Assembly: GCA_937946835.1 (NCBI GenBank)
Contig: CALFAV010000004.1
Coordinates: forward strand, 8,787 to 72,786
Source: an uncultured Verrucomicrobiae bacterium
GTDB lineage: Bacteria; Verrucomicrobiota; Verrucomicrobiia; Limisphaerales; J093
Reading direction: 5' to 3'
DNA: 64,000 nucleotides
Part shown: positions 1 through 64,000 of the stretch, piece after piece
Position numbering within the stretch: the first letter of the stretch is position 1
Layout: every line of letters starts with the position of its first letter
Translations under genes and position numbers: made by a program
Notes under the pieces: model-generated
Told to the model about the DNA's origin: nothing
Databases searched by the model: none
Seen by the model: only the letters and a program-made list of their open reading frames with translations

Positions 1-128
1 CCCGGGAGGTTTCGGCCGAATCAGATCAGAAGGAGGCACGTCTCGTGCCGGATAGGGCTTGCGTGCGTGCGGGCTTGGTTTCGGTTCAGCGAACCCGCCG
101 AACCGTCTGCCGGGCCGGAGAACTGCGG

Positions 129-1928
129 TTATGAGTTTGCGGACGCGGTTTCCGCCATCGGCTCTGGCTCAACCCACCGGCCGTGTTCCTTGATGAGGTC
201 CACCAGCCGGTCCACGGCCTCGGCCTCGGGGATGTTGAATTTCACCGGCGTCTTGCCCACGTAGAGGTTCACCTTGCCCGGCGCCCCGCCCACGTAGCCG
301 AAATGCGCATCGGCCATTTCGCCCGGGCCGTTCACGATGCAGCCCATGATGGCGATCTTCACGCCCTTGAGGTGTCGGGTGCGGGCCTTGATGCGTGCGG
401 TCACGGTCTGGAGGTTGAACAACGTGCGACCGCAACTGGGACAGGCGACGTAGTCGGTTTTGAACGACCGCACGCCGGCAGCCTGGAGGATGTTGTAGGC
501 CAGCCGCAGCGAGCGCTCCGGATCGTGCTCCCCGCGGACCAGCACGGCGTCCCCGATGCCATCGGCCAGCAGCGCGCCGAGGACCACCGAGGCCTGGAGC
601 AACGCCAGGTTTGGCGGCAGCGGTGGGTCGTCCAATGGCAGGCTGTCCTTGAGCAAAATCGGGTTGCGGCGGCCCAGTTGGTTCAGTCGCGCGGCCAGCA
701 GGCGAAACGCGGCGATCGCTGGCAGGTCCAGGCCGTCTTTGACCGTGACCAGGTGGGTGTCGCGTGGAATGGCGGCGGGGGAAATTTCCTCGCGCGGGTC
801 CAGTTCGAGCACGGGGAGGTCCTCGTACACGGCCTCGGGCCGGACGTCGTCCCGGGGGCGCAGCCGGGGCGCCACGCGCTCGAAGGTGGCGCGGGTCACC
901 ACCACCCGCACGGGTTCCTCAGCGCCGCAGGGCACGCCCGGGGCCAGCTCGATGATCGGCGTGGGTCGGCGTTGGAAGTTAAAGGGGTCGAACGGCAGGG
1001 GCAGCTCGGGCACGGGCTGGTGGTTGGCCAGCCGGGGCGTCAGGCGAATCAGGTCTTCGCACACCGGGATTTCATGCGGCGAGTCCTCGGTTAGGCTCAC
1101 TCGGATGGTGTCGCCCAGGCCCTCCACGAGCAGCGAGCCGATGCCGATGGCGGATTTGATGCGGCCGTCCTCGCCCTCGCCCGCCTCGGTTACGCCCAGG
1201 TGCAGCGGGTAATTCCAGTCCGGCCCCAGTTCGGCGAGCCGGGCGGCCAGCAGGCGGTAGCTCTGGATCATCACCTTCGGGTTGCTGGCCTTCATCGAGA
1301 ACACGAGGTGATGGAAGTCGTGCTTGCGGCAGATGCGGGCAAACTCGAGGGCGCTTTCCACCATGCCCTGCGGGGTGTCGCCGGAGCGGTTGAGGATGCG
1401 GTCGGAGAGCGAGCCGTGGTTGGTGCCGATGCGCAGGGCGCGGCCCAGCTCCTTGCAACGGAGGACCAGCGGGGTGAATCGCTCCTCCAGCCGCGCCAAC
1501 TCGGCGGCGTACTGGGCGTCGGTGTACTCCTTGACGACAAATTTCTTGCTGTCGGCGTAATTGCCGGGGTTGACACGCACCTTCTCCACCCACCGGGCGG
1601 CTTCGAGGGCGGCTTCGGGTTTGAAGTGGATGTCGGCCACGAGCGGCACGGGGCAACCGCGCCGGCGCAGTTCGCGCGCGATGTGCTCGAGGTTGGCGGC
1701 GTCCTTCACGGTGGGCGCGGTGATGCGCACCAGTTGGCAGCCGGCCTCGACCAGGGCCAGCGTCTCGCGCACACAGGCGGCGGTGTCCATCGTGTCGCAG
1801 GTGATCATGGACTGCTTCACCACCGGATGGTCGCCGCCGATGATCACCCCGCCGCGGGCCGGATCGCCCACCGTCACGGGACGGGTGGCGCGGCGGATGT
1901 GGCGGTACACGGAGGCGCAGTACTTCAT
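129..1928 (-). CDS. ispG: 4-hydroxy-3-methylbut-2-en-1-yl diphosphate synthase (IspG/GcpE), long form with inserted domain
   Basis: 599-aa ORF. The N-terminal block 'VTVGDPARGGVIIGGDHPVVKQSMITCDTMD...VRITAPT...VADIHF' and the C-terminal Fe-S block 'DYVACPSCGRTLFNL...IAIMGCIVNGPGEMADAHFGYVGG' are diagnostic of GcpE. TAA stop. The start overlaps the rseP stop (ATGA). Confidence 0.93.
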   Translation of the reverse strand: MKYCASVYRHIRRATRPVTVGDPARGGVIIGGDHPVVKQSMITCDTMDTAACVRETLALVEAGCQLVRITAPTVKDAANLEHIARELRRRGCPVPLVADIHFKPEAALEAARWVEKVRVNPGNYADSKKFVVKEYTDAQYAAELARLEERFTPLVLRCKELGRALRIGTNHGSLSDRILNRSGDTPQGMVESALEFARICRKHDFHHLVFSMKASNPKVMIQSYRLLAARLAELGPDWNYPLHLGVTEAGEGEDGRIKSAIGIGSLLVEGLGDTIRVSLTEDSPHEIPVCEDLIRLTPRLANHQPVPELPLPFDPFNFQRRPTPIIELAPGVPCGAEEPVRVVVTRATFERVAPRLRPRDDVRPEAVYEDLPVLELDPREEISPAAIPRDTHLVTVKDGLDLPAIAAFRLLAARLNQLGRRNPILLKDSLPLDDPPLPPNLALLQASVVLGALLADGIGDAVLVRGEHDPERSLRLAYNILQAAGVRSFKTDYVACPSCGRTLFNLQTVTARIKARTRHLKGVKIAIMGCIVNGPGEMADAHFGYVGGAPGKVNLYVGKTPVKFNIPEAEAVDRLVDLIKEHGRWVEPEPMAETASANS

Positions 1929-3337
1929 GGGCGGACGGGCGCGGGCGGCGCTCCGGGCGTGGGCGCCGGTTCGACCTGTTGAATCTCGGCCTGCCGGTCA
2001 AACAGGAGCCGGAACAGGGGGAGGCGCTTGAGGTCAAAGAAGGTCACGTAGAGGATGAAGCTGAGCAGGAGCATGGCGAAGCCGGTGGTGGTGTACTCGA
2101 CCACGCGCACGCTCAGCGGTCGGCCGCGCACCCATTCCACCAGGGCCATGAGGATGTGCCCGCCGTCGAGCACCGGGATGGGCAGCAGATTCAGAATGGC
2201 GAGGTTCAGGTTGAGGAGCACCAGGAAATTCAGGGCCAGGCGGTAGTCAATCGAGACCTGCGCCGCCAGAAAGGCAAAGATGCCCACCGGCCCGGACAGG
2301 TCCTTGGCGCCCACGCCCGTCTCCTTCGAGTGCAAGAGCGCCCCCAGGGTACCGACGGTGCGCTGCCACACCTCGCGGAAGTTTTCCCAGGGGGTGGGCC
2401 CGGGCCGGCGCACCTGGTACACCACCCGCTCGCTGCCCCCGATTTCCGCACCGATGAACCCCTTGCCCGTGGCGGGATTGATCCGGGGCGTGATGGTCAG
2501 GGTGACCTCGCGCTCGCCCCGCTGGATGACCAGTTCGGTCGCCTCGCCGGGACGCTGCTGGATCAACTTGATGAACTGCTCCCGCCCGGCGATCGGCACG
2601 CCGGCAAACGACCGCACCACGTCTCCCGGCTGCAAACCCACCGCCTCCGCCGCGCTGCCCGGCAGCACGCCGCGCACCACCGGATGCTCCTGCGGCTCCA
2701 GCGCCAGCATCTTCCAGCCCAGCTCGCGGTTGACCTTCGCGGTCAACGTCACCGTCTCCCGGCGCCCCTCCCGCTCGAAGGTCACGGCAAACACGTTGGT
2801 GCGGGACAACACCACCCGCTCGGTGACGTCCTCCCAGGAGCTGACCGGCTGGCCATTGACGGCCACGATGCGGTCGCCCGCCCGGAGGCCCGCGGCGTAT
2901 TCGGGGGAGTCTTCCGGCACGTGCCCGATGATGGCCGGGTTCACCGGCACCGGCAGGCCGGTGAAAAAAACCGCCACCGCCACGAGAAACGCAAACCCCA
3001 CATTCATCAGGGGACCCGCCACCGACACCAGGATTTTGGACAAGGGCGGCGCGGGCGGGGGCGGCGGCGCCCCGGATTTCCCGCCTTCCAGCGTCTCCGA
3101 GGTGATCATTTGCGGCAGGCGCACGAAGCCCCCGGCCGGAATCCAGCGCACCGAGTACTCGATGCCGTCCCGCACGCGGCTCCAGATGCGTGGGCCGAAC
3201 CCGATGGCGAAGGCCTCCACCTTCATCCCGCGCCAGCGGGCCACCAGGAAATGCCCCAGCTCGTGGACAAACACCGAGGCGCCAAACATCAACACCACGG
3301 CCGCGGCCACGTAAATCCAGAATAGAAAATCAACCAT
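1925..3337 (-). CDS. rseP: RIP site-2 zinc metalloprotease, M50 family (RseP-like)
   Basis: 470-aa ORF with 'HELGHFLVARW' (HExxH) in the first TM helix, central PDZ-like segments and the C-terminal 'LNLLPIPVLDGGHIL' motif. Sits directly upstream of ispG in the same operon. Confidence 0.9.
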   Translation of the reverse strand: MVDFLFWIYVAAAVVLMFGASVFVHELGHFLVARWRGMKVEAFAIGFGPRIWSRVRDGIEYSVRWIPAGGFVRLPQMITSETLEGGKSGAPPPPPAPPLSKILVSVAGPLMNVGFAFLVAVAVFFTGLPVPVNPAIIGHVPEDSPEYAAGLRAGDRIVAVNGQPVSSWEDVTERVVLSRTNVFAVTFEREGRRETVTLTAKVNRELGWKMLALEPQEHPVVRGVLPGSAAEAVGLQPGDVVRSFAGVPIAGREQFIKLIQQRPGEATELVIQRGEREVTLTITPRINPATGKGFIGAEIGGSERVVYQVRRPGPTPWENFREVWQRTVGTLGALLHSKETGVGAKDLSGPVGIFAFLAAQVSIDYRLALNFLVLLNLNLAILNLLPIPVLDGGHILMALVEWVRGRPLSVRVVEYTTTGFAMLLLSFILYVTFFDLKRLPLFRLLFDRQAEIQQVEPAPTPGAPPAPVRP

Positions 3338-3607
3338 GCTTGCAGCGGTGCCCCGGTGGCACAGCGGCCCAGTGTAGAACCCGCGTCGTTCCCCTGCAAC
3401 TGCGAGCCCTCCCCCGACCGCACCGCCCCGGCCGCCGGCCGTTGCTCGGTTTCTTGCACCTGGCTCGTGATTCCGGCTTTGCGGGCGCAGCGGCCGTCAT
3501 CCTGGCGGCCGCAGTGGGCGGCTCCCGACCGCCCGGGACAAGCTCACCCGCTACCAGGTCACCCGCCCGCCTGCCGAAAATTGAGACGCGCCCCCTGCCG
3601 TCGGCGG

Positions 3608-3690
3608 TTGCAATTCGTCCTGGACTTAGTTCAGTAGAAATGGTAATCGTTTAACAATCAACCAATAGTTGAACTAACAACAACATTGAC
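3608..3690. promoter_or_regulatory. AT-rich island in the rseP / giant-gene divergent intergenic region; probable promoter or operator region
   Basis: The stretch 'ttgcaattcgtcctggacttagttcagtagaaatggtaatcgtttaacaatcaaccaatagttgaactaacaacaacattgac' is strikingly AT-rich for this genome. It contains TTGCAA/TTAACA/TTGACC hexamers and the near-palindrome AGTTgAACT, and ends about 20 nt before ATG 3713. No specific -35/-10 assignment is secure. Confidence 0.35.
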
Positions 3691-3712
3691 CCTGCGCGGG
3701 CACACACGCGCC

Positions 3713-3865
3713 ATGCAACCGACCCTTCTTCGGTAAGTTTTTCCCGTGCTTCTCCTGGCCGGAACGCTCCGCGCCGCTGAGTTCACCTGGTCCGGCGCGG
3801 TTTCCTCGGATTGGTCCAACCCGGCCAACTGGACCCCGACCGGCGTGCCCGGACCGGCCGACTAG
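3713..3865 (+). other. Signal-peptide-encoding leader in frame with the giant ORF, interrupted by TAA (3734-3736) and ended by TAG (3863-3865)
   Basis: Same frame as 3893..15550. It reads M-Q-P-T-L-L-R-*-V-F-P-V-L-L-L-A-G-T-L-R-A-A-E-F-T-W-S-G-A-V-S-S-D-W-S-N-P-A-N-W-T-P-T-G-V-P-G-P-A-D-*, then V-I-Y-P-A-G-K-P-A-L-S-L-N-G. This is a Sec-type signal peptide followed by a Trp-rich opening motif. GTG 3746 is an alternative start for a 39-aa mini-ORF. Confidence 0.6.
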
Positions 3866-3892
3866 GTCATCTATCCCGCGGGAAAACCCGCT

Positions 3893-6800
3893 TTGAGCCT
3901 CAACGGAGCCCGTACCGTGGCCGGCTTCGCCCAGGCCGGCGGCGCGCTGGTCGGCCCCGGTCAGTTGACCGTGACCGGCAGTGGCACGTGGTCCGGCGGA
4001 ACCATTCGAGACAACTGCGTTTTGCTCATCCCGGCCGGGGCTTCCGGGACCATCACCGGTTCCGCCAGCCGGGCATTGGTGGGCGGCACGGTACGCGTGG
4101 CCGGCCTGGCCCGCTGGGAGGGCACGGCCAACATCGGGGCCGGGGAAGGTGCCCTGGTCGAAATTGTGCCCGGTGGGATTTTTGAACTTCGGAATGACGA
4201 GGGCTTTTACCACTCCTACGGCGGGGCCACGCCGAGCCTTCGCAATGCGGGTACGGTGCGCAAGCTGGAATCCACCGGCACCTCCAACTTGGGCGTCCCG
4301 TTTCACAACGAAGGCGAGCTCGTGGTGCTCAGCGGCACCTTGAGGCTGACTCGGGGCGGTTCCAGCTCCGGTCGCTTCCTGGCCACCGCGCCCGGGGTGC
4401 TCGAATTCGGAGACGGCACGCACGAGCTGTCGCCTGCCACCACCTGGCAGGGGAACGGCATCTTTCGGGTGACCAGCGGTACGGTCAACCTGGCGGGTAC
4501 CTGCGAATTGACAGGAAAAGCCGTCATCAGCGGGGGGACGCTTAACTTCACCGGGGCAAGCGCCAGTATCCTCAACTTGGAACTGGTTTCCGGCGAGCTC
4601 ACCGGCAACGGGCGGTTGGTGTTTGGGGACACGCTGAGCTGGAGCGGGGGGACGCTGCGCGGGACCGGGGAGGTGGTGATCCCGGCGGGGGGGCGGCTGG
4701 TGCTGAGCGGCAGCGCGGGGCGGACGCTGCGGGGCGGGCGCACGGTGCGGGTGGCGGGGGAGGCGGTCTGGGAGGGCAGCGGCAGTCTCAGCAGCGGGGA
4801 GGGGGCGCGGGTGGTGATTGAGCCGGGCGGGGTGTGGGTGCTGGGGACGGACGCGGACTTTTACTTCAACTGGGGTGGGGAGCGGACGGTGGTGCAGAAT
4901 GCGGGGCTGGTGCGCAAGAGCGGCGGCGGGGGGGTGAGCACCTTTGCCGGGGTGGCCTTGGCGAACGCCGGCACCCTGGCCGTGGACACGGGCATGTGCT
5001 CGTTCACGGGGCCTTTCACGCAGGAAACAGGCACGTTCCGGGTGGGGTTGCGTGACCCGACGGACCTCGGGCAAATCCGCATTCAGGGCACGGCGCCCTT
5101 GAACGGCACTTTCGTGGCGATTTGGCGCGAAGGATTCGTTCCGACCGTGGGGGCGACCTTCCCGGTCGTGCTTTATGGTGGTCGCAGCGGTGGGTTTACC
5201 AACTGGCAACTGCCGGCGTTGCCCGGCGGCCTGGCGTGGCGGGCGTCGTATCTGGCGGACCGCCTGCAACTCGAGGTCACGACCGCTCCGACCCCCACCG
5301 CCCAAATCCGGGGCACGGTCCGCAGCACCACGGGCAATTCCATCGCCGGGGCGCGCGTGTTTGCCTTTCGGCTTGATCCCCACCAGGTCCTGTCCCTGGA
5401 CACGGTGACCGACGCCTCCGGCGCCTATCGGCTGGGCGTGACCGATGGCACCTGGCAGGTGGGAGTGACGGGGTTGCCGGCGCTGGGTTTTCGCGAGGTG
5501 CCCAATCAAACCGTCGTCGTCAGCGGCGCCGACCAGGAAGTCCACTTCGTGACCGCCCCCCTGGCCGGTCAAAATTTCCTGGTCACGGTGCGTGTCCAAC
5601 CCGAGGCGGGCGGCTCGGTCAGCGGTGGGGGAACGTACCCGGAGGGCACGGAGGTGACCGTGAGGGCCACGCCCAGCCGCAGTCCGGTGCCGTATGTTTT
5701 CCTGAACTGGACGGAGGGCGGGGTGGAGGTTGGCCGGGAGCCGGCCTACACCTTCATGCTGACCCGCCACCGGGACCTGGTGGCCCACTTCGCCGTGGAA
5801 ACCTTCACGGTCACGGCCGCCAACGATCCGCCTGCGGGCGGCCGGGTCAGCGGCGCGGGGATTTTTGCCTACGGGGCGACCTGCACGTTGCGCGCCACGC
5901 CCAACTTCGGCTACCGCTTCGACCGTTGGACCGAGGAGGGCGCGGTCCTTAGCACCAACGCGGAGCTGAGCCTGGTGGTCCAGACCAACCGCACCCTGAT
6001 TGCGCACTACGCCGAGGCGCATCTGTGGCACACGGTCGCCACGGCCACGCAGCCGCCGAACCTGGCGCCGGTCAGCGGTGCCGACACGTACACCAACGGC
6101 CAAACCGCCACCTTCAACGCCCCGGCCGGCCTGACCGACGCGGTGAACCGCTACACCTTCAGCCACTACCTCTGGAACGGGGCTTGGCACACGAGCGCGA
6201 ACCCGTTCACCAAAGTCTTCGCCACCACCGACCCGACCAACGTGACGGTCACGGCGGTGTACCGGGTCCAAAGCCTGCAGCCGCGCGTGGTGGCCGTGGA
6301 GCCCGATCCCCCGGAGCCCGTCCCCGCAACCACCAACTTCACGCTCCGCATCCGCTTTGATCGTCCCATGCGTGGGGTGCCGGAGCCGGCCGTGGTGCTG
6401 AGCAACCGGGTCAACGGTCAGGCGCTGGCCTTCCCTCCGGGGGGCACGTGGGGCACCGGGTCAGTCTCGAACGACGTTTACCGAACCCCGCCGCTGGCCG
6501 TCACGCCCGCCCTCGATGGGACCAACGAGGTCTGGATTGCCGGAGCGCGCGACGTGTACGACTACGCGTTGCTGCCAACCAACGCGCTGCCTCTGGTGGT
6601 GGACGCCACCCCGCCGCAGATCAGCGCCCTGACCGCCGCGGCCGGTCCCCACCTGGCGGTGATCACCTGGGTGACCGACGAACCGGCCACCTCGCAGGTC
6701 GAGTATGGGGAAACCGGCGCTTACGGCCGGCTGACCCCCCTCAGCACTTCCCGCGTGACCGCCCACCGTGTCGAACTGAGCGGGTTGATGCCGGATCGGC

Positions 6801-9800
6801 GGTACCATTTTCGGGCGCGGAGCCGGGACCGGGCGGGCAATGAAACCGTTTCGGCCGAGGCGACCCTGACCACCGGCCCGGCGCCCGATCTTTCGATTGC
6901 TCGGCTTACCGTTGAACCGCCGGGCGACCTGACCAGCGGCATCCCGGTGGTGATTCGCTGGACGGTGACCAACTCGGGCCCGGGCGCGGTCACCGCCTCC
7001 TGGTACGACCGCGTGGTGGTGAGCAACGTCCCCCTGGGCGCGGTGCTTGGGGACACCCTGGTCTATCACGACCACGCCGCGCTGGGGCCCCTGCCCGGCG
7101 GCACGGCTCGTGAGCGCGAGCTGGCCTGGGTCCTGCCCGACGGGCCCTCGGGCGCCGGGTCGTTGGAATTTGCCGTGACAAGCGACGCGCTCGGCGCCGT
7201 GTTCGAGTGGAACCCCGCCGGCTCCGCCGAAACAAACAACCGCGCTGCACTAAGCCGCGTCAGCACCCTCGCGGCCTACCCGGATTTGGGGGTGACCGAC
7301 CTGGCGGTCAGCCCGGTCGCCCCGCGCTCAGGGCAGGAACTGACCCTGACCTGGCAAACGCGGAACTCGGGGACCGCACCGGTGATCGCGTCCTTTGTCG
7401 AGCGGCTCACCGTGCGCAACCTCGACACCGGCGAAACATTCTTTGCGGACCTGGTCCGCTACGACGCCGGCGCTGACGGCCCCATCCCCCCGGGCGGCAG
7501 CCGTGCCCGGCAGTTGTCCGTGCGCCTGCCCAATGGCCCGCGCGGCGTGGGCCGCTTGCAAATCGAGGTGCTCACCGACAGCCAGGACCACGTTTTCGAG
7601 TACAACGCCGCCGGCACCGGCCAGCTCAACAACACCGCCACGCGGGAAGTAACCGCCACGCTGGCCGCCTACCCCGATCTGGTCGTTACGGCCGTGACCG
7701 GTCCGACCGAGGGTCTGCCCGGACAGGAAATCCCGGTGGTTTGGTCCGTGGCCAATCTGGGCAACGCCCCGGCGGCAGGCACCTGGACCGACCAGGTCTT
7801 TTTGTCCGGTGACGCCCTCCCCGGCGGCGATCTCCTGCTGGGCAGCTTCGTTTTCACCGGCACCCTGCCGGTCGGGCAGACGCTGACCCGCACCCAGGCG
7901 GTGAGCCTGCCCGTGTTTGGCGCCGGGCCGCACCGGCTGCGGGTGCGCGCGGACGCGGGAAATGCCCTGTACGAACTGGACAAGACCAACAACCGGGGCG
8001 TGGCCCCGCTGCCGCTGAACCTGACGCCCAGCCTGGCGTTGCTGGTCTCGCCCGACCGCATTTCCGAAGGCGCGGGCGAAAACGCGGCCACCGGCCGGGT
8101 GCGCCGCAACACCCCTGCGACCGCGCCGCTAACCGTCGCGCTGGCCAGCAGCCACACCAACAAGGTCCGCGTGCCCGAGCAGGTGGTCATCCCGGCCGGC
8201 CGCAGTGAAGCCCCCTTCCCGGTGACCGCCGTGGACGACACCTGGGCCGCCGGCCCGGCGCCGGTCACGCTCACCGCTTCGGCACCCGGCCACGAGACCG
8301 CCACCACGACGCTGAGCGTGCAGGACGACGACCTGCCCCAACTGCTGCTGCGGGTCTCCCGGAGCCGGGTGGCCGAAGGTGAGGGGCCAACTGCCGCACT
8401 GGCCTACCTGACCCGCAACGGGACCACCAACCTCCCGCTGGTCGTCACGCTGTTCAGCGACCGCATCAACCACCTCGCGGCGCCGGCCACGGTCCGGCTC
8501 GAAGCCGGAGAGCGCCACCTGGTGTTCCCACTCGCCGCGGTGGACAACGCGGTCCTCGAGGGCACGGTCACCGTGCGCCTTCAGGCCACGGCGCCGGGTT
8601 ATCCCGCCGCTTCAGTGCGGGTGGAAGTGACCGACAACGACGCGCCCCTGCTGACCCTGGTCCCCAGCGTGACGCTCCTGGTCGAAGGCGGTCCCAGTCC
8701 GGCCGCCACGATCACGGTTACGCGCGACCCGGTGACCGACCGCCCGTTGACGCTGCGCCCGGGTACCGGCGGGCCGAGCGACCTGATTTACCCGCCCCAG
8801 GTCGTGATCGGCGCCCGCGAGGCTTCCGCCACCTTCGGGATTTCGGTGCGCGATGATGACCGCGTGAACGGCGCGCGGGAGATTCCGCTGCGGGTGGCGC
8901 CCCTGGCGGACAACGGCGCCGTGCTGGACGAGTACGCGGCCGAGGTTCGGTTCGAGGTGCTGGACAACGACGGCCCCTCCCTTTCCCTGCGGCTGGCCGG
9001 CGACGTCGTGCGCGAAGGTGACAGCCTCACGGCCACCCTCGCCCGCAACACCGATCCGGCCGCGCCGCTGACCGTAAGCCTGGCCAGCAGCGACCCGGGC
9101 GAGGCGCAGGTACCCGCCCGCGTGGTCATCCCCGCCGGCCGGCTCAGCACCGCGTTCCCGGTGACCGGCGTGCGAGACGGGGTGAGCGACGGCACGCAAC
9201 CGGTGTTGTTGACCGCCAGCGCGCCGGGTTTCAACCCCGCCACCGCCGCTCTGAATGTGACCGACCTGGACGTGCCGGATTTGCGCGTGGTCGAAATCCG
9301 CGCGCCGACCTCGGCGGTGGGCGGATCCGTTGTTCAAATTTCCTGGGTCATCACCAACGCCGGTCTGGCGGCCGCCTCCGGCGCGTGGTCCGACCGCGTG
9401 TACCTTTCCCGCGATGCCTACGCCGGCGGCGACACACCGGTGGGCGGCGTCACTTTCAACGGGTCCCTCGCGGCGGGCGGGACCTACGTCCGCTCCGCGT
9501 TCGTGACCCTGCCGGAAACGCCGCGGGAGCACTGGTTCGTCGTGGTCACGGACGCCGACAACGCCCTGGTCGAGGGCGCCGACCACAACAACACCGCGGT
9601 TTCGGCCGTGCCCGTGCGGGTTGAGCCGGCCTGGCGCGCCGTTGCCGAAACGGAGGTGGAGCTGGCCCCTTGCGGCACCCCCGTGCCCATTCGCGGCCGG
9701 GCGTGGTACGTGGCCGATCAATCGCCCGCGGCGGGGCGGCCGGTCGAGGTGCGCATTCGCACGGGCGCCGTGCGGCGCGTGCTGCGGGCGGTGGCCGACG

Positions 9801-12800
9801 CGCGCGGCGAATTTGCCTGCACTTTTGAACCCCTGCCGACCGAGGCCGGCCACTACACGCTGGGCGCCGAGCATCCCGAGGTGGCCGAGGACCCGGCGCA
9901 GGACCGGTTCGCGCTGGGGGGCTTCGCGGCAGTGCCGGAGCGCCTGAGCCTGCGCCTGGCCCCTTTCACCCCGGTGAGCGGCCGGCTCGAATTGCGCAAC
10001 CGCGGCGCCGTGCCGTTGAGCGGTCTGCGCGCCGGCCTGTCCAACGCCCCGCCCGGTCTGGACCTGCAACTGAGCTTCCCCGACGCCCTGCCCGGCTCCG
10101 GGACCGCGGACCTGGCCTACACCCTGAACACCACGATGACCAACCGCGCCCGGTTCGACGCGGTGCTGCATCTGACCACGGCCGAAGGCGCCCGGACGGC
10201 GGTGCCGCTGGAAATCACGGTCGCCCCCCTGCAGCCCGAGTTGGTTTCCGATCCGCCCTTCCTGACCCGGGGCATGGTACGGGGCACGCGCGCCCTGCTC
10301 ACCTTCGACGTGGCGAACGTCGGCGGCGCCCCCAGCGGCGAACTGGAAGTGCGCCTGCCAGAGGCGGCGTGGCTTGGCCTGGCCAGTGAAGCCCGGATTC
10401 CCTCGCTTGCGCCCGGCGAGAAAACCACGGTCACACTGGCGCTGAATCCCTCGGCGGACCTGCCCCTGACCCGTTACGACGGTCAGGTGGGGCTGTTCGG
10501 AGAGCGCACGTGGATCATCGTGCCGTTCCAGTTTCGGGCCGTTTCGGAGGCCGTGGGCGACCTGGTGGTCACGGTCAGTGACGAGTACACCTACTTCGTG
10601 GCCGGCGCGCCGCGGGTGACCAATGCCGCGGTGCGGCTGCGTGACCCGCTCACGCTGGAATTGGTGGCCGAAAGCCCCACCGACGCCGACGGCCGGGCGC
10701 GGTTCGCCAACCTCCCCGAAGGCCCCTACACGTTGGAAGCGGCGGCCGAACGCCACGCCACGCATCGCGGCAACTTCCTGCTCCTGCCGGGCATCGAGAA
10801 CACCGTGGACGTGTTCCTCGCCCGGCAGACGGTCATCTACCGGTGGACCGTGGTGCCGCTGGAGATCGAGGACACCTACCGCATCGTGCTCGAGCCGGTC
10901 TTCGAGACCGAGGTGCCCGTCCCGGTGGTGGTGATGGAAAACCCGCACAAGGTGGAGCTGGTGGTGCCGGGGCAGACCACGCAGTTCGACATCACCCTGG
11001 TCAACCCCGGGTTGATTGCGGCGCAAAATGTCCGGCTCATTGTCCCGAACGACCCCGATTACGAAATCACTCCGCTGGTGAGGGAGGTCCCGGTGCTGCC
11101 GGCCAAAAGTCGGGTCACCATCCCCACCACCATACGTTTGCGGGAGGGCACCGCCGCGGCCCTGGCCAACGCGCGCTCCCCGGACCCCGCCGCGGCCGTC
11201 GCCCTGGCCGGGGCGCCCGTGCCGGCCGACCCACCGCCGCCGATGTGCAAACTCCAACTGCACGGTTGCCTGCCGGGCCTGCCGCTGGGCTACACCTACG
11301 AGTACGAGTGCAACGGCCCGAGGAAAAACGGCGGCGGCGGCGACCTGCGGCCCGTGTGCGTGGACCAGGACAAGTTTGACTGCGTGAAGGACCTGATGAC
11401 CTGCCTCCTTGGGCGTGAACCCTGCGACCCGTGTGATCTGGCCATGGCCCTGATTGCCTGCGCCGGGGCGGAGATGAGCCCCTGCCTGAAGGCGACGCTG
11501 CTGGCCGCCTGCCACATCCTGAGCAAGGGCGGCGCGGGCATCATCCCCAGCTTGGGCGGCTTCCTGGAGTGTCTCTGTGATTTGTTGTCCGGCCTGGGTG
11601 GCTCCGACTCCTCGGACCCGGGGCCCGGAGGTGACGGGGGACCATTGCCCCCCGGGCTGGCTCTGACCTCCAAAAACGTGGACATCCGGGGACCGGGATG
11701 GGGGCTGCCCCCCTGCACCAACCAGGGCGGATTGCAGGGAGTGGCGTTGGCCGGTCACGCACCGGTCCGGCACGCGCCCCCCGGGGCCGGTGTTTGCGCC
11801 CGCGTGCGGCTGCGCATCGAGCAGGAGGCTGTGCTCACCCGCACCGCTTTTCTGGGCACGCTCGAACTGGACAATGGCGGTCCGCACCCGCTCGAGGGCA
11901 TTCGGGTCACGCTCGAATTCCGCGACCTCGAGGGCAACCCGGCCGGAGAGCGCTTCGTGATACGCGGCCCCGAGGTCACCGGGCTGAGTGACGTGAACGG
12001 CACCGGCACGCTGGCGCCGTTCCGGATTGGCACGGCCCGTTACACCTTCATTCCCACGCGTGAGGCCGCGCCCACCGCCCCGGCCGTGTACCACATCGGC
12101 GGCATGCTGCGCTACGTCGAGGCCGGCCAGGAGATGTTGGTGCCGCTGTACTCGGCCGGCATCTCCGTGTTCCCCGAGCCGCGCCTGCACCTGCTGTACT
12201 TCCAGCAGCGGGACGTGTTCAGCGACGACCCGTTCACCGACGAAATCGAGCCGGCCGAACCGTTCGCCCTGGGGCTGATCGCCCGCAACCTGGGCGCCGG
12301 ACCGGCCCGCAACTTCCGCATCACCTCCGCCCAACCGCGCATCATCGAAAACGAGAAGGGCCTGTTGGTGGACTTCAAGATTATCGGCACCCAGGTGGGC
12401 GACCAGCCGGTCGCACCCTCCCTGACGGCGCGGCTGGGGAACATCCCGCCCGGCGGCGCCCAAACCGCCGTGTGGTGGATGACCAGCACCCTCCAGGGCA
12501 AGTTTGTCGAGTACCACGCCACCTTCGAGCACGTGGACTCGCTGGGCGTGACCAACCTGTCCCTGATCGAGTCGGTCGAGGTGCATGAACTGATCCGGGC
12601 CGTGCGCGCCGACCGGCCCGGCGACGACGCGCTGCCGGACTTTCTGGTCAACGACGAGCCCGATCCGGACAGTTTGCCGGACACCCTTTACTTGAGCGAC
12701 GGCACGCGGGCGGTGGTCAACCCGGCCACCAACGTGCGCACCGACCGCGCCCCCACGCCGGACCGGCCGGTGGTGCAACTGAGCGCGGCGATGCCTTCCG

Positions 12801-15550
12801 GTTGGGGCTACCTCCGCGCCCCCGACCCCGGACCGGGCTACCGCCTGGTGCGCGTGGTGCGCGCTGACGGCCGTGAGCTGCGCGTCGGTGAACACGCCTG
12901 GACCACCGACCGCACCTTCCCGTCGGCGCAGGCCGGCGCGCGGCGCGAGCACCACCTGCACCTTTTGGATCACGACAGCCCGGGCGCGTACACCCTGCAT
13001 TACCGGGTGAACGATCCCGAGCCGCCGCGCATTTTGGCCATCATCGGTCTGGCGCCCGGCGCGCCATCCGCGCCGGTGGACGAGTTGGACGTGGTCTTCT
13101 CCGAGCCGATTGACCCGGCCACGTTCGACTTCGAGGACCTGGAGCTCTCGCTTGACGGGGGCCCGAACCGCATCACGGCCGCCGTGGGCATTCGGCACCT
13201 TTCCGGCAGCACCTATCGGGTGGGCAACCTGGCCGGGCTGACCGATCTGCCCGGCAATTACGAATTCACCGTGCGGGGCGAGGACCTCCGCGATTTCGGG
13301 GGCAACCCGGCGGCCAATTCGCTCTCCGTCCGCTGGGCCTTCGAACGCGGGGGACCGGTGGCGGTCCGGGTCGGCCCGGTCCGGCCCGACCCCCGCAACA
13401 CCCCGGTGAGCACCGTGGACGTGGAATTCTCCCGCCCGATCAATCCGCTCACGTTCGAGGCAAGTGACCTGGGGCTGACACGCAACGACGGGCCGAATCT
13501 GGTTGGCCCGGCCATCACCGTGGCGGCGCTTTCGCCGACCACCTTCCGTGTCGGCGGACTGGATACGCTGACGCGCGCCGAAGGGCGTTACCGGTTGACC
13601 GTGCACGGTGCCGGGGTCCGCGACACCGAGGGGCGGGCCGGGACCGGTCGGCTGAGCGCGGAATGGACCATGCTCACCACCGGCCCGCGCCTGGTGGCCC
13701 TCGAGGCGGTGGCCACGACCCCGCGCAACCTCGTGGTCCCGTCGCTGGACGTGACCTTTGCCGCGCCCATAGACCCGGCCTCGTTCGACCATCGCGATCT
13801 GACCCTGAACCGCGACGGCGGCCCCAACCTGATCACTCCCGAGGTGCGCCTCGAGCGCCTCCGCGACACGGTCTATCGCATCCGCGAGTTCAACTGGGTC
13901 GTGGGCCAGGAGGGCACCTACACGCTGACCGTGAACGCCGCCAACATCCTGGACCCCGCCGGGAATCCGGGCCGCGGCACATTGTCCACCTCCTGGGTCA
14001 TGGACACGACCCCGCCGGCCGCGCCGCGGCAACTGACCATCACCCCGGACCTGGGAATTTCGGCCGGGGACGCACTGACCTCGACCAACGTTCTGACCCT
14101 GGCCGGCACGCTGAGCGAACCCAACCTCACGGTCCGCCTGCGGGACGAGAGTGCCGGCGCCGACCTGGGCGAGGCGGTGGTCACCGGCACCAACTTCCAC
14201 CGCGTGCTGCGTTTGACCGCCCCGGGGTTGCACGCGCTGCAGGTGCGCGCCGTGGACGCCGCGGGCAACGTCTCACCCACCGCCGTCCTGCCGGTCTTCC
14301 TCGACCTGGTGCCACCCACGGCCGCCTTTGAACCGGTCGCCCCCGACCCGCGCACGACGCCGGTGTCGGCGGTGGTGTTGCGCTTCAGTGAACCCATCGT
14401 GGCGGACCGGCTGACCCCGGACGACTTCACGCTCGTCCGCGACGGAAGCTCGAACCTGGTGACCGCCGCACTGACCATCACCCACGCCTTCGGCGATGCG
14501 TTTGCCATTGGCGGCCTGGCCCCGCTCACCGCCGTGCCGGGCGAGTACCGGCTGCGGCTCTTGCCCGGGAGCGTCGAGGACCGGGCGGGCAATGCAAACC
14601 TCGAGACGGTCGAGCTCGTCTGGACCCTGCGTGCGCCCAACACCCCGCCGCAACTGACGCGTCCGGCCAATGTTCACCTCGGCCCCGAGATGTGGCTGGT
14701 GTTCACCAACACCGCCACCGACGCGGACGTGCCGCCCAATCGCCTGACCTTTCGACTCGAACCGGGCGCGCCGGCCGGCGCCACCGTGGACCCCGACACC
14801 GGCGTTTTCCGCTGGAAACCCACCCGGGCCCAGGCGCCGGGCGTTTATCCCCTGACCCTCACGGTCACGGATGACGGCACCCCGCCGTTGAGCGACTCGG
14901 CCTCGTTCACCGTGACGGTCACGGATTTTCTTGAACTGCGCTGGGGGCGGGTGGCGGTCCTGGCCGGCAGTACGGTCGCCGTGCCACTGCATGTTTTTAC
15001 CAGCGGGTTGCTCACGAACCTGGAGTTTGAACTGCGACTGAGCACGGAGCGGTTGACCCACCTGACCCTGGAGCCGCTGCGCCCGGAAATCGCCCTCGCC
15101 ACGGTCCGGGAGCTGAGCCCGCGGCGTTACGCCATGAACCTGCGGACCGGCCCCGGCCAAAGCCTCCGGGGCGCGCATCTGGCCGCTTTGTTGCACGTCA
15201 CGGCGCGCACCGGCGCACCCTCGGAATTCGTCGCGCTGGAGTCCGAGCGGGTCGCTTTCCAAATCATGGAATCGGCGTTGCCGGGTGTGGCGTTTGGGGT
15301 CGCCGGACGGGTGGCCGTGCTGGCGGAGCAGCCGTTGCTCGACGCGGCGGTGGCGGCGGACGGGTCTTACTTGCTTTCCGTGTTCGGGGCTTCGGACATC
15401 ACCTGCCAGCTCCAGGTAGCCTCGCGTTTGGGACCGGACGCCAACTGGACCGACTGGCAGCGGGTGACCCTGTCCGCCCTGGAACAGCCCGTACCGCTGC
15501 CAGCGCTGCCCTTCAGCCCGGTGTTTTTCCGCGCCGTGGTCATCCCCTAG
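3893..15550 (+). CDS. Giant (3,885 aa) multi-domain surface/adhesin-like protein with beta-helix-like repeats, CarboxypepD_reg-like, B-repeat, FN3-like, CARDB, Calx-beta-like, Cys-rich island, Ig-like (SbsA/Big-like), cadherin-like, cohesin-like and C-terminal beta-sandwich modules
   Basis: Single uninterrupted 11,658-nt ORF with a TAG stop. Domain idioms read by eye include 'IRGTVRSTTGNSIAGARVFAF' (CarboxypepD_reg-like), 'PDLxVxxLxVxP...GqxxxvxWxvxNxG' (CARDB), units ending in D-D-D/D-N-D (Calx-beta-like), 'VDxLDVxFSEPIDPATFDxxDLxLxxDGGPN' (Ig-like) and 'DADVPPNRLTFRLEPGAP...VDPDTGVFRWKP' (cadherin/He_PIG-like). The first in-frame start after the upstream TAG is TTG 3893, and no signal peptide follows it. 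Confidence 0.9.
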   Translation: MSLNGARTVAGFAQAGGALVGPGQLTVTGSGTWSGGTIRDNCVLLIPAGASGTITGSASRALVGGTVRVAGLARWEGTANIGAGEGALVEIVPGGIFELRNDEGFYHSYGGATPSLRNAGTVRKLESTGTSNLGVPFHNEGELVVLSGTLRLTRGGSSSGRFLATAPGVLEFGDGTHELSPATTWQGNGIFRVTSGTVNLAGTCELTGKAVISGGTLNFTGASASILNLELVSGELTGNGRLVFGDTLSWSGGTLRGTGEVVIPAGGRLVLSGSAGRTLRGGRTVRVAGEAVWEGSGSLSSGEGARVVIEPGGVWVLGTDADFYFNWGGERTVVQNAGLVRKSGGGGVSTFAGVALANAGTLAVDTGMCSFTGPFTQETGTFRVGLRDPTDLGQIRIQGTAPLNGTFVAIWREGFVPTVGATFPVVLYGGRSGGFTNWQLPALPGGLAWRASYLADRLQLEVTTAPTPTAQIRGTVRSTTGNSIAGARVFAFRLDPHQVLSLDTVTDASGAYRLGVTDGTWQVGVTGLPALGFREVPNQTVVVSGADQEVHFVTAPLAGQNFLVTVRVQPEAGGSVSGGGTYPEGTEVTVRATPSRSPVPYVFLNWTEGGVEVGREPAYTFMLTRHRDLVAHFAVETFTVTAANDPPAGGRVSGAGIFAYGATCTLRATPNFGYRFDRWTEEGAVLSTNAELSLVVQTNRTLIAHYAEAHLWHTVATATQPPNLAPVSGADTYTNGQTATFNAPAGLTDAVNRYTFSHYLWNGAWHTSANPFTKVFATTDPTNVTVTAVYRVQSLQPRVVAVEPDPPEPVPATTNFTLRIRFDRPMRGVPEPAVVLSNRVNGQALAFPPGGTWGTGSVSNDVYRTPPLAVTPALDGTNEVWIAGARDVYDYALLPTNALPLVVDATPPQISALTAAAGPHLAVITWVTDEPATSQVEYGETGAYGRLTPLSTSRVTAHRVELSGLMPDRRYHFRARSRDRAGNETVSAEATLTTGPAPDLSIARLTVEPPGDLTSGIPVVIRWTVTNSGPGAVTASWYDRVVVSNVPLGAVLGDTLVYHDHAALGPLPGGTARERELAWVLPDGPSGAGSLEFAVTSDALGAVFEWNPAGSAETNNRAALSRVSTLAAYPDLGVTDLAVSPVAPRSGQELTLTWQTRNSGTAPVIASFVERLTVRNLDTGETFFADLVRYDAGADGPIPPGGSRARQLSVRLPNGPRGVGRLQIEVLTDSQDHVFEYNAAGTGQLNNTATREVTATLAAYPDLVVTAVTGPTEGLPGQEIPVVWSVANLGNAPAAGTWTDQVFLSGDALPGGDLLLGSFVFTGTLPVGQTLTRTQAVSLPVFGAGPHRLRVRADAGNALYELDKTNNRGVAPLPLNLTPSLALLVSPDRISEGAGENAATGRVRRNTPATAPLTVALASSHTNKVRVPEQVVIPAGRSEAPFPVTAVDDTWAAGPAPVTLTASAPGHETATTTLSVQDDDLPQLLLRVSRSRVAEGEGPTAALAYLTRNGTTNLPLVVTLFSDRINHLAAPATVRLEAGERHLVFPLAAVDNAVLEGTVTVRLQATAPGYPAASVRVEVTDNDAPLLTLVPSVTLLVEGGPSPAATITVTRDPVTDRPLTLRPGTGGPSDLIYPPQVVIGAREASATFGISVRDDDRVNGAREIPLRVAPLADNGAVLDEYAAEVRFEVLDNDGPSLSLRLAGDVVREGDSLTATLARNTDPAAPLTVSLASSDPGEAQVPARVVIPAGRLSTAFPVTGVRDGVSDGTQPVLLTASAPGFNPATAALNVTDLDVPDLRVVEIRAPTSAVGGSVVQISWVITNAGLAAASGAWSDRVYLSRDAYAGGDTPVGGVTFNGSLAAGGTYVRSAFVTLPETPREHWFVVVTDADNALVEGADHNNTAVSAVPVRVEPAWRAVAETEVELAPCGTPVPIRGRAWYVADQSPAAGRPVEVRIRTGAVRRVLRAVADARGEFACTFEPLPTEAGHYTLGAEHPEVAEDPAQDRFALGGFAAVPERLSLRLAPFTPVSGRLELRNRGAVPLSGLRAGLSNAPPGLDLQLSFPDALPGSGTADLAYTLNTTMTNRARFDAVLHLTTAEGARTAVPLEITVAPLQPELVSDPPFLTRGMVRGTRALLTFDVANVGGAPSGELEVRLPEAAWLGLASEARIPSLAPGEKTTVTLALNPSADLPLTRYDGQVGLFGERTWIIVPFQFRAVSEAVGDLVVTVSDEYTYFVAGAPRVTNAAVRLRDPLTLELVAESPTDADGRARFANLPEGPYTLEAAAERHATHRGNFLLLPGIENTVDVFLARQTVIYRWTVVPLEIEDTYRIVLEPVFETEVPVPVVVMENPHKVELVVPGQTTQFDITLVNPGLIAAQNVRLIVPNDPDYEITPLVREVPVLPAKSRVTIPTTIRLREGTAAALANARSPDPAAAVALAGAPVPADPPPPMCKLQLHGCLPGLPLGYTYEYECNGPRKNGGGGDLRPVCVDQDKFDCVKDLMTCLLGREPCDPCDLAMALIACAGAEMSPCLKATLLAACHILSKGGAGIIPSLGGFLECLCDLLSGLGGSDSSDPGPGGDGGPLPPGLALTSKNVDIRGPGWGLPPCTNQGGLQGVALAGHAPVRHAPPGAGVCARVRLRIEQEAVLTRTAFLGTLELDNGGPHPLEGIRVTLEFRDLEGNPAGERFVIRGPEVTGLSDVNGTGTLAPFRIGTARYTFIPTREAAPTAPAVYHIGGMLRYVEAGQEMLVPLYSAGISVFPEPRLHLLYFQQRDVFSDDPFTDEIEPAEPFALGLIARNLGAGPARNFRITSAQPRIIENEKGLLVDFKIIGTQVGDQPVAPSLTARLGNIPPGGAQTAVWWMTSTLQGKFVEYHATFEHVDSLGVTNLSLIESVEVHELIRAVRADRPGDDALPDFLVNDEPDPDSLPDTLYLSDGTRAVVNPATNVRTDRAPTPDRPVVQLSAAMPSGWGYLRAPDPGPGYRLVRVVRADGRELRVGEHAWTTDRTFPSAQAGARREHHLHLLDHDSPGAYTLHYRVNDPEPPRILAIIGLAPGAPSAPVDELDVVFSEPIDPATFDFEDLELSLDGGPNRITAAVGIRHLSGSTYRVGNLAGLTDLPGNYEFTVRGEDLRDFGGNPAANSLSVRWAFERGGPVAVRVGPVRPDPRNTPVSTVDVEFSRPINPLTFEASDLGLTRNDGPNLVGPAITVAALSPTTFRVGGLDTLTRAEGRYRLTVHGAGVRDTEGRAGTGRLSAEWTMLTTGPRLVALEAVATTPRNLVVPSLDVTFAAPIDPASFDHRDLTLNRDGGPNLITPEVRLERLRDTVYRIREFNWVVGQEGTYTLTVNAANILDPAGNPGRGTLSTSWVMDTTPPAAPRQLTITPDLGISAGDALTSTNVLTLAGTLSEPNLTVRLRDESAGADLGEAVVTGTNFHRVLRLTAPGLHALQVRAVDAAGNVSPTAVLPVFLDLVPPTAAFEPVAPDPRTTPVSAVVLRFSEPIVADRLTPDDFTLVRDGSSNLVTAALTITHAFGDAFAIGGLAPLTAVPGEYRLRLLPGSVEDRAGNANLETVELVWTLRAPNTPPQLTRPANVHLGPEMWLVFTNTATDADVPPNRLTFRLEPGAPAGATVDPDTGVFRWKPTRAQAPGVYPLTLTVTDDGTPPLSDSASFTVTVTDFLELRWGRVAVLAGSTVAVPLHVFTSGLLTNLEFELRLSTERLTHLTLEPLRPEIALATVRELSPRRYAMNLRTGPGQSLRGAHLAALLHVTARTGAPSEFVALESERVAFQIMESALPGVAFGVAGRVAVLAEQPLLDAAVAADGSYLLSVFGASDITCQLQVASRLGPDANWTDWQRVTLSALEQPVPLPALPFSPVFFRAVVIP
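3986..5011 (+). repeat. Two copies of a ~124-aa beta-helix-like unit in the N-terminal region of the giant protein (3986-4357 and 4637-5011)
   Basis: Hand alignment: 'TWSGGTIRDN..IPAG...GSA.RALVGGTVRVAGLARWEG...GEGALVEIVPGG...D.GFY..YGG.....NAGTVRK' versus 'SWSGGTLRGTGEVVIPAG...GSAGRTLRGGRTVRVAGEAVWEG...GEGARVVIEPGG...DADFYFNWGG....NAGLVRK'. Confidence 0.75.
5575..6265 (+). repeat. Three tandem ~75-aa 'B-repeat'-like units within the giant protein
   Basis: Units 'VTVRVQPEAGGSVSGGGTYPEGTEVTVRATP...YVFLNWTEGG', 'FTVTAANDPPAGGRVSGAGIFAYGATCTLRATPNFGYRFDRWTEEG' and 'HTVATATQPPNLAPVSGADTYTNGQTATFNAP...FSHYLWNG'. Confidence 0.6.
6884..8020 (+). repeat. Three tandem CARDB-like modules; a fourth lies at about 9271-9600
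   Basis: Each unit opens with '(Y)PDL(S/G/V)(I/V)..L.V.P' and then 'G..(I/L).(V/L).W.V.N.G.(G/A)'. Confidence 0.65.
8031..9270 (+). repeat. Four tandem Calx-beta-like modules (~100 aa each)
   Basis: Units begin 'L(L/V)VSPDRISEG', 'LLLRVSRSRVAEGEG', 'LTLVPSVTLLVEGG' and 'LSLRLAGDVVREGDS'. Each contains '..V.IPAG(R)....F.V..V(D/R)D' and ends in 'V(Q/T/L)D(D/N/L)D'. Confidence 0.65.
13018..14640 (+). repeat. Array of five ~105-aa Ig-like modules (four SbsA/Big-like and one different Ig-like unit)
   Basis: Recurrent 'P...V..(L/V)DV.F(S/A).PI(D/N)P.(T/S)F...DL.L.(R/L)(D/N)(D/G)GPN(L/R)(I/V)' followed by 'Y(R)(V/L)..L..LT...G.Y.(F/L)TV'. Confidence 0.65.
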
Positions 15551-15612
15551 TCGTGCGCCGGGCGCTTCGTTTCCCCCGTGACCTTCCGACCCCTTCCGAC
15601 GCGGGCGGAACC

Positions 15613-16350
15613 TCAGCGACGCCGGTTGAAGGCGTCCAGGCTGTAACGGGTGAGCGCCAGCCGCTCGGCCTGGGCCAACAGCTCCGCGTCCGGCGTCCAA
15701 GGTTGCCAGACAATCCCCCACTGCACGGCGGCCTGCTCGCACAGGGCGGTTTCCCAGGTCGGCCGCGCCGGGCCGGGCGGCGGCTGCACGGAACCCTGGA
15801 TCAGCAGGCCGGTGCGGGTGCGGCGCTGGGCGGCGCCGGCCACCTTGCCTCCGCCGGCCAGCAGCACGTCGAACTGCTCGGCGCGCTGAAAGCAGTGCGC
15901 GGGCGCGCCGCGGGCCGGTTCGGCGGCCAGCCGGGTGGACACGCCCGCGCGCGCCAGGGCGGCCTGCACCCAGGCGTGTAAGCGCCGGTAACTTTCGCGG
16001 GCCCGCAGGCCGTACCACCAATGGGCGGGCGGAAACGCCAGCGTGTAGGTCCAGTCCGCGTTGTGCGGCACCACCCCGCCGCCGGTGGGCCGGCGGATCA
16101 GTGGGCGCAGGGGCGTGAGCCGCTCGGCGTCGGCGTACCGTTGGGCGTAGCCGAACGTCGCTGCGGGCACGCTCCAGGCGTAAAAGCGCAGTACCGGCCG
16201 GCCGATCCGCGGCGCCGCCTCGAGCAGCGCCTGATCCGCGGCCATGTTCCAGGCCGGTTCGCCCGGGCCGGAGCGCCACACCAGCCAGGTTTCCGCGCCC
16301 GCGGCCGGCGCGGTCGGCGACTCCGAAACGGGCGGCGACACCGCGGGCAT
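15613..16350 (-). CDS. Biotin/lipoate A/B protein ligase family protein (LplA/LipB-like)
   Basis: 245-aa ORF with 'NMAADQALLE...PVLRFYAWS.PA.TFGY.Q' and 'RRPTGGGVVPHNADWTYTL', which resembles the RRxSGGGAVxHD motif of lipoate-protein ligases. Confidence 0.78.
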   Translation of the reverse strand: MPAVSPPVSESPTAPAAGAETWLVWRSGPGEPAWNMAADQALLEAAPRIGRPVLRFYAWSVPAATFGYAQRYADAERLTPLRPLIRRPTGGGVVPHNADWTYTLAFPPAHWWYGLRARESYRRLHAWVQAALARAGVSTRLAAEPARGAPAHCFQRAEQFDVLLAGGGKVAGAAQRRTRTGLLIQGSVQPPPGPARPTWETALCEQAAVQWGIVWQPWTPDAELLAQAERLALTRYSLDAFNRRR

Positions 16351-16351
16351 G

Positions 16352-17005
16352 TTATTTCACGCCGCGGCGGGGACAGAGCCGGGCGATTTCACAGCCGGCG
16401 CAGTCCGGTTTGCGGGCGAAGCAGCGCCGCCGGCCGTGCCAGATGAGCCAGTGGCTGAACAGAGTCCACAGCTCGCGCGGCACCAGTTTCATCAGGTCCT
16501 GCTCGATCTTGAGCGGGTCCCGCTGGCGGGTCAGGTCCAGCCGTTGGGCCAGCCGCGCCACGTGGGTGTCCACCACCACGCCCTCGTTCAGGCCGAAGGC
16601 GTTTCCCAGCACCACGTTCGCCGTCTTGCGGCCCACGCCCTCCAGGCGGGTCAGTTCCTCGAGCGTGCGCGGCACCTCCCCGCCGTGGCGCTCAACCAGC
16701 GCCCGGCACGCAGCCTGGAGGGCGCGGGCCTTGTTGCGAAAAAACCCCGTGGAACGGATCGCCGCCTCGAGTTCGGCCCGCGGCGCGTTGGCGTAATCGG
16801 CGGCGGTGCGGTAGTGCCGGAACAGGTCGGCGGTGACCTGGTTGACGCGCTGGTCGGTGCACTGGGCCGAGAGGATGGTGGCCACGAGCAGCTCGAGCGG
16901 GTTCGAGTAGTTCAGCTCGCAGTGCGCGTCCGGGTAGGTGCGGCGCAGTGCTTCAATCAGCGCCGCCACGCGGCGGGCTTGAGCGGGGGCGGTTTCGCGG
17001 GGCAT
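16352..17005 (-). CDS. nth: Endonuclease III (DNA glycosylase / AP lyase)
   Basis: The real start is the internal ATG at 17005 (MPRETAPAQ...). Has the HhH motif 'LEGVGRKTANVVLGNAFG' and the 4Fe-4S loop 'CFARKPDCAGCEIARLC' (C-x6-C-x2-C-x5-C). The upstream part of the 305-aa track ORF is Arg/Ser/Pro junk. Confidence 0.92.
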   Translation of the reverse strand: MPRETAPAQARRVAALIEALRRTYPDAHCELNYSNPLELLVATILSAQCTDQRVNQVTADLFRHYRTAADYANAPRAELEAAIRSTGFFRNKARALQAACRALVERHGGEVPRTLEELTRLEGVGRKTANVVLGNAFGLNEGVVVDTHVARLAQRLDLTRQRDPLKIEQDLMKLVPRELWTLFSHWLIWHGRRRCFARKPDCAGCEIARLCPRRGVK

Positions 17006-17054
17006 GAGGGCGGCGGAAGGCGGCGTTCCGAAGATCGAAGTTCGTAAGGCGCGC

Positions 17055-18533
17055 TCAGGGCTCCGCGTACAGGCCGAACTCGGCCAGGGCCGGGCTGGCC
17101 GCCGCCCGGGTGATGCGCAGCCGCACGCGCTCGGTGGTGAGCTTCTGCGGCAGGCGCACGAGCCGGCGGTTGCCGATGCTGGTGCCCCGGGCGAACTCGA
17201 CCCACGCGCCCTTCTGCCCGCGGTCCAGGGCAAAGGCCTCGATGCGCTGTCCCAGCGGCAGGTGCTCACGCAGGTCCACCACGTTGAAAGTCGTGGCCCG
17301 CGGCAGGCGCACGATCAGCTCGGGCGTCAGCACCTCGTCCGGCGTGGCCCAGTAGGTGGCGCGGTCGCCGTCGAGCAGATGCTGCGGGCCGTACCGCGCC
17401 GGGGTGGGCCGCACCGCACGGGCTTCGAGGACGGCGTCGGCGGCCAGGTTGGTGGCGAAGGTGGCGTCCAGGAGGCGCCGGAACTCGCGCAGCGAGGCGA
17501 GGTCGTTTTCATGAATGCGCCCGCGGCGGTCCGGGGGGAGGTTCAGGTTCAGGCAGCACCCCCGACCCACTGAGGCGTAGTAAATGTCGAGCAGTTGCGC
17601 CGGGGTCTTGACCTGCGTGTCCTCGGCCGGGTGGTAGAACCAGCCGGGGCGGATGCTCACGTCGCACTCGGCGGGGACCCAGGCGGTGCCGGGGCGCTCG
17701 CCGTTTTCGAGGCCCGCGCTGGAGCCGCCGGGGTAACGGTCGGGCCGGGTCAGGTCCAGCGTGGCCCAGCAGGGGTCGCCGGCATACCCGCGTTCGTTGC
17801 CGATCCAGCGGAAGTCCGGCCCGGCATCGCTGAACAGGCAGGCCCAGGGCTGGAGCTCGCGCACGATCCGCCAGGTGTTCGGCCAGTCGTAGTAGGTGCG
17901 GTTGTCAATGCGCCGGTGCTCGCGCGCCCCGCCGTACCAGCCGTCGCCGCCGTTGGCGCCGTCGAACCACACGGTGAACAGCTCGCCGTAGCCGGTGAGT
18001 AGTTCGCGCAGTTGGTTCCGGTAATAGGTGAGGTACTCAGGCCGGCCGTAGTCCTTGTGGTTCCGGTCCCAGGGCGAAAGGTACACGCCAAAGCGCAAGC
18101 CGTGCCGCCGGCAGGCGTCGCTGATTTCGCGGACCACGTCGCCCCGGCCGCCGCGCCAGGGGGAGTTTTTGACCGAGTGCTCCGTGTACCGACTGGGCCA
18201 GAGGCAGAAGCCGTCGTGGTGCTTGGCGGTGAGGATGAGGCCCGCCATGCCGGCCTGGCGGGCGGTGCGCACGATCTGGTCGGCGTCAAAGTCGGTGGGG
18301 TTGAACACCGCGGGGTTTTCGTCGCCATAGCCCCATTCCTTGTCGGTGAAGGTGTTCACCGTGAAGTGGAGGAAGCCGTAGAACTCCATTGCGTGCCAGC
18401 GCAACTGGCGCTCGGAGGGCACGGGACCCCACGGCGCGGGGGGCGGGGCCGGCACGGCGCCGTTGAGGGAGATGCAGCCGGTGGCAGCCAACCACGCCAA
18501 CGCCGGGATCAGACCGAAGCAACGCCTGAACAT
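17055..18533 (-). CDS. Alpha-L-fucosidase (GH29) with C-terminal discoidin-like domain, secreted
   Basis: 492 aa with an N-terminal signal peptide. Contains 'WHAMEFYGFLHFTVNTFTDKEWGYGDE...TAKHHDGFCLWPS...GVYLSPWDRN' and a C-terminal F5/8-type-C-like tail. Confidence 0.9.
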   Translation of the reverse strand: MFRRCFGLIPALAWLAATGCISLNGAVPAPPPAPWGPVPSERQLRWHAMEFYGFLHFTVNTFTDKEWGYGDENPAVFNPTDFDADQIVRTARQAGMAGLILTAKHHDGFCLWPSRYTEHSVKNSPWRGGRGDVVREISDACRRHGLRFGVYLSPWDRNHKDYGRPEYLTYYRNQLRELLTGYGELFTVWFDGANGGDGWYGGAREHRRIDNRTYYDWPNTWRIVRELQPWACLFSDAGPDFRWIGNERGYAGDPCWATLDLTRPDRYPGGSSAGLENGERPGTAWVPAECDVSIRPGWFYHPAEDTQVKTPAQLLDIYYASVGRGCCLNLNLPPDRRGRIHENDLASLREFRRLLDATFATNLAADAVLEARAVRPTPARYGPQHLLDGDRATYWATPDEVLTPELIVRLPRATTFNVVDLREHLPLGQRIEAFALDRGQKGAWVEFARGTSIGNRRLVRLPQKLTTERVRLRITRAAASPALAEFGLYAEP

Positions 18534-19036
18534 GCCCGCAGCCTACGGAAAGCCGGCGCCGGCTTCAACGGCGGGGGTGTGCCCGGTCGGCGCTTTGCCG
18601 AACCCTGCGTTGGCCCCCGCCCGAATTGGCGCGCGGCCGAGCTTCAAAACAGGCCGGCAGGGATCGGTTGCCCGGGCCGCGTTGCCGCTTGAAAAACCGT
18701 GACCTGACCGTGACCATTCCTGACCAAGCGCGATGCACCTGCAGCAAACCAGGGCACGCAGCCGAATTTCGGGTGGACCGCAGTACTACTTCCACAACGT
18801 CTCCGCGCACGGGAAGGGGATTGTCCGTCGAGCCGGTTCCACTTTCGCGACCTGCCAGGCCATCCCTGCCCGGTGGAAATCAAGAGGCGCTCGGCCCGTT
18901 TCGATTACCCAATCACCCGCTACACGGAACTGCCGCGGGTGGTGGTGTTGTGCCTGGAGCACGATTTGATCAACCCTCCGGAACACGTGGATGTCATTGA
19001 GCTGGCCACGCTGGCCGCCGCCCTGAACACCGCCTG

Positions 19037-20170
19037 ATGAGCCGCGCGCACATTGCCCCGATCACGAAAGCCATTCCGGCCGCCCGCCAGGATGACGCCC
19101 GGCACTACGGCGTGCACCCTTACTTCACCCGTCGCCCGGCCAACGTGATGCGCGCCTACCTCGAGCATTACTCCCGGCCCGGCGATGTGGTGCTCGATCC
19201 CTTTGGCGGCAGCGGCGTGATCCCGATCGAGGCTTTTCTGCTGGGCCGGCGCGCGATTCACAATGACCTGAACCCGTTCGCCAACTTCATCGCCCGCAAC
19301 ATCGCGGACACCACCCTGCCCTCGGTGGCGCCGCTGCGGGCGGCCTTCGAGCGGGTGCGCACCGCGTGTGTCGGGCCGTTGTCGGAAATCGAGCGGAGTG
19401 AAGCCGCGGCCCGCCGCTGGCTGGAACGCCTGCCCCTGCCCACCAACATCCGGCTGCCCCAAAATTCCGACGCCGAATTTTTCTACGAGCTGTTTACCCC
19501 GCGGCAACTGGCCGGCCTGGCCCTGATCAAACAGGCCATCGAAACCGCCGCCACCGGTGTGGTGCGCGATCTGTTGCTGCTGGCGTGGTCGGCCTCGGTG
19601 GCCAAGCTCAACAAGACCTTCCTCTCCGCTCGCGGCCGTGCGCCCAGCCGGGGCGGCTCGAGCATTTTCAGCCTGTACCGTTACAAAGTGGCGGCGCGGT
19701 GGGTGGAACTGCCGATTTGGGAAACCTTCCGGGGGCGTTTCGCCAACGTGCTCGCCGCCAAAGAGGAGGTGCTCCGGCTGCGCGAGTACCGCCGGCGCCG
19801 GTCCGGCGGGGGATTGCCCCTGGACAGCCGCCGGGACTTCCAGGTCCTGGCGTGCGCCGCCGCCGCGCCCGCTCCCTCCCCCGCAGGCCCTCCGCCCCCC
19901 GCCGAGCCGGCGCAGGTGCTCGCGGAGGTGTTCGACACGTGTCTGGCCAACGGCCGGGAGACCTTCACCAGCGAAGCCCTGTTCAACCGGCTGGTGCTCG
20001 AATTGTGGCGGCGGCGCGCGCTGGGTTGTCTGAACCTGGACCGACGCGCGTTTGCCGAGCAACTGCGCCGCCGCGGTTGGGATTACAACCCGCGGACTCA
20101 CCAGTGGTTGCGTTCCCCCACGCATCAGCCCCGGTCCGGAGAACCACTGTTGTTTCCCGAGTCCGGCTGA
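19037..20170 (+). CDS. DNA methyltransferase-like protein: AdoMet-binding half only, no catalytic (D/N/S)PP(Y/F/W) motif
   Basis: 377 aa. 'HPYFTRRPANVMRAYLEHYSRPGDVVLDPFGGSGVIPIEAFLLGRRAIHNDLNPFANFIARNI' matches the 'HPAxFP...VLDPFxGSGTT...GIDxxP' block of N4/N6 MTases, and 'LFTPRQLAGLALI' is also typical. No PPY/PPF/PPW tetrapeptide occurs anywhere in the ORF. Confidence 0.7.
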   Translation: MSRAHIAPITKAIPAARQDDARHYGVHPYFTRRPANVMRAYLEHYSRPGDVVLDPFGGSGVIPIEAFLLGRRAIHNDLNPFANFIARNIADTTLPSVAPLRAAFERVRTACVGPLSEIERSEAAARRWLERLPLPTNIRLPQNSDAEFFYELFTPRQLAGLALIKQAIETAATGVVRDLLLLAWSASVAKLNKTFLSARGRAPSRGGSSIFSLYRYKVAARWVELPIWETFRGRFANVLAAKEEVLRLREYRRRRSGGGLPLDSRRDFQVLACAAAAPAPSPAGPPPPAEPAQVLAEVFDTCLANGRETFTSEALFNRLVLELWRRRALGCLNLDRRAFAEQLRRRGWDYNPRTHQWLRSPTHQPRSGEPLLFPESG

Positions 20171-20285
20171 GCCAGCGCCCGCCCCGGCGAGGGGGGGCGG
20201 TGCGGCGCCGGCCGGCGCGGCGGGGTGGCCGGCTGAAAAGGCTGCTCCGCTGCAGCAGTGGCCCGCGGGACCGGCGGGCGCGGCT

Positions 20286-21395
20286 TCAGGCCACCGCCGC
20301 CGCCACCAGGTCGCCCACCTCGCGCGTGCCGTAGCCCATGCGGCCGGCGGCCAGACTCTGGAGCTTTTCGCGAACGGTGCGGATGACGGCGTCTTCGATG
20401 GCCGCGGCCATTGCGGTTTCGCCCAGGAAATCCATCATCATGGCCCCGGCGCAGATGGCGGCCAGAGGGTTGATGACGTTCTGGCCGGTATACTTGGGGG
20501 CGCTGCCGCCGATGGGCTCGAACATGCTGGTGCCGGCGGGATTGAGGTTGCCGCCGGCGGCAATGCCCATGCCGCCCTGGATCATCGCGCCCAGGTCGGT
20601 GATGATGTCGCCGAACATGTTGTCGGTCACGATGACGTCGAACCACTCCGGGTTTTTGACAAACCACATGGTGGTCGCGTCCACGTGGGCGTAGTCGCGT
20701 TTGATGTCCGGGTAGTCCTTCTGCCCGATCTCGTGGAAGGCCCGCTCCCACAGGTCGAAGGCGTAGGTGAGCACGTTGGTCTTGCCGCAGAGGGTGAGCT
20801 GGGCCTTCTGGCCGGCGGCGATCTCCTCCGGCTTGAGGCCCCGCCAGGGCCGGCCGCCGCGGCGTTTGCGGGCGTAGTCGAAGGCGAACCGCAGGCAGCG
20901 CTCCACCCCGCGCCGGGTGTTGATACTCTCCTGCACGGCGATTTCGTGGGGCGTGCCCTTGAAGACAAAGCCGCCCGCGCCGGTGTACAGCCCCTCGTTG
21001 TTCTCCCGCACCACCACGAAGTCAATGTCCTCGGGCTGCTTGTCCTTGAGCGGGCAGAACCGCGCGTCATAGAGCCGCACCGGGCGCAGGTTGATGTATT
21101 GCTCCAGCTCGAAACGCAGGCGCAGCAGGATGCCCTTTTCCAGGATGCCGGGCTTGACCTGGGGATGGCCGATGGCGCCCAGGAGAATGGCCGGAAACCG
21201 CCGCAGCTCCCCCACCACGCTGTCCGGCATCGCCTCGCCGGTGCGCCGGTAGCGCTCGCCGCCCAGGTCGTAGTCGGTGTACTCGAGTTTCACGCCGAAG
21301 CGCGGCGCCGCCGCGTCCAGCACCTTGCGCGCCTCGCGGACCACCTCGGGTCCGGTGCCGTCGCCGCCGATGACTGCGATGTGGTAGGTCTTCAT
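20286..21395 (-). CDS. Isopropylmalate/tartrate dehydrogenase family oxidoreductase (LeuB/TtuC-like)
   Basis: Real start at ATG 21395 ('MKTYHIAVIGGDGTGPEV'). Contains 'YINLRPVRLY', 'DFVVVRENNEGLYTG', 'VTDNMFGDIITDLGA' and 'FEPIGGSAPKYTGQNVINP'. The upstream 86 codons of the track ORF are junk. Confidence 0.88.
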   Translation of the reverse strand: MKTYHIAVIGGDGTGPEVVREARKVLDAAAPRFGVKLEYTDYDLGGERYRRTGEAMPDSVVGELRRFPAILLGAIGHPQVKPGILEKGILLRLRFELEQYINLRPVRLYDARFCPLKDKQPEDIDFVVVRENNEGLYTGAGGFVFKGTPHEIAVQESINTRRGVERCLRFAFDYARKRRGGRPWRGLKPEEIAAGQKAQLTLCGKTNVLTYAFDLWERAFHEIGQKDYPDIKRDYAHVDATTMWFVKNPEWFDVIVTDNMFGDIITDLGAMIQGGMGIAAGGNLNPAGTSMFEPIGGSAPKYTGQNVINPLAAICAGAMMMDFLGETAMAAAIEDAVIRTVREKLQSLAAGRMGYGTREVGDLVAAAVA

Positions 21396-21673
21396 GCTGC
21401 CAGGTGAAGTCGTCCGGCCGGGCCGGAAAGCGCGGATGCTAGGGGTTTCCGCTCCGGGGACAACAGGATTTCCCGGCCGGGGCCAGGGCGGCGCGCATCT
21501 CCGTGCCCGACAGCACCGCCGGCCGGCGAGATTGCCAGCTTCGCGGGCGGCCGGGGGGGTGGCGGCGGTGGTGTTTCCAGGCCGGCCGGTCTGCCCCGGT
21601 CGGCAGGCGGGCACCCGACAAAGGCCGTGGACAAGCCGCCCGTCGGCGCGCACATTCGGTCAGTTCGCAGCTC

Positions 21674-22468
21674 ATGAGTTCGCCCGCTTCCCCCGACGAC
21701 CCGCGCGCCTTTGCCCGGCGGGTGCTGGCCCTGGTGCGGCAACTGTACCCCGACCAGCCCGCCGCCCTGGGCGCAGACGGCGAAACCCTGCGCCTGGGCT
21801 CCGCCCGGTTTGGACTGGGCAACCTGGCCGCCAAATTCCGCCTGGCCGGCGGCGGCACGCCCGCCCTGCGGCGCCTGGTCAAGGAGCACTTCGACCTGCT
21901 GCTGCGCGACGCCGAAACCCTGCTCGGCGACATCTCCTGGGGCGAGGCCAAGCCCCTCCTGCTGCCCCAATTGATGCCCGCGGCGTTTCTCGAACAACTC
22001 CCCCTGGCCGAGCGCCCCTTTGCCCCCGGGGTGCGCATCGGGCTGGTCATTGACGCCCCCCGCGGCTACCGCTACGCCCGGCAGGACGAGCTGGCAGCCT
22101 GGGGAGTGAACCTGGACCGCGCCCTGACCGTGGCGCTGGACAACCTCACCACCCGCTCCCAGGGCCTGCTCGTCCACGCCGGCACCGGCGCCGACCGCGT
22201 CCTGATGCTGGCCAGCGGCGACGGCTACGACGCCGCGCGCGTGCTGCTGCCCCGCTGGCGCGAACTGGCCGCGGAGCACCTGGGCCTGCCCTTCCGCTTC
22301 GGCGTGCCCAACCGCGATTTTCTCCTCTGCTGGTCAGCCGACTCCACCGCGTCCACCCAGGCGGCGTTTCGGGCCCGGATCGCCCAAGATTTCAAACGCC
22401 AGCCCTACCCGCTCAGCCCGCTGGTCCTCGAGATGAACGAGGAGGGCAACGTGCGGCCCCTGGCCTGA
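21674..22468 (+). CDS. Hypothetical protein, DUF1444/UPF0354-like
   Basis: 264 aa from ATG 21674. 'VLMLASGDGYDAARVLLPRWRELAAEHLGLPFRFGVPNRDFLLCW' resembles the YtpQ-type family as I recall it. The family assignment is tentative. Confidence 0.65.
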   Translation: MSSPASPDDPRAFARRVLALVRQLYPDQPAALGADGETLRLGSARFGLGNLAAKFRLAGGGTPALRRLVKEHFDLLLRDAETLLGDISWGEAKPLLLPQLMPAAFLEQLPLAERPFAPGVRIGLVIDAPRGYRYARQDELAAWGVNLDRALTVALDNLTTRSQGLLVHAGTGADRVLMLASGDGYDAARVLLPRWRELAAEHLGLPFRFGVPNRDFLLCWSADSTASTQAAFRARIAQDFKRQPYPLSPLVLEMNEEGNVRPLA

Positions 22469-22530
22469 GCGCGGGCCGCTTGCCCGCCCGGTGAGAAGCT
22501 TGCTGCATCCGCGGGCGGTTCCTGCTTTAA

Positions 22531-23679
<1,149 letters not shown>

Positions 23680-23695
23680 CGCCGCCCACGACGGC

Positions 23696-25702
23696 CTATC
23701 GCACCCGTTTCAAATTCAAGGTGACCTGTTTCGTCACCCGCATGTTGCCCACGTTGCTGGTGGTGGTCTTGGCGTGGGTGATCTGGTCGGGGGAATGGTG
23801 GAACTCACCCTCCTGCGCCCGGACGAACTCGAAGCCATACAGGTCGGTGCCCCTGGCGTAATCCGTGGTTGTCACCACTTCGCAGCCCGCGCCGGCCGGG
23901 GATTTCGTCGTCGTGATGCTGAGGCCCCGCAACGGCACCTCGACCATGTCGGTCATGTAGTTCAACCAGGTGCCCGGGCCGAAAACGCTCCCGGAACTGT
24001 CCAGGCTGACGGTCACGGTGAGATTCACGACGTTGGAGACCACGCTGCTGATCTGGCTGCGCCGCTCGAAGGACTCGCCCCCGTCGTGGGGTGAGGGCCC
24101 CGCCAGGGCCACGCGTGCCGCGCCGGCGCAGGCGTCCCAGGGCGTCCAGGTCCGCTCGCGAAACGTGTGAGCCCCCTGGCCCAGGCCGGACAGTTCGAAG
24201 GTCAGGTTGGTAAAGCCGGGCAAGAAAAGAATCGGCGGGACGATTTCCACCTCCACGCTGTTGACGACCGCACTCAGCTCGTAGGTCCACGCCTCATCCG
24301 CCTGGCTGCGGATCGAGGGAGTGCTGATGTTCGCGGCATAGCGACCGCGCTCGACCAGCTTGAGCTCGCCCGTCCATTCGGGCACGCAATCCCGCCACGC
24401 CTCGTCACTGTTGGGCGCGGCGCAGTTCCCGTCGGTCATGCCGAGCAACTGGCGCGTCCGCTCGAGGCCCAGCAGGAACACCACCAACCGCCGGTCCGGC
24501 CCCCGGGTGCGGCAGCATTCCAACGCCTCCTCCTCGCAGCGCTTCAGCCCCAGACAAATCAGGTCGTTCGCGGTCTGGTCCCTGGGGTCGTCGTCCGAGG
24601 CCACGCCGAGCAACTGCCGCTGGCGTTCGTAGCCGAGCAACCAGGGGAGCAGCTCGCGGGCAACGGCGCACTTCTGCGCGGCGTTGGCGACGCGCGGCTT
24701 GAGTTGCTGCTCGTAGAACGTTGCTCCTTCGTTGAATGCCTCCACGACGGCTGGCTCCCCCGGCTCCTCCACGCCCAGGAGCTGTTTTTGCCGCTCCACC
24801 GCGAGGAGGGCCGCGACCTTTTGTTGGACCGGCCGGATGGCCTCCTCGAGTTCCTCGTGCAGCGCCCGCGCCTCGTCCTCTTCGTCCGGGTAGCACTCCT
24901 CCATGCTGGCGTGTAACGACACGCGACGCGCCCGGGGGGCGGGGCCGGTGGCCGCGAGCGCCTCCACCTCCCCCAGGGTGAACATCCCGGAACCGTGGCT
25001 GCGCAACTGGTTGACCAGGATGCGCACGCGATTGGTCCCCACCAGGTCCGGCACCAGATGAAGTTGGGTGCCGTCGTTGTTGAAGGTGAACGAGGCGATG
25101 CGGGACGTGGGCACGTTGGTGGTGAAATTCACCTCCAGGAACGCCGGCGCGGCCAGCACCAGGCCTTCCGGTTCGAGCCGGACGGCGGTCAGGAACCCCG
25201 CCGCGGCGGGCAGGCCGGCGAGGTTCGTCACCAGGGTCATGCTCACCAGGGTCGGGGCAAACACCGCGTTTGAAGAAATGGCCAGAGTGAGTGCGGGCAC
25301 GTCCATGGTTTGCAGATACAGGGTGCCGCCTCCGGCGGGGGTGACCAGGGCGTGCGCGACGAGATTGGTGTCCGGCGTTGGTGCCACGGTCGGATAGGGG
25401 ATCACCGGGGCCGCAAGCACGGCGCGGTAAAACAGCCAGCGCTGACCGGCCGGGCCGGCGTGTTGCACCGTCAGCACTCCGTTCACCGCGGGGGCGGTGG
25501 TCACCTCGGCCCACGCGACGAGGTTAGAAGACACCTCGACCCGATACGGCTGGCCGGATTCGCCGACCAGCCGCAGGGTGACGGAGCCATCCGCCACCAC
25601 CGGTGTCTCGAACCTTGGGGCGGCGGGCCTGGCCTGCAAAAGGCCAAGCAAGGCGGCCAGCCATAAACACCGATGAAGTCGGAATCGAGCGTTCGTGTTC
25701 AT
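23696..25702 (-). CDS. Secreted hypothetical protein with an N-terminal beta-sandwich module and three ~56-aa 'ER-x-[KR]-QLLG' repeats
   Basis: 668 aa from ATG 25702 with signal peptide 'MNTNARFRLHRCLWLAALLGLLQARPAAP'. Protein-like composition. I recognise no enzymatic motif. Confidence 0.75.
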   Translation of the reverse strand: MNTNARFRLHRCLWLAALLGLLQARPAAPRFETPVVADGSVTLRLVGESGQPYRVEVSSNLVAWAEVTTAPAVNGVLTVQHAGPAGQRWLFYRAVLAAPVIPYPTVAPTPDTNLVAHALVTPAGGGTLYLQTMDVPALTLAISSNAVFAPTLVSMTLVTNLAGLPAAAGFLTAVRLEPEGLVLAAPAFLEVNFTTNVPTSRIASFTFNNDGTQLHLVPDLVGTNRVRILVNQLRSHGSGMFTLGEVEALAATGPAPRARRVSLHASMEECYPDEEDEARALHEELEEAIRPVQQKVAALLAVERQKQLLGVEEPGEPAVVEAFNEGATFYEQQLKPRVANAAQKCAVARELLPWLLGYERQRQLLGVASDDDPRDQTANDLICLGLKRCEEEALECCRTRGPDRRLVVFLLGLERTRQLLGMTDGNCAAPNSDEAWRDCVPEWTGELKLVERGRYAANISTPSIRSQADEAWTYELSAVVNSVEVEIVPPILFLPGFTNLTFELSGLGQGAHTFRERTWTPWDACAGAARVALAGPSPHDGGESFERRSQISSVVSNVVNLTVTVSLDSSGSVFGPGTWLNYMTDMVEVPLRGLSITTTKSPAGAGCEVVTTTDYARGTDLYGFEFVRAQEGEFHHSPDQITHAKTTTSNVGNMRVTKQVTLNLKRVR

Positions 25703-25960
25703 GGTGCACCCTTGACCAAGCCCGCCAGCCTCGCCAGCAAAAACCCGCAGCGGTTGCAAAAGGCATGGCATCGAACCCAAACCGGCCCTTCACCAGGCGA
25801 CCCGGAGATGGACCACCCGTGCCAGACCACGCGCCCTTTTTGCCACCGGTGGCGGTCGGGCGGTTGAACGCCTCTGCAGCCGCCATTTTGGGGAACCCGC
25901 GGGGGGGCGCCGGGGTATTTGCCATTGCGGCCGGGCGTCCCGGCTTGGTTTTATCGCTTC

Positions 25961-27475
25961 GTGAAAAGCTGCTTTCACCCGGCCGTAGTCATCCTCTCCG
26001 GGCTTGTGCTCTTGGGCGGCACCCCCCTCGCGGCCCGCGCCGGCACGCTGCCGAATTTGGTGTTCATCCTCGCGGACGACCTGGGCTACGGCGACCCGCG
26101 TTGCTACAACCCCGACTCGAAAATCCCCACCCCGCACCTGGACCGGCTCGCCACCGAGGGGCTGCGCTTCACCGACCTGCACACCCCCTCGGCCGTGTGC
26201 ACCCCCACCCGCTACGGGCTGTTGACCGGTCGCTACGCCTGGCGCAGCCGGCTCAAATCGGGCGTGCTCTGGGGCTGGTCGCCGCCCCTGATCGAGCCGG
26301 GTCGGCTGACGCTGCCCGCGCTGCTCCGGGAGCGCGGTTACGTGACGGCGGGTTTCGGCAAGTGGCATCTGGGGCTGGGCTGGGCCACGCGCGAACCCGT
26401 GAACTTCGGCGATGGGCCCAAACCCGCGGCGGATGTGACGCTGGTGGACTACGGGCGGCCGCTTTCGGGCGGCCCGCTCACGGCGGGTTTCGACTCGTAC
26501 TTCGGCATCCCGGCCTCGCTGGACATGGAGCCGTACGTCTGGATCGAGAACGACCGTTGCGTGGCGGCACCCACCGCCTGGTGCGCGGGCGACAAACACC
26601 AGCGCCAGGGCGGGGGTGGCTTTTACCGCGCCGGGCCGATGGCGCCGGATTTCCGCCACGAGGAGGTGCTGCCGGAAATCACGCGCCGCGCGGTGCGGTT
26701 TCTGGAAACGCAGGCCCGTGCGGACCGGCGTCGCCCCTTTTTCGCTTACGTGGCCCTGTCCTCGCCGCATGACCCCTGGCTGCCCACCGGCCGGTTTCGC
26801 GGTCTCAGCCGGGCCGGGCCACGCGGCGATTTCGTGGCGCAGACCGATCATTGCGTGGGCGAAATCCTGGCCGCACTGGACCGGCTGGGGTTGGCGCGCG
26901 ACACGATGGTGGTTTTCACCAGCGACAACGGCGCCCACTGGCTCCCCGGAGAAAACCAGCAGTATCAACACGCGGCCAACGGGCCCTGGCGCGGGCAGAA
27001 GGCCGACATCCACGAAGGCGGGCACCGCGTGCCGGGGCTGGTGCGCTGGCCGGGCCGGGTGAAGCCGGGCACGGTCACCGGGCACCTGGCCTGCCTGACT
27101 GATTTTTTCGCCACGGTCGCCGAATTGGTTGGCGCCCGGTTGCCGCCAGATGCCGCCGAGGACAGCTTCAGCTTCGCCCACCTCCTGGTGGGGCGCCGGC
27201 CCGCCCAGCCGGTCCGGTCATCGCTGGTCATGCATTCCGGGCGGGGCCTGTTCGCCTTGCGGCGCGGTGGCTGGAAGCTCGTGGAAGGGCTTGGCTCGGG
27301 CGGGTTCACCCCGCCGGAACGGGTCCAACCGCGGCCCGGCGAGCCGCCCGGTCAACTTTACGATCTGTACACCGACCCCGCCGAAACGACCAACCGCTAT
27401 GCCGAACAGCCGACGGTGGTCGCGGCGCTCCGGGCCGAGTTGGAAGCGATTCGGCAAAACGGACGCAGCCGGTGA
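25961..27475 (+). CDS. Arylsulfatase (formylglycine-dependent sulfatase family), secreted
   Basis: 'NLVFILADDLGYGDPRCYN' and the FGly motif 'SAVCTPTRYGLLTGRY'. GTG 25961 gives the signal peptide 'MKSCFHPAVVILSGLVLLGGTPLAARA'. The track ORF opens at TTG 25919. Confidence 0.9.
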   Translation: MKSCFHPAVVILSGLVLLGGTPLAARAGTLPNLVFILADDLGYGDPRCYNPDSKIPTPHLDRLATEGLRFTDLHTPSAVCTPTRYGLLTGRYAWRSRLKSGVLWGWSPPLIEPGRLTLPALLRERGYVTAGFGKWHLGLGWATREPVNFGDGPKPAADVTLVDYGRPLSGGPLTAGFDSYFGIPASLDMEPYVWIENDRCVAAPTAWCAGDKHQRQGGGGFYRAGPMAPDFRHEEVLPEITRRAVRFLETQARADRRRPFFAYVALSSPHDPWLPTGRFRGLSRAGPRGDFVAQTDHCVGEILAALDRLGLARDTMVVFTSDNGAHWLPGENQQYQHAANGPWRGQKADIHEGGHRVPGLVRWPGRVKPGTVTGHLACLTDFFATVAELVGARLPPDAAEDSFSFAHLLVGRRPAQPVRSSLVMHSGRGLFALRRGGWKLVEGLGSGGFTPPERVQPRPGEPPGQLYDLYTDPAETTNRYAEQPTVVAALRAELEAIRQNGRSR

Positions 27476-27870
27476 GACCAATCCGACCGGGGCAGTTTGG
27501 CCTCATGTCTCGGTGCCGGCTCGGAACGGGACGGAGCGGTTTGGTGTCTTGGGGTGTAACCGGGGTCAACGTTGCCGAAGGTCTGGGCGGCGGCGGAGTT
27601 TCCAAGCCGGTTTCAGGTCCAGTCTTTTCGGCGGCAACCACTTGTCGCCACGGCCAACCCGGCCGGCAGCGGTGAACAACTTCCCACTGGCCAGCCCGAG
27701 CCGACGGGCTAAGCTACCCGCGTGACTTTGGTCTGCGCCTGGGTTTGCGCCGGGGTGCCGGAAACCCGCCGCGTGGCGGGGAAGATTTTCGGCGACCGGT
27801 CCGCGGGGCGTCACGAAGCGCCTTGATACCCCGCCCCACCGCAGCCGGGTCCATCCCTTCCGTTCCTTCC

Positions 27871-28437
27871 ATGTCAGAGATTTCACCCGTCAACGGGGCG
27901 GTCGTTCACCGCCGCCCCCGGCCGCGCCGCGCGGCGCTGCCGGTCGTTGTTCGCGAGTTAACCCTCGAAGACATCCCGGCCGTGTTCGAGTTGGGACAAA
28001 AGCTGTTTACACCCGAAAAGCTGCCCACCCTGTACCGCGCCTGGGACGAGGACGAACTGGTGCAGCTTTACACCACCGATCGGCAAACCTGCCTGGTGGC
28101 CGAGGCGGGCGGGCGGGTGGTGGGTTTCGCCCTGGGGCAGTTGATGGAAAAGCCCCGCAGTGCCTGGCGGTACGGCTGGCTGGAATGGCTCGGGGTGGAC
28201 CGCGGTCTCAAACGCCGCGGCGTGGCCACGCGCCTGTTGCGCCAGTTGACCAGCCGCTTCATCGAGCGCGAAGCCCGGATCATGCTCGTGGACACCGATG
28301 AGCGGAACCGGGCGGCGCTGGCTTTCTTCCGCAAGCACGGGTTCGGCCAGGAGGTGCGCCACGTGTACCTCTCCCGCAACCTTGATTCCCACCCCGAGGC
28401 CATCGCCCGGCGGGAGACGCTCGAAGAGCCCGAATAA
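27871..28437 (+). CDS. GNAT family N-acetyltransferase
   Basis: 188 aa from ATG 27871 with 'VVGFALGQL...LEWLGVDRGLKRRGVATRLLRQL...NRAALAFFRKHGF' (acetyl-CoA binding Q/RxxGxG/A). Confidence 0.85.
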   Translation: MSEISPVNGAVVHRRPRPRRAALPVVVRELTLEDIPAVFELGQKLFTPEKLPTLYRAWDEDELVQLYTTDRQTCLVAEAGGRVVGFALGQLMEKPRSAWRYGWLEWLGVDRGLKRRGVATRLLRQLTSRFIEREARIMLVDTDERNRAALAFFRKHGFGQEVRHVYLSRNLDSHPEAIARRETLEEPE

Positions 28438-28717
28438 GCCCGGACGGGAGCTTTCCCTCCTTCTTCTGGCAGGTTCGCCCCCCGGCCTCGTCCCCCCGGC
28501 CGCCGGGACCGCGGTCTCCAACCGGCTGGAACCTGGAATTCCCCACGGCCCGGGGGTAGGGCTTTCGCAAAAGCCTGCAGCCGGGCAATCCCTGTGACCG
28601 TCGGGGGAACATTGCCGCGGCCCGGGGACCGCCTTGGGCGGCGAACGCGCCGGGCTTGGGGCGACGGAACGCGGCGGCGATCGGGAAAGTCCGGCCCGGC
28701 GGCGGGCGCGGGCAGGG

Positions 28718-28810
<93 letters not shown>

Positions 28811-28815
28811 GGGAG

Positions 28816-28889
<74 letters not shown>

Positions 28890-29063
28890 AACGCTGCCCG
28901 CAGCCTACCCCCCGGACCTGCCGTGTCAACCGCGGAAGCCGGCCGCCCGGCGGGGTGCGGCCCGGCCCTTGCGGCCGCGCGGGCCGGCCAACCGCCGGGG
29001 CGTTGCCAGCCGGCGGGCATTTGGGTAGCGTGGGGCGTTCGCAGAGACGCGCCCTTGGGCGGC

Positions 29064-29855
29064 ATGGTCGAATACAAGGTCCAGTTTCCGGTCTTCGAAG
29101 GCCCGCTCGACCTCCTGCTTTACCTGGTAAAGAAGGAGGAGGTGGACATTTACCAGGTCAACCTCACCCGGCTGGCCACCCAGTTCATCGAGTACGTCGA
29201 GTTGATGAAGGAGCTGGACCTGGACCTGGCCGGCGAGTTCCTGGTCATGGCCGCCACGCTCATGCTCATCAAGAGCCGGGAGCTGCTGCCCCGGGACCAA
29301 CGGGTCGAGGGCGAGGGCGAAGAGGAGGACCTCGAGGACCCGCGCTGGGAACTGATCCGCCGCCTGGTCGAGTACAAAAAGTACAAGGACGCCGCCGCCG
29401 AGCTGCAGCGCCTGGAACGGCTCCAGGAACTGACCTTCCCGCGCGCCGCCCCCCCGCCGGAGGCCCCCCCGGCCCCGCTCCCTCGGTCGGAGGTGTCCCT
29501 GTTCGATTTGGTGGGCGCGCTCAACGCCGTGCTCAAGCGCTTTCAAGAGCGGGCGCGTCCGGGCGAGATCATCGAGGACCGGTGGACAGTGAGCGAGAAG
29601 CTGGAATGGCTGCGCGCCCGCCTGGCCGGCGGCGAGCGGTTCCGGTTCACCGATCTATTCGATGCCGCCAGCCACCGGACCGAGATCGTGGTCACTTTCC
29701 TGGCCCTGCTGGAACTGATCCGCCTGCGCGTGGCCGCGGCCGTGCAGGACGAGCCGTTCGGCGAAATTTTCATCGAACCGGCCCCGGCCGAAACGGCCGC
29801 GCCGCCGTCCGTCGAGCGGCCCGCGCCGGAGTCGGCCGCCTCCGCCCCGTCATGA
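29064..29855 (+). CDS. scpA: Segregation and condensation protein A (kleisin)
   Basis: 263 aa from ATG 29064 with 'FPVFEGPLDLLLYLVKKEEVDIYQVNLTRLATQFIEYV...LAGEFLVMAATLMLIKSRELLP'. Confidence 0.9.
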   Translation: MVEYKVQFPVFEGPLDLLLYLVKKEEVDIYQVNLTRLATQFIEYVELMKELDLDLAGEFLVMAATLMLIKSRELLPRDQRVEGEGEEEDLEDPRWELIRRLVEYKKYKDAAAELQRLERLQELTFPRAAPPPEAPPAPLPRSEVSLFDLVGALNAVLKRFQERARPGEIIEDRWTVSEKLEWLRARLAGGERFRFTDLFDAASHRTEIVVTFLALLELIRLRVAAAVQDEPFGEIFIEPAPAETAAPPSVERPAPESAASAPS

Positions 29856-30628
29856 CCGAGTTGAAGTCCATCCTCGAGGCCCTCCTGTTTGCCTCGTCCG
29901 CGCCGCTGAGCGCCGAAGACCTCAAGGGCCTGCTGGTGCGGGCCACCGAGCAGAGCGAGGACCCGGCGGTGCGCGCGTTCAAGAAGGTGAAGGTGGCGGA
30001 GATCACCACGGCCCTGGACACGCTTCGGGCCGAACTCGAAAGCGCCGGCCGCAGCTTCCGGCTGACCTGCGTGGCGGAGGCGTGGCAGTTTGTGGCGCGT
30101 CCGGACTTCGCGCCGTGGTTGCGGGTGATGGGCGGCGAACGCGCCCGCCCGGCGCGCCTGTCCCAGCCGGCGCTGGAAACCTTGACCATCATCGCCTACC
30201 GCCAGCCCATCACGCGGGCGGAGATCGAGCAAATCCGCGGCGTGTCGGTGGACGGGGTGATGCAAACCCTGCTCGAGCGCGGGCTGATCGAGGTGGCGGG
30301 CCGGGCGGAGGTCGTGGGGCGCCCGCTCACCTACCGCACCACGCGCGCGTTCCTGGAGTATTTCGGGCTGGCCCGCCTCGAGGATTTGCCCGGCGGGGAC
30401 GAGCTGCGGCGCCTGCCGGTGGAACGCCCGCCGGCCCTGCTCACCGTCGAGCCGGGACTGGCCACGGCACCGCCCGACTTGCTGAATGCGCCGGCCTCCA
30501 CCCCCGCCTCCGCGCCTCCGACCGCGGACCCGGCTTCCGCCCCCGCCGCGAACCCGATTGTCCCCGCGGAGGCCTCCCCCGCCGGCCCGGCGGCGGCGTC
30601 GGACCGGCCGCCCGGGTCTGACTCATGA
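29852..30628 (+). CDS. scpB: Segregation and condensation protein B
   Basis: 258 aa with an ATGA overlap onto scpA. Contains 'ILEALLFASSAPLS', 'LSQPALETLTIIAYRQPITRAEIEQIRGVSVDGVMQTLLERGLI' and a Pro/Ala-rich tail. Confidence 0.88.
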   Translation: MTELKSILEALLFASSAPLSAEDLKGLLVRATEQSEDPAVRAFKKVKVAEITTALDTLRAELESAGRSFRLTCVAEAWQFVARPDFAPWLRVMGGERARPARLSQPALETLTIIAYRQPITRAEIEQIRGVSVDGVMQTLLERGLIEVAGRAEVVGRPLTYRTTRAFLEYFGLARLEDLPGGDELRRLPVERPPALLTVEPGLATAPPDLLNAPASTPASAPPTADPASAPAANPIVPAEASPAGPAAASDRPPGSDS

Positions 30629-31686
30629 GCATCGTCGAACACCGCAAGGCCATTGATCGCATAGACCGGCAACTGGTGCGCCTGCTGAACGAGCGCGCCC
30701 GGTTGGCGCAGGAGATCGGCGCGCTCAAGCGCCGGCAGGGCGAGGAAATCTACGCGCCCCACCGCGAAAGCGCGGTGCTCCGGCGCATCAGCCGCCTCAA
30801 CCGCGGGCCGTTGCCCGACGAGAACCTGCGCGCCATTTATCGGGAGATCATGTCCAGCGCCCTGGCCGTGGAGAAACCCATGACCATCGCCTACCTCGGC
30901 CCGGAGGCCACCTTCACCCACCAGGCCGCCCTGCAGCGCTTCGGCACCAGCCTGCACTACGTGCCCCTCAAGACCATCGCCGACGTGTTCAACGAGGTGG
31001 CCCGGCGGCGGGCGGACTTCGGCGTGGTGCCGGTGGAAAACTCCACCGAGGGCGTGGTCACGCACACGCTGGACATGTTCATGGACAGCGACCTGAAGAT
31101 CGTGGCGCAGATCGTCATGCCCATTTCCCAGTGCCTGATGAGCAAGGCCCCGCGCTCGCGCATCCGCCGCCTGTACATCCACCCCCAGTCCCTGGCCCAG
31201 TGCCGGGAGTGGTTGCGCAAGAACCTGCCGGAGGTGGAATTGATCGAAACCTCCTCCAACGCCCGCTCGGCCGAACTGGCCGCCCGGGAGAAAAACGCCG
31301 CCGCCATTGCCGGTCTGCTGGCGGCGGAGAAATACGGCCTGCCCGTGCTCGAGCACAACGTGCAGGACAATGCCGACAACGCCACGCGCTTCCTGGTCCT
31401 CGGTCGCCAGTGCCCGCCCCCCTCCGGCCGCGACCGCACCAGCCTCATGTTCTGCATCGCGGACCGCCCCGGCGCGCTGCACGGCGCCATTGCCCCGTTC
31501 CGCAAGTACCGCATCAACATGACCAAGATCGAGTCCCGCCCCAGCAAGAAGAAAGCCTGGCAGTACTACTTCTTCGTGGATTGTGACGGCCACGCGGCCG
31601 ACCCGAAAGTGGCCCGGGCGCTCGAGGAACTGGGCCGACACTGCATGTTCGTGAAGGTCCTCGGCTCCTACCCGAACACCGAGTAG
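30625..31686 (+). CDS. pheA: Bifunctional chorismate mutase / prephenate dehydratase (P-protein)
   Basis: 353 aa. CM domain 'IDRIDRQLVRLLNERARLAQEIGALK', PDT domain 'IAYLGPEATFTHQAA...VPVENSTEGVV' and ACT domain 'TSLMFCIADRPGALHGAIAPF...NMTKIESRP'. ATGA overlap with scpB. Confidence 0.92.
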   Translation: MSIVEHRKAIDRIDRQLVRLLNERARLAQEIGALKRRQGEEIYAPHRESAVLRRISRLNRGPLPDENLRAIYREIMSSALAVEKPMTIAYLGPEATFTHQAALQRFGTSLHYVPLKTIADVFNEVARRRADFGVVPVENSTEGVVTHTLDMFMDSDLKIVAQIVMPISQCLMSKAPRSRIRRLYIHPQSLAQCREWLRKNLPEVELIETSSNARSAELAAREKNAAAIAGLLAAEKYGLPVLEHNVQDNADNATRFLVLGRQCPPPSGRDRTSLMFCIADRPGALHGAIAPFRKYRINMTKIESRPSKKKAWQYYFFVDCDGHAADPKVARALEELGRHCMFVKVLGSYPNTE

Positions 31687-31690
31687 CCCC

Positions 31691-32689
31691 ATGCGCCGCT
31701 CCTCCCCGGGCCGGCCCGCGGCCCACCTGGCCCGCGCCCGCCGGGTTTTCGATCTGGAACTGGCCGGCCTGCGCGCGGTGCGCGACCAGTTGGACACGCC
31801 CTTCGAGCAGGTGGTCGAGGCGGTGGTCGAAACGCTGCGCCGGCGCAACAAACTGGTCGTGGTGGGCATCGGCAAGTCCGGCCTCATCGGCCGCAAGATC
31901 GCCGCCACGCTCACCAGCACCGGCTCGACGGCCGTGGTCCTGGATCCGGTGGACGCCCTGCACGGCGACCTGGGGCTGGTGAGCGACGGCGACCTGGTGC
32001 TGGCACTCAGTTACTCGGGGGAGTCGGACGAGTTGCTGAGTCTGCTGCCCGCGCTCAAACGCTTTGCCGTCCGCCTGGTCGCCATCACCGGGCACCCCCG
32101 CTCCACCCTGGCCCGGCACGCCGACTGGGTGCTGAATGTGCGCGTGCCGCGCGAGGCCTGCCCGTTCAACCTGGCCCCCACCACCAGCACCACCGCCATG
32201 CTGGTGCTGGGCGATGCCCTGGCCATGACCGTGCTCGAGGCCCGCGGCTTCAAACCCCAGGACTTCGCCCAACGGCACCCGGCCGGCGCCATCGGCCGCG
32301 CCCTGCTGCTGCGCATCCGCGACATCATGCGCCGGGACGAGCGCAACTCCGTGGCCCCCCAGACCCTGACCGTGCGCGACGCGTTGTTGGTCATGACCCG
32401 CGCCAAGGCCGGCAGTGTGAGCGTGGTGGATGCCCGCGGCCGATTGGTGGGGGTGTTCACCGACGGCGACCTGCGCCGGCGCATGGCCGCCGACGACCAC
32501 GTCCTGAGCCGCCGCCTGGCCGAGGTCATGACCCGCCAGCCGGTGTGCGTGCGGGAAGACGCCCTGGCGGTCGAGGCGTTGAAGTTGTTCAACGAGCGCA
32601 ACGTGGACGACCTGATCGTGATCAACCGCCGCCGCGAGCCGGTCGGCCTGGTGGACGCGCAGGACTTGCCCAAACTCAAGCTGATGTGA
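31691..32689 (+). CDS. kdsD: Arabinose-5-phosphate isomerase (KpsF/GutQ family; SIS plus 2xCBS)
   Basis: 332 aa with 'KLVVVGIGKSGLIGRKIAATLTSTGSTAVVLDPVDALHGDLG' and tandem C-terminal CBS domains. Confidence 0.9.
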   Translation: MRRSSPGRPAAHLARARRVFDLELAGLRAVRDQLDTPFEQVVEAVVETLRRRNKLVVVGIGKSGLIGRKIAATLTSTGSTAVVLDPVDALHGDLGLVSDGDLVLALSYSGESDELLSLLPALKRFAVRLVAITGHPRSTLARHADWVLNVRVPREACPFNLAPTTSTTAMLVLGDALAMTVLEARGFKPQDFAQRHPAGAIGRALLLRIRDIMRRDERNSVAPQTLTVRDALLVMTRAKAGSVSVVDARGRLVGVFTDGDLRRRMAADDHVLSRRLAEVMTRQPVCVREDALAVEALKLFNERNVDDLIVINRRREPVGLVDAQDLPKLKLM

Positions 32690-32705
32690 GAGGCTCCCGC
32701 GCACC

Positions 32706-33476
32706 ATGCAAGCCCGATTGCTCCTGGGAACGTTTCTGGCCCTCGCCCCGCTGGGCGCCGGGGCCGCGCAACCCGTGAAGCCCGACGACGTGCAACAGGC
32801 CCGCCAGTTCACCAAGCAGATCACCCGCACGGTCACGCTCAACTACCTGTTGTACGTGCCCCGGGCGGCCGCCTCCCAGCCGGAGAAGAAATGGCCGTTG
32901 ATCCTGTTCCTGCACGGCGCCGGCGAGCGCGGCAGCGACGTCTGGCTCGTGGCCAAACACGGCCCGCCCAAAATCGTCCGCGAACAGCCGGATTTCCCCT
33001 TCATCGTGGTCTCGCCCCAGTGCCCGGCCGGCCGGACCTGGGACAACGACGAACTCCTGGCCCTGTTGGACGAAATTCTGGCCACCCAGCCGGTGGATCC
33101 GACGCGGGTGTACCTCACCGGGCTGAGCATGGGCGGTTACGGCACCTGGAGTTTGGGTCTGGCGCACCCCGAACGCTTCGCGGCCATCGTGCCGATCTGC
33201 GGCGGGGGGGACCCAATCAAGGCCATGCTCGCGGACCCGAAGAAGGCCGAGGCCTTGCGCTCGCTGGCAGTGTGGGCCTTTCACGGGGCCAGGGATCCGG
33301 TGGTGAAACCGGCCGAGTCCGAGCGCATGGTCGAGGCCCTGCGCCGGGCCGGAGTGCGCGAGGTGGAACTGACCATGTACCCCGAGGCGCAGCATGATTC
33401 CTGGACCGAGACGTACGCGAATCCCAGGCTCTACGAGTGGCTCCTGCGCCATCAACGCCCGCCCGCCGGCCCCTAG
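32706..33476 (+). CDS. Secreted alpha/beta-hydrolase (carboxylesterase/phospholipase-like)
   Basis: 256 aa with a signal peptide. Contains 'PLILFLHGAGERG', the nucleophile elbow 'YLTGLSMGGYGTW' (G-x-S-x-G) and a C-terminal 'HDSW'. Confidence 0.8.
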   Translation: MQARLLLGTFLALAPLGAGAAQPVKPDDVQQARQFTKQITRTVTLNYLLYVPRAAASQPEKKWPLILFLHGAGERGSDVWLVAKHGPPKIVREQPDFPFIVVSPQCPAGRTWDNDELLALLDEILATQPVDPTRVYLTGLSMGGYGTWSLGLAHPERFAAIVPICGGGDPIKAMLADPKKAEALRSLAVWAFHGARDPVVKPAESERMVEALRRAGVREVELTMYPEAQHDSWTETYANPRLYEWLLRHQRPPAGP

Positions 33477-33721
33477 GCGGTTTGCGCCCGGGCCGCAGTG
33501 CCGCAGGCTCCGGGCAAGGACGCAGTTTGGACAAACCGGAGAGGTCGTCCTTCGCCCGGCGCCGAGACAGCGGCGGCTTCAGCCGGAGCGGGTCCAACCA
33601 CGGACGGATCACCCCGGAGATGGCAGGTGGCCTGCCGCGCCGGGGTCTGGGCGGAGGTGAAAAGTCCGTCCGGGCAAAACACCCCGCGCGGCCCGGGCTT
33701 CAGGCCCGACGCCGGGGCTTT

Positions 33722-33748
33722 CCGGGCCGGCGCCCGGGTCAGTTTTTT
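33722..33748 (+). terminator. Intrinsic-terminator-like hairpin plus T6, about 40 nt upstream of the cvpA-like start
   Basis: ccgggc-cggc-gcccgg (6-bp GC stem, 4-nt loop), then gtcag and TTTTTT (33743-33748). Confidence 0.35.
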
Positions 33749-33785
33749 GCGTGCGCTTTCCCAGGTTCGCACCTAAATTCCCGCC

Positions 33786-35168
33786 ATGCTGCTCTGGCTG
33801 ATCATCATCGCGATCTTCTTCATTTTGGGGCTGACCAGCTACTACAAGGGGGCCATTCGGTCACTGGTGTCCCTGGTGGGCGTGATCCTGGCCAGTTTTC
33901 TGGCCCTGCCGCTGGGCCCCTTGCTGGCGCCGCTGGTGCCGAAGGTGGGGCTGACGCATCCGCTGTGGGCGGTGGTGCTCCCGCCGGTGGTGGTGTTCCT
34001 GCTGATCGCGCTGGCGTTTGTGGGGCTGTCATTCCTGGCGCACCACCGGGTGATGCTCCATTTCAAGTACGCCACCGATGACTACACCCGGCTGCGCTTT
34101 GAGCGCCTGAACCAGCGGCTGGGACTGGCCCTGGGACTGGTGGGCGGGGCGATTTATTCGCTGCTGGTGGGGCTGGTCTTTTACATCGTGGGGTACCCGA
34201 TGGTCCAGGTGACCACCGAGGACAGTCCCGCCCTGCAACGGTTTTTCAGCAAGGTGCGCCAGGAAATCGCCGAGTCCGGCCTGGACCGCACGTTGGCGGC
34301 GATGGATCCGATGCCGGAGAACTACTACCTGACCTGCGACATCGTCGGGCTGTTGTACCAGAACTTCGCGCCGCTTCAGCAACGCCTGGCCAACTACCCG
34401 GCGTTCCTCTCCTGGGGCGAACGACCGGAGTTTCAGGAAATCGCCACTGACACCAGCTTGTTGAACCTGTTGCAGACACGCGGGCCGGTGCTCGAGCTGC
34501 TCAACCATCCCAAAATCGTGGCCCTGCTCGGCAACCCGGAGCTGCGGAGCGAACTGGCCAGCCTCTCGCTCAAGGACCTCTACCAGTACCTCAAGACCGG
34601 CAAGTCGGCCAAATACGACGAGGAGAAAATCCTGGGCTGGTGGCAACTGGACCCCCGGGCCAGCTTCACCCTGGCCCGCCGCAAGAACCCCAACATGCCG
34701 CCCCGGCAGATGGCCGAGCTGAAGCAATTGTTCCAGGTCTGGATTCCCCAGCTCCTGCTCATGGCCGCCCCGGACAAAAGCCTGGTGATGCGGGTGGAAT
34801 TGAGTGACCAGGCCCGGCAAATCCTCGAGGCCCGGCGGGCCGCGGAGGAAGCCGCCCGCCAGGCGCAGCAACAGGCCGCCGGGGTGCCTCAACTGCCGCC
34901 CGGTTACGCCGAACGCTACGGCCTGATGCGTCGCGGCCCCGGCGCGTCGGGCACAGAGGAAACTCCCGCGCAGCCGCCCGCCCCGCCCACCCCCGGTTCC
35001 AACTTCTCCGGCAAGGGCACCTGGGAACGGGAAGGCTCCAGCCTGCGGTACAAGCTCACCTTCCGAAATGAGCAGGGTCAGGAGGTCCGGGGCAACGCCG
35101 TGATTGACCAGGAGGAAATGACGCTGGCGGCGGCGGGCTACCACCTGGTGCTGGTGCGGACGTACTGA
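33786..35168 (+). CDS. CvpA-family membrane protein with a long C-terminal soluble extension
   Basis: 460 aa. The N-terminus 'MLLWLIIIAIFFILGLTSYYKGAIRSLVSLVGVILASFLALPL' plus 3-4 TM helices is CvpA-like. The C-terminal ~300 aa is not assigned. Confidence 0.75.
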   Translation: MLLWLIIIAIFFILGLTSYYKGAIRSLVSLVGVILASFLALPLGPLLAPLVPKVGLTHPLWAVVLPPVVVFLLIALAFVGLSFLAHHRVMLHFKYATDDYTRLRFERLNQRLGLALGLVGGAIYSLLVGLVFYIVGYPMVQVTTEDSPALQRFFSKVRQEIAESGLDRTLAAMDPMPENYYLTCDIVGLLYQNFAPLQQRLANYPAFLSWGERPEFQEIATDTSLLNLLQTRGPVLELLNHPKIVALLGNPELRSELASLSLKDLYQYLKTGKSAKYDEEKILGWWQLDPRASFTLARRKNPNMPPRQMAELKQLFQVWIPQLLLMAAPDKSLVMRVELSDQARQILEARRAAEEAARQAQQQAAGVPQLPPGYAERYGLMRRGPGASGTEETPAQPPAPPTPGSNFSGKGTWEREGSSLRYKLTFRNEQGQEVRGNAVIDQEEMTLAAAGYHLVLVRTY

Positions 35169-35234
35169 ACGCGCCGCTCCCGCGCGCAAAACGGACCCAG
35201 CGGCCGCCGTGGTTGGCGGCAACCCACATTCCGG

Positions 35235-35774
35235 TTAACGCGCCCGGGGCCCGGAAGCGTTTACCCCGGTAACCGTCAGCCCGGACACCGCACCCGTCAT
35301 CGCCACGGGCACCAGGCCACCCCGCAGACCTGCCCCCGGAGCAAACAACCCGGGCGGGGCCTGGCCCAAACGGGCGGGAACCGGGCCGCCCACGTGAGCC
35401 TCGGGCGTGCCCGGAAACGGTCCCGACGCGGTGGCGGGCGTCAGGGAAGATTCCATCCACGGTCGGACTGCAGGTTCGCCCGCCAGCGGGTGTGCCAGCC
35501 CCGGGGTGGGGTGAGGACGCCGGCCCGACTGCCACACCCAAATCCCGGCCGCCAGCACCACACACGCCCCCGCCAGCACCGGACGCCAGAAACGGTTGAG
35601 AATGCCTCCGCCCAGGCGTTCCCACCAGGCCGGAGTCGGCTGACCCGCCTCTGCCAGGAGCCGCGCGCGCACCCGCTCGGGAAACGCCTCAAAAAAACCG
35701 GGCGGCGGCACCTCGTGGCGCTTCAACGCCAGCAGGCGTCGCAGCTTCTCCCCCTGTTCGAGGTCGGGTGTCAT
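35235..35774 (-). CDS. Putative anti-sigma factor (single-pass membrane protein)
   Basis: 179 aa starting 1 nt after the stop of the upstream ECF sigma gene. One TM helix 'VLAGACVVLAAGIWVW' and a Pro/Gly-rich periplasmic tail. Confidence 0.6.
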   Translation of the reverse strand: MTPDLEQGEKLRRLLALKRHEVPPPGFFEAFPERVRARLLAEAGQPTPAWWERLGGGILNRFWRPVLAGACVVLAAGIWVWQSGRRPHPTPGLAHPLAGEPAVRPWMESSLTPATASGPFPGTPEAHVGGPVPARLGQAPPGLFAPGAGLRGGLVPVAMTGAVSGLTVTGVNASGPRAR

Positions 35775-35775
35775 G

Positions 35776-36402
35776 TTACCGGAGCCAATCGGCCAGGTGG
35801 GCCTGCAACTGTTGTCGCGCGTAGTGGAGTCGGGACCGCACGGTGCCCACGCGGCACTTCATGATCTTGGCGATTTGCTCGTGCCGCAGACCCTCGACGT
35901 CATGCAAGACCACCACCATTCTGTGAGGCTCAGACAACTTCTGCAGCGCCACGTTCAAACGTTCCTGCAACTCCCGCAGCACGGCCTCCCGCCGGGGGGT
36001 CTTGTCCGAGATCAACGCCACCAGGTCCGGATCGTTCTCCGCCTGGTGGTCCAGGTCGTCCAGGCTCAGTTGGCCGCGGTGACGCCGCTGCTTGAGAAAA
36101 TTCAGCGTCAGATTGACCGCAATGCGGTACAGCCAGGTGAAGAAACTGGAATCCCGTTTGAAGCCCGGCAGCGCGCGGTAGGCCCGGATAAACGCTTCCT
36201 GCGCCAGGTCGGCGGCGTTTTCGTGGTGCGCGGTCATGTGATAGATCAGGCCGTAAATGCGTTCCTGGTACCGCCGCACCAGCGCGTCAAAGGCCGCGAG
36301 GTCACCGGCCTGCGCCCGCTCGACCAGCGCGAGGTCTTCCTCCGGGTCGGCCGGGGGCGCGTCCGTCCGTACGGCCGGCGGCGCGTGGGCGGTCGGGGGC
36401 AT
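35776..36402 (-). CDS. ECF-type RNA polymerase sigma-70 factor
   Basis: 208 aa from ATG 36402. Region 2 'LVERAQAGDLAAFDALVRRYQERIYGLIY...DLAQEAFIRAYRAL..F...SSFFTWLYRIAVN' and region 4 'VVVLHDVEGLRHEQIAKIMKCRVGTVRSRLHYARQQL'. Confidence 0.9.
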   Translation of the reverse strand: MPPTAHAPPAVRTDAPPADPEEDLALVERAQAGDLAAFDALVRRYQERIYGLIYHMTAHHENAADLAQEAFIRAYRALPGFKRDSSFFTWLYRIAVNLTLNFLKQRRHRGQLSLDDLDHQAENDPDLVALISDKTPRREAVLRELQERLNVALQKLSEPHRMVVVLHDVEGLRHEQIAKIMKCRVGTVRSRLHYARQQLQAHLADWLR

Positions 36403-36407
36403 GCGGA

Positions 36408-37466
36408 TCAGGAATCGAGACCGTGGCCCAGGGCTTCGGCCTGGCGGGCCAGGAACCCGGCCGCCGCCTCCAGGGAATGCCGACCGGCATTGGCGGGCAG
36501 GGCCTGCAGGGACTGGGCCGCCTGTTGGCAAAAATCCCGGATGACCCGCCGGCATTCGGTCAACGCCCGCGCCGTTTGCAACAGTTCCCGCAGTCGGGGC
36601 AGATGTCCGGGGTGCCAGGCCGAAACAAGGCGCTCCAGTTCGGCGCGTTGCGTCCCGGGCAACCGCTCCCCGGCCACGAGCACCGGCAGGGTGAGCTTCC
36701 CGTTCAACAGATCGGTCCCCAGGGACTTGCCGGCCTGGGATTCGGCGCCGAACAGGTCCACGCAATCGTCGTAAATCTGGTAGGCGGTGCCCAGTTCCAT
36801 GCCGTAGGTGCGGCAGGCGGATTGGACGGGCTGCGCCGCCCCGGCCAGGCGCGCACCCAGTTCGCACGAGAGGGCAAACAACTCCCCGGTTTTCATTCGC
36901 AAAATCCGGTAGTACGCCTCCCGTCCCTGGTTCAGGTCCCCCGGGCGCTCGCTCTGAATGGTTTCCCCGGTGCACACGGTTTTGGTGGCCGCCGCCACGG
37001 CACGACACACGTCCGGGGTGGGGAAACCGGCGGCCAGCACCAACGCGTGGGCAAAGAGACAATCCCCCACCAGCACCGACGTGGCCGGGCCGCATTGGGC
37101 GGCCAGGGTGGGGCGGCGCCGGCGCAGGGCCGCTGCGTCCATGACATCGTCGTGGACCAGCGTGGCCAGGTGCACCATCTCAATGATGGCGGCCACGGTG
37201 ACGTGCTCGTCCGTGATCCGGCCGGCCGCCTCGGCGCTCAATCCCACCAGGGCGGGCCGCAGTTGCTTGCCTTGCGTGCTCAGGGCGTACCGGGCGTGGT
37301 CCCGGAGCTCCGGCTCGAACGCCTCGATCTGGCCGGCCAACCGCTGCGCAACCGCCCGCAGGAACGGCTGTACCGGCGCCACAATCTGCCGCCAGGACGG
37401 TGAAGGCTCCGGGAGGGGCGCGGCCGGGGTCCGGGGTGCCGCCGCGGTCGTGTGAGTCGCCAGCAT
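36408..37466 (-). CDS. Polyprenyl diphosphate synthase (trans-IPPS, long-chain type)
   Basis: 352 aa from ATG 37466. FARM motif 'LVHDDVMDAAALRRRRPT' and SARM motif 'AYQIYDDCVDLFG'. Chain-length specificity cannot be determined from sequence by eye. Confidence 0.9.
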   Translation of the reverse strand: MLATHTTAAAPRTPAAPLPEPSPSWRQIVAPVQPFLRAVAQRLAGQIEAFEPELRDHARYALSTQGKQLRPALVGLSAEAAGRITDEHVTVAAIIEMVHLATLVHDDVMDAAALRRRRPTLAAQCGPATSVLVGDCLFAHALVLAAGFPTPDVCRAVAAATKTVCTGETIQSERPGDLNQGREAYYRILRMKTGELFALSCELGARLAGAAQPVQSACRTYGMELGTAYQIYDDCVDLFGAESQAGKSLGTDLLNGKLTLPVLVAGERLPGTQRAELERLVSAWHPGHLPRLRELLQTARALTECRRVIRDFCQQAAQSLQALPANAGRHSLEAAAGFLARQAEALGHGLDS

Positions 37467-37680
37467 CGCCGGCAATCTAGGTTTCGCTAAAAACCAAGTC
37501 AAACGGTTATGCCGCCCTAATTGTCCACCGTCCCGCCTTTGCGAGCCACGGGTCCACCCGGGCAACAAGATTGCCCACGGCCTTTGCCGGGAAGACCGGC
37601 GGGACGACGGCCCCGCCCCCCAGCGGGGGGCGAAAAACTCCTCGCCGCGATGCGCGGGCAAAAGTATATCGGCTGCCCGG

Positions 37681-39132
37681 ATGAATTCCTTGCTCCTGAC
37701 GGGCGGCCGGGTGGTGGACCCGGCCGGTGGTGTGGACAGCCTCCAGGACGTGCTCATTGAAGGAGGAAAAGTGGCGGCGTTGGGGCCGGCGGCGCGGGAG
37801 CGGGCGGCTTCGGACACCCCCCGGTTGGATGCTTCCGGCCTGGTGGTCTGCCCGGGTCTGATTGACCTGCACGTGCACCTGCGCGAGCCGGGCCAGGCGG
37901 CCAAGGAAACCCTGGCCACGGGCACGGCGGCCGCGGCGCGCGGCGGCTTTACCACGGTGGTGTGCATGCCCAACACCAGCCCGCCCATTGACACCCCCAG
38001 CGCGGTGAGCTGGGTGCGCCAGCGGGCTGCGGACGTTGGCAGTGTCCACGTGCTGGTGGCGGGGGCGATCACCCGCGGGCTGGCCGGCGAGGAACTGGCG
38101 CCGCTGGGATCGCTGCGCAAGGCCGGGGTGGTGGCCGTCACCGACGACGGCCACTGCGTACAAAACAACGAACTGATGCGCCGGGCGCTCGAGTACGCCT
38201 CGATGTTCGATCTGTTGGTGATGGACCATTGCCAGGACTACGCCCTGAGCGCCGAGGGCGTCATGCATGAAGGCCGGTACAGCCTCATGCTGGGGCTGAC
38301 CGGCTGGCCGGCAGAGGCCGAGGAAGTCATCGTGGCGCGCAACATTCTCCTGGCCGAACGCACCGGGGCGCGCGTGCACTGCCAGCACCTCAGCGCCGGC
38401 GGCAGCGTGCGCCTGCTGCGCGAGGCTCGTGCCCGCGGCGTACCCGTCTCCGGCGAGGCCTGCCCGCACCATTTCACCCTCACCGACGCCGCCGTGGCCG
38501 GCAGCGGGGTCTTCTGGGCCGGCGACGGCGCGGAGTTGTATCCGGGCCGGCCGGCCGCGGACCTTCCCCAATGGCCGGCGTACGACACGCGCCTGAAGAT
38601 GAATCCGCCGGTGCGGGCGGCGGCCGACCGGGCCGCCATCCTGGAAGGGTTGGTGGACGGGACGATCGAGGTCATCGCCAGCGACCATGCTCCGCACTGC
38701 GACTTCGAGAAGGAGGTCGAGTTTGACCGCGCCCCTTTCGGCATCACCGGGTTGGAGACCGAACTGGCCCTGAGTCTGATGCAGCTTTACCACACCGGCC
38801 GGCTCTCGCTGGCGGGGGTGCTGGCCAAGTTCACCTGCCATCCCGCCCGCCTGTTGGGCCTGGCCGACTCCAAGGGGGCACTGCGCCCGGGCATGGACGG
38901 CGACGTGACCGTGCTGGACCCGGATCGCGAGTGGGTGTGGGAACCAGCCGCCACGGCCAGCCGTTCCCAAAACAGCCCGTTTTACGGCTGGCCGCTGCGG
39001 GGCAGGGCCGTGGCCACCATCGTGGCCGGCCGGGTGGTGTGGCAGGACTCGGCTCAGCCCGTTCCGGCGGGAGCAGCGCCCTCCGGGCTCAAACGGCAGA
39101 AAGCCCGCCGTCGGGCTGGTCAACCCGGTTGA
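37681..39132 (+). CDS. pyrC: Dihydroorotase (cyclic amidohydrolase family)
   Basis: 483 aa with 'VCPGLIDLHVHLREPG', 'GGFTTVVCMPNTSPPID' and 'ASDHAPH'. Has an extended C-terminal tail. Confidence 0.9.
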   Translation: MNSLLLTGGRVVDPAGGVDSLQDVLIEGGKVAALGPAARERAASDTPRLDASGLVVCPGLIDLHVHLREPGQAAKETLATGTAAAARGGFTTVVCMPNTSPPIDTPSAVSWVRQRAADVGSVHVLVAGAITRGLAGEELAPLGSLRKAGVVAVTDDGHCVQNNELMRRALEYASMFDLLVMDHCQDYALSAEGVMHEGRYSLMLGLTGWPAEAEEVIVARNILLAERTGARVHCQHLSAGGSVRLLREARARGVPVSGEACPHHFTLTDAAVAGSGVFWAGDGAELYPGRPAADLPQWPAYDTRLKMNPPVRAAADRAAILEGLVDGTIEVIASDHAPHCDFEKEVEFDRAPFGITGLETELALSLMQLYHTGRLSLAGVLAKFTCHPARLLGLADSKGALRPGMDGDVTVLDPDREWVWEPAATASRSQNSPFYGWPLRGRAVATIVAGRVVWQDSAQPVPAGAAPSGLKRQKARRRAGQPG

Positions 39133-39178
39133 GATCAGCGCCACCCGGCGGAACCGGACCGACCCGGCGGAACCCGCG

Positions 39179-40105
39179 TCAGTTTTTGACCGCCCGGGTC
39201 TTTTTCGCGCGGGCCCCCGGCTTCGGTTCTGTGGTTTCCAGCACCCGCGCCAACAGGGGACGCAGCCGCCGGAGCGTGGCTGCCGGCCAGTGTTCGCGCG
39301 GGGTGAGGATGGCGTTGTCCAGCGCGGCGTGGCAGGGCCAGTGGTGGTGGGTCGGGATCCGCGGCAGGACCTTGAGGATGAGTGACTGCGCGGCGGCGGC
39401 GTTGCGGTGGAGGTTCTCGACCACCTGGGCCACGGTGACGTGCGCCTCGTCCTCCTTCCAGGCGTCGTAATCGGTGACCATCGCCATCGTGGCGTAGGCA
39501 ATCTCGGCCTCGCGGGCGCACTTGGCCTCGCCCAGGTTGGTCATGCCGATCACGTCGTAGCCGGCGCGGTGGTTGGCCAGCGATTCGGCGCGCGTGCTGA
39601 AGGCCGGGCCTTCCATGTTCACGTACACGCCGCCGTCATGAACGCGCAGCCCCAGTTCGCGGCCCGCCGCCAGCAGCAGTTGCCGCAGCTCCTCGCACAC
39701 CGGGTGGGCAAAGGCCACGTGCGCCACGATGCCCCGGCCGAAGAAGGTGTGGTCGGCCCAGCGCTTGGTGCGGTCCACGAACTGGTCGGGCAGCACGATG
39801 TCGCAGGGTCGGTAGCGGTCCTGGAGCGAGCCGACCGCGCTGACGCTCAGAATCCACGACACGCCCAGGGATTTGAGGGCGTAGATGTTGGCGCGGTGGT
39901 TCAGTTCGCTGGGCAGCAGCCGGTGGCCCCGGCCGTGCCGGGGCAGGAACACCACTTCCCGGCCGGCCAGTTCCCCGGTCAGGAGCGCGTCGGAAGGCTC
40001 CCCGAACGGGGTGCGCACGCGCACCCAGCGGCGGCGGGTGAAACCGTCCAGTTCGTAGAGGCCGCTGCCGCCGATGATGCCGATGCGGAGAGGGGGCTGC
40101 TTCAT
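39179..40105 (-). CDS. mtnP: S-methyl-5'-thioadenosine phosphorylase
   Basis: 308 aa from ATG 40105 with 'RIGIIGGSGLY', 'FLPRHGRGHRLLPSELNHRANIYALKSLGV' and 'VIGMTNLGEAKCAREAEIAYATMAMVTDYD'. The 864-aa track ORF is an out-of-frame run through glmS. Confidence 0.9.
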   Translation of the reverse strand: MKQPPLRIGIIGGSGLYELDGFTRRRWVRVRTPFGEPSDALLTGELAGREVVFLPRHGRGHRLLPSELNHRANIYALKSLGVSWILSVSAVGSLQDRYRPCDIVLPDQFVDRTKRWADHTFFGRGIVAHVAFAHPVCEELRQLLLAAGRELGLRVHDGGVYVNMEGPAFSTRAESLANHRAGYDVIGMTNLGEAKCAREAEIAYATMAMVTDYDAWKEDEAHVTVAQVVENLHRNAAAAQSLILKVLPRIPTHHHWPCHAALDNAILTPREHWPAATLRRLRPLLARVLETTEPKPGARAKKTRAVKN

Positions 40106-40110
40106 AAAAG

Positions 40111-41970
40111 TCATTCGACCGTGACGCTTTTGGCCAGATTGCGCGGTTTGTCCACGTCGCACCCGCGGCGCACGGCGATGTGGTAGGCCAGGAGCTGGAG
40201 GGGAATTACGCTCAGGAGCGGAAAGAGCAGTTCGTCGGCCGCCGGCAGGGGGAGCACCGCCGCCGCCTTGCTTGCCAGGGTGGAGTCGCCCTCGGTGCCC
40301 AGGGCGATGACCGGGGCGCCGCGGGCGCGCACCTCCTCGATGTTGCCGAGAATTTTTTCGTAGAGGAATCCCCGCGGGGCCAGGAACACGCATGGGCTGG
40401 CCTCGTCCATGAGCGCAATGGGGCCGTGCTTCATCTCCGCGGCCGGGTACGCCTCGGCGTGGAGGTAGGAGATTTCCTTGAGCTTGAGCGCCCCCTCCAG
40501 GGCCACCGGGAAGCCGAGCTGGCGGCCCAGGAAGTAAAAGTCCCGGCGGTCGGCGTAGCGGGCGGCCAGCTCGCGCACCTGCGGGTCCAGTTCGAGGACC
40601 TTGCGGGCCAGCTCGGGTGCCTCTTCCAGGGCGCGCAGCAACGCCTGGCCCCGGGCCGGGGAGAGCATCCGCAGCCGGCCCATGAACAGGGCAAAGAGCA
40701 GCAGCACGGTGACCTGGGAGGTGAAGGCCTTGGTCGAGGCCACGCCGATTTCCGGGCCGGCGTGCAGGTAAATGCCCCCGTCGGCCTCGCGGGCGATGGT
40801 GCTGCCGACCACGTTGCAGAGCGCCAGCACGCGGTGGCCGCGACGACGGGCCTCGCGCAGCGCGGCCAGGGTGTCGGCGGTCTCGCCGGACTGGGTGATG
40901 ACCAGCACCAGGGTGTTTTTGTCCAGGGGCGGATTGCGGTAGCGGAACTCGCTGGCGTACTCGACCTCGACCGGGAGGTGCGCCAGGCTTTCCAGGTAAT
41001 GCTCGCCCACCAGGCCCGCGTGCCAACTGGTGCCGCAGGCGGTGATGACAATGCGGTCCACGGCACGCAGTTCGGCGGGGCTCATGTTCAGGCCGCCGAA
41101 CCTGGCGGTGGCCTCGGCCGCGTCCAACCGGCCGCGCAGGGCGGCGGCGATGGTGGCGGGCTGCTCGAAGATCTCCTTGAGCATGAAGTGCGGAAACCCG
41201 CCGCGCTCGGCGGCTTCCGGCGTGAATTCGATCCGGCTGACCTGCACCGCGGCGCTGCGGCGGCCCAGGTTGGTGACCTGGAAATGATCGGCGGTGAGCG
41301 TGGCCAGGTCGCCGTCTTCCAGGTACACCACCTGGCGCGTGTGGGCCACGATGGCGGTGGTGTCGCTGGCGAGAAAGTTTTCGCCCTCCCCCAACCCCAG
41401 GATGAGCGGCGAGCCGCGGCGCGCCCCGATCAACAGCCCGGGGGTTTCGGTGCAAATCACCGCCAGGCCGTAGGTGCCCTGCACCTCGGCCAGCGCCCGT
41501 TCCAGGGCGCGAACCAGGCGCTCGGCGGCGGGCCGGGCGGCCAGCTCGGGGTGCTCGTAGTGGACCCCGATCAGGTGGGCCAGCACCTCGGTGTCGGTGT
41601 CCGAGCGAAACGTGTGGCCGGCGGCCAGCAGGCGGGCTTTGAGCGCTTCGTGGTTTTCGATGACGCCGTTGTGCACCACGGCCAGCCGCCCGCTGGCGTC
41701 CCCGTGCGGGTGGGCATTGGCGTCGGTGGGGGGGCCATGGGTGGCCCAGCGGGTGTGGCCCACACCCAGGCAACCGGGCGGGGGCGCGGATTCAAGCAGC
41801 GGGGCCAGGCCGGCGTCAATTTTCCCCCGGCACTTGCGGACCTCGATCCGGCCCTCGTGCCACGTGGCCACGCCCGCGCTGTCATAGCCGCGGTATTCGA
41901 GCCGGCGCAGACCGGCGAGCAGGATGGGAGCGGCCGTCTGGCGTCCCACGTAGCCGACAATGCCACACAT
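40111..41970 (-). CDS. glmS: Glutamine--fructose-6-phosphate aminotransferase (isomerising)
   Basis: 619 aa from ATG 41970. Ntn nucleophile 'MCGIVGYVG', two SIS domains and the C-terminal 'PRNLAKSVTVE'. Confidence 0.95.
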   Translation of the reverse strand: MCGIVGYVGRQTAAPILLAGLRRLEYRGYDSAGVATWHEGRIEVRKCRGKIDAGLAPLLESAPPPGCLGVGHTRWATHGPPTDANAHPHGDASGRLAVVHNGVIENHEALKARLLAAGHTFRSDTDTEVLAHLIGVHYEHPELAARPAAERLVRALERALAEVQGTYGLAVICTETPGLLIGARRGSPLILGLGEGENFLASDTTAIVAHTRQVVYLEDGDLATLTADHFQVTNLGRRSAAVQVSRIEFTPEAAERGGFPHFMLKEIFEQPATIAAALRGRLDAAEATARFGGLNMSPAELRAVDRIVITACGTSWHAGLVGEHYLESLAHLPVEVEYASEFRYRNPPLDKNTLVLVITQSGETADTLAALREARRRGHRVLALCNVVGSTIAREADGGIYLHAGPEIGVASTKAFTSQVTVLLLFALFMGRLRMLSPARGQALLRALEEAPELARKVLELDPQVRELAARYADRRDFYFLGRQLGFPVALEGALKLKEISYLHAEAYPAAEMKHGPIALMDEASPCVFLAPRGFLYEKILGNIEEVRARGAPVIALGTEGDSTLASKAAAVLPLPAADELLFPLLSVIPLQLLAYHIAVRRGCDVDKPRNLAKSVTVE

Positions 41971-42071
41971 GGTTGCACGGGTGGACGCGCGGCGCGGGGA
42001 TGTCACTTGCGCGCGACCGGCCCCGGAGGCTATAAGCGGAAAAAACCCCGCGCAAGAAAGGACTTTGCCCG

Positions 42072-43382
42072 ATGCCGACCAATCACAATCCCAAGGTGGA
42101 CCCCGGCCGGGTCCTGGCCCTGATCATGGGTGGGGGCCAGGGCACGCGGTTGTATCCGCTGACCCGGGAACGGGCCAAGCCGGCGGTGCCCATCGCCGGC
42201 AAGTACCGCCTGGTGGACATCCCCATCTCCAACTGCATCAACTCGGGGGTGCGCCGCATCTACGTGCTGACGCAGTTTCTGTCCGCCTCACTGCACCGGC
42301 ACGTGTACGGATCGTTCAAGTTCGACCACTTCTCCCAGGGCTTTGTGGAAATCCTGGCGGCGGAGCAAACGATGACCGATTCCTCCTGGTACCAGGGCAC
42401 GGCCGATGCGGTGCGCAAGAACCTGATTCACCTGCGGAACAACGATTTTGACTACGCCCTGATCCTGAGCGGCGACCAGTTGTACCGGATGGACTTCCGC
42501 GAGCTGCTCCGGCACCACCTCGAGCGCGAGGCCGAGGTGACCATCGCCACCAAGCCGGTCAGCCGGCCGGAGGCCCCCGCCTTCGGCATCATGCAGATTG
42601 ACGCCGCGCAGCGGATCGTGCGCTTCGAGGAAAAACCCCGGGAACCGGCGTTGCTGGATCAACTGCGGGTGGACCCGGCCACGCAGCAGACCCTGAACAT
42701 TCCGAGTACCGGCGAGAGCTTTCTGGCCTCGATGGGCATTTACCTCTTCAACCGCGATGTGCTCACCCACGCGCTGGACAACGACCTGACCGACTTCGGC
42801 AAGCACATCATCCCGCGGCTGATTCACGAGCGCCGGGTTTTTTCCTACTGCTTCCAGGGCTACTGGGAGGACGTGGGCACCATCCGCTCGTTCTTCGAGG
42901 CGAACCTGGACCTGGCCTCCGAGCTGCCCCGCTTCAACCTCTTCGACATGACCGCACCCATCTACTCCCGGCCGCGGTTTCTGCCCCCCTCGAAGATCAA
43001 CGGCGCCTCGCTGGATCACACGGTCGTCTCCGACGGCTGCATCCTCAACCACTGCAAAATCTCCCAGAGCGTGGTCGGGCTGCGCTACCTGGTGGACGCC
43101 GGCAGCCACATCACCCGCACCGTGATCCTCGGGGCGGACTTTTACGAGTCGGCCGAGTCCATCGCCGCGCACGCCGCGGCCGGCCAGCCGCGCATCGGCA
43201 TCGGCCGCAACACGCGCATTGACTCGGCCATCATCGAGAAAAACGCCCGCATCGGGGACAACTGCGTGATCACCCCCCACGGCAAACCGCCGTCCGTGGA
43301 CCACCCCCCGCTGTACTACATCCGCGACGGGATCGTGATCATCCCCAAAAACGCCGTCGTCCCCCATGGCACGATCATTTGA
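42072..43382 (+). CDS. glgC: Glucose-1-phosphate adenylyltransferase
   Basis: 436 aa with 'LIMGGGQGTRLYPLTRERAKPAVPIAGKYRLVDIPISNCINSG' and 'WYQGTADAV', plus a C-terminal left-handed beta-helix region. Confidence 0.93.
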   Translation: MPTNHNPKVDPGRVLALIMGGGQGTRLYPLTRERAKPAVPIAGKYRLVDIPISNCINSGVRRIYVLTQFLSASLHRHVYGSFKFDHFSQGFVEILAAEQTMTDSSWYQGTADAVRKNLIHLRNNDFDYALILSGDQLYRMDFRELLRHHLEREAEVTIATKPVSRPEAPAFGIMQIDAAQRIVRFEEKPREPALLDQLRVDPATQQTLNIPSTGESFLASMGIYLFNRDVLTHALDNDLTDFGKHIIPRLIHERRVFSYCFQGYWEDVGTIRSFFEANLDLASELPRFNLFDMTAPIYSRPRFLPPSKINGASLDHTVVSDGCILNHCKISQSVVGLRYLVDAGSHITRTVILGADFYESAESIAAHAAAGQPRIGIGRNTRIDSAIIEKNARIGDNCVITPHGKPPSVDHPPLYYIRDGIVIIPKNAVVPHGTII

Positions 43383-43520
43383 ACCCCCGGCCGGGACCGG
43401 CGGCCGCTTCAGGACCGGTTCCCTCCCGGAAGGCACTCCGGCGCGGGCGAGAGCAGGCACCGCGGTCGCGCGCGCCGGGCCCCCCGCTCGCCCCGAAGCA
43501 GCTCAACCGTTCCCCCCCGC

Positions 43521-44318
43521 ATGTCCCGGCCTTCCGCATATCGGCTGACCTGCCTGGGCGTGGGAGACGGGCATGTATCGGCCCACCGGGCGCACGCGGC
43601 GTTCCTGTACGAGTTCGGCACCACCCGCCTGCTGGTGGACTGCGGCGAGCCGGCCACGCAGTCGCTGCTGCGCGCCGGGACGCGGCTGGAGGCGCTCGAC
43701 GGCGTGGTCATTTCCCACTTGCACTTCGACCATGTGGGCGGCCTGTTCACCCTCCTGCAGGGGCTGTGGCTTTCGCGGCGGCAACGGCCCCTCACCGTGC
43801 ACCTGCCGCGGGCGGGCGTGGCGCCGGTGCAGGCCCTGCAGCGGGCCTCTCACCTGTTCCGTCTGATTTCCCCGCCGTTTGAGCTGCGGCTGGCGCCGCT
43901 GCAAGCCGGACAGCCCTTCCCGGTGGGCACGATCACCGTTACTCCCCTGAGGAACACTCACTTGAAGCCCTCCCCCGTGGGCAAACGCCGCGCGGCCGGG
44001 ACGCGGGCGGACGAGGCCTTCAGTTTCCTGCTCGAGGACGGCCACCGGCGCGTTGCCCATTCGGCGGACCTGGGCGGGGTTGAGGACGTGGCCGCCCTGG
44101 TGCGCGAGCCGCTGGACCTGCTGGTCTGCGAGCTGGCCCACCTGGACCCGCCCGCGTTGCTGGACCGGTTGCGCGGCCAACCCATCCGCCGGACCCTGCT
44201 GGTCCATCTCTCGGCCGCCCAGTGGCGCGCGCGGCGGCACTGGCAGGCCCGGGCCGCGCGCGTGCTGGCACCCATGGCCGTGCGCATCCCGGGCGACGGC
44301 GAGCGGATCGCCTTTTGA
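43521..44318 (+). CDS. MBL-fold metallo-hydrolase
   Basis: 265 aa with 'LVDCGE....' and 'VVISHLHFDHVGG' (HxHxDH). Confidence 0.8.
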   Translation: MSRPSAYRLTCLGVGDGHVSAHRAHAAFLYEFGTTRLLVDCGEPATQSLLRAGTRLEALDGVVISHLHFDHVGGLFTLLQGLWLSRRQRPLTVHLPRAGVAPVQALQRASHLFRLISPPFELRLAPLQAGQPFPVGTITVTPLRNTHLKPSPVGKRRAAGTRADEAFSFLLEDGHRRVAHSADLGGVEDVAALVREPLDLLVCELAHLDPPALLDRLRGQPIRRTLLVHLSAAQWRARRHWQARAARVLAPMAVRIPGDGERIAF

Positions 44319-44440
44319 AGCCTGACCGCCCGGGTGCGGGGAATTCGCGGCCGCACCCGGCGGCAACGCCAACCCACCGGCGGGTCCCGGCCGGGTTTGT
44401 CCCTTGGCGTCACCCGGCCAGCCACTACACTGCCCGGGCC

Positions 44441-46051
44441 ATGTCGCAAATGCTCAAAAGCTCCGCGGCGCTGGCGGCCGCCACGCTGGCCAGCCGGGTC
44501 CTGGGGCTGGCGCGGGAGCTGGTGTACGCGCGGTTCATGGGCGACGGCCCCGTGGCGGGGGCTTTCAAGCTGGCCTTCCAAATCCCCAACCTGTTTCGCC
44601 GGCTGCTGGGCGAGGGGGCGTTGAGCGCGGCGTTCATTCCCCTGTTCAAGCACAAGGAGACCCACGAGAACCGCGCGGCGATGTGGCAGGCGGCCAACGC
44701 CACGCTCTCCGGCCTGGTGGTGGTGACCGCCGCGCTGGTGGGCGCGGGCATGGTTCTGGTGAGCCTGGTGCTCTGGGTGACCGGCCCGGGTTGGGCCCGC
44801 TCCGGGGGGGCGGTGTTTCCCCCGGTGGTGCTGTCCGAGGACGTGCGGCTGATGCTGCGGCTGCTGCGGTTAATGCTGCCCTACCTGGTGCTGGTGTGCC
44901 TGGCGGCGCTGTGCATCGGCATGCTCAACGCCCGCGGTTACTTTTTCATGCCGGCACTGGGGGCCACACTGCTCAACCTGGTCATGATCGCCAGCGTGCT
45001 GTTTTTGACGCCCTGGTTTGGAACAACGTTGGAGACGCAAATCTTCGCCCTGGGCGTGGGGGTGCTGATCGCGGGCGTGGCCCAATTTGCCTTTCAATTG
45101 CCCCTGCTCTTCCGCGAGGGCTTTCGCTTTCGGTGGGTGGCGCCCTGGCGGGACACCACCGTGCGCGAGGTGGTCCGGCGCATGGGTCCGGGCGTGGTGG
45201 GCGTGGCGGCCTACCAGCTCAACGTAACAATCATCATGCTGGTCTCGTACGGGGTGGACCGGCACGTGGTGGCCTCGTTTGACTACGCGGTTCGGCTGAT
45301 GGAATTCCCCCAGGGCATCGTGGGGGTGTCGCTGGCCACCTATCTGCTGCCCACCCTGTCCGGGCTGGCGGCGCAGAAAAAGTATCCCGAGTTTCGCGCC
45401 ACGCTGCGGCAGGGTCTGGCCTACGCGCTGGTGGTCAACCTGCCGGCCGCGGCGTTGTTGGTGGCACTGGCCGAACCGATCATTCGCCTGCTTTTCCAGG
45501 GCGGGCTGTTCGACCTGGCCGCCACCCGGCGGACCACCCTGGCCCTGACCTGCCTGGCACCGGGGCTGGCCGCGTTCTCGGCGGTGAATCTGCTGGCCCG
45601 CGCCTTTTACGCGTTGGGCGACACGCGCACGCCCATGCGGATCAGCCTGTTTTGCCTGGGGCTGAACCTGCTGCTCTCGCTCTGGTGGGTGGGGCCGCTG
45701 CGCCAGGCCGGCCTGGGGCTGGCCAACACCACCACCTCGGTGATCAACGCCTGGCTGCTGACCCGCGCCCTGCGGCTCAAGCTCAAGACGCTGGACTTTG
45801 GCGAACTGCGGGCGCGGTTGCGGGTGCTGATCCCCGCGGCACTGGTGGCCGGCGGGGTGGCCTGGTTCGGTGCGGCCGGGTGGGCGCGGCAGTTCGGACA
45901 CACCACGTTGCCGCTGCGGCTGGGCGAGGTGTTGGTGCCGGCGCTGCTGGCCGGTGCCGCCTATTTCGCGCTGCTGAGCGGGCTGCGCGTGCCGGAGGCG
46001 CGGGAGGTGTTCACCCTGCTGCGGCGCGGGCGGCGGCCAGACGGCGGTTGA
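44441..46051 (+). CDS. murJ: Lipid II flippase MurJ (MviN family)
   Basis: 536 aa from ATG 44441 with 'ATLASRVLGLARELVYARFMGDGPVAGAFKLAFQIPNLFRRLLGEGALSAAFIPLF' and about 14 TM helices. Confidence 0.92.
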   Translation: MSQMLKSSAALAAATLASRVLGLARELVYARFMGDGPVAGAFKLAFQIPNLFRRLLGEGALSAAFIPLFKHKETHENRAAMWQAANATLSGLVVVTAALVGAGMVLVSLVLWVTGPGWARSGGAVFPPVVLSEDVRLMLRLLRLMLPYLVLVCLAALCIGMLNARGYFFMPALGATLLNLVMIASVLFLTPWFGTTLETQIFALGVGVLIAGVAQFAFQLPLLFREGFRFRWVAPWRDTTVREVVRRMGPGVVGVAAYQLNVTIIMLVSYGVDRHVVASFDYAVRLMEFPQGIVGVSLATYLLPTLSGLAAQKKYPEFRATLRQGLAYALVVNLPAAALLVALAEPIIRLLFQGGLFDLAATRRTTLALTCLAPGLAAFSAVNLLARAFYALGDTRTPMRISLFCLGLNLLLSLWWVGPLRQAGLGLANTTTSVINAWLLTRALRLKLKTLDFGELRARLRVLIPAALVAGGVAWFGAAGWARQFGHTTLPLRLGEVLVPALLAGAAYFALLSGLRVPEAREVFTLLRRGRRPDGG

Positions 46052-46793
46052 ACGCCACACAGTCGGCGTACCGCACGCCGGTGCCGCCGAAGATGTCCAG
46101 GGCCGAGCCGATGGTCAGGTCCACGCGGCCCCGGCCCAGTTCGGTCACGCGTTCCAGATCCGCCAGCGAGCGCGCCCCGCCGGCGTAGGTGACGGGGCAC
46201 GGCGCCCATTCGCCCAGCCGCGCGACCAGTTCCTCGTCAATGCCGCGACACAGGCCCTCCACGTCCACCGCGTGGATCAGGAATTCGGCGCAGTGCTCGG
46301 CCAGTTGTTCGAGGGTTTGCCGGGTCACGGCCAGCGCGGTGAACCGCTGCCAGCGGTCGGTCACCACGACATATTCCGCCCCCCGCCGGCGACAGCTCAG
46401 GTCCAGGACCAGGCGCTCGCGCCCCACGGCGCGTTCCAGCGCGCGCAGGCGCTCGGGGTCCACCCGGCCTTCGCGGAAGATCCAGGAGGTCACGATCACG
46501 TGCGAGGCGCCCGCCTCGAGCCAATCCCGCGCGTTGTCGGCGGTGACGCCGCCGCCCAGTTGCAGGCCGCCGGGGTAGGCGGCCAGGGCCTCGCGCGCGG
46601 CCGCGTCGTTGCCCGGCCCCAGACAAATCACATGGCCCCCGCGCAGGCCGTCGCGCCGGTACAACGCGGCAAACCAGGCCGGCGGCTGCGGGGCCACGAA
46701 GTGCGTGCGCAACGCGGCGGGGTCGTCGCTGAGCGTGCCGCCCACGATCTGTTTGACCCGCCCCTCGTGAAGGTCAATGCACGGCCGGAACAC
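46011..46793 (-). CDS. hisA: ProFAR isomerase, HisA of the His6-like type
   Basis: 260 aa with a GTG start. Contains 'FRPCIDLHEGRVKQIVGG', 'LQLGGGV', 'LIHAVDVEGLCRGIDEEL' and 'TYAGGARSLADL'. The 3' end overlaps the murJ 3' end by 41 nt (convergent). Confidence 0.85.
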   Translation of the reverse strand: MFRPCIDLHEGRVKQIVGGTLSDDPAALRTHFVAPQPPAWFAALYRRDGLRGGHVICLGPGNDAAAREALAAYPGGLQLGGGVTADNARDWLEAGASHVIVTSWIFREGRVDPERLRALERAVGRERLVLDLSCRRRGAEYVVVTDRWQRFTALAVTRQTLEQLAEHCAEFLIHAVDVEGLCRGIDEELVARLGEWAPCPVTYAGGARSLADLERVTELGRGRVDLTIGSALDIFGGTGVRYADCVAFNRRLAAARAAAG

Positions 46794-46881
46794 GCGGCCA
46801 AGCTAACCCGCGGTTCCTCGCCCGGGCAAGGCGCCGCCCGGCGGGGTCGCACCGCCCCGGCCCTTCGGATAAACTGCCGCC

Positions 46882-48531
46882 ATGCGTGGAAGCTGGTGGT
46901 GGCTGGGGTTGCTGCTCGTGTGGGAGGCGTCGGGGGCCTCCGGCCGGTGGGTGCGGGAATACGTGTTGGAACTGGCGCCGGAAAGCGCGGCCGACCGTGC
47001 CTGGCGTCACCAGCGCGTGGCCGAGCGCCGCGCCGGACCGATCCTCATGGTGCACCGGGGCGCGGCGGCCGCCGCGGGCGAAAACACCCTGCAGGCCTAC
47101 GCCACGGCTCTGGACTGGGGGGCCGACGGGCTGGAGGTGGACGTGCGGCGCACGCGCGACGGGGTGTTGGTGCTGTTTCACGACGAGCACCTGGACCGCC
47201 TCACGCACGGCCTGGGCACGATCGCGCACCTCACCGCCGGCGAGGTGCTCGCGCTCCCGCCCCGGATGGCCTTCGGGCGCGCCGCCGGCGGTACCGTGCC
47301 CGGCTTCGTGCAACTGCTGGACCTGGTGCGCCAGCGCGCGGCGCTGCTGCACCTGGACCTCAAGGAGCCCGGACTCGAGGAGGAGATCATGCGCTGGCTG
47401 GATGCGGCCGATGTCTGGGACCACGTCGTGGCGGTGAACGAGGCCAACGCGCCCCGCCTGTGCCGGGATCCGCGCCTGCGGCTGCTGCGCTACAAGGCCC
47501 CCGGGTTGTACGTGGGCCGACGGGACATGGACCCGGACGCGGTCCGGGCGGCGCTGCGCCAGCCCGGGGAGATGATCCTGGTGGATGATCCCCGCGTGGC
47601 GGCGTGGGTGCTGGAGCGGCCGCGCTACCGGCCGGTGCCGGTGCTGCGCACCTTCCGGCTGGTGCCGCAACCGGACCCGCCGCCCCCCGCGGGGGAGGGC
47701 GAACCCTTCAATCCCGCCGCCCATGTGGCCGCGCTGGCGCGGGAAATCCCGCCCGGCTCGGCGCTGGCGTTGTTGCGCTTGATCCAGGGCCCGGTCTTCA
47801 CCCCGGCCCGGGCCGGAGCGGATCGGGCGGTCCCGGAGCGCCCGCCGGAGCTCGCCGCTGCGCGGATCGTGGAACGCGCCTGGGCGGCGGACCAGTTGGG
47901 CGCCCTGGGCCGACGGCATCGCGATGTGGTGCGGGCTTTGGAAGAGCTGGTGCGCCGGCCCACGCCGCACCCGGACTGGCATTACCACGCCCTGGACGGG
48001 GCGCTGGCCGCGCGGGCGCTGGGGCGGTTGGGAAATGCGGCCTCGGTTCCGGTCCTGGTGGAGGCGTTGCAAAGGCGGGTGGCCCGCTGGCCGGAGGCCG
48101 GGGCGGCCGGAGCGGGGACGAACCTGGCCGCCTGGGCCGAGGCGCGGTTTGCGGCGCATCTCCTGGCCGCGCTGGGCGACCTGCGGTGCCGGGCGGCGCG
48201 GCGGTTTTTGCGGGAGTCCCTGGCCCCGGAGCACCCGGCCCCGCCGGTGGGGGGCGCGTGGTTGTGGGAGGACGCCGCCCGGGCGTTGCTGCAACAGCGC
48301 TTGAGCGAGGCCGACCTGCGGGCCCTGCTGCGGCACCCGGAGTCGGCGGTGCGGGGGAGCGCGATTTTGGAATGCGTGGACCGGCCCGACCCCGCCCGCC
48401 GCCGGGCACTGGCCGCAGAGGCCGCCTGGGCGTTGAACCTGCCCCCTGCTCCGGCCCTGCCCCCGCCCCCGGCGCCGCCGCCCCGGTTGGTGCGCGCGGG
48501 GGTGAACGCCCCACCCAAGGGCGCGCCCTGA
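46882..48531 (+). CDS. Glycerophosphodiester phosphodiesterase domain protein with C-terminal HEAT-like repeats, secreted
   Basis: 549 aa with a signal peptide. GDPD block '[51 protein letters not shown]' and HEAT/PBS-lyase-like '[21 protein letters not shown]'. Confidence 0.8.
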
Positions 48532-48572
48532 AAGGCGTCGCTTTTCCGGCCCCTTCCGGGCAGACTCGACCC

Positions 48573-49934
48573 GTGCGGACGTTGATCAAGCATCTGCTGG
48601 CGGCCAAGGAGCCGCGCGCCGGGGTGCTGGTGCAGGGATGGGTGCGCACCCGGCGCGACGCGAAGGGCTTTTCCTTTGTCGAGGTCAACGACGGGTCGTG
48701 TCTGGCCCACGTGCAGGTGGTGGTGGACGCGACCATCCCCGGCGCGGAACACCTGGCCGAGGTGACCACGGGGGCCTCGGTCAGCGTGGTGGGCGACCTG
48801 GTGCCCTCGCCCGCCGCGGGGCAACAGTGGGAATTGCGCGCCACACGGCTCGAGTTGGTGGGGCCGGCGGACGCCACATACCCGCTCCAGAAAAAGGGCC
48901 ACTCGCTGGAGTTTCTCCGGACCATTGCCCACCTGCGGCCGCGCTCGAACCTGTTCGGGGCGGTGTTTCGGACCCGCAGCCGGCTGGCCCACGCGGTGCA
49001 CCGGTTTTTTCAGGAGCGGGACTTCGTGTACGTGCACACCCCGATCATCACCACCAGCGACTGCGAAGGGGCGGGCGAGATGTTCCGGGTGACGACGCTG
49101 CGGGGAGACATTGACCGGGCGCCGGAGCGGGACTTCTTCGGCCGGCGCGCGTACCTGACGGTGAGCGGGCAGCTCGAGGCGGAGGCGCTGGCCTGTGCGC
49201 TGTCCAACGTGTACACCTTCGGGCCGACCTTCCGGGCCGAGAACTCGAACACCGCCCGCCACGCCGCCGAGTTCTGGATGATCGAGCCGGAGATGGCGTT
49301 TTGCGATCTGGCCGCAGACATGGACCTGGCCGAGACGTTCATCAAGGCCATGGCCCGGGCGATGTGGGAGGACTGCGCCGAGGACCTGGGGTTGTTCGAG
49401 AAATTCGTGGACCGCGAGGTCCGGCGCCGGCTGGAATTCGTGGTCGAGCGGCCGTTCCAGCGCGTGCCGTACGCGGAGGCGGTGGAAATTTTGCAACGGG
49501 CCGGCCGTTCATTTGAGTTTCCGGTCGAACCCGGAGCGCACCTGCAGTCGGAGCACGAGCGTTATCTGACCGAAGAGCACTTCCGGGCGCCGGTCACCGT
49601 GTTCAACTACCCGCGGGCGATCAAACCGTTTTACATGCGCCTGAACGAGGACGGCCGGACCGTGGCGGCGATGGACCTGTTGGTGCCGGGCATCGGTGAG
49701 GTGATCGGCGGTTCGCAGCGCGAGGAGCGGCTGGATCAGTTGCTGGACAACCTGCGGTTCCACCACCTGGAGCCCGCCGACTACGCCTGGTACGTGGACC
49801 TGCGGCGGTACGGCACGGTGCCGCACGCGGGCTTCGGGCTGGGGTTCGAGCGGTTGCTCATGTTTCTGACCGGGGTGGGCAACATCCGGGATGTGATCCC
49901 CTTCGCCCGCACGCCGGGGCACGCGGAGTTTTGA
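48573..49934 (+). CDS. asnS: Asparagine--tRNA ligase
   Basis: 453 aa from GTG 48573. OB-fold '[23 protein letters not shown]' and class II motifs '[25 protein letters not shown]' and '[11 protein letters not shown]'. The upstream 323 codons of the track ORF overlap the GDPD gene out of frame. Confidence 0.93.
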
Positions 49935-49984
49935 GCCGGCCGCCACCCGGGCCTCCCTTCACCGCAGCCGCTGCTCGAGTTTTT

Positions 49985-50641
49985 ATGAGCGCCAGTCCCG
50001 AGCAACTGTTCACCAACAACCGCGCCTGGGCCGAGACCCTGCGCGCGCGCCAACCGGATTTCTTTGCCCGGCTGGCCCGGCAGCAGCGGCCCGAGTACCT
50101 GTGGATCGGGTGCGCCGACAGCCGCGTGCCGGCCAACGAAATTGTGGGGCTCCTGCCGGGGGAACTCTTCGTCCACCGCAACATCGCCAACGTGGTGATC
50201 CCGACCGACCTCAACGTGCTTTCCGTGCTTCAGTTCGCGGTGGACCGGTTGCAGGTGAAGCACGTGATCGTGTGCGGGCATTACGGGTGCAGCGGCGTGC
50301 GCGCGGCCCTGCGTGGGGAGCGGGTGGGGCTGGCGGACTTGTGGCTGCGTCACGTCCAGGATGTGCGCGCAAAATACGCGGCGCGCCTGGCCGCGCTGCC
50401 GGATGAGGAAACGCAGTCCCGGCGGCTGTGCGAGCTGAATGTGATCGAGCAGGCGGTCCACGTGGCCCAAACCCCGGTGGTGAATGATGCCTGGGCGCGC
50501 GGTCAGCCCCTCACCGTGCACGGCTGGATTTACGGCATCGAAGACGGATTGCTCCGCAACCTCGGTGTCCGATGGACTGCCCCGGGAGACCTGGCCCACC
50601 GGGACGGGGTCATCGAAGAAGTGTTCGCGCGCCGCGATTGA
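49985..50641 (+). CDS. can: Beta-class carbonic anhydrase
   Basis: 218 aa from ATG 49985 with 'YLWIGCADSRVPANEI', 'FVHRNIANVV' and 'VIVCGHYGCSGV'. Confidence 0.9.
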   Translation: MSASPEQLFTNNRAWAETLRARQPDFFARLARQQRPEYLWIGCADSRVPANEIVGLLPGELFVHRNIANVVIPTDLNVLSVLQFAVDRLQVKHVIVCGHYGCSGVRAALRGERVGLADLWLRHVQDVRAKYAARLAALPDEETQSRRLCELNVIEQAVHVAQTPVVNDAWARGQPLTVHGWIYGIEDGLLRNLGVRWTAPGDLAHRDGVIEEVFARRD

Positions 50642-50692
50642 TCAACCCGCTGGACGGCCGCCCCTCTGCGTCCGCAAAGGAACCCGGGGGCG

Positions 50693-51175
50693 TTATTTTT
50701 GGGGATGGGAGATGACCACAAACCAGGCGTCGCCGAACTTTTCCTTGGAATCCCCCGCCAATACGGCCAGCTCGCCCTGGCGCAGGGCCTGCAGGGACTG
50801 GCGCACGGTCTTGGCCAACTTGCCCTCGCCGAAGAGTTTGATCTCGAGGGTGAAGTCGTCCACCAGCTTGAATTCCAGCTCGCACTTTTCACTCAGACGC
50901 ACGTGGCTTTCCTTGCCGGGCACCACGCACACCTCCACGGCTTTGACCTGGTAGTAATTCCGCCATTTGAACACCCGCGCCAGGCGCTCGCGAATGGCCG
51001 GGTCCACTTCGGTGCATTTGCCGTCGTCGGGCTTGGGGTCGTTGGTCCCCCAGATGAGCCGGGTGTGCAGTTTCAACTCCATCCCCCGGGCAGGGATTGG
51101 CATCCCCAGGATCAGGGGCAGACAAACAACCAGCGCCCACCCGCGGCGGGAAAGGAGGGAAGAACTGCGGCTCAT
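50693..51175 (-). CDS. Small secreted hypothetical protein, last gene of the ECF sigma operon
   Basis: 160 aa with signal peptide 'MSRSSSLLSRRGWALVVCLPLILGMPIPARG'. Lys/Glu-rich mature part and lower GC than neighbouring genes. I recognise no family. Confidence 0.65.
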   Translation of the reverse strand: MSRSSSLLSRRGWALVVCLPLILGMPIPARGMELKLHTRLIWGTNDPKPDDGKCTEVDPAIRERLARVFKWRNYYQVKAVEVCVVPGKESHVRLSEKCELEFKLVDDFTLEIKLFGEGKLAKTVRQSLQALRQGELAVLAGDSKEKFGDAWFVVISHPQK

Positions 51176-51215
51176 AGGGGTTGCAATCTGGGGGAAGAAG
51201 GGCCCGGGGCCGGTC

Positions 51216-51683
51216 TCAAAGGCTATTGACCCAAACCACCGTCATTTGTTCGGACTCGGAGCGAAAGGTGTAGGTGCCGATTTCCTCGGTGGGCGTTTCG
51301 ATCTCGGGGGGACGTGCGGCGGCGCGGGATGCGGTCTCCCAGCGGGGCCACAGCCACAACACCAGCAGCCCCGCGCACGCCGCCGCCGGGGCGAGCCACG
51401 CCAACCAGCGGCGCCAGGCGGCGAAAACCCGGCCGGGGGCGGAGACCGGATGATCCCGGGGCACCAGGCGCCGGGCGATCTGGGACCAGTAAAACTCGCG
51501 GCTCTCGGGCACCGGGTGCGTCACCTCCCCGGCGGCCAGCCACCGGCGGGTGAGCGTCAGTTCCCGAACCAACGCGGCCGCCTGCGGGTCCCGTTCCACC
51601 AGACGCTCCACCTCCGGGGCGTCGGCCGCGGGCAGTTCGCCGTCGAGCCATGCCTGGAGTTTCAACTGGGTTTCCCGCGTCAT
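51216..51683 (-). CDS. Anti-sigma factor (single-pass)
   Basis: 155 aa with an ATGA overlap onto the upstream sigma gene. Anti-sigma-like N-terminus 'LKLQAWLDGELPAADAPEVERLVERDPQAAALVREL' and TM helix 'WLAWLAPAAACAGLLVLWLW'. Confidence 0.7.
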   Translation of the reverse strand: MTRETQLKLQAWLDGELPAADAPEVERLVERDPQAAALVRELTLTRRWLAAGEVTHPVPESREFYWSQIARRLVPRDHPVSAPGRVFAAWRRWLAWLAPAAACAGLLVLWLWPRWETASRAAARPPEIETPTEEIGTYTFRSESEQMTVVWVNSL

Positions 51684-52282
51684 GGTTTGCGCTCTTCTTT
51701 CAATCCGGCCAGCAACGCCGCCAGCCGGCGGCGCGCGTAAAACAGGCGCGACATGATGGTGCCGATCGAGCACCCCATGCGCTTCGCGCATTCCTTGTAT
51801 TCCAGACCCTCAAATTCATGCAAGATCAGGACGGTGCGGTGCGCCTCGGAAAGCTGGCGCAGGCCCGCTTCGATTCGGGCGCGCAATTCGGCCCGGTCCA
51901 GGCCGGCAAGCATGTCCACCTGCACCGGCGGCAGGTGACGTTCCACTCCGCCGCTTTCCTCGGCCATTTGTTCGATGGACTCGGCATGGAGTCGTTTTTG
52001 CCGGCGCAGCGCGTCCAGACAGATGTTGATCACGATGCGCGTGATCCAGGTGGCGAAGCTGGACTCGCCCTGAAACTGTCCCAGCCGCTGCCACGCCTTG
52101 ATCCAGGCTTCCTGCGAGAGCTCCAGCGCGTCGGTCTCGTTGCGCATCATGCTCAACGCCCGGGAGTACACTTTGTCCCGGTGGCGGGCCACCAGCTCCT
52201 CAAACGCCAGCGTGTCGCCCTGCTGGGCCAGTTGGACCAGGGTCGGATCGCTGGCGTTGGGGTAGTCCGGCGCGCGCGACAT
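51680..52282 (-). CDS. ECF-type RNA polymerase sigma-70 factor
   Basis: 200 aa with 'LVQLAQQGDTLAFEELVARHRDKVYSRAL...ALELSQEAWIKAWQRL.QF...SSFATWITRIVIN' and region 4 'VLILHEFEGLEYKECAKRMGCSIGTIMSRLFYARRRL'. Confidence 0.9.
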   Translation of the reverse strand: MSRAPDYPNASDPTLVQLAQQGDTLAFEELVARHRDKVYSRALSMMRNETDALELSQEAWIKAWQRLGQFQGESSFATWITRIVINICLDALRRQKRLHAESIEQMAEESGGVERHLPPVQVDMLAGLDRAELRARIEAGLRQLSEAHRTVLILHEFEGLEYKECAKRMGCSIGTIMSRLFYARRRLAALLAGLKEERKP

Positions 52283-52329
52283 GGGCTTGGACGGGTGGGC
52301 CGCGAAGGCCTATTCAAGCCGCCTTCGGG

Positions 52330-52989
52330 TCAGAGACGGCCCTTGGTGCTGGGAATCTGCCCGCCCAGGCGCGGGTCGTGTTGGCAGGCGGCGTCGCAGG
52401 CGCGGGCGAAGGCCTTGAAGAGTGCCTCGACGATGTGGTGCGGCTCGTCTCCGTAAAGCAGTTCCAGGTGCAGGTTGCACCGGGCTTCGTTCGCAAACGC
52501 CTGGAAAAACTCCCGCGCCAGCCCGAACCGGAAGGCGGTGGCCGCGTCCTGCTGCCGCTCCGCCCGCACCACTTTGTAGGCCAGCCGGTCCAGGCCGCGC
52601 CACACCAGGTGGGGCCGACCACCGAAGTCCACCACGCACCGGGCCAGGCACTCGTCCATGGGTACGTACGCCTCGCCGGTGAACGGGTTGCGCGGGTCAA
52701 AGCCCGTGCCGTAACGGCGGATGCCGCTCTTGTCGCCGAGCGCCTCGCGGAACGCCTGCCCCAGCGCCAGTCCGCAGTCTTCCACGGTGTGGTGTGCATC
52801 CACCGCCAGGTCACCCCGGCAGCGCAGCTTCAGGTCCACCACCGCGTGCCGGGCGAACAACGTAAGCATGTGATCGAAAAACGGGATGCCGGTGGCGATG
52901 TCCCCCCGGCCCCGGCCGTCGAGGTTCAAGTCCACCCGGATGCGCGTCTCGAGGGTGTCGCGCCGGACCCGGGCGCGTCGCGGTTGCAT
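52330..52989 (-). CDS. hisB: Imidazoleglycerol-phosphate dehydratase
   Basis: 219 aa from ATG 52989 with 'RDTLETRIRVDLNLDG', 'GIPFFDHMLTLFARH', 'DAHHTVEDCGLALG' and 'EPHHIVEALFKAFARA'. Confidence 0.9.
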   Translation of the reverse strand: MQPRRARVRRDTLETRIRVDLNLDGRGRGDIATGIPFFDHMLTLFARHAVVDLKLRCRGDLAVDAHHTVEDCGLALGQAFREALGDKSGIRRYGTGFDPRNPFTGEAYVPMDECLARCVVDFGGRPHLVWRGLDRLAYKVVRAERQQDAATAFRFGLAREFFQAFANEARCNLHLELLYGDEPHHIVEALFKAFARACDAACQHDPRLGGQIPSTKGRL

Positions 52990-53248
52990 GGCGGGGCATT
53001 GAACACTCCCCGGCTCGGAAAACAAAGTCCAAACCGGCCGCGCGCCCCGCCGGGTGGAAATTATCTTGTCGCAACCGCGGAACCGGAGCTTAATGCGGGT
53101 GGATTTTGCCAGGGTCCGTGGAACGCCGACGGGCAAACCCCGCCAGGGCCGGAAGGCAGCAACGGTAGTCCGCTTGGCGTCTGCCGCGGTCACCCTGGCA
53201 TTCTTTCTGCCTCCGCGGGAGCCTGCTTGAACGCGGAGGCGCGCGGGA

Positions 53249-54028
53249 TCAGCCGCCCCGCAACAGTGCCAGGAATCGCAACGCGTCCGGGCGCATCGAG
53301 AGGTTGTTAAACAGACACCACCCCGTCGCCCCGGACCGCCGCACCAGGTCACGCAGCCAGACCAATTCCTCGTCGGTGTACCGGTGCCGGTAACCGCCGC
53401 GCCCGTGCAGCCGAAAGTAGAACGGCGCGCGGGTGACCGGCAGCCGCACCCACGGATCCACCACGTGGATCAGCCCCAGTTCCTCACACAAGGCCCGCAC
53501 CAGGGCGTCGGGCCAGACCCCGCGCGGTTCCCAGCCCAACAGCGGCGGGGGCGCGGCCGGGTCGGATAAACCGCGCCGGGCCCGTTGGAAAAAGTGGCGC
53601 AGGTGGTCCACATGCTCCGGACTCGGGTCAAACGAGGCCGGGCATTGGAACACCACCACCGGGGCGCGGAGTACCCGGGCGATCGCCTGCGTGCGTTCCC
53701 AGGCCGCCCACACCTCCGCCGATGGCCGGAATGCGCCCACCCGCTCGGCCGCGCCCGCCGGCAGGGCATGTCGCAACCGGCGATAAGTGGGCGAGGAGGC
53801 CTCATGGGTGATCAGTTGCCAGGCCTTGAGCGTGAACTCGAAGTCCGGGGGCGCCCGCTCGCGCCAGCGCGCCGCCGTCTCCGGCTCCGGTGGCTCGTAA
53901 AAGGTCTGCTGCACCTCCACCACCGGGAAATCCCGGAAGGACGCCACCTGTGCCCCGGCAAAACCGCAACAACCCACCCGCACCGCCGGGACCGGCGGGT
54001 GGTTCTCCGGCCGCGAGGGACGTCCCAC
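53249..54028 (-). CDS. DUF72 (UPF0759) family protein
   Basis: 259 aa with 'VRVGCCGFAG....F.VVEVQQTFYEPPEPETAARWRERAPPDFEFTLKAWQLITH' and 'YFRLHG'. Confidence 0.85.
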   Translation of the reverse strand: MGRPSRPENHPPVPAVRVGCCGFAGAQVASFRDFPVVEVQQTFYEPPEPETAARWRERAPPDFEFTLKAWQLITHEASSPTYRRLRHALPAGAAERVGAFRPSAEVWAAWERTQAIARVLRAPVVVFQCPASFDPSPEHVDHLRHFFQRARRGLSDPAAPPPLLGWEPRGVWPDALVRALCEELGLIHVVDPWVRLPVTRAPFYFRLHGRGGYRHRYTDEELVWLRDLVRRSGATGWCLFNNLSMRPDALRFLALLRGG

Positions 54029-54242
54029 GGGAAAAACCTGGTTTGGTTTCCCGGTTGGGGCAAGCCCGCCGGCCTTCTCCCCGCCGGCCCCGGGCAGGTC
54101 TTCCCCCGCTCAGCCACCGCCGGCCCGGGGGCATATTTGCTTCCTGAGTGGGTTGACGCAGCGGGCCGGGTTCGCTACCAAGGCACCAATACCGAGAGCC
54201 TTGAACCCGGCCGGCCCCGCCGGCCGCACCGTTGGTTGGATT

Positions 54243-54818
54243 ATGGAAACGGTCCTGCCCTCCGAATTCAAACGTGGCATGGTCCTGCTGCTGGACGGGA
54301 CGCCCTACGTGATCGAGGAATTCCACGTCGTCGGCACCGCCCAAACCAAACACAAACTGCACACCCGGTTGCGGCACTTGAAAACCGGGCGGTTGGTGGA
54401 CCAGACCTTCACCGACGGCGAACGCGTGCCGGTGGCCGAAGTGCAACACCGCCGTGTCCAGTTCAGCTACCACCAGGGCGAGGACTTCGTGTTTTCAGAC
54501 ATCGAAACCTACGATGAGCTGACCCTCACCCGCGAGCAGATCGGCGACCGCCGGGACTTCATCAAGGAAAACGAGGAGTACCGCGCCCTGATGCTGGATG
54601 GGCGGTTGGTGGACATCGTGCTGCCCCCCAGTGTCACGCTGGAAGTGGTGGAAACCGCGCCGCCCATTCGTGGCGGTTCGGACGCCACCTGGAAGCCGGC
54701 CCGCCTCGAGACCGGCCTGGAAATCATGGTGCCGTTGTTCATTGCCCCGGGTGAAAAAATCCGCGTGGACACCGCCACGCGGAAATACGTCGGGCGTGAG
54801 AGCGAGGCGAAGAAATAA
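54243..54818 (+). CDS. Elongation factor P family protein (EF-P-like / YeiP-EfpL-like)
   Basis: 191 aa from ATG 54243 with 'FKRGMVLLLDGTPYVIEEF', 'VQFSYHQGEDFVFSDIETYDELTL', 'LEVVETAPPIRGG' and 'LETGLEIMVPLFIAPGEKIRVDTATRKYVGR'. Confidence 0.88.
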   Translation: METVLPSEFKRGMVLLLDGTPYVIEEFHVVGTAQTKHKLHTRLRHLKTGRLVDQTFTDGERVPVAEVQHRRVQFSYHQGEDFVFSDIETYDELTLTREQIGDRRDFIKENEEYRALMLDGRLVDIVLPPSVTLEVVETAPPIRGGSDATWKPARLETGLEIMVPLFIAPGEKIRVDTATRKYVGRESEAKK

Positions 54819-54870
54819 CCCGCCCGGCCGGCCACAATCCACCGGGAACGCCCGCACCCGACCGGACCGG

Positions 54871-55536
54871 GTGTGGACCGGTCGCCGGGAGGCGTTCACG
54901 CTCATTGAGGTCCTGACCGTCCTGGCGGTGGTGAGCGTACTGGCGGCGTTGCTGCTGCCGGCTTTGAGCGGCGCCAAGCAGCGCGTGCACGCGGTCACCT
55001 GCCTCAACAATCTGCGCCAGTGGGGCCTGGCCACACAGCTTTATGCCGCCGACCACGACGATTTCCTTCCGCCCGACGGCGCGCCCAATCCCACCGATTC
55101 CTCCACGAACTTCGGTTGGTACATCCAGTTGCCCCGCGTGCTGGGCCTGCCGCGTTACCATGACATGCCCTGGCGGACCAATCCCACCGTGCAACCGGGA
55201 CCCTCGGTCTGGATTTGCCCGGCCAATCCCCGTCGCAGCAACGGCCGCAACCTGTTTCATTACTGCCTCAACGAACACGTCAACGGCACCGGGGAAGAAA
55301 ACCGGCCCGTGCGGCTGGCTTCCATCCCCGACCCGGTCCGCACGGTCTGGCTGTTCGACTCCAAGAACCTCCCCGCAGTGGGCTTCTGGAATTTCGTCCA
55401 CACCAACCTGCATCTGGGCGGGGCACAATTCACCTTCCTGGACGGCCATGCCCGACGTCTGCCACGGTCGGCTTACTGGGACCCCGCCACCGGGCAGCCC
55501 CGTCGGGAAAGCCCCGACCTGCGCTGGATACCTTGA
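54871..55536 (+). CDS. Prepilin-type N-terminal cleavage/methylation domain protein with C-terminal H-X9-DG motif
   Basis: 221 aa from GTG 54871. Contains 'AFTLIEVLTVLAVVSVLAALLLPAL..AK', 'CLNNLRQWGLA...YA.D' and C-terminal 'HLGGAQFTFLDGH' (H-x9-D-G). Confidence 0.85.
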   Translation: MWTGRREAFTLIEVLTVLAVVSVLAALLLPALSGAKQRVHAVTCLNNLRQWGLATQLYAADHDDFLPPDGAPNPTDSSTNFGWYIQLPRVLGLPRYHDMPWRTNPTVQPGPSVWICPANPRRSNGRNLFHYCLNEHVNGTGEENRPVRLASIPDPVRTVWLFDSKNLPAVGFWNFVHTNLHLGGAQFTFLDGHARRLPRSAYWDPATGQPRRESPDLRWIP

Positions 55537-55738
55537 ACCGCCCGGCCGACCGGCAGCCAAACAGCCCACGCTGGCCTGGCATGACCCAGGAAGCAGCCTG
55601 TGAAACGCGGGTTGTCGCCAGCGGTCGGCATGGAGCGTTTTGATACCCCGACCGGTCGGGTGCCCGGGCTCGTTGACCCCCGGACCACGCCGCAGGGCGA
55701 TTCCTCCTGCCAGACCGTACCGCCCCTGCCGCCCATTC

Positions 55739-57187
55739 TCAGCTTGCCGCCTGCGCCGCTTTCAGGTCGTTCCGCCGCTGGGCCATGCTCTTGAAAAACT
55801 CGTAGCCCTCGCGCAGCCGGCGCACGCAGACGTCCTTGTCCTCCAGCATGGTCTTGATGATGCGCAGAATCGGGCGCGCTCGCAGGTAGTAGCGGTGGTA
55901 AAACCGCTCCACCGCCTCGAATATCTCCTGCTTCGAGAGCCCCGGATACTCCAGCGCCGCGTCCTGGAAACCGTCCTCGTGCACAATATCGGTCTTGTCG
56001 CGCTTGGCGAACCACCCGTTGAGCCGCGCCTGCTCGTAAAGCTCCGTGCCCGGATACGGCGCGGCCAGCGACACCTGAATGCTGAACACGTCCAGCTCCT
56101 GCGCAAACCGGATCGTCTGCTCGATCGTCTCGCGCGTCTCCACCGGCAGCCCCAGAATGAACGTGCCGTGAATCACCACACCGGCTTTGTGGCAATCCTT
56201 CGTGAACCGCCGCATTTCCTCCGTCGTGACCCCCTTCTTGATGCGCCGCAGGATCTCGTCGTTGCCGCTTTCGTAGCCCACCAAAAACAGCCGCAGCCCG
56301 TTGTCCTTGAAGAACCGGATCGTGTCGTAGTCCAGGTTCGCCCGGCTGTTGCAACTCCAGGTCAGTCCCAGCGGGCCGAGTTTTCTCGCAATCTCACGGG
56401 CGCGGGGCAGGTTCGCCGTGAAGGTGTCGTCATCAAAGAAAAACTCCTTCACCTGCGGAAAGAGCCGCTGCATGTAGGCCATTTCGTCGGCGACGTTTTG
56501 CGGCGAGCGCACACGGTATTTGTGTCCGCCGATGGTCTGCGGCCAGAGGCAAAAGGTGCACTGCGCCGGGCAACCGCGGCCCGTGTAGAGGCTCACATAC
56601 GGATGCAGCAGGTAGCCGATGAAATACTTTTCGATCTGGAGGTCGCGCTTGTAAACGTCCGCCACCCACGGCAGCGCGTCCATGTCGGCGATCAGCTCCC
56701 GCTCGGGGTTGTGCCGGATGCGCCCGTCCCGGTCCTTGTAGGAAAGTCCGGCGATGGTTTCCAGCGGGCGGCCCTCGGCCACTTCCTTGCAGGTGTAATC
56801 GAATTCCTTGCGCCCGACCCAGTCAATCGCCCGCGAGGCCTTGAGCGTCTCGGTGGGCAGGACCGCCGCGTGCGCGCCCACGAAGCCGATCTTTGTGGTC
56901 GGTTTTTGATCCTTGATGGCCTCGGCCACCCGGCAGTCGTTTCGCAGCGAGGGCGTCGAGGTGTGGATGATGACGTGGTCAAAGTCCCGGGCGAGGCGCA
57001 GGCATTCGGTCAGGCCGATGCCGTGCGGCGGGCAATCCAGCAGGCGCGACTCGGGCACGAGCGCCGCCGGTTGCGCCAGCCAGGTCGGATACCAGAAGCT
57101 GGTGACCTCGCGCCGGGCCTGGTAGCGCGAGCCCGCCCCCCCGTCAAACCCCTCGAACGAGGGTGGATTTAGAAACAAGACGCTCAT
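55739..57187 (-). CDS. hpnJ: B12-binding radical SAM protein, HpnJ-like (hopanoid side-chain modification)
   Basis: 482 aa from ATG 57187. 'MSVLFLNPPSFEGFDGGAGSRYQARREVTSFWYPTWLAQPAAL' matches my memory of the HpnJ N-terminus. Radical SAM cluster 'YTGRGCPAQCTFC'. Lies next to hpnH. Confidence 0.82.
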   Translation of the reverse strand: MSVLFLNPPSFEGFDGGAGSRYQARREVTSFWYPTWLAQPAALVPESRLLDCPPHGIGLTECLRLARDFDHVIIHTSTPSLRNDCRVAEAIKDQKPTTKIGFVGAHAAVLPTETLKASRAIDWVGRKEFDYTCKEVAEGRPLETIAGLSYKDRDGRIRHNPERELIADMDALPWVADVYKRDLQIEKYFIGYLLHPYVSLYTGRGCPAQCTFCLWPQTIGGHKYRVRSPQNVADEMAYMQRLFPQVKEFFFDDDTFTANLPRAREIARKLGPLGLTWSCNSRANLDYDTIRFFKDNGLRLFLVGYESGNDEILRRIKKGVTTEEMRRFTKDCHKAGVVIHGTFILGLPVETRETIEQTIRFAQELDVFSIQVSLAAPYPGTELYEQARLNGWFAKRDKTDIVHEDGFQDAALEYPGLSKQEIFEAVERFYHRYYLRARPILRIIKTMLEDKDVCVRRLREGYEFFKSMAQRRNDLKAAQAAS

Positions 57188-57507
57188 CGGTGGCCTGATG
57201 CTGGCAGGAACCCGACCCGATTCAACCCGTTTTGTGTCGCGAGCCCGCGACGGGCGCGAAACAAGCAACCGTGCCTTGCGGCACGTCGAACCCACACGAA
57301 GCGTCTTGGACTGCGGCGGGCCTCCGCTGCTTTGGGCCCGAGGGCCGGCAGATCAGCAATCCGCAAAACGGCAGGCCGACCGCCTGCGCTTACCGCGCCA
57401 GGGCCAGGGCACTGGCGCACCTCAAAGCTCGCACAAACGCCCAGCGGCCGAACCAATGCGGCGCAGTCCCGAACTGCAGCACGCCCGGGCCGCGTTGGCT
57501 CTGACGC

Positions 57508-57531
57508 AAAAACGCGTCTCCGACCGGAGAC
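57508..57531 (-). terminator. Intrinsic-terminator-like hairpin 32 nt downstream of the hpnH stop
   Basis: Minus strand: gtctcc-ggtc-ggagac, then gcg and TTTTT. The stem is only 6 bp, so this is a modest candidate. Confidence 0.4.
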
Positions 57532-57562
57532 CCGGGCCGCGAGCTCGGGGCCCTGCGGGCGG

Positions 57563-58984
57563 TCAATCCCCTGGTGAAGCGCCGGCCGTCGGGGAACGCT
57601 GCGTGACCGGGGCGGTCTCCCCGCCCGCTCCGCAAAACGTGCCCACGTGCGAACCGTCTTTGCCGTTGCTGCCCGGAGCGCCCGCTGGTGCGGACGTCGC
57701 TGCCACGGCCGCGCGCGCCTGGGCCAGATGCCCTTTGCCGACCGAGGCGCCGTTGAAGGCGCGGCGCTCCAGCTCGGGCGACCAGGGGTGCGGTTTCGGT
57801 CGCGGGCTGAAGTTGTATTTGAAGTTTTTCCAATGATCGCCGCTCTGGTAGTTGGTGCCGAGCGCGCCGCTGGGATCGTAACCGCAGTGCACCATGCAGT
57901 TCTCGCAACGCGGGTCGCGCGCCACCCCGTTGACGACACCGTATTTGGCCCAGTCCACCTTCTGGAGCATCTCGGCGTAGGTCGGGTAGTGCGCATCGGT
58001 CATCAGGTAACAGGGCGCTTTCCAGCCGCGGATGTTGTAGGTGGGGATCGCCCACGCGGTGCAGGTCAACTCGCGTCGGCCGGCGAGGAATTCCTGATAC
58101 ACCGGCGTGCCGAAGATCGTGAACTCGCGTCCCCAGTCGAGAATCTTCGCGAACTTTTGCCGCGTCATCTCGCGCGTCAGGAAGAACTCCTTCGGGTCCT
58201 TGCCCAGACGCCGGACCATGTCCTTCTTGGCCGCGTCGTAATCGTAGCCGGGCGAAATGGTGTGGCCGTCCACGCCCAGGGCGCTGAAGAAGCGGAACAT
58301 GTCTTCGATCTCCTGCACGTCGGTCTCGCGGTACACGGTCGTGTTGGTGGCCACCTGGAAACCGAGGATTTTGGCCATGCGCACCGCGGCGACGCATTCG
58401 CGGAAGACGCCCTCGCGCTCGACGATCAGGTCGTGGGTGTATTCCAGCCCGTCAATGTGCACGTTCCAGTAGAGCCATGGCGTGGGGCGGATCACGACGC
58501 GGTTTTTCGCCGCGGCGTCGGCGCGGCGGATGGCGTCGGCTTCCTTCCCGGTGAGGAGCTGCTCGTCGAGCAGCCGTTGCAGACGGGATTGATGGGACGG
58601 GTTGGAGGGATCATATACCGCGGCGAAGTACTCGCGCAGTTTCTTGCGCATGAACAGGCCGTTGGTGCAGATGTAAACGATGCGGCCCTGGACGAGCAGG
58701 CCGGCGACCAGTTCTTCGATTTTGGGATAGATGAGCGGTTCGCCGCCGCAGATCGAGACCATCGGCGCGTCGCACTCGGCGGCCGCCGCCAGGCATTGGT
58801 CCAGCGGCACCATGTCCTTGAGGCTGGTGGAGTATTCGCGAATGCGGCCGCAGCCGGTGCAGGTGAGGTTGCAGGTGTGGAGCGGCTCCAGTTGCAACAC
58901 CAGCGCGAACTTCGGCGTCTTGCGCAGTTTGTGTTTGACGATGTGCCGGGCAATCTTGACCGACAGGGCGAGAGGGAATCGCAT
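57563..58984 (-). CDS. hpnH: Adenosyl-hopene transferase HpnH (radical SAM) with a ~90-aa low-complexity C-terminal extension
   Basis: 473 aa with 'MRFPLALSVKIARHIVKHKLRKTPKFALVLQLEPLHTCNLTCTGCGRIREY' (CxxxCxxC) and a DUF3463-like block 'CTAWAIPTYNIRGWKAPCYLM...DPRCENCMVHCGY'. Confidence 0.88.
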   Translation of the reverse strand: MRFPLALSVKIARHIVKHKLRKTPKFALVLQLEPLHTCNLTCTGCGRIREYSTSLKDMVPLDQCLAAAAECDAPMVSICGGEPLIYPKIEELVAGLLVQGRIVYICTNGLFMRKKLREYFAAVYDPSNPSHQSRLQRLLDEQLLTGKEADAIRRADAAAKNRVVIRPTPWLYWNVHIDGLEYTHDLIVEREGVFRECVAAVRMAKILGFQVATNTTVYRETDVQEIEDMFRFFSALGVDGHTISPGYDYDAAKKDMVRRLGKDPKEFFLTREMTRQKFAKILDWGREFTIFGTPVYQEFLAGRRELTCTAWAIPTYNIRGWKAPCYLMTDAHYPTYAEMLQKVDWAKYGVVNGVARDPRCENCMVHCGYDPSGALGTNYQSGDHWKNFKYNFSPRPKPHPWSPELERRAFNGASVGKGHLAQARAAVAATSAPAGAPGSNGKDGSHVGTFCGAGGETAPVTQRSPTAGASPGD

Positions 58985-58994
58985 GGAAAAATGG

Positions 58995-59195
58995 TTACGG
59001 AACGTGAGCCAGGTGAAGATGAGCCGGCCCTTGCGCCGGGTTTTCGGGGGTGCCCGCGGGCGCCGGTTCCGCCCGGATCAAGCCGGGCAGGAAGAACGAG
59101 GCGGGCGAGACGCTGTGGGAAGCATTGATGCCGCTGCAGGCCACCCCCAGGGTCACCGCCGCCAGCAACAGCCCAAAATTGAGCCAAGGTTTCAC
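58995..59195 (-). CDS. Candidate 66-aa lipoprotein (below the ORF-track length cut-off when started at GTG 59195)
   Basis: GTG start. 'VKPWLNFGLLLAAVTLGVAC|SGINASHSVSPASFFLPGLIRAEP...' has a clean lipobox (L-G-V-A-C). By my count about 79% of third codon positions are G/C. TAA stop 10 nt before the hpnH ATG. Caveat: it leaves only about 60 nt to the divergent gene at 59256. Confidence 0.5.
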   Translation of the reverse strand: MKPWLNFGLLLAAVTLGVACSGINASHSVSPASFFLPGLIRAEPAPAGTPENPAQGPAHLHLAHVP

Positions 59196-59255
59196 GCCAT
59201 GCGCAGTATAAGGCCGAACCCCTGCCGTGCAACGAGGAAGTCCCCCCGCCGCGCG

Positions 59256-60026
59256 ATGGGTCTCGGGGCCTTGCTGCTGTGGGCCCTGCTGGGTCCGGGC
59301 CGGGGGGTTCCGGCCGAACCGCCGCCCGCGCCGACGCCCGCCGTCTCCGACCCCGCGGCGCGGGCCGAACGCCTGTATCAGGCGGCGGCCGCGGCCTGCG
59401 CGCGCGACCCCGACAACGTGACCAACGCCTGGCAATTCTGCCGCGCCACCTTCGACCGCGCCGAGTTCGCGCGGAACGATGCCGAGCGCGCGGCGTTGGC
59501 CGAACACGGCATCGCGGTGGCGCGGGCCGCGCTGGTGCGCCACACCAACGTGGCCGCCGTGCCGTATTACCTGGGCATGAATCTGGGACAACTGGCCCGC
59601 ACCAAATCGCTCGGAGCGCTGCCACTGGTCCGGGAAATGGCCGACCTTTTCGAGCGCGCACGCCGGCTGGACGAGCATTTCGACGAGGCCGGGCCGGACC
59701 GCAATCTGGGGCTGCTTTACCTGGAGGCACCCGGCTGGCCGGTCAGCATCGGCCATCGGGACCGGGCGCGGCGGCATCTGGAGCGCGCGCTCGAGCTGGC
59801 GCCGCATTACCCGGAAAACCACCTCAACCTGATCGAGGCCCGCCGGCGCTGGGGTGAAAAAGACCTGGACCCCGCACTCCGGCGGCTGGCTGAGTTGCTT
59901 CCCGCGGCGCGGCAACGCTACACCGGCGAGGCGTGGAGCGCGGCCTGGGAGGACTGGGAGCGGCGCTGGCGGGCCCTGCAGGCCAAAGCCGGTACGGACG
60001 TCGGCCCGGGTGCGGCCGTTCCCTGA
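59256..60026 (+). CDS. Secreted TPR-like helical-repeat protein
   Basis: 256 aa from ATG 59256 (alternative ATG 59199). Signal peptide 'MGLGALLLWALLGPGRG', then helical repeats 'PYYLGMNLGQLAR', 'RNLGLLYLEAPG' and 'RRHLERALELAPHYPENHLNLIEA'. Confidence 0.7.
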   Translation: MGLGALLLWALLGPGRGVPAEPPPAPTPAVSDPAARAERLYQAAAAACARDPDNVTNAWQFCRATFDRAEFARNDAERAALAEHGIAVARAALVRHTNVAAVPYYLGMNLGQLARTKSLGALPLVREMADLFERARRLDEHFDEAGPDRNLGLLYLEAPGWPVSIGHRDRARRHLERALELAPHYPENHLNLIEARRRWGEKDLDPALRRLAELLPAARQRYTGEAWSAAWEDWERRWRALQAKAGTDVGPGAAVP

Positions 60027-60047
60027 AGCACCCGTCGCCGGGGGCAT

Positions 60048-60380
60048 TCAGCCGGCGCCCAGCATCCATGCCACCCATGCGTTGAAGCCGGCCGGGGCCC
60101 CCGTCCACTGGAGGCTGTCCAGAACGCCGGACGCAAGCGCCCACCCGCCGGCCAGCGCCAACAATGCCCACCCCGGCATTTCCAGCCGCGCGGTGGTGCG
60201 CCGCTCCGCGATCAGTGCTTCCAGCCACACCCGGCTCAACGAGGTAACCGGGCGCGGTCGCGCGCGGGTCCGGGCTTCGGGCAGGGCGGGGAGCAGAATT
60301 TCGGCACCGCAAATCGCGCATACCCCGTTCGGGGCGAAAGCGCGCACGGCACTCGGGACAAAGGTCAATGTCTTGGTCAT
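60048..60380 (-). CDS. Hypothetical small membrane protein
   Basis: 110-aa ORF with a C-terminal hydrophobic stretch 'GWALLALAGGWALASGVL...AWVAWMLGAG' and no family recognised. Coding status is uncertain. Confidence 0.35.
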   Translation of the reverse strand: MTKTLTFVPSAVRAFAPNGVCAICGAEILLPALPEARTRARPRPVTSLSRVWLEALIAERRTTARLEMPGWALLALAGGWALASGVLDSLQWTGAPAGFNAWVAWMLGAG

Positions 60381-60600
60381 GGTATTTTGGTTTTGGCAAT
60401 CGGGGCCTGAGGGCGCCGAACTGTTTTATCGCCGGGGGTGAAACCCGGCGACCGGCCGCTGGGTTTCAAAAAAGTTCTGAGACAAAGGCGCGCCGGATCT
60501 CACCCCCCGCGTCGCGTCCGGGGGATTTGCTCATCAAGGGCCGTTAAAGTAAAGGTGAGTGACCCCCTGTGTCGCACCTGGAGGATTCGCCCTGTCCCCC

Positions 60601-61530
60601 TCACCGCGCCCGGATCGCCGGCGGCACCACCACCCGCAGCGCGCCGGGCCGCACCCGGAACCGGGCCGGCGTGCTCCCCACCACATCCCCGTCCAGTGCC
60701 AGGGGGAGGGCGTGTTCGGACTCGACCACCAGTTCCCGCCCGGGTTGGTAGCTCACCCGCGGATGCCCGGGGAAGGTGCCCCGGAGCAACCGGGGGAAAT
60801 TCCACAGGACCTCCCCGCGGCTGAGCGCTTCGATCAGACACAGCTCGAGCCGGCCGTCGTCCAGACGCGCGCCGGGCGAAAGCCGCATGACCCCGCCGCC
60901 GGCCCGCTCGCTGTTGCCGGCACACACGTGGAAGAAATGCCCCTCCCGGTGGCGGCCGTCGGCCCGCACTGTCAGCCGGGGCGCGCGGAATCGGAACAGC
61001 GCGCGGAAAAAGCCGGCGGAGTAGCAGCCGGACCGTCCCAGCCAGCGCTTGAGCCGGGGACCGGTGCAGGCCAGCAGCGCGGGAGCAAAACCCACCGCGG
61101 CAAACAACAGCGCGTATTGCCGGGGTTGCTCCGGGGTGGCCAGGGCTTCGACCTCGATCACATCCAGGCGTTGTTCCAGTCTCGCCAGGAGGGCGGCCAG
61201 CACGGCGGCCTCGTCGCGGAGTCCCAGGTGGTCGGCCAGGTCGTTGCCCGTGCCCAGGGGCAGCAGGCCCAACGCGGCCCCGGGGGTTGCTTCCGCCAAC
61301 AAGCCGTTGGCCACCGCGCGGGTGGTGCCGTCGCCTCCGGCGGCGATCACCACGTCCATCTCCGCCGCCGCGCGCGCCAGTGCCCGGGCGTGGTCGGGGT
61401 CGCGCGCCGCGGCCACGCTGACGGAGAGGCCCGACAGTAGCAGCTTCTGCTCGAGCCAATGGGCACGGCCACGGAGTCGCGGGCTGGCCGCCACGGCAGG
61501 GCTGGCAATGATCAGGCAACGGCGGGGCAC
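60601..61530 (-). CDS. Diacylglycerol kinase catalytic-domain lipid kinase (YegS/BmrU family)
   Basis: 309 aa with 'DVVIAAGGDGTTRAVANGL' and 'LGLLPLGTGNDLADHLG'. Confidence 0.85.
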   Translation of the reverse strand: MPRRCLIIASPAVAASPRLRGRAHWLEQKLLLSGLSVSVAAARDPDHARALARAAAEMDVVIAAGGDGTTRAVANGLLAEATPGAALGLLPLGTGNDLADHLGLRDEAAVLAALLARLEQRLDVIEVEALATPEQPRQYALLFAAVGFAPALLACTGPRLKRWLGRSGCYSAGFFRALFRFRAPRLTVRADGRHREGHFFHVCAGNSERAGGGVMRLSPGARLDDGRLELCLIEALSRGEVLWNFPRLLRGTFPGHPRVSYQPGRELVVESEHALPLALDGDVVGSTPARFRVRPGALRVVVPPAIRAR

Positions 61531-61542
61531 CGGGCGGGCCGC

Positions 61543-63516
61543 TCAATATTCGCGGCGCAGGTGGGAAGGCAGGATGTTCAGCTCGGAGCGGTACTTGGCC
61601 ACGGTGCGGCGGGCGATGAGGATGCCGCGGGCGCCGAGCTGGCGCACGATTTCCTCGTCGGAAAGCGGCTTGTGTTTGTCCTCCTTGGACACCAGTTCGA
61701 GGATCATCTGCTTGACGCTTTCGTTGGAGACAGCGCCATCCCCGCCGGCGGTGGGCAGGCCCGAGGTGAAGAAGTAGCGCAGCTCGAAGACCCCCTGGGG
61801 TGTCTGCATGTATTTGCCGGAGACCGCCCGGCTGACGGTCGTTTCGTGCACGCCCACCGCCGCGGCCACCTGGGCCATGGTCATGGGGCGCAGGTGGGCG
61901 GGGCCTTTGTCCATGAACTCGCGCTGCCGGTGGACGATTTCCCGGCCGATGTTCAGGAGGGTTTGCTGCCGCTGCTGGAGACTTTTGATGAGGTACTTGC
62001 CGGCGCGGATTTTCTCGCGGATGTAGGCGCGGACCTCCTCCGAACTTTCCGGCCGGGCCATGAGGTCTTTGTAGGTGTTGCTGATGCGCAGGCGCGGCAG
62101 GATGTCGTTGTTGGTGCTCACGAGGTAGTCTTCCTCGGTGTTGGGTGCGAACACGTGCGGGAAGGCCTCCTCGAGGAGCAGGCGGTTGAGCTTGACCCGG
62201 CTGATGCCCCGGGGGTTTTCCCGGCCCCGGGCCAGGGTCTCCGGGCTGAACCGGCGGGCGCTCAATGCGGCCCGGTCAAACAGCGAAGGCCCGGTCAGCA
62301 GTCGGTTCAAATCCCGGCACAGGGCCGCGCGCAGGGCGGAGCGGCCCGCCTCGTCCGGCTTGGCACGATACTCCCGGACCCGCGCGCGGGTCTTTTCCGA
62401 AAGCCCCTCCCAGACCGCGCGTGCGAACGGGTCCACCGGGCTGAAGACCCATCCCTGCGGCAGCAGGGCGGTGCCCGGCGTGCCGTTGACGCCGCCCTCC
62501 GGGCCCTGCTCGGTTTCGTGGGCCGCGGGTGGCGGCGCCTCCAACAACGGCGCCCACGTGGCAACCAACCGATCCAGGTCCTTGATCTCGGCCGCGGAGA
62601 AATGAAAGGCCTCGGGCTGGTTGGGGGTGACGAAGATTTCCGGCACCACGTAAAGGCCCTCCTCGGAGGAAAACTCCCGGCCGGGCCGCGGGTCCAGTTG
62701 GCTGATGCGCTCGGCGGCCGCCTTGACGGCGTTCAGGTCCACCCCCAGCGCCCGTGCCAACTCCGGGTACCGGTGTCGGGCCAGCGTGTCCAGGTGCTGG
62801 TCCACGATTTGGTACTCGAGCGAGTCCCGGCGCCCCGCGCGCTCCAACTGGAGCAGGAGACACTCCCGCAGGTCCCGGGCCGCCACCCCCGGGGGGGTAA
62901 AGGTCTGAACGACCTTGAGCACCTCGGCCACCTGGTCCACCGGCACGCCCGCGCCGAAGGCGATTTCCTCGAGGCTGGCCTGCAGGTAGCCGCGGTCATC
63001 CACGTTGCCCACGATCTGCTCGGCAATGGCCCGCTGCGCCCCGGTCAACTCGGACAGCCGCACCTGCTCGAGCAGATGCTCCTGGAGCGAGGTGCCGGCC
63101 ACCAGCGAATCGAACATGAACTGGCGCCGTTCCTCGTCGTCCTCGCTGCGCGGGGCGGCCAGTTGGCTCTGGGCGAACACCTCGCGCCATTCCTGGTCCA
63201 TTTGCACGAGGCGCTGGAACTCCGCGTCGAAATCATCCGCCGGGGCGGCGGACGGTTTCTCCGTGGCGGGATCGTAGCGCACGTCCGGGGGCGGCTCCTG
63301 CGGGTCGTGGGGGTCGGTCAGCGGGGGCAATTCCTCCGGGGCGGGCTCCGCGGCGGCGACCTCCTCGAGCACCGGGTTTTGCGAGAGCTCCTGTCGAACC
63401 AGCGCCTGCAATTCGAGCATCGGCGCCTGCAACAGGGCCAGCGATTGCTGGAGTTGCGGCGCCAGGACCTGCTGCAGCGCGAGGCGCTGGGACAGATGCA
63501 GCCCCTGTGATGCCAC
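61543..63516 (-). CDS. rpoN: RNA polymerase sigma-54 factor, unusually long (657 aa)
   Basis: Region I 'LSQRLALQQVLAPQLQQSLALLQAPMLELQALVRQELSQNPVLEE', HTH 'MAQVAAAVGVHETTVSRAVSGKYM' and the RpoN box 'ARRTVAKYRSELNI'. Confidence 0.93.
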   Translation of the reverse strand: MASQGLHLSQRLALQQVLAPQLQQSLALLQAPMLELQALVRQELSQNPVLEEVAAAEPAPEELPPLTDPHDPQEPPPDVRYDPATEKPSAAPADDFDAEFQRLVQMDQEWREVFAQSQLAAPRSEDDEERRQFMFDSLVAGTSLQEHLLEQVRLSELTGAQRAIAEQIVGNVDDRGYLQASLEEIAFGAGVPVDQVAEVLKVVQTFTPPGVAARDLRECLLLQLERAGRRDSLEYQIVDQHLDTLARHRYPELARALGVDLNAVKAAAERISQLDPRPGREFSSEEGLYVVPEIFVTPNQPEAFHFSAAEIKDLDRLVATWAPLLEAPPPAAHETEQGPEGGVNGTPGTALLPQGWVFSPVDPFARAVWEGLSEKTRARVREYRAKPDEAGRSALRAALCRDLNRLLTGPSLFDRAALSARRFSPETLARGRENPRGISRVKLNRLLLEEAFPHVFAPNTEEDYLVSTNNDILPRLRISNTYKDLMARPESSEEVRAYIREKIRAGKYLIKSLQQRQQTLLNIGREIVHRQREFMDKGPAHLRPMTMAQVAAAVGVHETTVSRAVSGKYMQTPQGVFELRYFFTSGLPTAGGDGAVSNESVKQMILELVSKEDKHKPLSDEEIVRQLGARGILIARRTVAKYRSELNILPSHLRREY

Positions 63517-63638
63517 GCACCCAACATAGACACCCGTCCGGCAGGCTCAAGCGCGAAGTCCGGCCGGCACCCGCCGCCGGGCGCCCGCGCCATTCGAGGT
63601 TCGACACCCCCCGGGCGGGGCCGCATAGTCCGGCGGCG

Positions 63639-64000
63639 ATGAATTCCATGACCGGGTACGGTCGCGGTGAGGCCGCTCGTGGCGGGTTCAAGGTCACCGT
63701 CGAACTCAGTTCCCTCAACCGCCGGCAGAGCGAGCTGGTGCTCAGCCTGCCGCGCGAACTCGAGCCGCTGGAGGCGCGGGCGCGCGAGCTCATTCACCGC
63801 CACATCGCCCGGGGCCGCATCACGGCGCGCGTCTGGTTGCACGCCGCCGACGAAGCCTGGCGCCAGCGCGTGCACCTGAATCTGCCCCTGGCCCGGGCCT
63901 ACGCCCGGGAGTTGACCCGGTTGGCCCGGTCGCTGCACCTGGAGGGGCTGGTGACCGTGGACACCCTGCTGCGCGTGCCCGGGGTGATTCGCACCGAGGA
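63639..64000 (+). CDS. yicC: YicC/YloC family protein (5' partial; runs off the window end)
   Basis: 'MNSMTGYGRGEAARGGFKVTVELSSLNRRQSELVLSLPRELEPLEARARELI' is the typical YicC N-terminus. Confidence 0.85.
   Translation, partial: MNSMTGYGRGEAARGGFKVTVELSSLNRRQSELVLSLPRELEPLEARARELIHRHIARGRITARVWLHAADEAWRQRVHLNLPLARAYARELTRLARSLHLEGLVTVDTLLRVPGVIRTE

Follow-up and report, generated by a model that had tools for sequence, protein, structure and literature searches.

We propose that in the window, i.e. the whole stretch of 64,000 nucleotides analysed here, a giant gene for a secreted surface protein is present as a natural loss-of-function allele, a young pseudogene, of an uncultured Verrucomicrobiota population, and we assign this reading a probability of about 0.78. 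The original prediction had offered four explanations for two in-frame stop codons that cut a signal peptide off from a very long reading frame, namely a very recent knock-out or off-state allele, base-call or assembly errors, programmed read-through, and a separate mini-ORF with re-initiation. The first of these is the one that gained support, through near-identical alleles with CAA and CAG at the two positions and an intermediate that carries the TAA only.

The reading of the frame upstream of the giant ORF could be reproduced exactly. It begins with ATG at 3713-3715, codes for M-Q-P-T-L-L-R and meets TAA at 3734-3736 (codon 8). Between this stop and TAG at 3863-3865 (codon 51) the in-frame translation is VFPVLLLAGTLRAAEFTWSGAVSSDWSNPANWTPTGVPGPAD, and 3′ of the TAG the same frame goes on as VIYPAGKPALSLNG... 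In the ORF list the giant ORF runs from TTG 3893 to 15550 and encodes 3,885 aa; the public gene call on the window sequence (P0093, 3,877 aa) starts at GTG 3917 and lacks the leader. The features of the locus are as follows:

3620..3690, + strand: AT-rich upstream element, putative promoter/leader; conserved between species, with three window-private changes
3713..3775, + strand: ancestral start and signal-peptide-like leader, codons 1-21, MQPTLLR[Q>*]VFPVLLLAGTLRA, followed by AE; intact in L041 and L042
3734..3736, + strand: TAA, codon 8 (ancestrally CAA, Gln; C>T at 3734); also in L040
3746..3865, + strand: residual mini-ORF of 39 codons, GTG 3746 to TAG 3863, with leader and Trp motif remnant
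3782..3892, + strand: Trp-rich motif at the N-terminus of the mature protein, FTWSG..SDWS.P.NW.P.GVPGP.D.V.Y; predicted first β-solenoid-like rungs
3863..3865, + strand: TAG, codon 51 (ancestrally CAG, Gln; C>T at 3863); window only
3893..15550, + strand: open gene body, 3,885 codons from TTG 3893; public start GTG 3917
7619, + strand: site of a 1-nt deletion causing a frameshift at about codon 1303 in L040 and L044; intact in the window

Conspecific contigs, which we found through their identical RseP neighbour, are 99.7-99.9% identical to the window and have ERR/ERZ accessions in the same number ranges. The original prediction had suggested looking for sense codons at both positions in relatives, and these are indeed present: the contigs L041 and L042 have CAA at 3734 and CAG at 3863, and an unbroken ORF runs from the equivalent of ATG 3713 over 283 codons to the contig end (window 4563). 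The intermediate is represented by L040, with TAA at codon 8 but CAG at codon 51; in this TAA-only allele the gene caller places the start at GTG 3746 (P0090). L040 additionally shows the 1-nt deletion at 7619, which is shared by L044, the assemblies coming from two accessions (ERZ6863929 and ERR9287890). Both stops together are seen in the window alone among the sequences compared. Three independent lesions, the TAA, the TAG and the deletion at 7619, segregate in one population. The intact start is known from L041 and L042 as far as 4563, and none of the contigs compared represents a haplotype that is intact over the whole gene.

Two orthologues from other species extend this comparison. In the sister species (P0001/L001) the gene is syntenic with rseP, shares 84% DNA identity and carries CTG at codon 8 and CGG at codon 51. 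The more distant relative (P0002/L002, the contig being present in 2 samples) also starts with MQP and has GGA at codon 8 and CAA at codon 51. A sense codon is found at codon 51 in all five comparison sequences and at codon 8 in four of the five. Orthologues starting at the equivalent of TTG 3893 had been named beforehand as evidence against the prediction; P0001, P0002 and the conspecific alleles start at the equivalent of ATG 3713 instead. The frame from 3713 to 3892 is evidently not open by chance, since the same 180 nt are uninterrupted in conspecific contigs and in the two orthologues that start with MQP. Polarisation with the outgroup L001, which has a C at the 3734 position (within CTG), and the sense codons in the sister alleles indicate that each stop arose from a Gln codon (8 and 51, respectively) through a C>T change, and that both are polymorphic in a natural population. 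Probably the TAA came first, as it is common to the window and L040, and the TAG and the frameshift of L040/L044 would have followed later and independently.

A heuristic check of the restored allele, applied with the usual features of a basic n-region, a hydrophobic h-region of at least about 10 residues and small residues at -3/-1, indicates an N-terminus that fits a Sec signal peptide. It has Arg-7, an 11-residue hydrophobic run (VFPVLLLAGTL; mean Kyte-Doolittle hydropathy of 2.17 over 10 aa) and small residues ahead of AE, with the predicted cleavage between LRA and AE. The leaders of P0001 and P0002 have the same layout and the same MQP start. We also considered a frameshift-compensated reading of codons 5-15 and rejected it, as nothing leader-like is encoded in either of the other frames.

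The segment that has been cut off is a genuine conserved module. The Trp-rich motif occurs in 46 of 88 homologues in a regular-expression search, and most copies directly follow a signal-peptide-like N-terminus. The claim that leader and motif are severed from the body is thus upheld, given this recurrence and the alleles and orthologues that read through from the ATG-3713 equivalent. For the orthologue P0001, AlphaFold2 gives residues 21-60 a pLDDT of 97-98 with strands at 23-26 and 51-54, and residues 1-20 a low pLDDT, as expected of a leader. The Trp-rich segment is therefore predicted with high confidence to form the first rungs of an all-β, solenoid-like domain. As a repeat, the N-terminal module is very widely distributed, with 5,410 proteins at E ≤ 0.001 in a full-library HMMER search; among the matches listed, one exceeds 45% identity to the query, which is P0002 (68%, just 345 aa). 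Genome and metagenome contigs scanned with the N-terminal alignment yielded distant relatives only. No Pfam or NCBIfam match was detected in the first 524 aa, and the best Foldseek hit of the module has E = 0.017 at a TM-score of about 0.2, none reaching 0.001. The giant body comprises a β-solenoid-like repeat module, CarboxypepD_reg, InlB B-repeat (Flg_new_2), fn3/PAP_N-like, CARDB, Big_13, Big_5 and He_PIG domains. Neither an autotransporter barrel nor a TPS domain was detected, the barrel having been looked for over the 3,885-aa body; distant relatives terminate in PEP-CTERM or T9SS sorting domains.

In the functional gene, translation would start at ATG 3713 and produce a Sec-type leader, a Trp-rich cap motif and a β-solenoid-like module, with Ig-like, CARDB and further domains in a long series behind them. 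Two C>T changes would have turned CAA at codon 8 into TAA and CAG at codon 51 into TAG. Translation from the native start would then stop after 7 residues, and re-initiation at GTG 3746 would stop after 39 residues. Products from TTG 3893 or GTG 3917, which show no leader-like N-terminus in the heuristic check, would come without leader and first N-terminal rungs and would not enter the Sec pathway. We infer that export or function is lost in the window allele. That the 11.6-kb frame is still open can be attributed to lesions that are very recent and to a sequence of 69% G+C, which offers few new stops. Between the window and L040 the gene body differs by 11 synonymous and 6 non-synonymous changes, against a neutral expectation of 50-76% non-synonymous, which suggests that the body was under purifying selection until very recently.

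An assembly, consensus or base-calling artefact would mean that CAA and CAG stand in the true genome, the window contig being a wrong or chimeric consensus of co-occurring strains. The TAG at 3863 and the SNPs at 3633, 3660 and 3666 are seen in the window alone, and the sample clearly holds several strains; contig L043 stops at 3632, adjoining the variable site 3633. On the other hand, the TAA at 3734 and the synonymous C>T at 3742 that is linked to it are also present in a second assembly, L040, and since the TAA occurs in two assemblies an error at this position is unlikely, whereas at the private sites, the TAG included, a consensus or strain-mixing artefact is conceivable. That the assembly graph breaks exactly at 3632/3633 speaks for window-type molecules among the real ERR9287621 reads, and the position of the L043 break beside a private SNP suggests real polymorphism. 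The differences are scattered substitutions with a normal spectrum rather than indel or homopolymer errors, and even a chimeric consensus would be made of real alleles. Overall, we consider an artefact improbable. It is still less probable that a functional, leaderless giant protein is made by re-initiation at TTG 3893 or GTG 3917 and uses another export route or stays intracellular, with the 39-codon ORF acting as an upstream ORF. GTG 3917, the start chosen in P0093, has a GGAG 9 nt upstream, and the body has not decayed yet; but such a product would be missing the leader as well as some 40-48 residues of the first rungs, which are modelled with high confidence, none of the homologues examined starts there, the motif mostly follows a leader-like stretch, and the arrangement is specific to the window allele. 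The 39-aa product of the mini-ORF is not on record as a called protein.

Programmed read-through or suppression, by which full-length protein with its signal peptide would still be made, appears extremely unlikely to us. The long intact downstream frame and the purifying-selection signature of the body (11 synonymous to 6 non-synonymous) would be expected from it, but the stops are not conserved among alleles or orthologues, with sense codons in conspecific alleles and in both orthologues, and this part of the original prediction found no support. Two different stop codons would both have to be decoded, and both have a G as the next base, a context not known to be especially leaky in bacteria. 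The tRNAs of the window are limited to Ser-GCT and Gly-TCC, with no suppressor among them, and no Rfam match was found in 3300-4100 that could provide an RNA element. The earlier view that a genome-wide code change is unlikely holds, as both codons terminate ordinary genes in the vicinity: ispG, with the 599 aa typical of its family, has TAA as its stop, and TGT and others have TAG. A GC3 scan for other coding regions split by an in-frame stop found none.

Could selection have switched the gene off? The variants are clustered beyond what simple neutral decay predicts. Upstream of the start, the changes 3633 C>A, 3660 T>A and 3666 G>T are private to the window, and all three intergenic SNPs lie inside the sole part of the spacer with cross-species conservation, as judged against the sister species L001. 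This element is a putative promoter or leader, judging by its position and conservation; a promoter scan of both alleles gave no site with a sigma-70 consensus, and a sigma-54 or ECF-type promoter was checked by eye and rejected, as the spacing is wrong. Window-private changes number 4 within 231 bp and 9 in the other 13.1 kb, and changes of the window lineage are enriched about 25-fold in 3633-3863 (4 seen, 0.23 expected; Poisson P of about 1e-4, a hand estimate from counts). Of 87 C>T nonsense targets in the gene, 3 lie in the first 60 codons and two of these have mutated; the chance of two nonsense changes both falling among the three early targets is (3/87)^2, or about 0.001.

These observations, together with three different inactivating lesions in one population that is at least 99.7% identical, would be consistent with loss or shut-off of the giant surface protein being adaptive in the habitat, owing to its cost or as a target of phages or predators. 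The promoter changes, the TAA, the TAG and the frameshift at 7619 would then be successive or parallel selected events, and the TAG would remove residual expression from re-initiation at GTG 3746. We regard both this selective scenario and the proposed role of the TAG as possible but doubtful. The numbers are small and represent contig counts rather than allele frequencies, there is evident recombination, 3881 being incompatible with 3734/3742, so that an imported patch could make the cluster, and a giant gene simply is a big mutational target. The contigs of the two other species, L001 and L002, are disrupted as well, by a 107-nt deletion and one of about 8.9 kb, both out of frame, which would fit recurrent loss. 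However, we down-weighted them as proof of it for ascertainment bias, since the word-indexed protein search gave nothing longer than about 1,010 aa and could thus reach truncated orthologues alone; when residues 401-1000 served as the query, the matches were at domain level only, none above about 1,010 aa. The wider claim that the giant gene is repeatedly and actively switched off by selection in wild Verrucomicrobiota, including the deletion alleles of the sister species and the burst of changes in the upstream element, is a shade more speculative. If true, it would represent the adaptive loss of a costly or phage- or predator-targeted surface structure, and the early double stop would have been favoured for putting an end to what translation of the 11.8-kb gene was left.

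Nothing around the start points to simple-sequence or invertible-promoter phase variation. No tandem repeats were found in 3300-4630, and inverted or direct repeats near the 5′ region are only short, G+C-rich and chance-like. Targeted mutagenesis of the DGR type was rejected, as the variation shows no specificity for adenine. A terminator-like hairpin with T5, absent from the intact allele, arises through the two C>T changes linked to the TAA; we did not rely on it, as 0.7 such matches occur per shuffled region.

For the young null allele, the closest parallel is provided by the giant adhesin genes siiE, shdA and ratB, which are split in Salmonella Typhi and are strain-specific nonsense or frameshift pseudogenes. 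In both cases a very large repetitive gene for a secreted protein has point lesions in some strains and is intact in relatives, the rest of the frame is open and the lesion is young. The differences are that the present population is uncultured and environmental rather than a host-restricted pathogen, and that three lesions segregate at once, two of them within the first 51 codons beside a promoter-region cluster. Systems with selenocysteine, pyrrolysine, suppressor tRNAs or alternative codes resemble the locus in having in-frame stops followed by a long conserved frame, but here the stops are unconserved even among conspecific alleles, are of two types and both serve as ordinary terminators nearby. 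The β-helical passenger or TpsA adhesins Ag43, Hap, EtpA and HMW1 share a predicted long all-β solenoid-like domain after a signal peptide and are the best, though weak, structural neighbours; in contrast to them, no barrel or TPS domain was detected, and neither structure nor sequence gave a significant match. A literature search on the run and assembly accessions and on the general topic returned nothing specific to the locus.

If the null-allele reading is right, the leaderless “protein” of the public call (GTG 3917, 3,877 aa) is almost certainly not made as such, and the locus should be annotated as a pseudogene or null allele with its true start at ATG 3713. A giant adhesin-like gene would have been caught at the first steps of its inactivation, as intact-start, single-stop and double-stop alleles coexist in related metagenomes, and could serve as a natural experiment to tell neutral from selected loss of giant surface proteins. 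The finding says nothing on genetic-code variation or recoding.

In the TAG, the mutation at 3863 affects the second C within a CCAGG (CCWGG) site. For the lacI gene of E. coli, Coulondre, Miller, Farabaugh and Gilbert reportedly described in 1978 amber hotspots at 5-methylcytosine in CCAGG, and base and change (CAG>TAG) are the same as in this classical Dcm hotspot. CCWGG methylation would, however, be conjectural in the present organism; the sole methylase seen in the window is of the N6/N4 type, and the TAA site at 3734 lies outside any CCWGG motif. The motif is not depleted, with 475 sites observed against 282 expected.

In the window, the frame opened by ATG 3713 reads MQPTLLR and then meets TAA 3734-3736 (codon 8); between this codon and TAG 3863-3865 (codon 51) it encodes VFPVLLLAGTLRAAEFTWSGAVSSDWSNPANWTPTGVPGPAD, and past the TAG it stays open until TAG 15548-15550, exactly as in the original prediction. 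A mechanical ORF call places the giant gene at TTG 3893 to 15550 (3,885 aa), and the public call P0093, made on an ENA/NCBI contig of 102,565 bp, starts at GTG 3917 and is elsewhere identical to the window. The names borne by a co-clustered fucosidase put the organism in Verrucomicrobiota. The G+C content of the window is 65-74%, and long open frames by themselves are therefore weak evidence; codon-position G+C favours a coding role of the frame downstream of 3773, with a third-position G+C of 0.87 for 3866-15550. The region 5' of the gene contains:

129-1928, minus strand, ispG, divergent from the giant gene
1925-3337, minus strand, RseP-type M50 peptidase, divergent from the giant gene
3620-3690, AT-rich stretch directly 5' of ATG 3713

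In the window, a gene for a giant secreted surface protein has most likely been knocked out very recently; this allele segregates alongside intact and single-hit ones in one natural population of Verrucomicrobiota. Four further public contigs (L040, ENA ERZ6863929, 90 kb; L041, ERZ6863514; L042, Logan ERR9287617; L043, Logan ERR9287621) encode an RseP protein identical to the window's, and their DNA is 99.66-99.92% identical to the window. In the alignment, L041 and L042 carry glutamine codons at both positions (CAA at 3734, CAG at 3863), and one uninterrupted ORF runs from the ATG across all 283 codons up to the contig end, while L040 has TAA at 3734 and CAG at 3863. Among the contigs compared, TAA and TAG occur together only in the window, and with contig L001 as outgroup both are derived C>T transitions of glutamine codons. 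The very recent knock-out, listed first among the predicted explanations, is supported by the intact sister alleles, the single-hit TAA allele and the derived state of both stops. L040 also bears a 1-nt deletion (G of CCGGCC) at window 7619 (L040 position 5719), where the window has no lesion; it shifts the frame at about codon 1303 and splits the giant gene into calls of 1,301 and 2,618 aa. It is shared by L044 (ERR9287890, another run), of slightly different haplotype, and is an independent inactivating lesion within the same population.

That the broken 5' end once encoded a signal peptide and a Trp-rich opening motif, as proposed, is supported by homologues, a leader check and a structural model. 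A search with the conceptual read-through N-terminus returned 88 relatives; the two nearest, P0001 (MQPTVLRLLFPVFLLAGSTRAADFTWSGAVSSDWSNPANW...GPGDRVTYP, 72% identity) and P0002 (MQPSTFAGIVSLLLVAGPLSATDYTWLGSLSSDWSEPANW...GPEDQVNCP, 66%), both start where the ATG-3713 product starts. A regular expression for the Trp motif, W..W..NW..P..D.[AV].[I], matched 46 of the 88 within the first 260 residues, and in most of these a signal-peptide-like N-terminus precedes it. By a simple heuristic check, the restored leader combines R7 with a hydrophobic run of 11 residues and the sequence LRA|AE; the same check gave no comparable leader for products from GTG 3746, TTG 3893 or GTG 3917. In an AlphaFold2 model of P0001 with 30 aligned relatives (pLDDT 90, pTM 0.87), residues 1-20 are of low confidence, in line with a leader, whereas residues 21-60, the Trp motif, reach pLDDT 97-98, and the strand 51-54 begins at codon 51.

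Recoding accounts poorly for the two stops. Conserved recoding was rejected, a sense codon standing at codon 8 in four and at codon 51 in all five of the five comparison sequences, and programmed read-through is very improbable because the stops are not conserved and the window holds no decoding device: its only tRNAs are Ser(GCT) and Gly(TCC), with no suppressor, and no Rfam match lies over 3300-4100. A genome-wide code change had been judged unlikely, and we agree, since TAA and TAG end ordinary genes here; ispG stops at TAA with a length typical of its family (599 aa), and several complete genes stop at TAG. A crude scan of the window for further coding regions that an in-frame stop interrupts gave ordinary gene boundaries only, the flanking genes (RpoN, a YegS-like kinase, radical SAM enzymes, IGPD and others) being complete by Pfam. 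For a phase switch, neither a simple-sequence tract nor a convincing inverted repeat was found in the 5' region of the giant gene.

Window and L040 differ at 17 positions in the gene body. Of these, 11 are synonymous and 6 non-synonymous, whereas the gene's codon content predicts, for random mutation, a non-synonymous share between 50% if all changes are C>T and 76% if they are transversions; P(<=6 of 17) accordingly runs from 0.08 down to 0.0006. The body was therefore under purifying selection during most of the separation of the two haplotypes. The knock-outs may be of very recent date; alternatively, recombination has carried the 5' end from one haplotype to another, a process for which site 3881 (window = L042, L040 = L041) is evidence, being at odds with 3734/3742. 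Substitutions polarised over 3893-13337 against L040 and L044 are small in number and strongly asymmetric, about 11 C>T to 3 G>A when read on the coding strand, which would fit non-transcribed-strand deamination or replication-strand bias.

The window's allele is most likely a young pseudogene, an ordinary kind of event and not recoding; what remains of interest is that hits cluster in the promoter/leader region and that several lesions are independent. The restored gene has 87 codons convertible to stops by C>T; codons 2, 8 and 51 are the only ones among its first 60, and two of the three are mutated. Four window-private changes (3633, 3660, 3666, 3863) fall within 231 bp, where about 0.23 are expected, versus nine in the other 13.1 kb, and all three intergenic ones (3633, 3660, 3666) lie in the sole part of the spacer conserved with the sister species. 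By these counts, the lesions exceed the clustering expected of neutral decay. Given this clustering and the independent lesions, selection for loss of the protein is conceivable, if unlikely. The TAG, private to the window, could itself be an assembly artefact, which we consider improbable. A de Bruijn graph would break at a variable site if the reads contained both alleles, and L043 ends at 3632, adjoining variable site 3633; this indirectly supports a real window-type 5' haplotype. L041 and L042, two independent assemblies of the intact haplotype, both break at 4563, and the breaks at 4563 and 3632 suggest more within-sample polymorphism there, present in no available contig.

The base mutated in TAG 3863 was the second C of a CCAGG site. 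In E. coli lacI, the well-known amber hotspot at 5-methylcytosine involves the same base and codon change; the CCAGG context is absent at the TAA site. For this reason, a hotspot origin of the TAG through presumptive Dcm-type methylation is only a lead. No C5-methyltransferase was seen within the window. Two genes that follow the giant gene at a distance of some kb are background only for the methylation/deamination idea:

16352-17269, minus strand, HhH-GPD base-excision glycosylase
19037-20170, plus strand, N6/N4-type DNA methyltransferase

Across the window, CCWGG is over-represented (475 observed, 282 expected) and CTAG extremely rare (6, where base composition predicts about 182), one of the six being created by the TAG. 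Through the TAA-linked C>T changes at 3734 and 3742, a 5-bp hairpin just ahead of TTTTT becomes complete (3718-3744); a terminator scan flagged it in the window and not in intact L041, but it may be a chance match, as about 0.7 arise per shuffled region.

L001 is syntenic with the window (M50 peptidase upstream, opposite strand) at 84-86% DNA identity, which points to a sister species. Near codon 366 it has lost 107 nt, which breaks the frame (L001:3485-3501; window 4794-4915), and in the more distant L002, on a contig found in two samples, codon 339 is fused out of frame to codon 3300 (L002:1735-1737; window ~4729 to 13610). The microhomology at either junction is no more than short, which speaks for real deletions and against k-mer misjoins. 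We do not count them as recurrent loss, because the word-indexed protein search (longest return in both runs ~1,010 aa) could return only truncated orthologues and not intact ones of 3,900 aa, an ascertainment bias.

Residues 1-524 of the giant protein matched no Pfam or NCBIfam model; its body contains CarboxypepD_reg, InlB B-repeat, fn3/PAP_N-like, CARDB, Big_13, Big_5 and He_PIG domains. The predicted beta-helix is upheld in part: the all-beta, solenoid-like P0001 model suggests such a fold, but no PDB structure matched at E <= 0.001, the likeness to the beta-helix adhesins Ag43, EtpA, HMW1 and Hap being weak (best E = 0.017). The N-terminal module is very widespread: 5,410 proteins reach E <= 0.001, among them many giant and multi-copy ones, and no Pfam or NCBIfam model covers the family. 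Within it (window 3866-5270, residues ~52-520), residues 60-213 resemble 276-432, an internal duplication. Further along, a cysteine-rich stretch for which Pfam reported no match (CKLQLHGC...CNGPRKNGGGGDLRPVCVDQDKFDCVKDLMTCLLGREPCDPCDLAMALIACAG...CLKATLLAACH...CLCD; window ~10700-11000, residues ~2330-2430 in read-through numbering) lies among the Ig/CARDB-type domains.

Follow-up and report, generated by a model that had tools for sequence, protein, structure and literature searches.

A giant, probably adhesin-like surface protein gene on a genomic insertion of an uncultured Verrucomicrobiae bacterium

Introduction

A single ORF of 11.7 kb in the genome of an uncultured Verrucomicrobiae bacterium (Verrucomicrobiota, Limisphaerales) raises the question of what kind of protein such a gene encodes, how it relates to the DNA around it and whether this copy still yields a protein. 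The window analysed here is a stretch of 64,000 nucleotides of contig CALFAV010000004.1 (assembly GCA_937946835.1), and all positions refer to it. Giant surface proteins are the dominant component of accessory genomes in Verrucomicrobiota and Planctomycetota, but carry no annotation beyond 'hypothetical' or 'CARDB-containing'. One study (PMC5177795, citing Reva and Tummler 2008) states that the giant genes of PVC bacteria code mostly for surface proteins and are situated in regions of unique gene content. The analysis below suggests that the gene probably encodes a giant adhesin- or matrix-like surface protein of a very large unnamed family, that it is carried on an insertion of ~12.2 kb and that it was very recently inactivated or switched off.

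Coding status and overall organization

The ORF listing of the window places the frame at 3893-15550 on the + strand, with a TTG start, a TAG stop and a product of 3885 aa. All protein features below are likewise encoded on the + strand. The GC content of the third codon position (GC3 0.87) exceeds that of the second (GC2 0.54), and the relative P0153 is collinear with 58% identity across residues 314-3885; the giant ORF is therefore coding and no chance frame in DNA of 69% GC. Collinear orthologues were also found in G039 and G017 (45% identity over residues ~983-3680). An earlier note had described a single 11.7-kb ORF of modular and repeated structure, and ORF listing, self-comparison and Pfam all bear this out. 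By self-comparison, residues 1-153 resemble residues 217-372 (a duplicated N-terminal unit), followed by three B-repeats (553-770), CARDB copies (975-1375 and 1779-1914), four repeats of ~105 aa (1376-1794) and four Big_5-like copies (3045-3580).

Genomic context

In two genomes of the same genus (G008:C161 and G002:C85), rseP adjoins lipB with a spacer of 86 nt (tblastn, blastn). Homology to these congeners extends on the left flank to about 3400-3428 and resumes on the right flank at 15611. The gene hence lies on an insertion of ~12.2 kb (3430-15610, no strand assigned), which comprises the control region and the giant gene and is absent in both congeners. The accessory nature of the gene, proposed earlier, is strongly supported by the adjacency of rseP and lipB, which is better evidence than composition. 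That it should be the only accessory gene was overstated, as an α-L-fucosidase and a methyltransferase-like gene are located just downstream. Neither direct repeats of at least 8 nt at the junctions nor a transposase or integrase within the inserted segment were detected. Orthologues elsewhere are non-syntenic: the neighbours of the orthologues and of the paralogue are unrelated (PSD1/PSCyt2, esterase, oxidoreductase, methylase).

Probable lesions of the gene

TTG 3893 is merely the first start codon past an in-frame stop. To judge from the sequence, the true start of the gene is ATG 3713 in the same frame. This codon opens a signal peptide and a Trp-rich motif (3713-3892), an ancestral 5' end that aligns with the N-termini of intact relatives, which open with both elements as well. 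The region is cut by two in-frame stop codons, TAA 3734-3736 and TAG 3863-3865, and the translation from ATG 3713 reads MQPTLLR*VFPVLLLAGTLRAAEFTWSG...PGPAD*VIY. Because the assembled gene contains no usable signal peptide, this copy may yield no exported protein. A second strain from a different sample, 99.8% identical, carries the same TAA and has CAG in place of TAG, the latter being private to the window sequence. Private to the second strain is a 1-nt deletion at window position 7619, which causes a frameshift. The remainder of the gene differs between the two strains by 14 synonymous and 11 nonsynonymous substitutions, and the resulting rough dN/dS of ~0.3 indicates that the gene remained constrained until recently, which is difficult to reconcile with the shared TAA as an old knockout. 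With its two stop codons, and a different frameshift in the sister strain, the copy appears to have been inactivated very recently, or to be switched off.

It is possible, though unlikely, that the gene is intact and expressed and that TAA, TAG and the deletion are consensus errors or minority alleles in metagenome bins. Every sequence is a metagenome assembly, and the difference between the TAG of the window and the CAG of the other strain is one C/T change; the TAA, however, was recovered in two assemblies from different samples, and the 1-nt deletion is present in an ENA assembly as well as in a Logan assembly, although both may have reads in common. Apart from these positions, the reading frame of 3885 codons is uninterrupted and the strain differences look constrained, as expected of an intact gene, but across 4 kb of the flanking genes ispG, rseP, lipB and HhH no comparable defect is seen. 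Random error would not be expected to disrupt one gene three times and spare those beside it.

Variable head and Ig-like stalk

The family plan consists of a variable N-terminal head, a constant cassette, an Ig-like stalk and a C-terminal module pair. The family proteins range from about 600 to 7900 aa. In the present protein the head comprises two Gly-rich repeats of ~216 aa, a CarboxypepD_reg domain, B-repeats, an fn3 module, CARDB domains and the four repeats of ~105 aa. In relatives the heads contain, according to Pfam, M10 and S8 peptidases, C-type and legume lectins, LamG, FG-GAP, RTX and I-set.

Several assignments of the earlier note were confirmed by Pfam. The first CarboxypepD_reg domain (residues 471-552; 5303-5548) matched PF13620 with an E value of 2.9e-9, and a second copy was recovered at residues ~2242-2309. 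Three InlB-type B-repeats (residues 553-790; 5549-6262) affiliate with Flg_new_2 (PF18998, E 1.1e-22) in agreement with the self-comparison. The FN3-like module (residues 906-994; 6608-6874) matched Pur_ac_phosph_N (PF16656, 8.9e-9) and fn3 (PF00041, 2.7e-5), the match covering residues 913-994. Three CARDB domains (PF07705; residues 995-1375; 6875-8017), recognized as repeats also by self-comparison, are complemented by a fourth (residues 1795-1910; 9275-9622; E 8.4e-12, matched at 1795-1902). CARDB scored 115 bits for the whole protein against a gathering cut-off of 22.7, with single copies at 26-46 bits. The stalk is formed by five Ig-like modules (residues 3043-3585; 13019-14647), three Big_5, one Big_13 and a further Big_5 (PF13205, PF19077), consistent with the self-comparison. 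It is followed by a He_PIG/cadherin-like module (residues 3586-3678; 14648-14926; PF05345 2.6e-10, Cadherin 8.9e-4, matched at residues 3602-3677).

Other labels found weak support or none. The two Gly-rich units (residues 1-432; 3893-5188), previously termed beta-helix-like, are duplicated by self-similarity, occur in up to 11 tandem copies in relatives and are covered by no library model; the beta-helix label found no support in Pfam or PDB, where single-sequence and profile searches with the ~216-aa repeat gave no sequence match. A beta-solenoid fold of this repeat is conceivable and is our inference. The module at residues 795-905 (6275-6607), formerly SbsA-Ig-like, had no Pfam match at E<=1 and is regarded here as an unassigned beta module. 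The four ~105-aa repeats (residues 1376-1794; 8018-9274) stand as repeats by self-similarity, while their identity as Calx-beta was weak: the window protein gave no match to Calx-beta (PF03160) at E<=1. In the PDB, a profile of these repeats matched protein-asparaginase (9xg1, E 8e-5), whereas NCX1 CBD chains were reached only at E 0.37-1.5, and among 37 such repeats of relatives Pfam assigned 10 weakly to LapA and one to Calx-beta (E 0.022), so that they are Calx-beta- or LapA-like at best; a distant relationship to Calx-beta is possible. Two further beta modules (residues 1911-2125; 9623-10267) had no Pfam match and are 38-58% identical in orthologues.

The constant cassette

The constant cassette spans ~900 aa, occurs in thousands of protein clusters and is modelled by no domain library. 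Its front half (residues 2126-2420; 10268-11152) is composed of a NEW3/CARDB-like sandwich, the second CarboxypepD_reg domain (PF13620, 5.8e-10), a long beta-hairpin and a CARDB/DUF11-like sandwich; the match to NPCBM_assoc/CARDB was weak and the AlphaFold pLDDT was about 85-97. This front half is conserved in a paralogue on C37 and in 57 related loci, and in the same paralogue and 57 aligned loci the CarboxypepD_reg domain, beta-hairpin, CARDB-like sandwich and a Cys-rich island precede a central block. The island (residues 2452-2570; 11246-11602) contains 13 Cys, with a 14th (C2608) in the following flexible linker, which also belongs to the cassette and separates island and block. AlphaFold (model mf4d7b8377d4c) predicted a hairpin at 2463-2489 and four helices within 2492-2566 (pLDDT 52-90), the Pro/Gly linkers being disordered (pLDDT <50). 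The Cys columns are 43-97% conserved except for C2504 and C2511 (2%), and most relatives have an even number of Cys in the island (10, 12 or 14). The four-helix island is predicted to be disulfide-rich.

The central block (residues 2629-3042; 11777-13018) was modelled by AlphaFold as an all-beta unit of three generic beta-sandwiches (pLDDT 84, pTM 0.78), designated D1 (11777-12178), D2 (12179-12616) and D3 (12617-13018). No match was obtained in Pfam (E<=1), NCBIfam (E<=10) or PDB sequence-profile searches (E<=10), nor to the CARDB, DUF11 or NEW3 models even at E<=1-10. Foldseek searches against PDB and BFVD returned just generic Ig-like arrays (TM <=0.2). A library clustered at 50% identity nevertheless contains 3805 relatives of the block, and cultured carriers of an intact homologue include Limisphaera sp. 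VF-2, Falsiroseomonas bella CQN31 and Pedosphaera parvula Ellin514. It is present once per protein in 238 of 241 family proteins, and its HMM finds all 241. It is the most conserved module of the protein, with D2 71-79% identical in orthologues, compared with 13-41% for the C-terminal domain and 27-32% for the N-terminal repeats. An alignment of 66 block sequences has 43 invariant columns and the signature GVCA[RK]V..QEAV.TR.AF ... YF.QRDV.SDDPFT ... NF[RK]ITSAQP ... TSTLQG.F ... FEH.D. The suggestion that the unassigned central part contains new domains is therefore upheld for a new sequence family without a library model and not for a new fold, as three ordinary beta-sandwiches are predicted. 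The architecture proved to be widespread, and it does not correspond to an already annotated family; its relatives are named merely 'hypothetical', 'CARDB domain-containing' or 'Ig-like domain-containing'.

Two motif candidates were considered and rejected. An HExxH metalloprotease motif reads IHELIH in three orthologues, but VHELIR here and IHEMI[RK] in others. The Thr-Gln ester-bond motif HxDxxDxxQ, compared by eye, appears to be absent around FEHVD.

The first strand of the block contains a near-invariant lone cysteine, Cys2635 (codon 11795-11797), which is invariant in the 66 aligned sequences and in 58 aligned loci. It is kept in 97% of 245 block copies, and 207 of these 245 blocks have exactly one Cys. 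Such conservation would be expected if the cassette were chemically active rather than a passive joint, with the Cys engaged in an internal thioester or another covalent bond, or joined by a disulfide to another subunit or a partner in the envelope, or with self-cleavage at the strictly conserved Asp-Asp-Pro loop. The invariance or near-invariance of Gln2644, Arg2650, the SDDPFT loop, TSTLQG and FEHxD points in the same direction, as does a conservation far above that of the surrounding Ig-like modules. The cross-linked Gram-positive pilins BcpA, EbpB and SpaD are among the Foldseek matches, but these are generic (TM<=0.22), and neither sequence nor fold matched thioester domains, the thioester domain of alpha-2-macroglobulin or known self-processing modules. 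With respect to thioester domains (Gram-positive TED; alpha-2-macroglobulin, C3), Pfam and PDB gave no sequence match, and the Foldseek match to alpha-2-macroglobulin concerned its MG arrays (TM 0.08). We consider an active cassette rather improbable.

The C-terminal module pair

The stalk is followed by a conserved module of ~136 aa (residues 3679-3814; 14927-15334), which occurs in 121 of 241 family proteins and ends at a median of 69 aa from the C-terminus. It had been labelled cohesin-like; Cohesin (PF00963) matched in none of 20 family members and a PDB profile search gave nothing relevant, so that the label has no profile support.

The C-terminal domain itself (15335-15547) comprises about 65 aa, ends with ...PVFFRAVVIP and has the signature …W…(R)FYR[VAL]xxP. 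An iterated HMM detected 50 copies in 49 ORFs of the 3.5-Mb genome. Of these copies, 42 reach to within 6 aa of the stop codon, and about 40 other proteins of the genome have the domain at their extreme C-terminus. Eight C-terminal domains of the genome had no match in Pfam or NCBIfam at E<=10, including TIGR04183/PF18962. By its distribution, the domain is a candidate sorting or anchoring signal. Literature searches found no paper on the cassette or on this domain.

Control region and alternative start

Upstream of the gene lies an AT-rich patch (3591-3690, no strand assigned), a probable promoter or operator area. Its GC of 0.44 is the lowest 100-nt value in the window, followed by 0.52, so that the patch noticed earlier is real. 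Of the 34 differences that separate the window from the strain of 99.8% identity, three lie in the patch. A promoter scan of the control region found no sigma-70 consensus.

The upstream sequence permits a further reading of the 5' end, in which the true start is GTG 3746 and MQPTLLR-stop is a leader ORF of 7 codons overlapping a hairpin and T-run (3718-3744); leader and hairpin would attenuate translation or transcription of the giant gene, and TAG would be the only lesion. A terminator-like hairpin followed by AAGTTTTTCC indeed overlaps the TAA, the gene caller chose GTG 3746 in the sister strain (P0244), and the gene, which bears traces of constraint, has the TAA in both strains. The hairpin (3718-3734) is nonetheless expected at chance level (1 found, 0.7 expected), and a GTG start would leave a pre-cleavage peptide of 11 residues (MLLLAGTLRAA), compared with 17 to 30 or more in relatives. 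The ATG frame, on the other hand, reads through as textbook n-, h- and c-regions. A start at GTG 3746 is accordingly judged very unlikely, and ATG 3713 is retained as the ancestral start.

Comparison with known systems

With the giant surface genes of PVC bacteria the gene shares a length of >10 kb, arrays of Ig-like, CARDB and cadherin-like beta-sandwiches and a location in strain- or species-specific DNA. In the publications on these genes (Reva and Tummler 2008; Kohn et al. 2016, PMC5177795), the class is characterized by its size and by generic domains. Neither there nor in Pfam or NCBIfam is there a description of the constant cassette, its lone cysteine or the C-terminal domain. Outside these undescribed parts, the gene is unremarkable within the giant-adhesin class. 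An adhesin role is suggested by the domain types.

Type 1 secretion adhesins (LapA, SiiE, MpIBP) resemble the protein in their very long arrays of beta-sandwich repeats with Asp-rich junctions. In contrast to these, the window protein has neither RTX nonapeptides (no PF00353, a domain present in some family members) nor a C-terminal type 1 secretion signal; its relatives use an N-terminal Sec signal peptide, and the membrane-proximal part is C-terminal, not N-terminal. Cargo proteins of the type 9 system (Por_Secre_tail, TIGR04183/PF18962) likewise have a beta-rich domain of 60-80 aa at the extreme C-terminus of dozens of unrelated secreted proteins; this likeness indicates a possibly similar way of working. 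The C-terminal domain of the window protein differs in sequence and signature. Type 9 systems have, to our knowledge, not been reported from Verrucomicrobiota. Pfam and NCBIfam scans of the whole protein revealed no family of autotransporter beta-barrels (type 5). Among the CARDB/DUF11/NEW3 (NPCBM_assoc) domains, four clear CARDB copies are present, and the sandwiches of the cassette match CARDB, NEW3 and DUF11 weakly. The best Foldseek matches were tandem Ig-like arrays of the pilins CfaB, EbpB and BcpA, integrin alpha legs, alpha-2-macroglobulin MG domains and hydin-type ASH domains, which with TM values of about 0.2 or below and identities of 7-12% express a resemblance of domain class alone.

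Proposed function

In the proposed mechanism, the Sec signal peptide would guide the protein across the inner membrane, and the C-terminal domain would direct it to the cell surface or retain it there. The constant cassette would serve as a structurally or chemically critical joint, and the variable head would bind the substrate. A role as a delivery vehicle for an enzyme or toxin, of the polymorphic-toxin or secreted-hydrolase type, is highly improbable: M10 or S8 peptidase or RTX modules do occur in the heads of some family members, but Pfam and NCBIfam detect neither a catalytic nor a toxin domain in the window protein, its variable end is N-terminal, while polymorphic toxins vary at the C-terminal tip, and no immunity-like gene is adjacent.

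More speculatively, and with little expectation that all parts hold, the cassette may act as a covalent joint which, via its lone Cys, attaches the protein to the envelope, a further subunit or a substrate, the C-terminal domain may be the sorting signal of a new pathway and the knockouts may represent selective shedding. An exposed protein, for example a phage receptor or the target of a grazer, may in this way have been lost independently in near-identical strains.

For the adhesin-like family as a whole, the unmodelled cassette of ~900 aa, a single mutable conserved cysteine and a C-terminal domain distributed like a sorting signal provide handles on a class of giant proteins, and the insertion missing in congeners together with the different knockouts in near-identical strains constitutes a clean natural experiment. 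Family models for the block, the N-terminal repeat, the pre-C-terminal module and the C-terminal domain would improve the annotation of many environmental genomes. The ...FYR[VAL]xxP domain may mark an undescribed pathway for surface export or anchoring in Verrucomicrobiota and allied phyla; should it prove to be a sorting signal, this phylum, whose envelope is little understood, would possess a still unrecognized route for the export or anchoring of proteins.

Domain architecture of the giant protein

The giant gene (3893-15550, + strand) is listed in the window as a single open frame of 3885 amino acid residues with a TTG start, a TAG stop codon and a GC3 of 0.87. Long open frames come cheaply at the 69% GC of the window (the antisense of this stretch holds an open frame of 1873 codons), and the proof of coding therefore rests on homology. 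The metagenomic protein P0153 is collinear with the giant protein and shares 58% identity over residues 314-3885 (counted from the TTG). Orthologues from two other genera are collinear from about residue 983 to 3680, with 45% identity. These collinear homologues, along with the Pfam modules, bear out the single mosaic ORF proposed in the earlier note. The gene is a real, correctly delimited mosaic and belongs to an ordinary class, that of giant adhesin-like surface proteins; several of its parts are modelled by no library.

Scanned against Pfam, both whole and as ten overlapping segments, the protein showed CarboxypepD_reg (residues 471-552 and ~2242-2309), Flg_new_2 (InlB B-repeat, E 1e-22), Pur_ac_phosph_N/fn3 (913-994), CARDB (three copies within 995-1375 and one at 1795-1902), Big_5 and Big_13 (3043-3585) and He_PIG (3602-3677, plus a weak Cadherin match). 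The CarboxypepD_reg, B-repeat, FN3-like, CARDB, Ig-like and cadherin/He_PIG-like modules that had been assigned by hand are thus supported, and a self-comparison confirmed the repeat structure. Other labels lack such support. Calx-beta had no match at E≤1 in the giant protein, and a profile of 37 copies of the ~105-aa repeats so named reached the calcium-binding domains of NCX1 at E 0.37-1.5 at best. The top PDB match of this profile was a protein-asparaginase domain (8e-5); Pfam LapA was matched weakly by ten of the 37 copies and Calx-beta by one. None of 20 members matched Cohesin, nor was anything relevant to the supposed cohesin-like module found among the PDB matches, and the "SbsA-Ig" module (residues 795-905) is without profile support. 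The N-terminal "beta-helix" units are indeed duplicated, as a real Gly-rich repeat of ~216 aa present in up to 11 tandem copies in relatives, but the name has no backing, as the units matched nothing in Pfam or PDB.

The N-terminal heads of the relatives vary and can contain peptidases (M10 or S8), lectins (C-type or legume), LamG, FG-GAP, I-set or RTX modules, or else the Gly-rich repeat in many copies. The cassette, i.e. the central block and the conserved modules before it, and the modules downstream are constant across relatives. Conservation is lowest in the head and the C-terminal domain and highest, across the whole protein, in D2, one of the three sandwiches of the block (71-79% identity).

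Genomic context

The giant gene is preceded by rseP and ispG and followed by a lipoyl-ligase-like (lipB-like) gene, a HhH-GPD glycosylase and a fucosidase. In G008 and G002, two genomes of the same genus, rseP lies directly upstream of these three genes (lipB-like, HhH-GPD and fucosidase), at a distance of only 86 nt; the proteins are 73-91% identical. DNA homology stops near 3400-3428 and restarts at 15611. Hence, the giant gene and its control region represent an insertion polymorphism, a segment of ~12.2 kb that was either inserted here or deleted from the congeners, and the accessory status suggested earlier is demonstrated by synteny. The AT-rich patch noticed before the gene lies in this control region and has the lowest GC of the window (0.44). 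No orthologue above 54% identity in the block was present in the same-genus representatives; the best orthologues are located in other genera at unrelated loci. Neither target-site repeats nor mobility genes were found at the ~12.2-kb segment. A second strain (ENA ERZ6863929) differs between rseP and the giant gene at three positions (3633, 3660 and 3666), all inside the 100-nt AT-rich patch, and is identical over the other ~275 nt of this intergenic region.

The central block and its cassette

Relatives, and a paralogue carried by contig 37 of this genome, sharply set the limits of the central block, residue 2629 to about 3042. The block had no match in Pfam (E≤1), in NCBIfam (E≤10) or, as a 66-sequence profile, among PDB sequences (E≤10). 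A library clustered at 50% identity holds 3805 relatives at E≤0.001 (1964 of them at E≤1e-30), in proteins of about 600 to 7900 aa annotated as "hypothetical", "CARDB domain-containing", "Ig-like domain-containing" or similar. The block is single-copy in 238 of 241 collected members (median relative position 0.69). Its distribution is patchy: 20 of 24 same-family genomes carry up to eight copies each, six of 16 other sampled families of the order have it in one genome each, and an even sample of the phylum yielded only 6 of 200 genomes. Named carriers include Limisphaerales and Pedosphaera-type bins, Limisphaera sp. VF-2, Planctomycetota, Falsiroseomonas bella, Roseomonas sp. AR75, Calothrix sp. 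NIES-4105 and an Armatimonadota bin. Seven related loci (L030, L031, L035, L042, L049, L068 and L091) stem from bins titled Bifidobacterium, Thiobacillus, Accumulibacter, Binatia or Methylomirabilota; since their sequences share 50-61% identity with the Verrucomicrobiota block, these labels may stem from mistakes in binning or taxonomy and not from the true hosts.

Run on the family alignment, AlphaFold2 confidently predicted an all-beta block (pLDDT 84, pTM 0.78) of three sandwiches, 2638-2759, 2765-2905 and 2915-3039. A Foldseek search of the models against PDB and a viral library retrieved solely generic tandem Ig-like arrays, with TM≤0.2 throughout: pilins, integrin legs, MG arrays of alpha-2-macroglobulin and ASH-type ciliary arrays. 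The predicted fold is thus ordinary, and of the suggested "new domains" the sequence family stands, whereas the novelty of fold does not.

A larger model (residues 2179-3056; pLDDT 82, pTM 0.68) places CarboxypepD_reg, a long beta-hairpin and a CARDB/DUF11-like sandwich upstream of the block. The Cys-rich island between them is predicted as a hairpin (2463-2489) and four helices (2492-2566) with disordered linkers on either side. The Cys-bearing first strand of the block rises from a pLDDT of 50-64 when the block is modelled alone to about 97 in the larger model, a hint that it packs against the upstream elements. Island and linker contain 14 Cys in the giant protein and 10, 12 or 14 in most relatives, even numbers that would fit full disulfide pairing. 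Cys2635 is the sole Cys of the block. Of 245 block copies, 97% keep it and 207 contain it as their single Cys. We infer that the cassette may be an essential joint, possibly with chemistry at Cys2635. The paralogue (G000:C37:56799-61684, i.e. 4799-9685 of locus L014, - strand) has the same cassette with 53% block identity, an additional alpha-helical insert of ~170 aa between Cys island and block, and a C-terminus of two He_PIG-like modules and two copies of the C-terminal domain described below; it runs off the contig end.

The C-terminal domain

The giant protein ends in two modules that are conserved as a pair. The first, of ~136 aa, occurs in 121 of 241 members, ending at a median of 69 aa before the C-terminus; the second is a domain of ~62-65 aa (15335-15547), here called FYR. 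An HMM iterated on the six-frame ORFs of the own 3.46-Mb genome detected 50 copies in 49 ORFs; 42 of the copies end at most six residues before the stop, with (R)FYR[VAL]xxP as their ending. About 40 ORFs that are otherwise unrelated (e.g. on contigs C42, C52, C29, C86, C9, C2, C70, C61, C10 and C3) have the domain at their very C-terminus, and searches of Pfam and NCBIfam at E≤10 gave no match to it. Such a distribution is expected of a sorting or anchoring signal, for which FYR is a candidate in Verrucomicrobiota. It resembles that of type 9 secretion cargo, but FYR has no sequence match to the type 9 C-terminal family. One of the few exceptions to the C-terminal position is a 668-aa orphan (23696-25702, - strand) with the domain near the N-terminus, at ~58-124 of the open frame.

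Lesions and strain comparison

Upstream of the TTG at 3893, the frame reads MQPTLLR*VFPVLLLAGTLRAAEFTWSGAVSSDWSNPANWTPTGVPGPAD*VIYPAGKPA-LSLNG... Intact relatives start with a signal peptide, after which they read AAD[LV]VWTN..G..W....NWSPNQVPG..DNAFI, and hence ATG 3713 is the ancestral start. From there, the signal-peptide region (3713-3865) is interrupted by TAA (3734-3736) and TAG (3863-3865). The second strain, represented by a 90-kb contig with the same order of rseP, giant gene and lipB, is 99.8% identical. It shares the TAA, has CAG (Gln) in place of the TAG, which is private to the window, and carries a private 1-nt deletion at 7619, which leaves the gene as two ORFs, of 1301 and 2618 aa. 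This deletion also appears in the Logan assembly of run ERR9287890. We consider it rather unlikely that the stops and the deletion are artefacts or minority alleles. A role of the TAA in a leader ORF or attenuator is possible but weak: a terminator-like hairpin (3718-3744, ACCGA-N7-TCGGT) followed by AAGTTTTTCC overlaps it, but the hairpin count is at chance (1 found vs 0.7 expected) and starting at the GTG would make the signal peptide implausibly short.

Different private knockouts in near-identical strains, together with a shared stop, suggest that a dispensable surface protein has recently been, and is still being, inactivated, or that its loss is selected for. The other differences within the gene comprise 14 synonymous and 11 nonsynonymous substitutions (rough dN/dS 0.3), and the flanking genes differ by four substitutions and have no defects; constraint seems to have acted on the gene until a short time before its presumed inactivation. 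Five of the 11 nonsynonymous differences cluster in or beside the block, the most strongly conserved region of the protein (residues 2738-2874, nt 12104-12512 for the cluster), among them Tyr2874, the family consensus, which is His in the frameshifted strain. The cluster would fit relaxed constraint after inactivation, albeit with small numbers.

Implications

Beyond the earlier note, the most useful results are the proof of accessory status by synteny and the strain-specific lesions, as well as the definition of the cassette and a C-terminal domain common to dozens of proteins of this genome. The signal peptides of the relatives suggest that the giant protein would be exported via Sec. Its domain types and the background on giant genes of PVC bacteria (PMC5177795) point to display at the surface and binding by the variable head, with the C-terminal domain possibly acting as the sorting or anchor signal.
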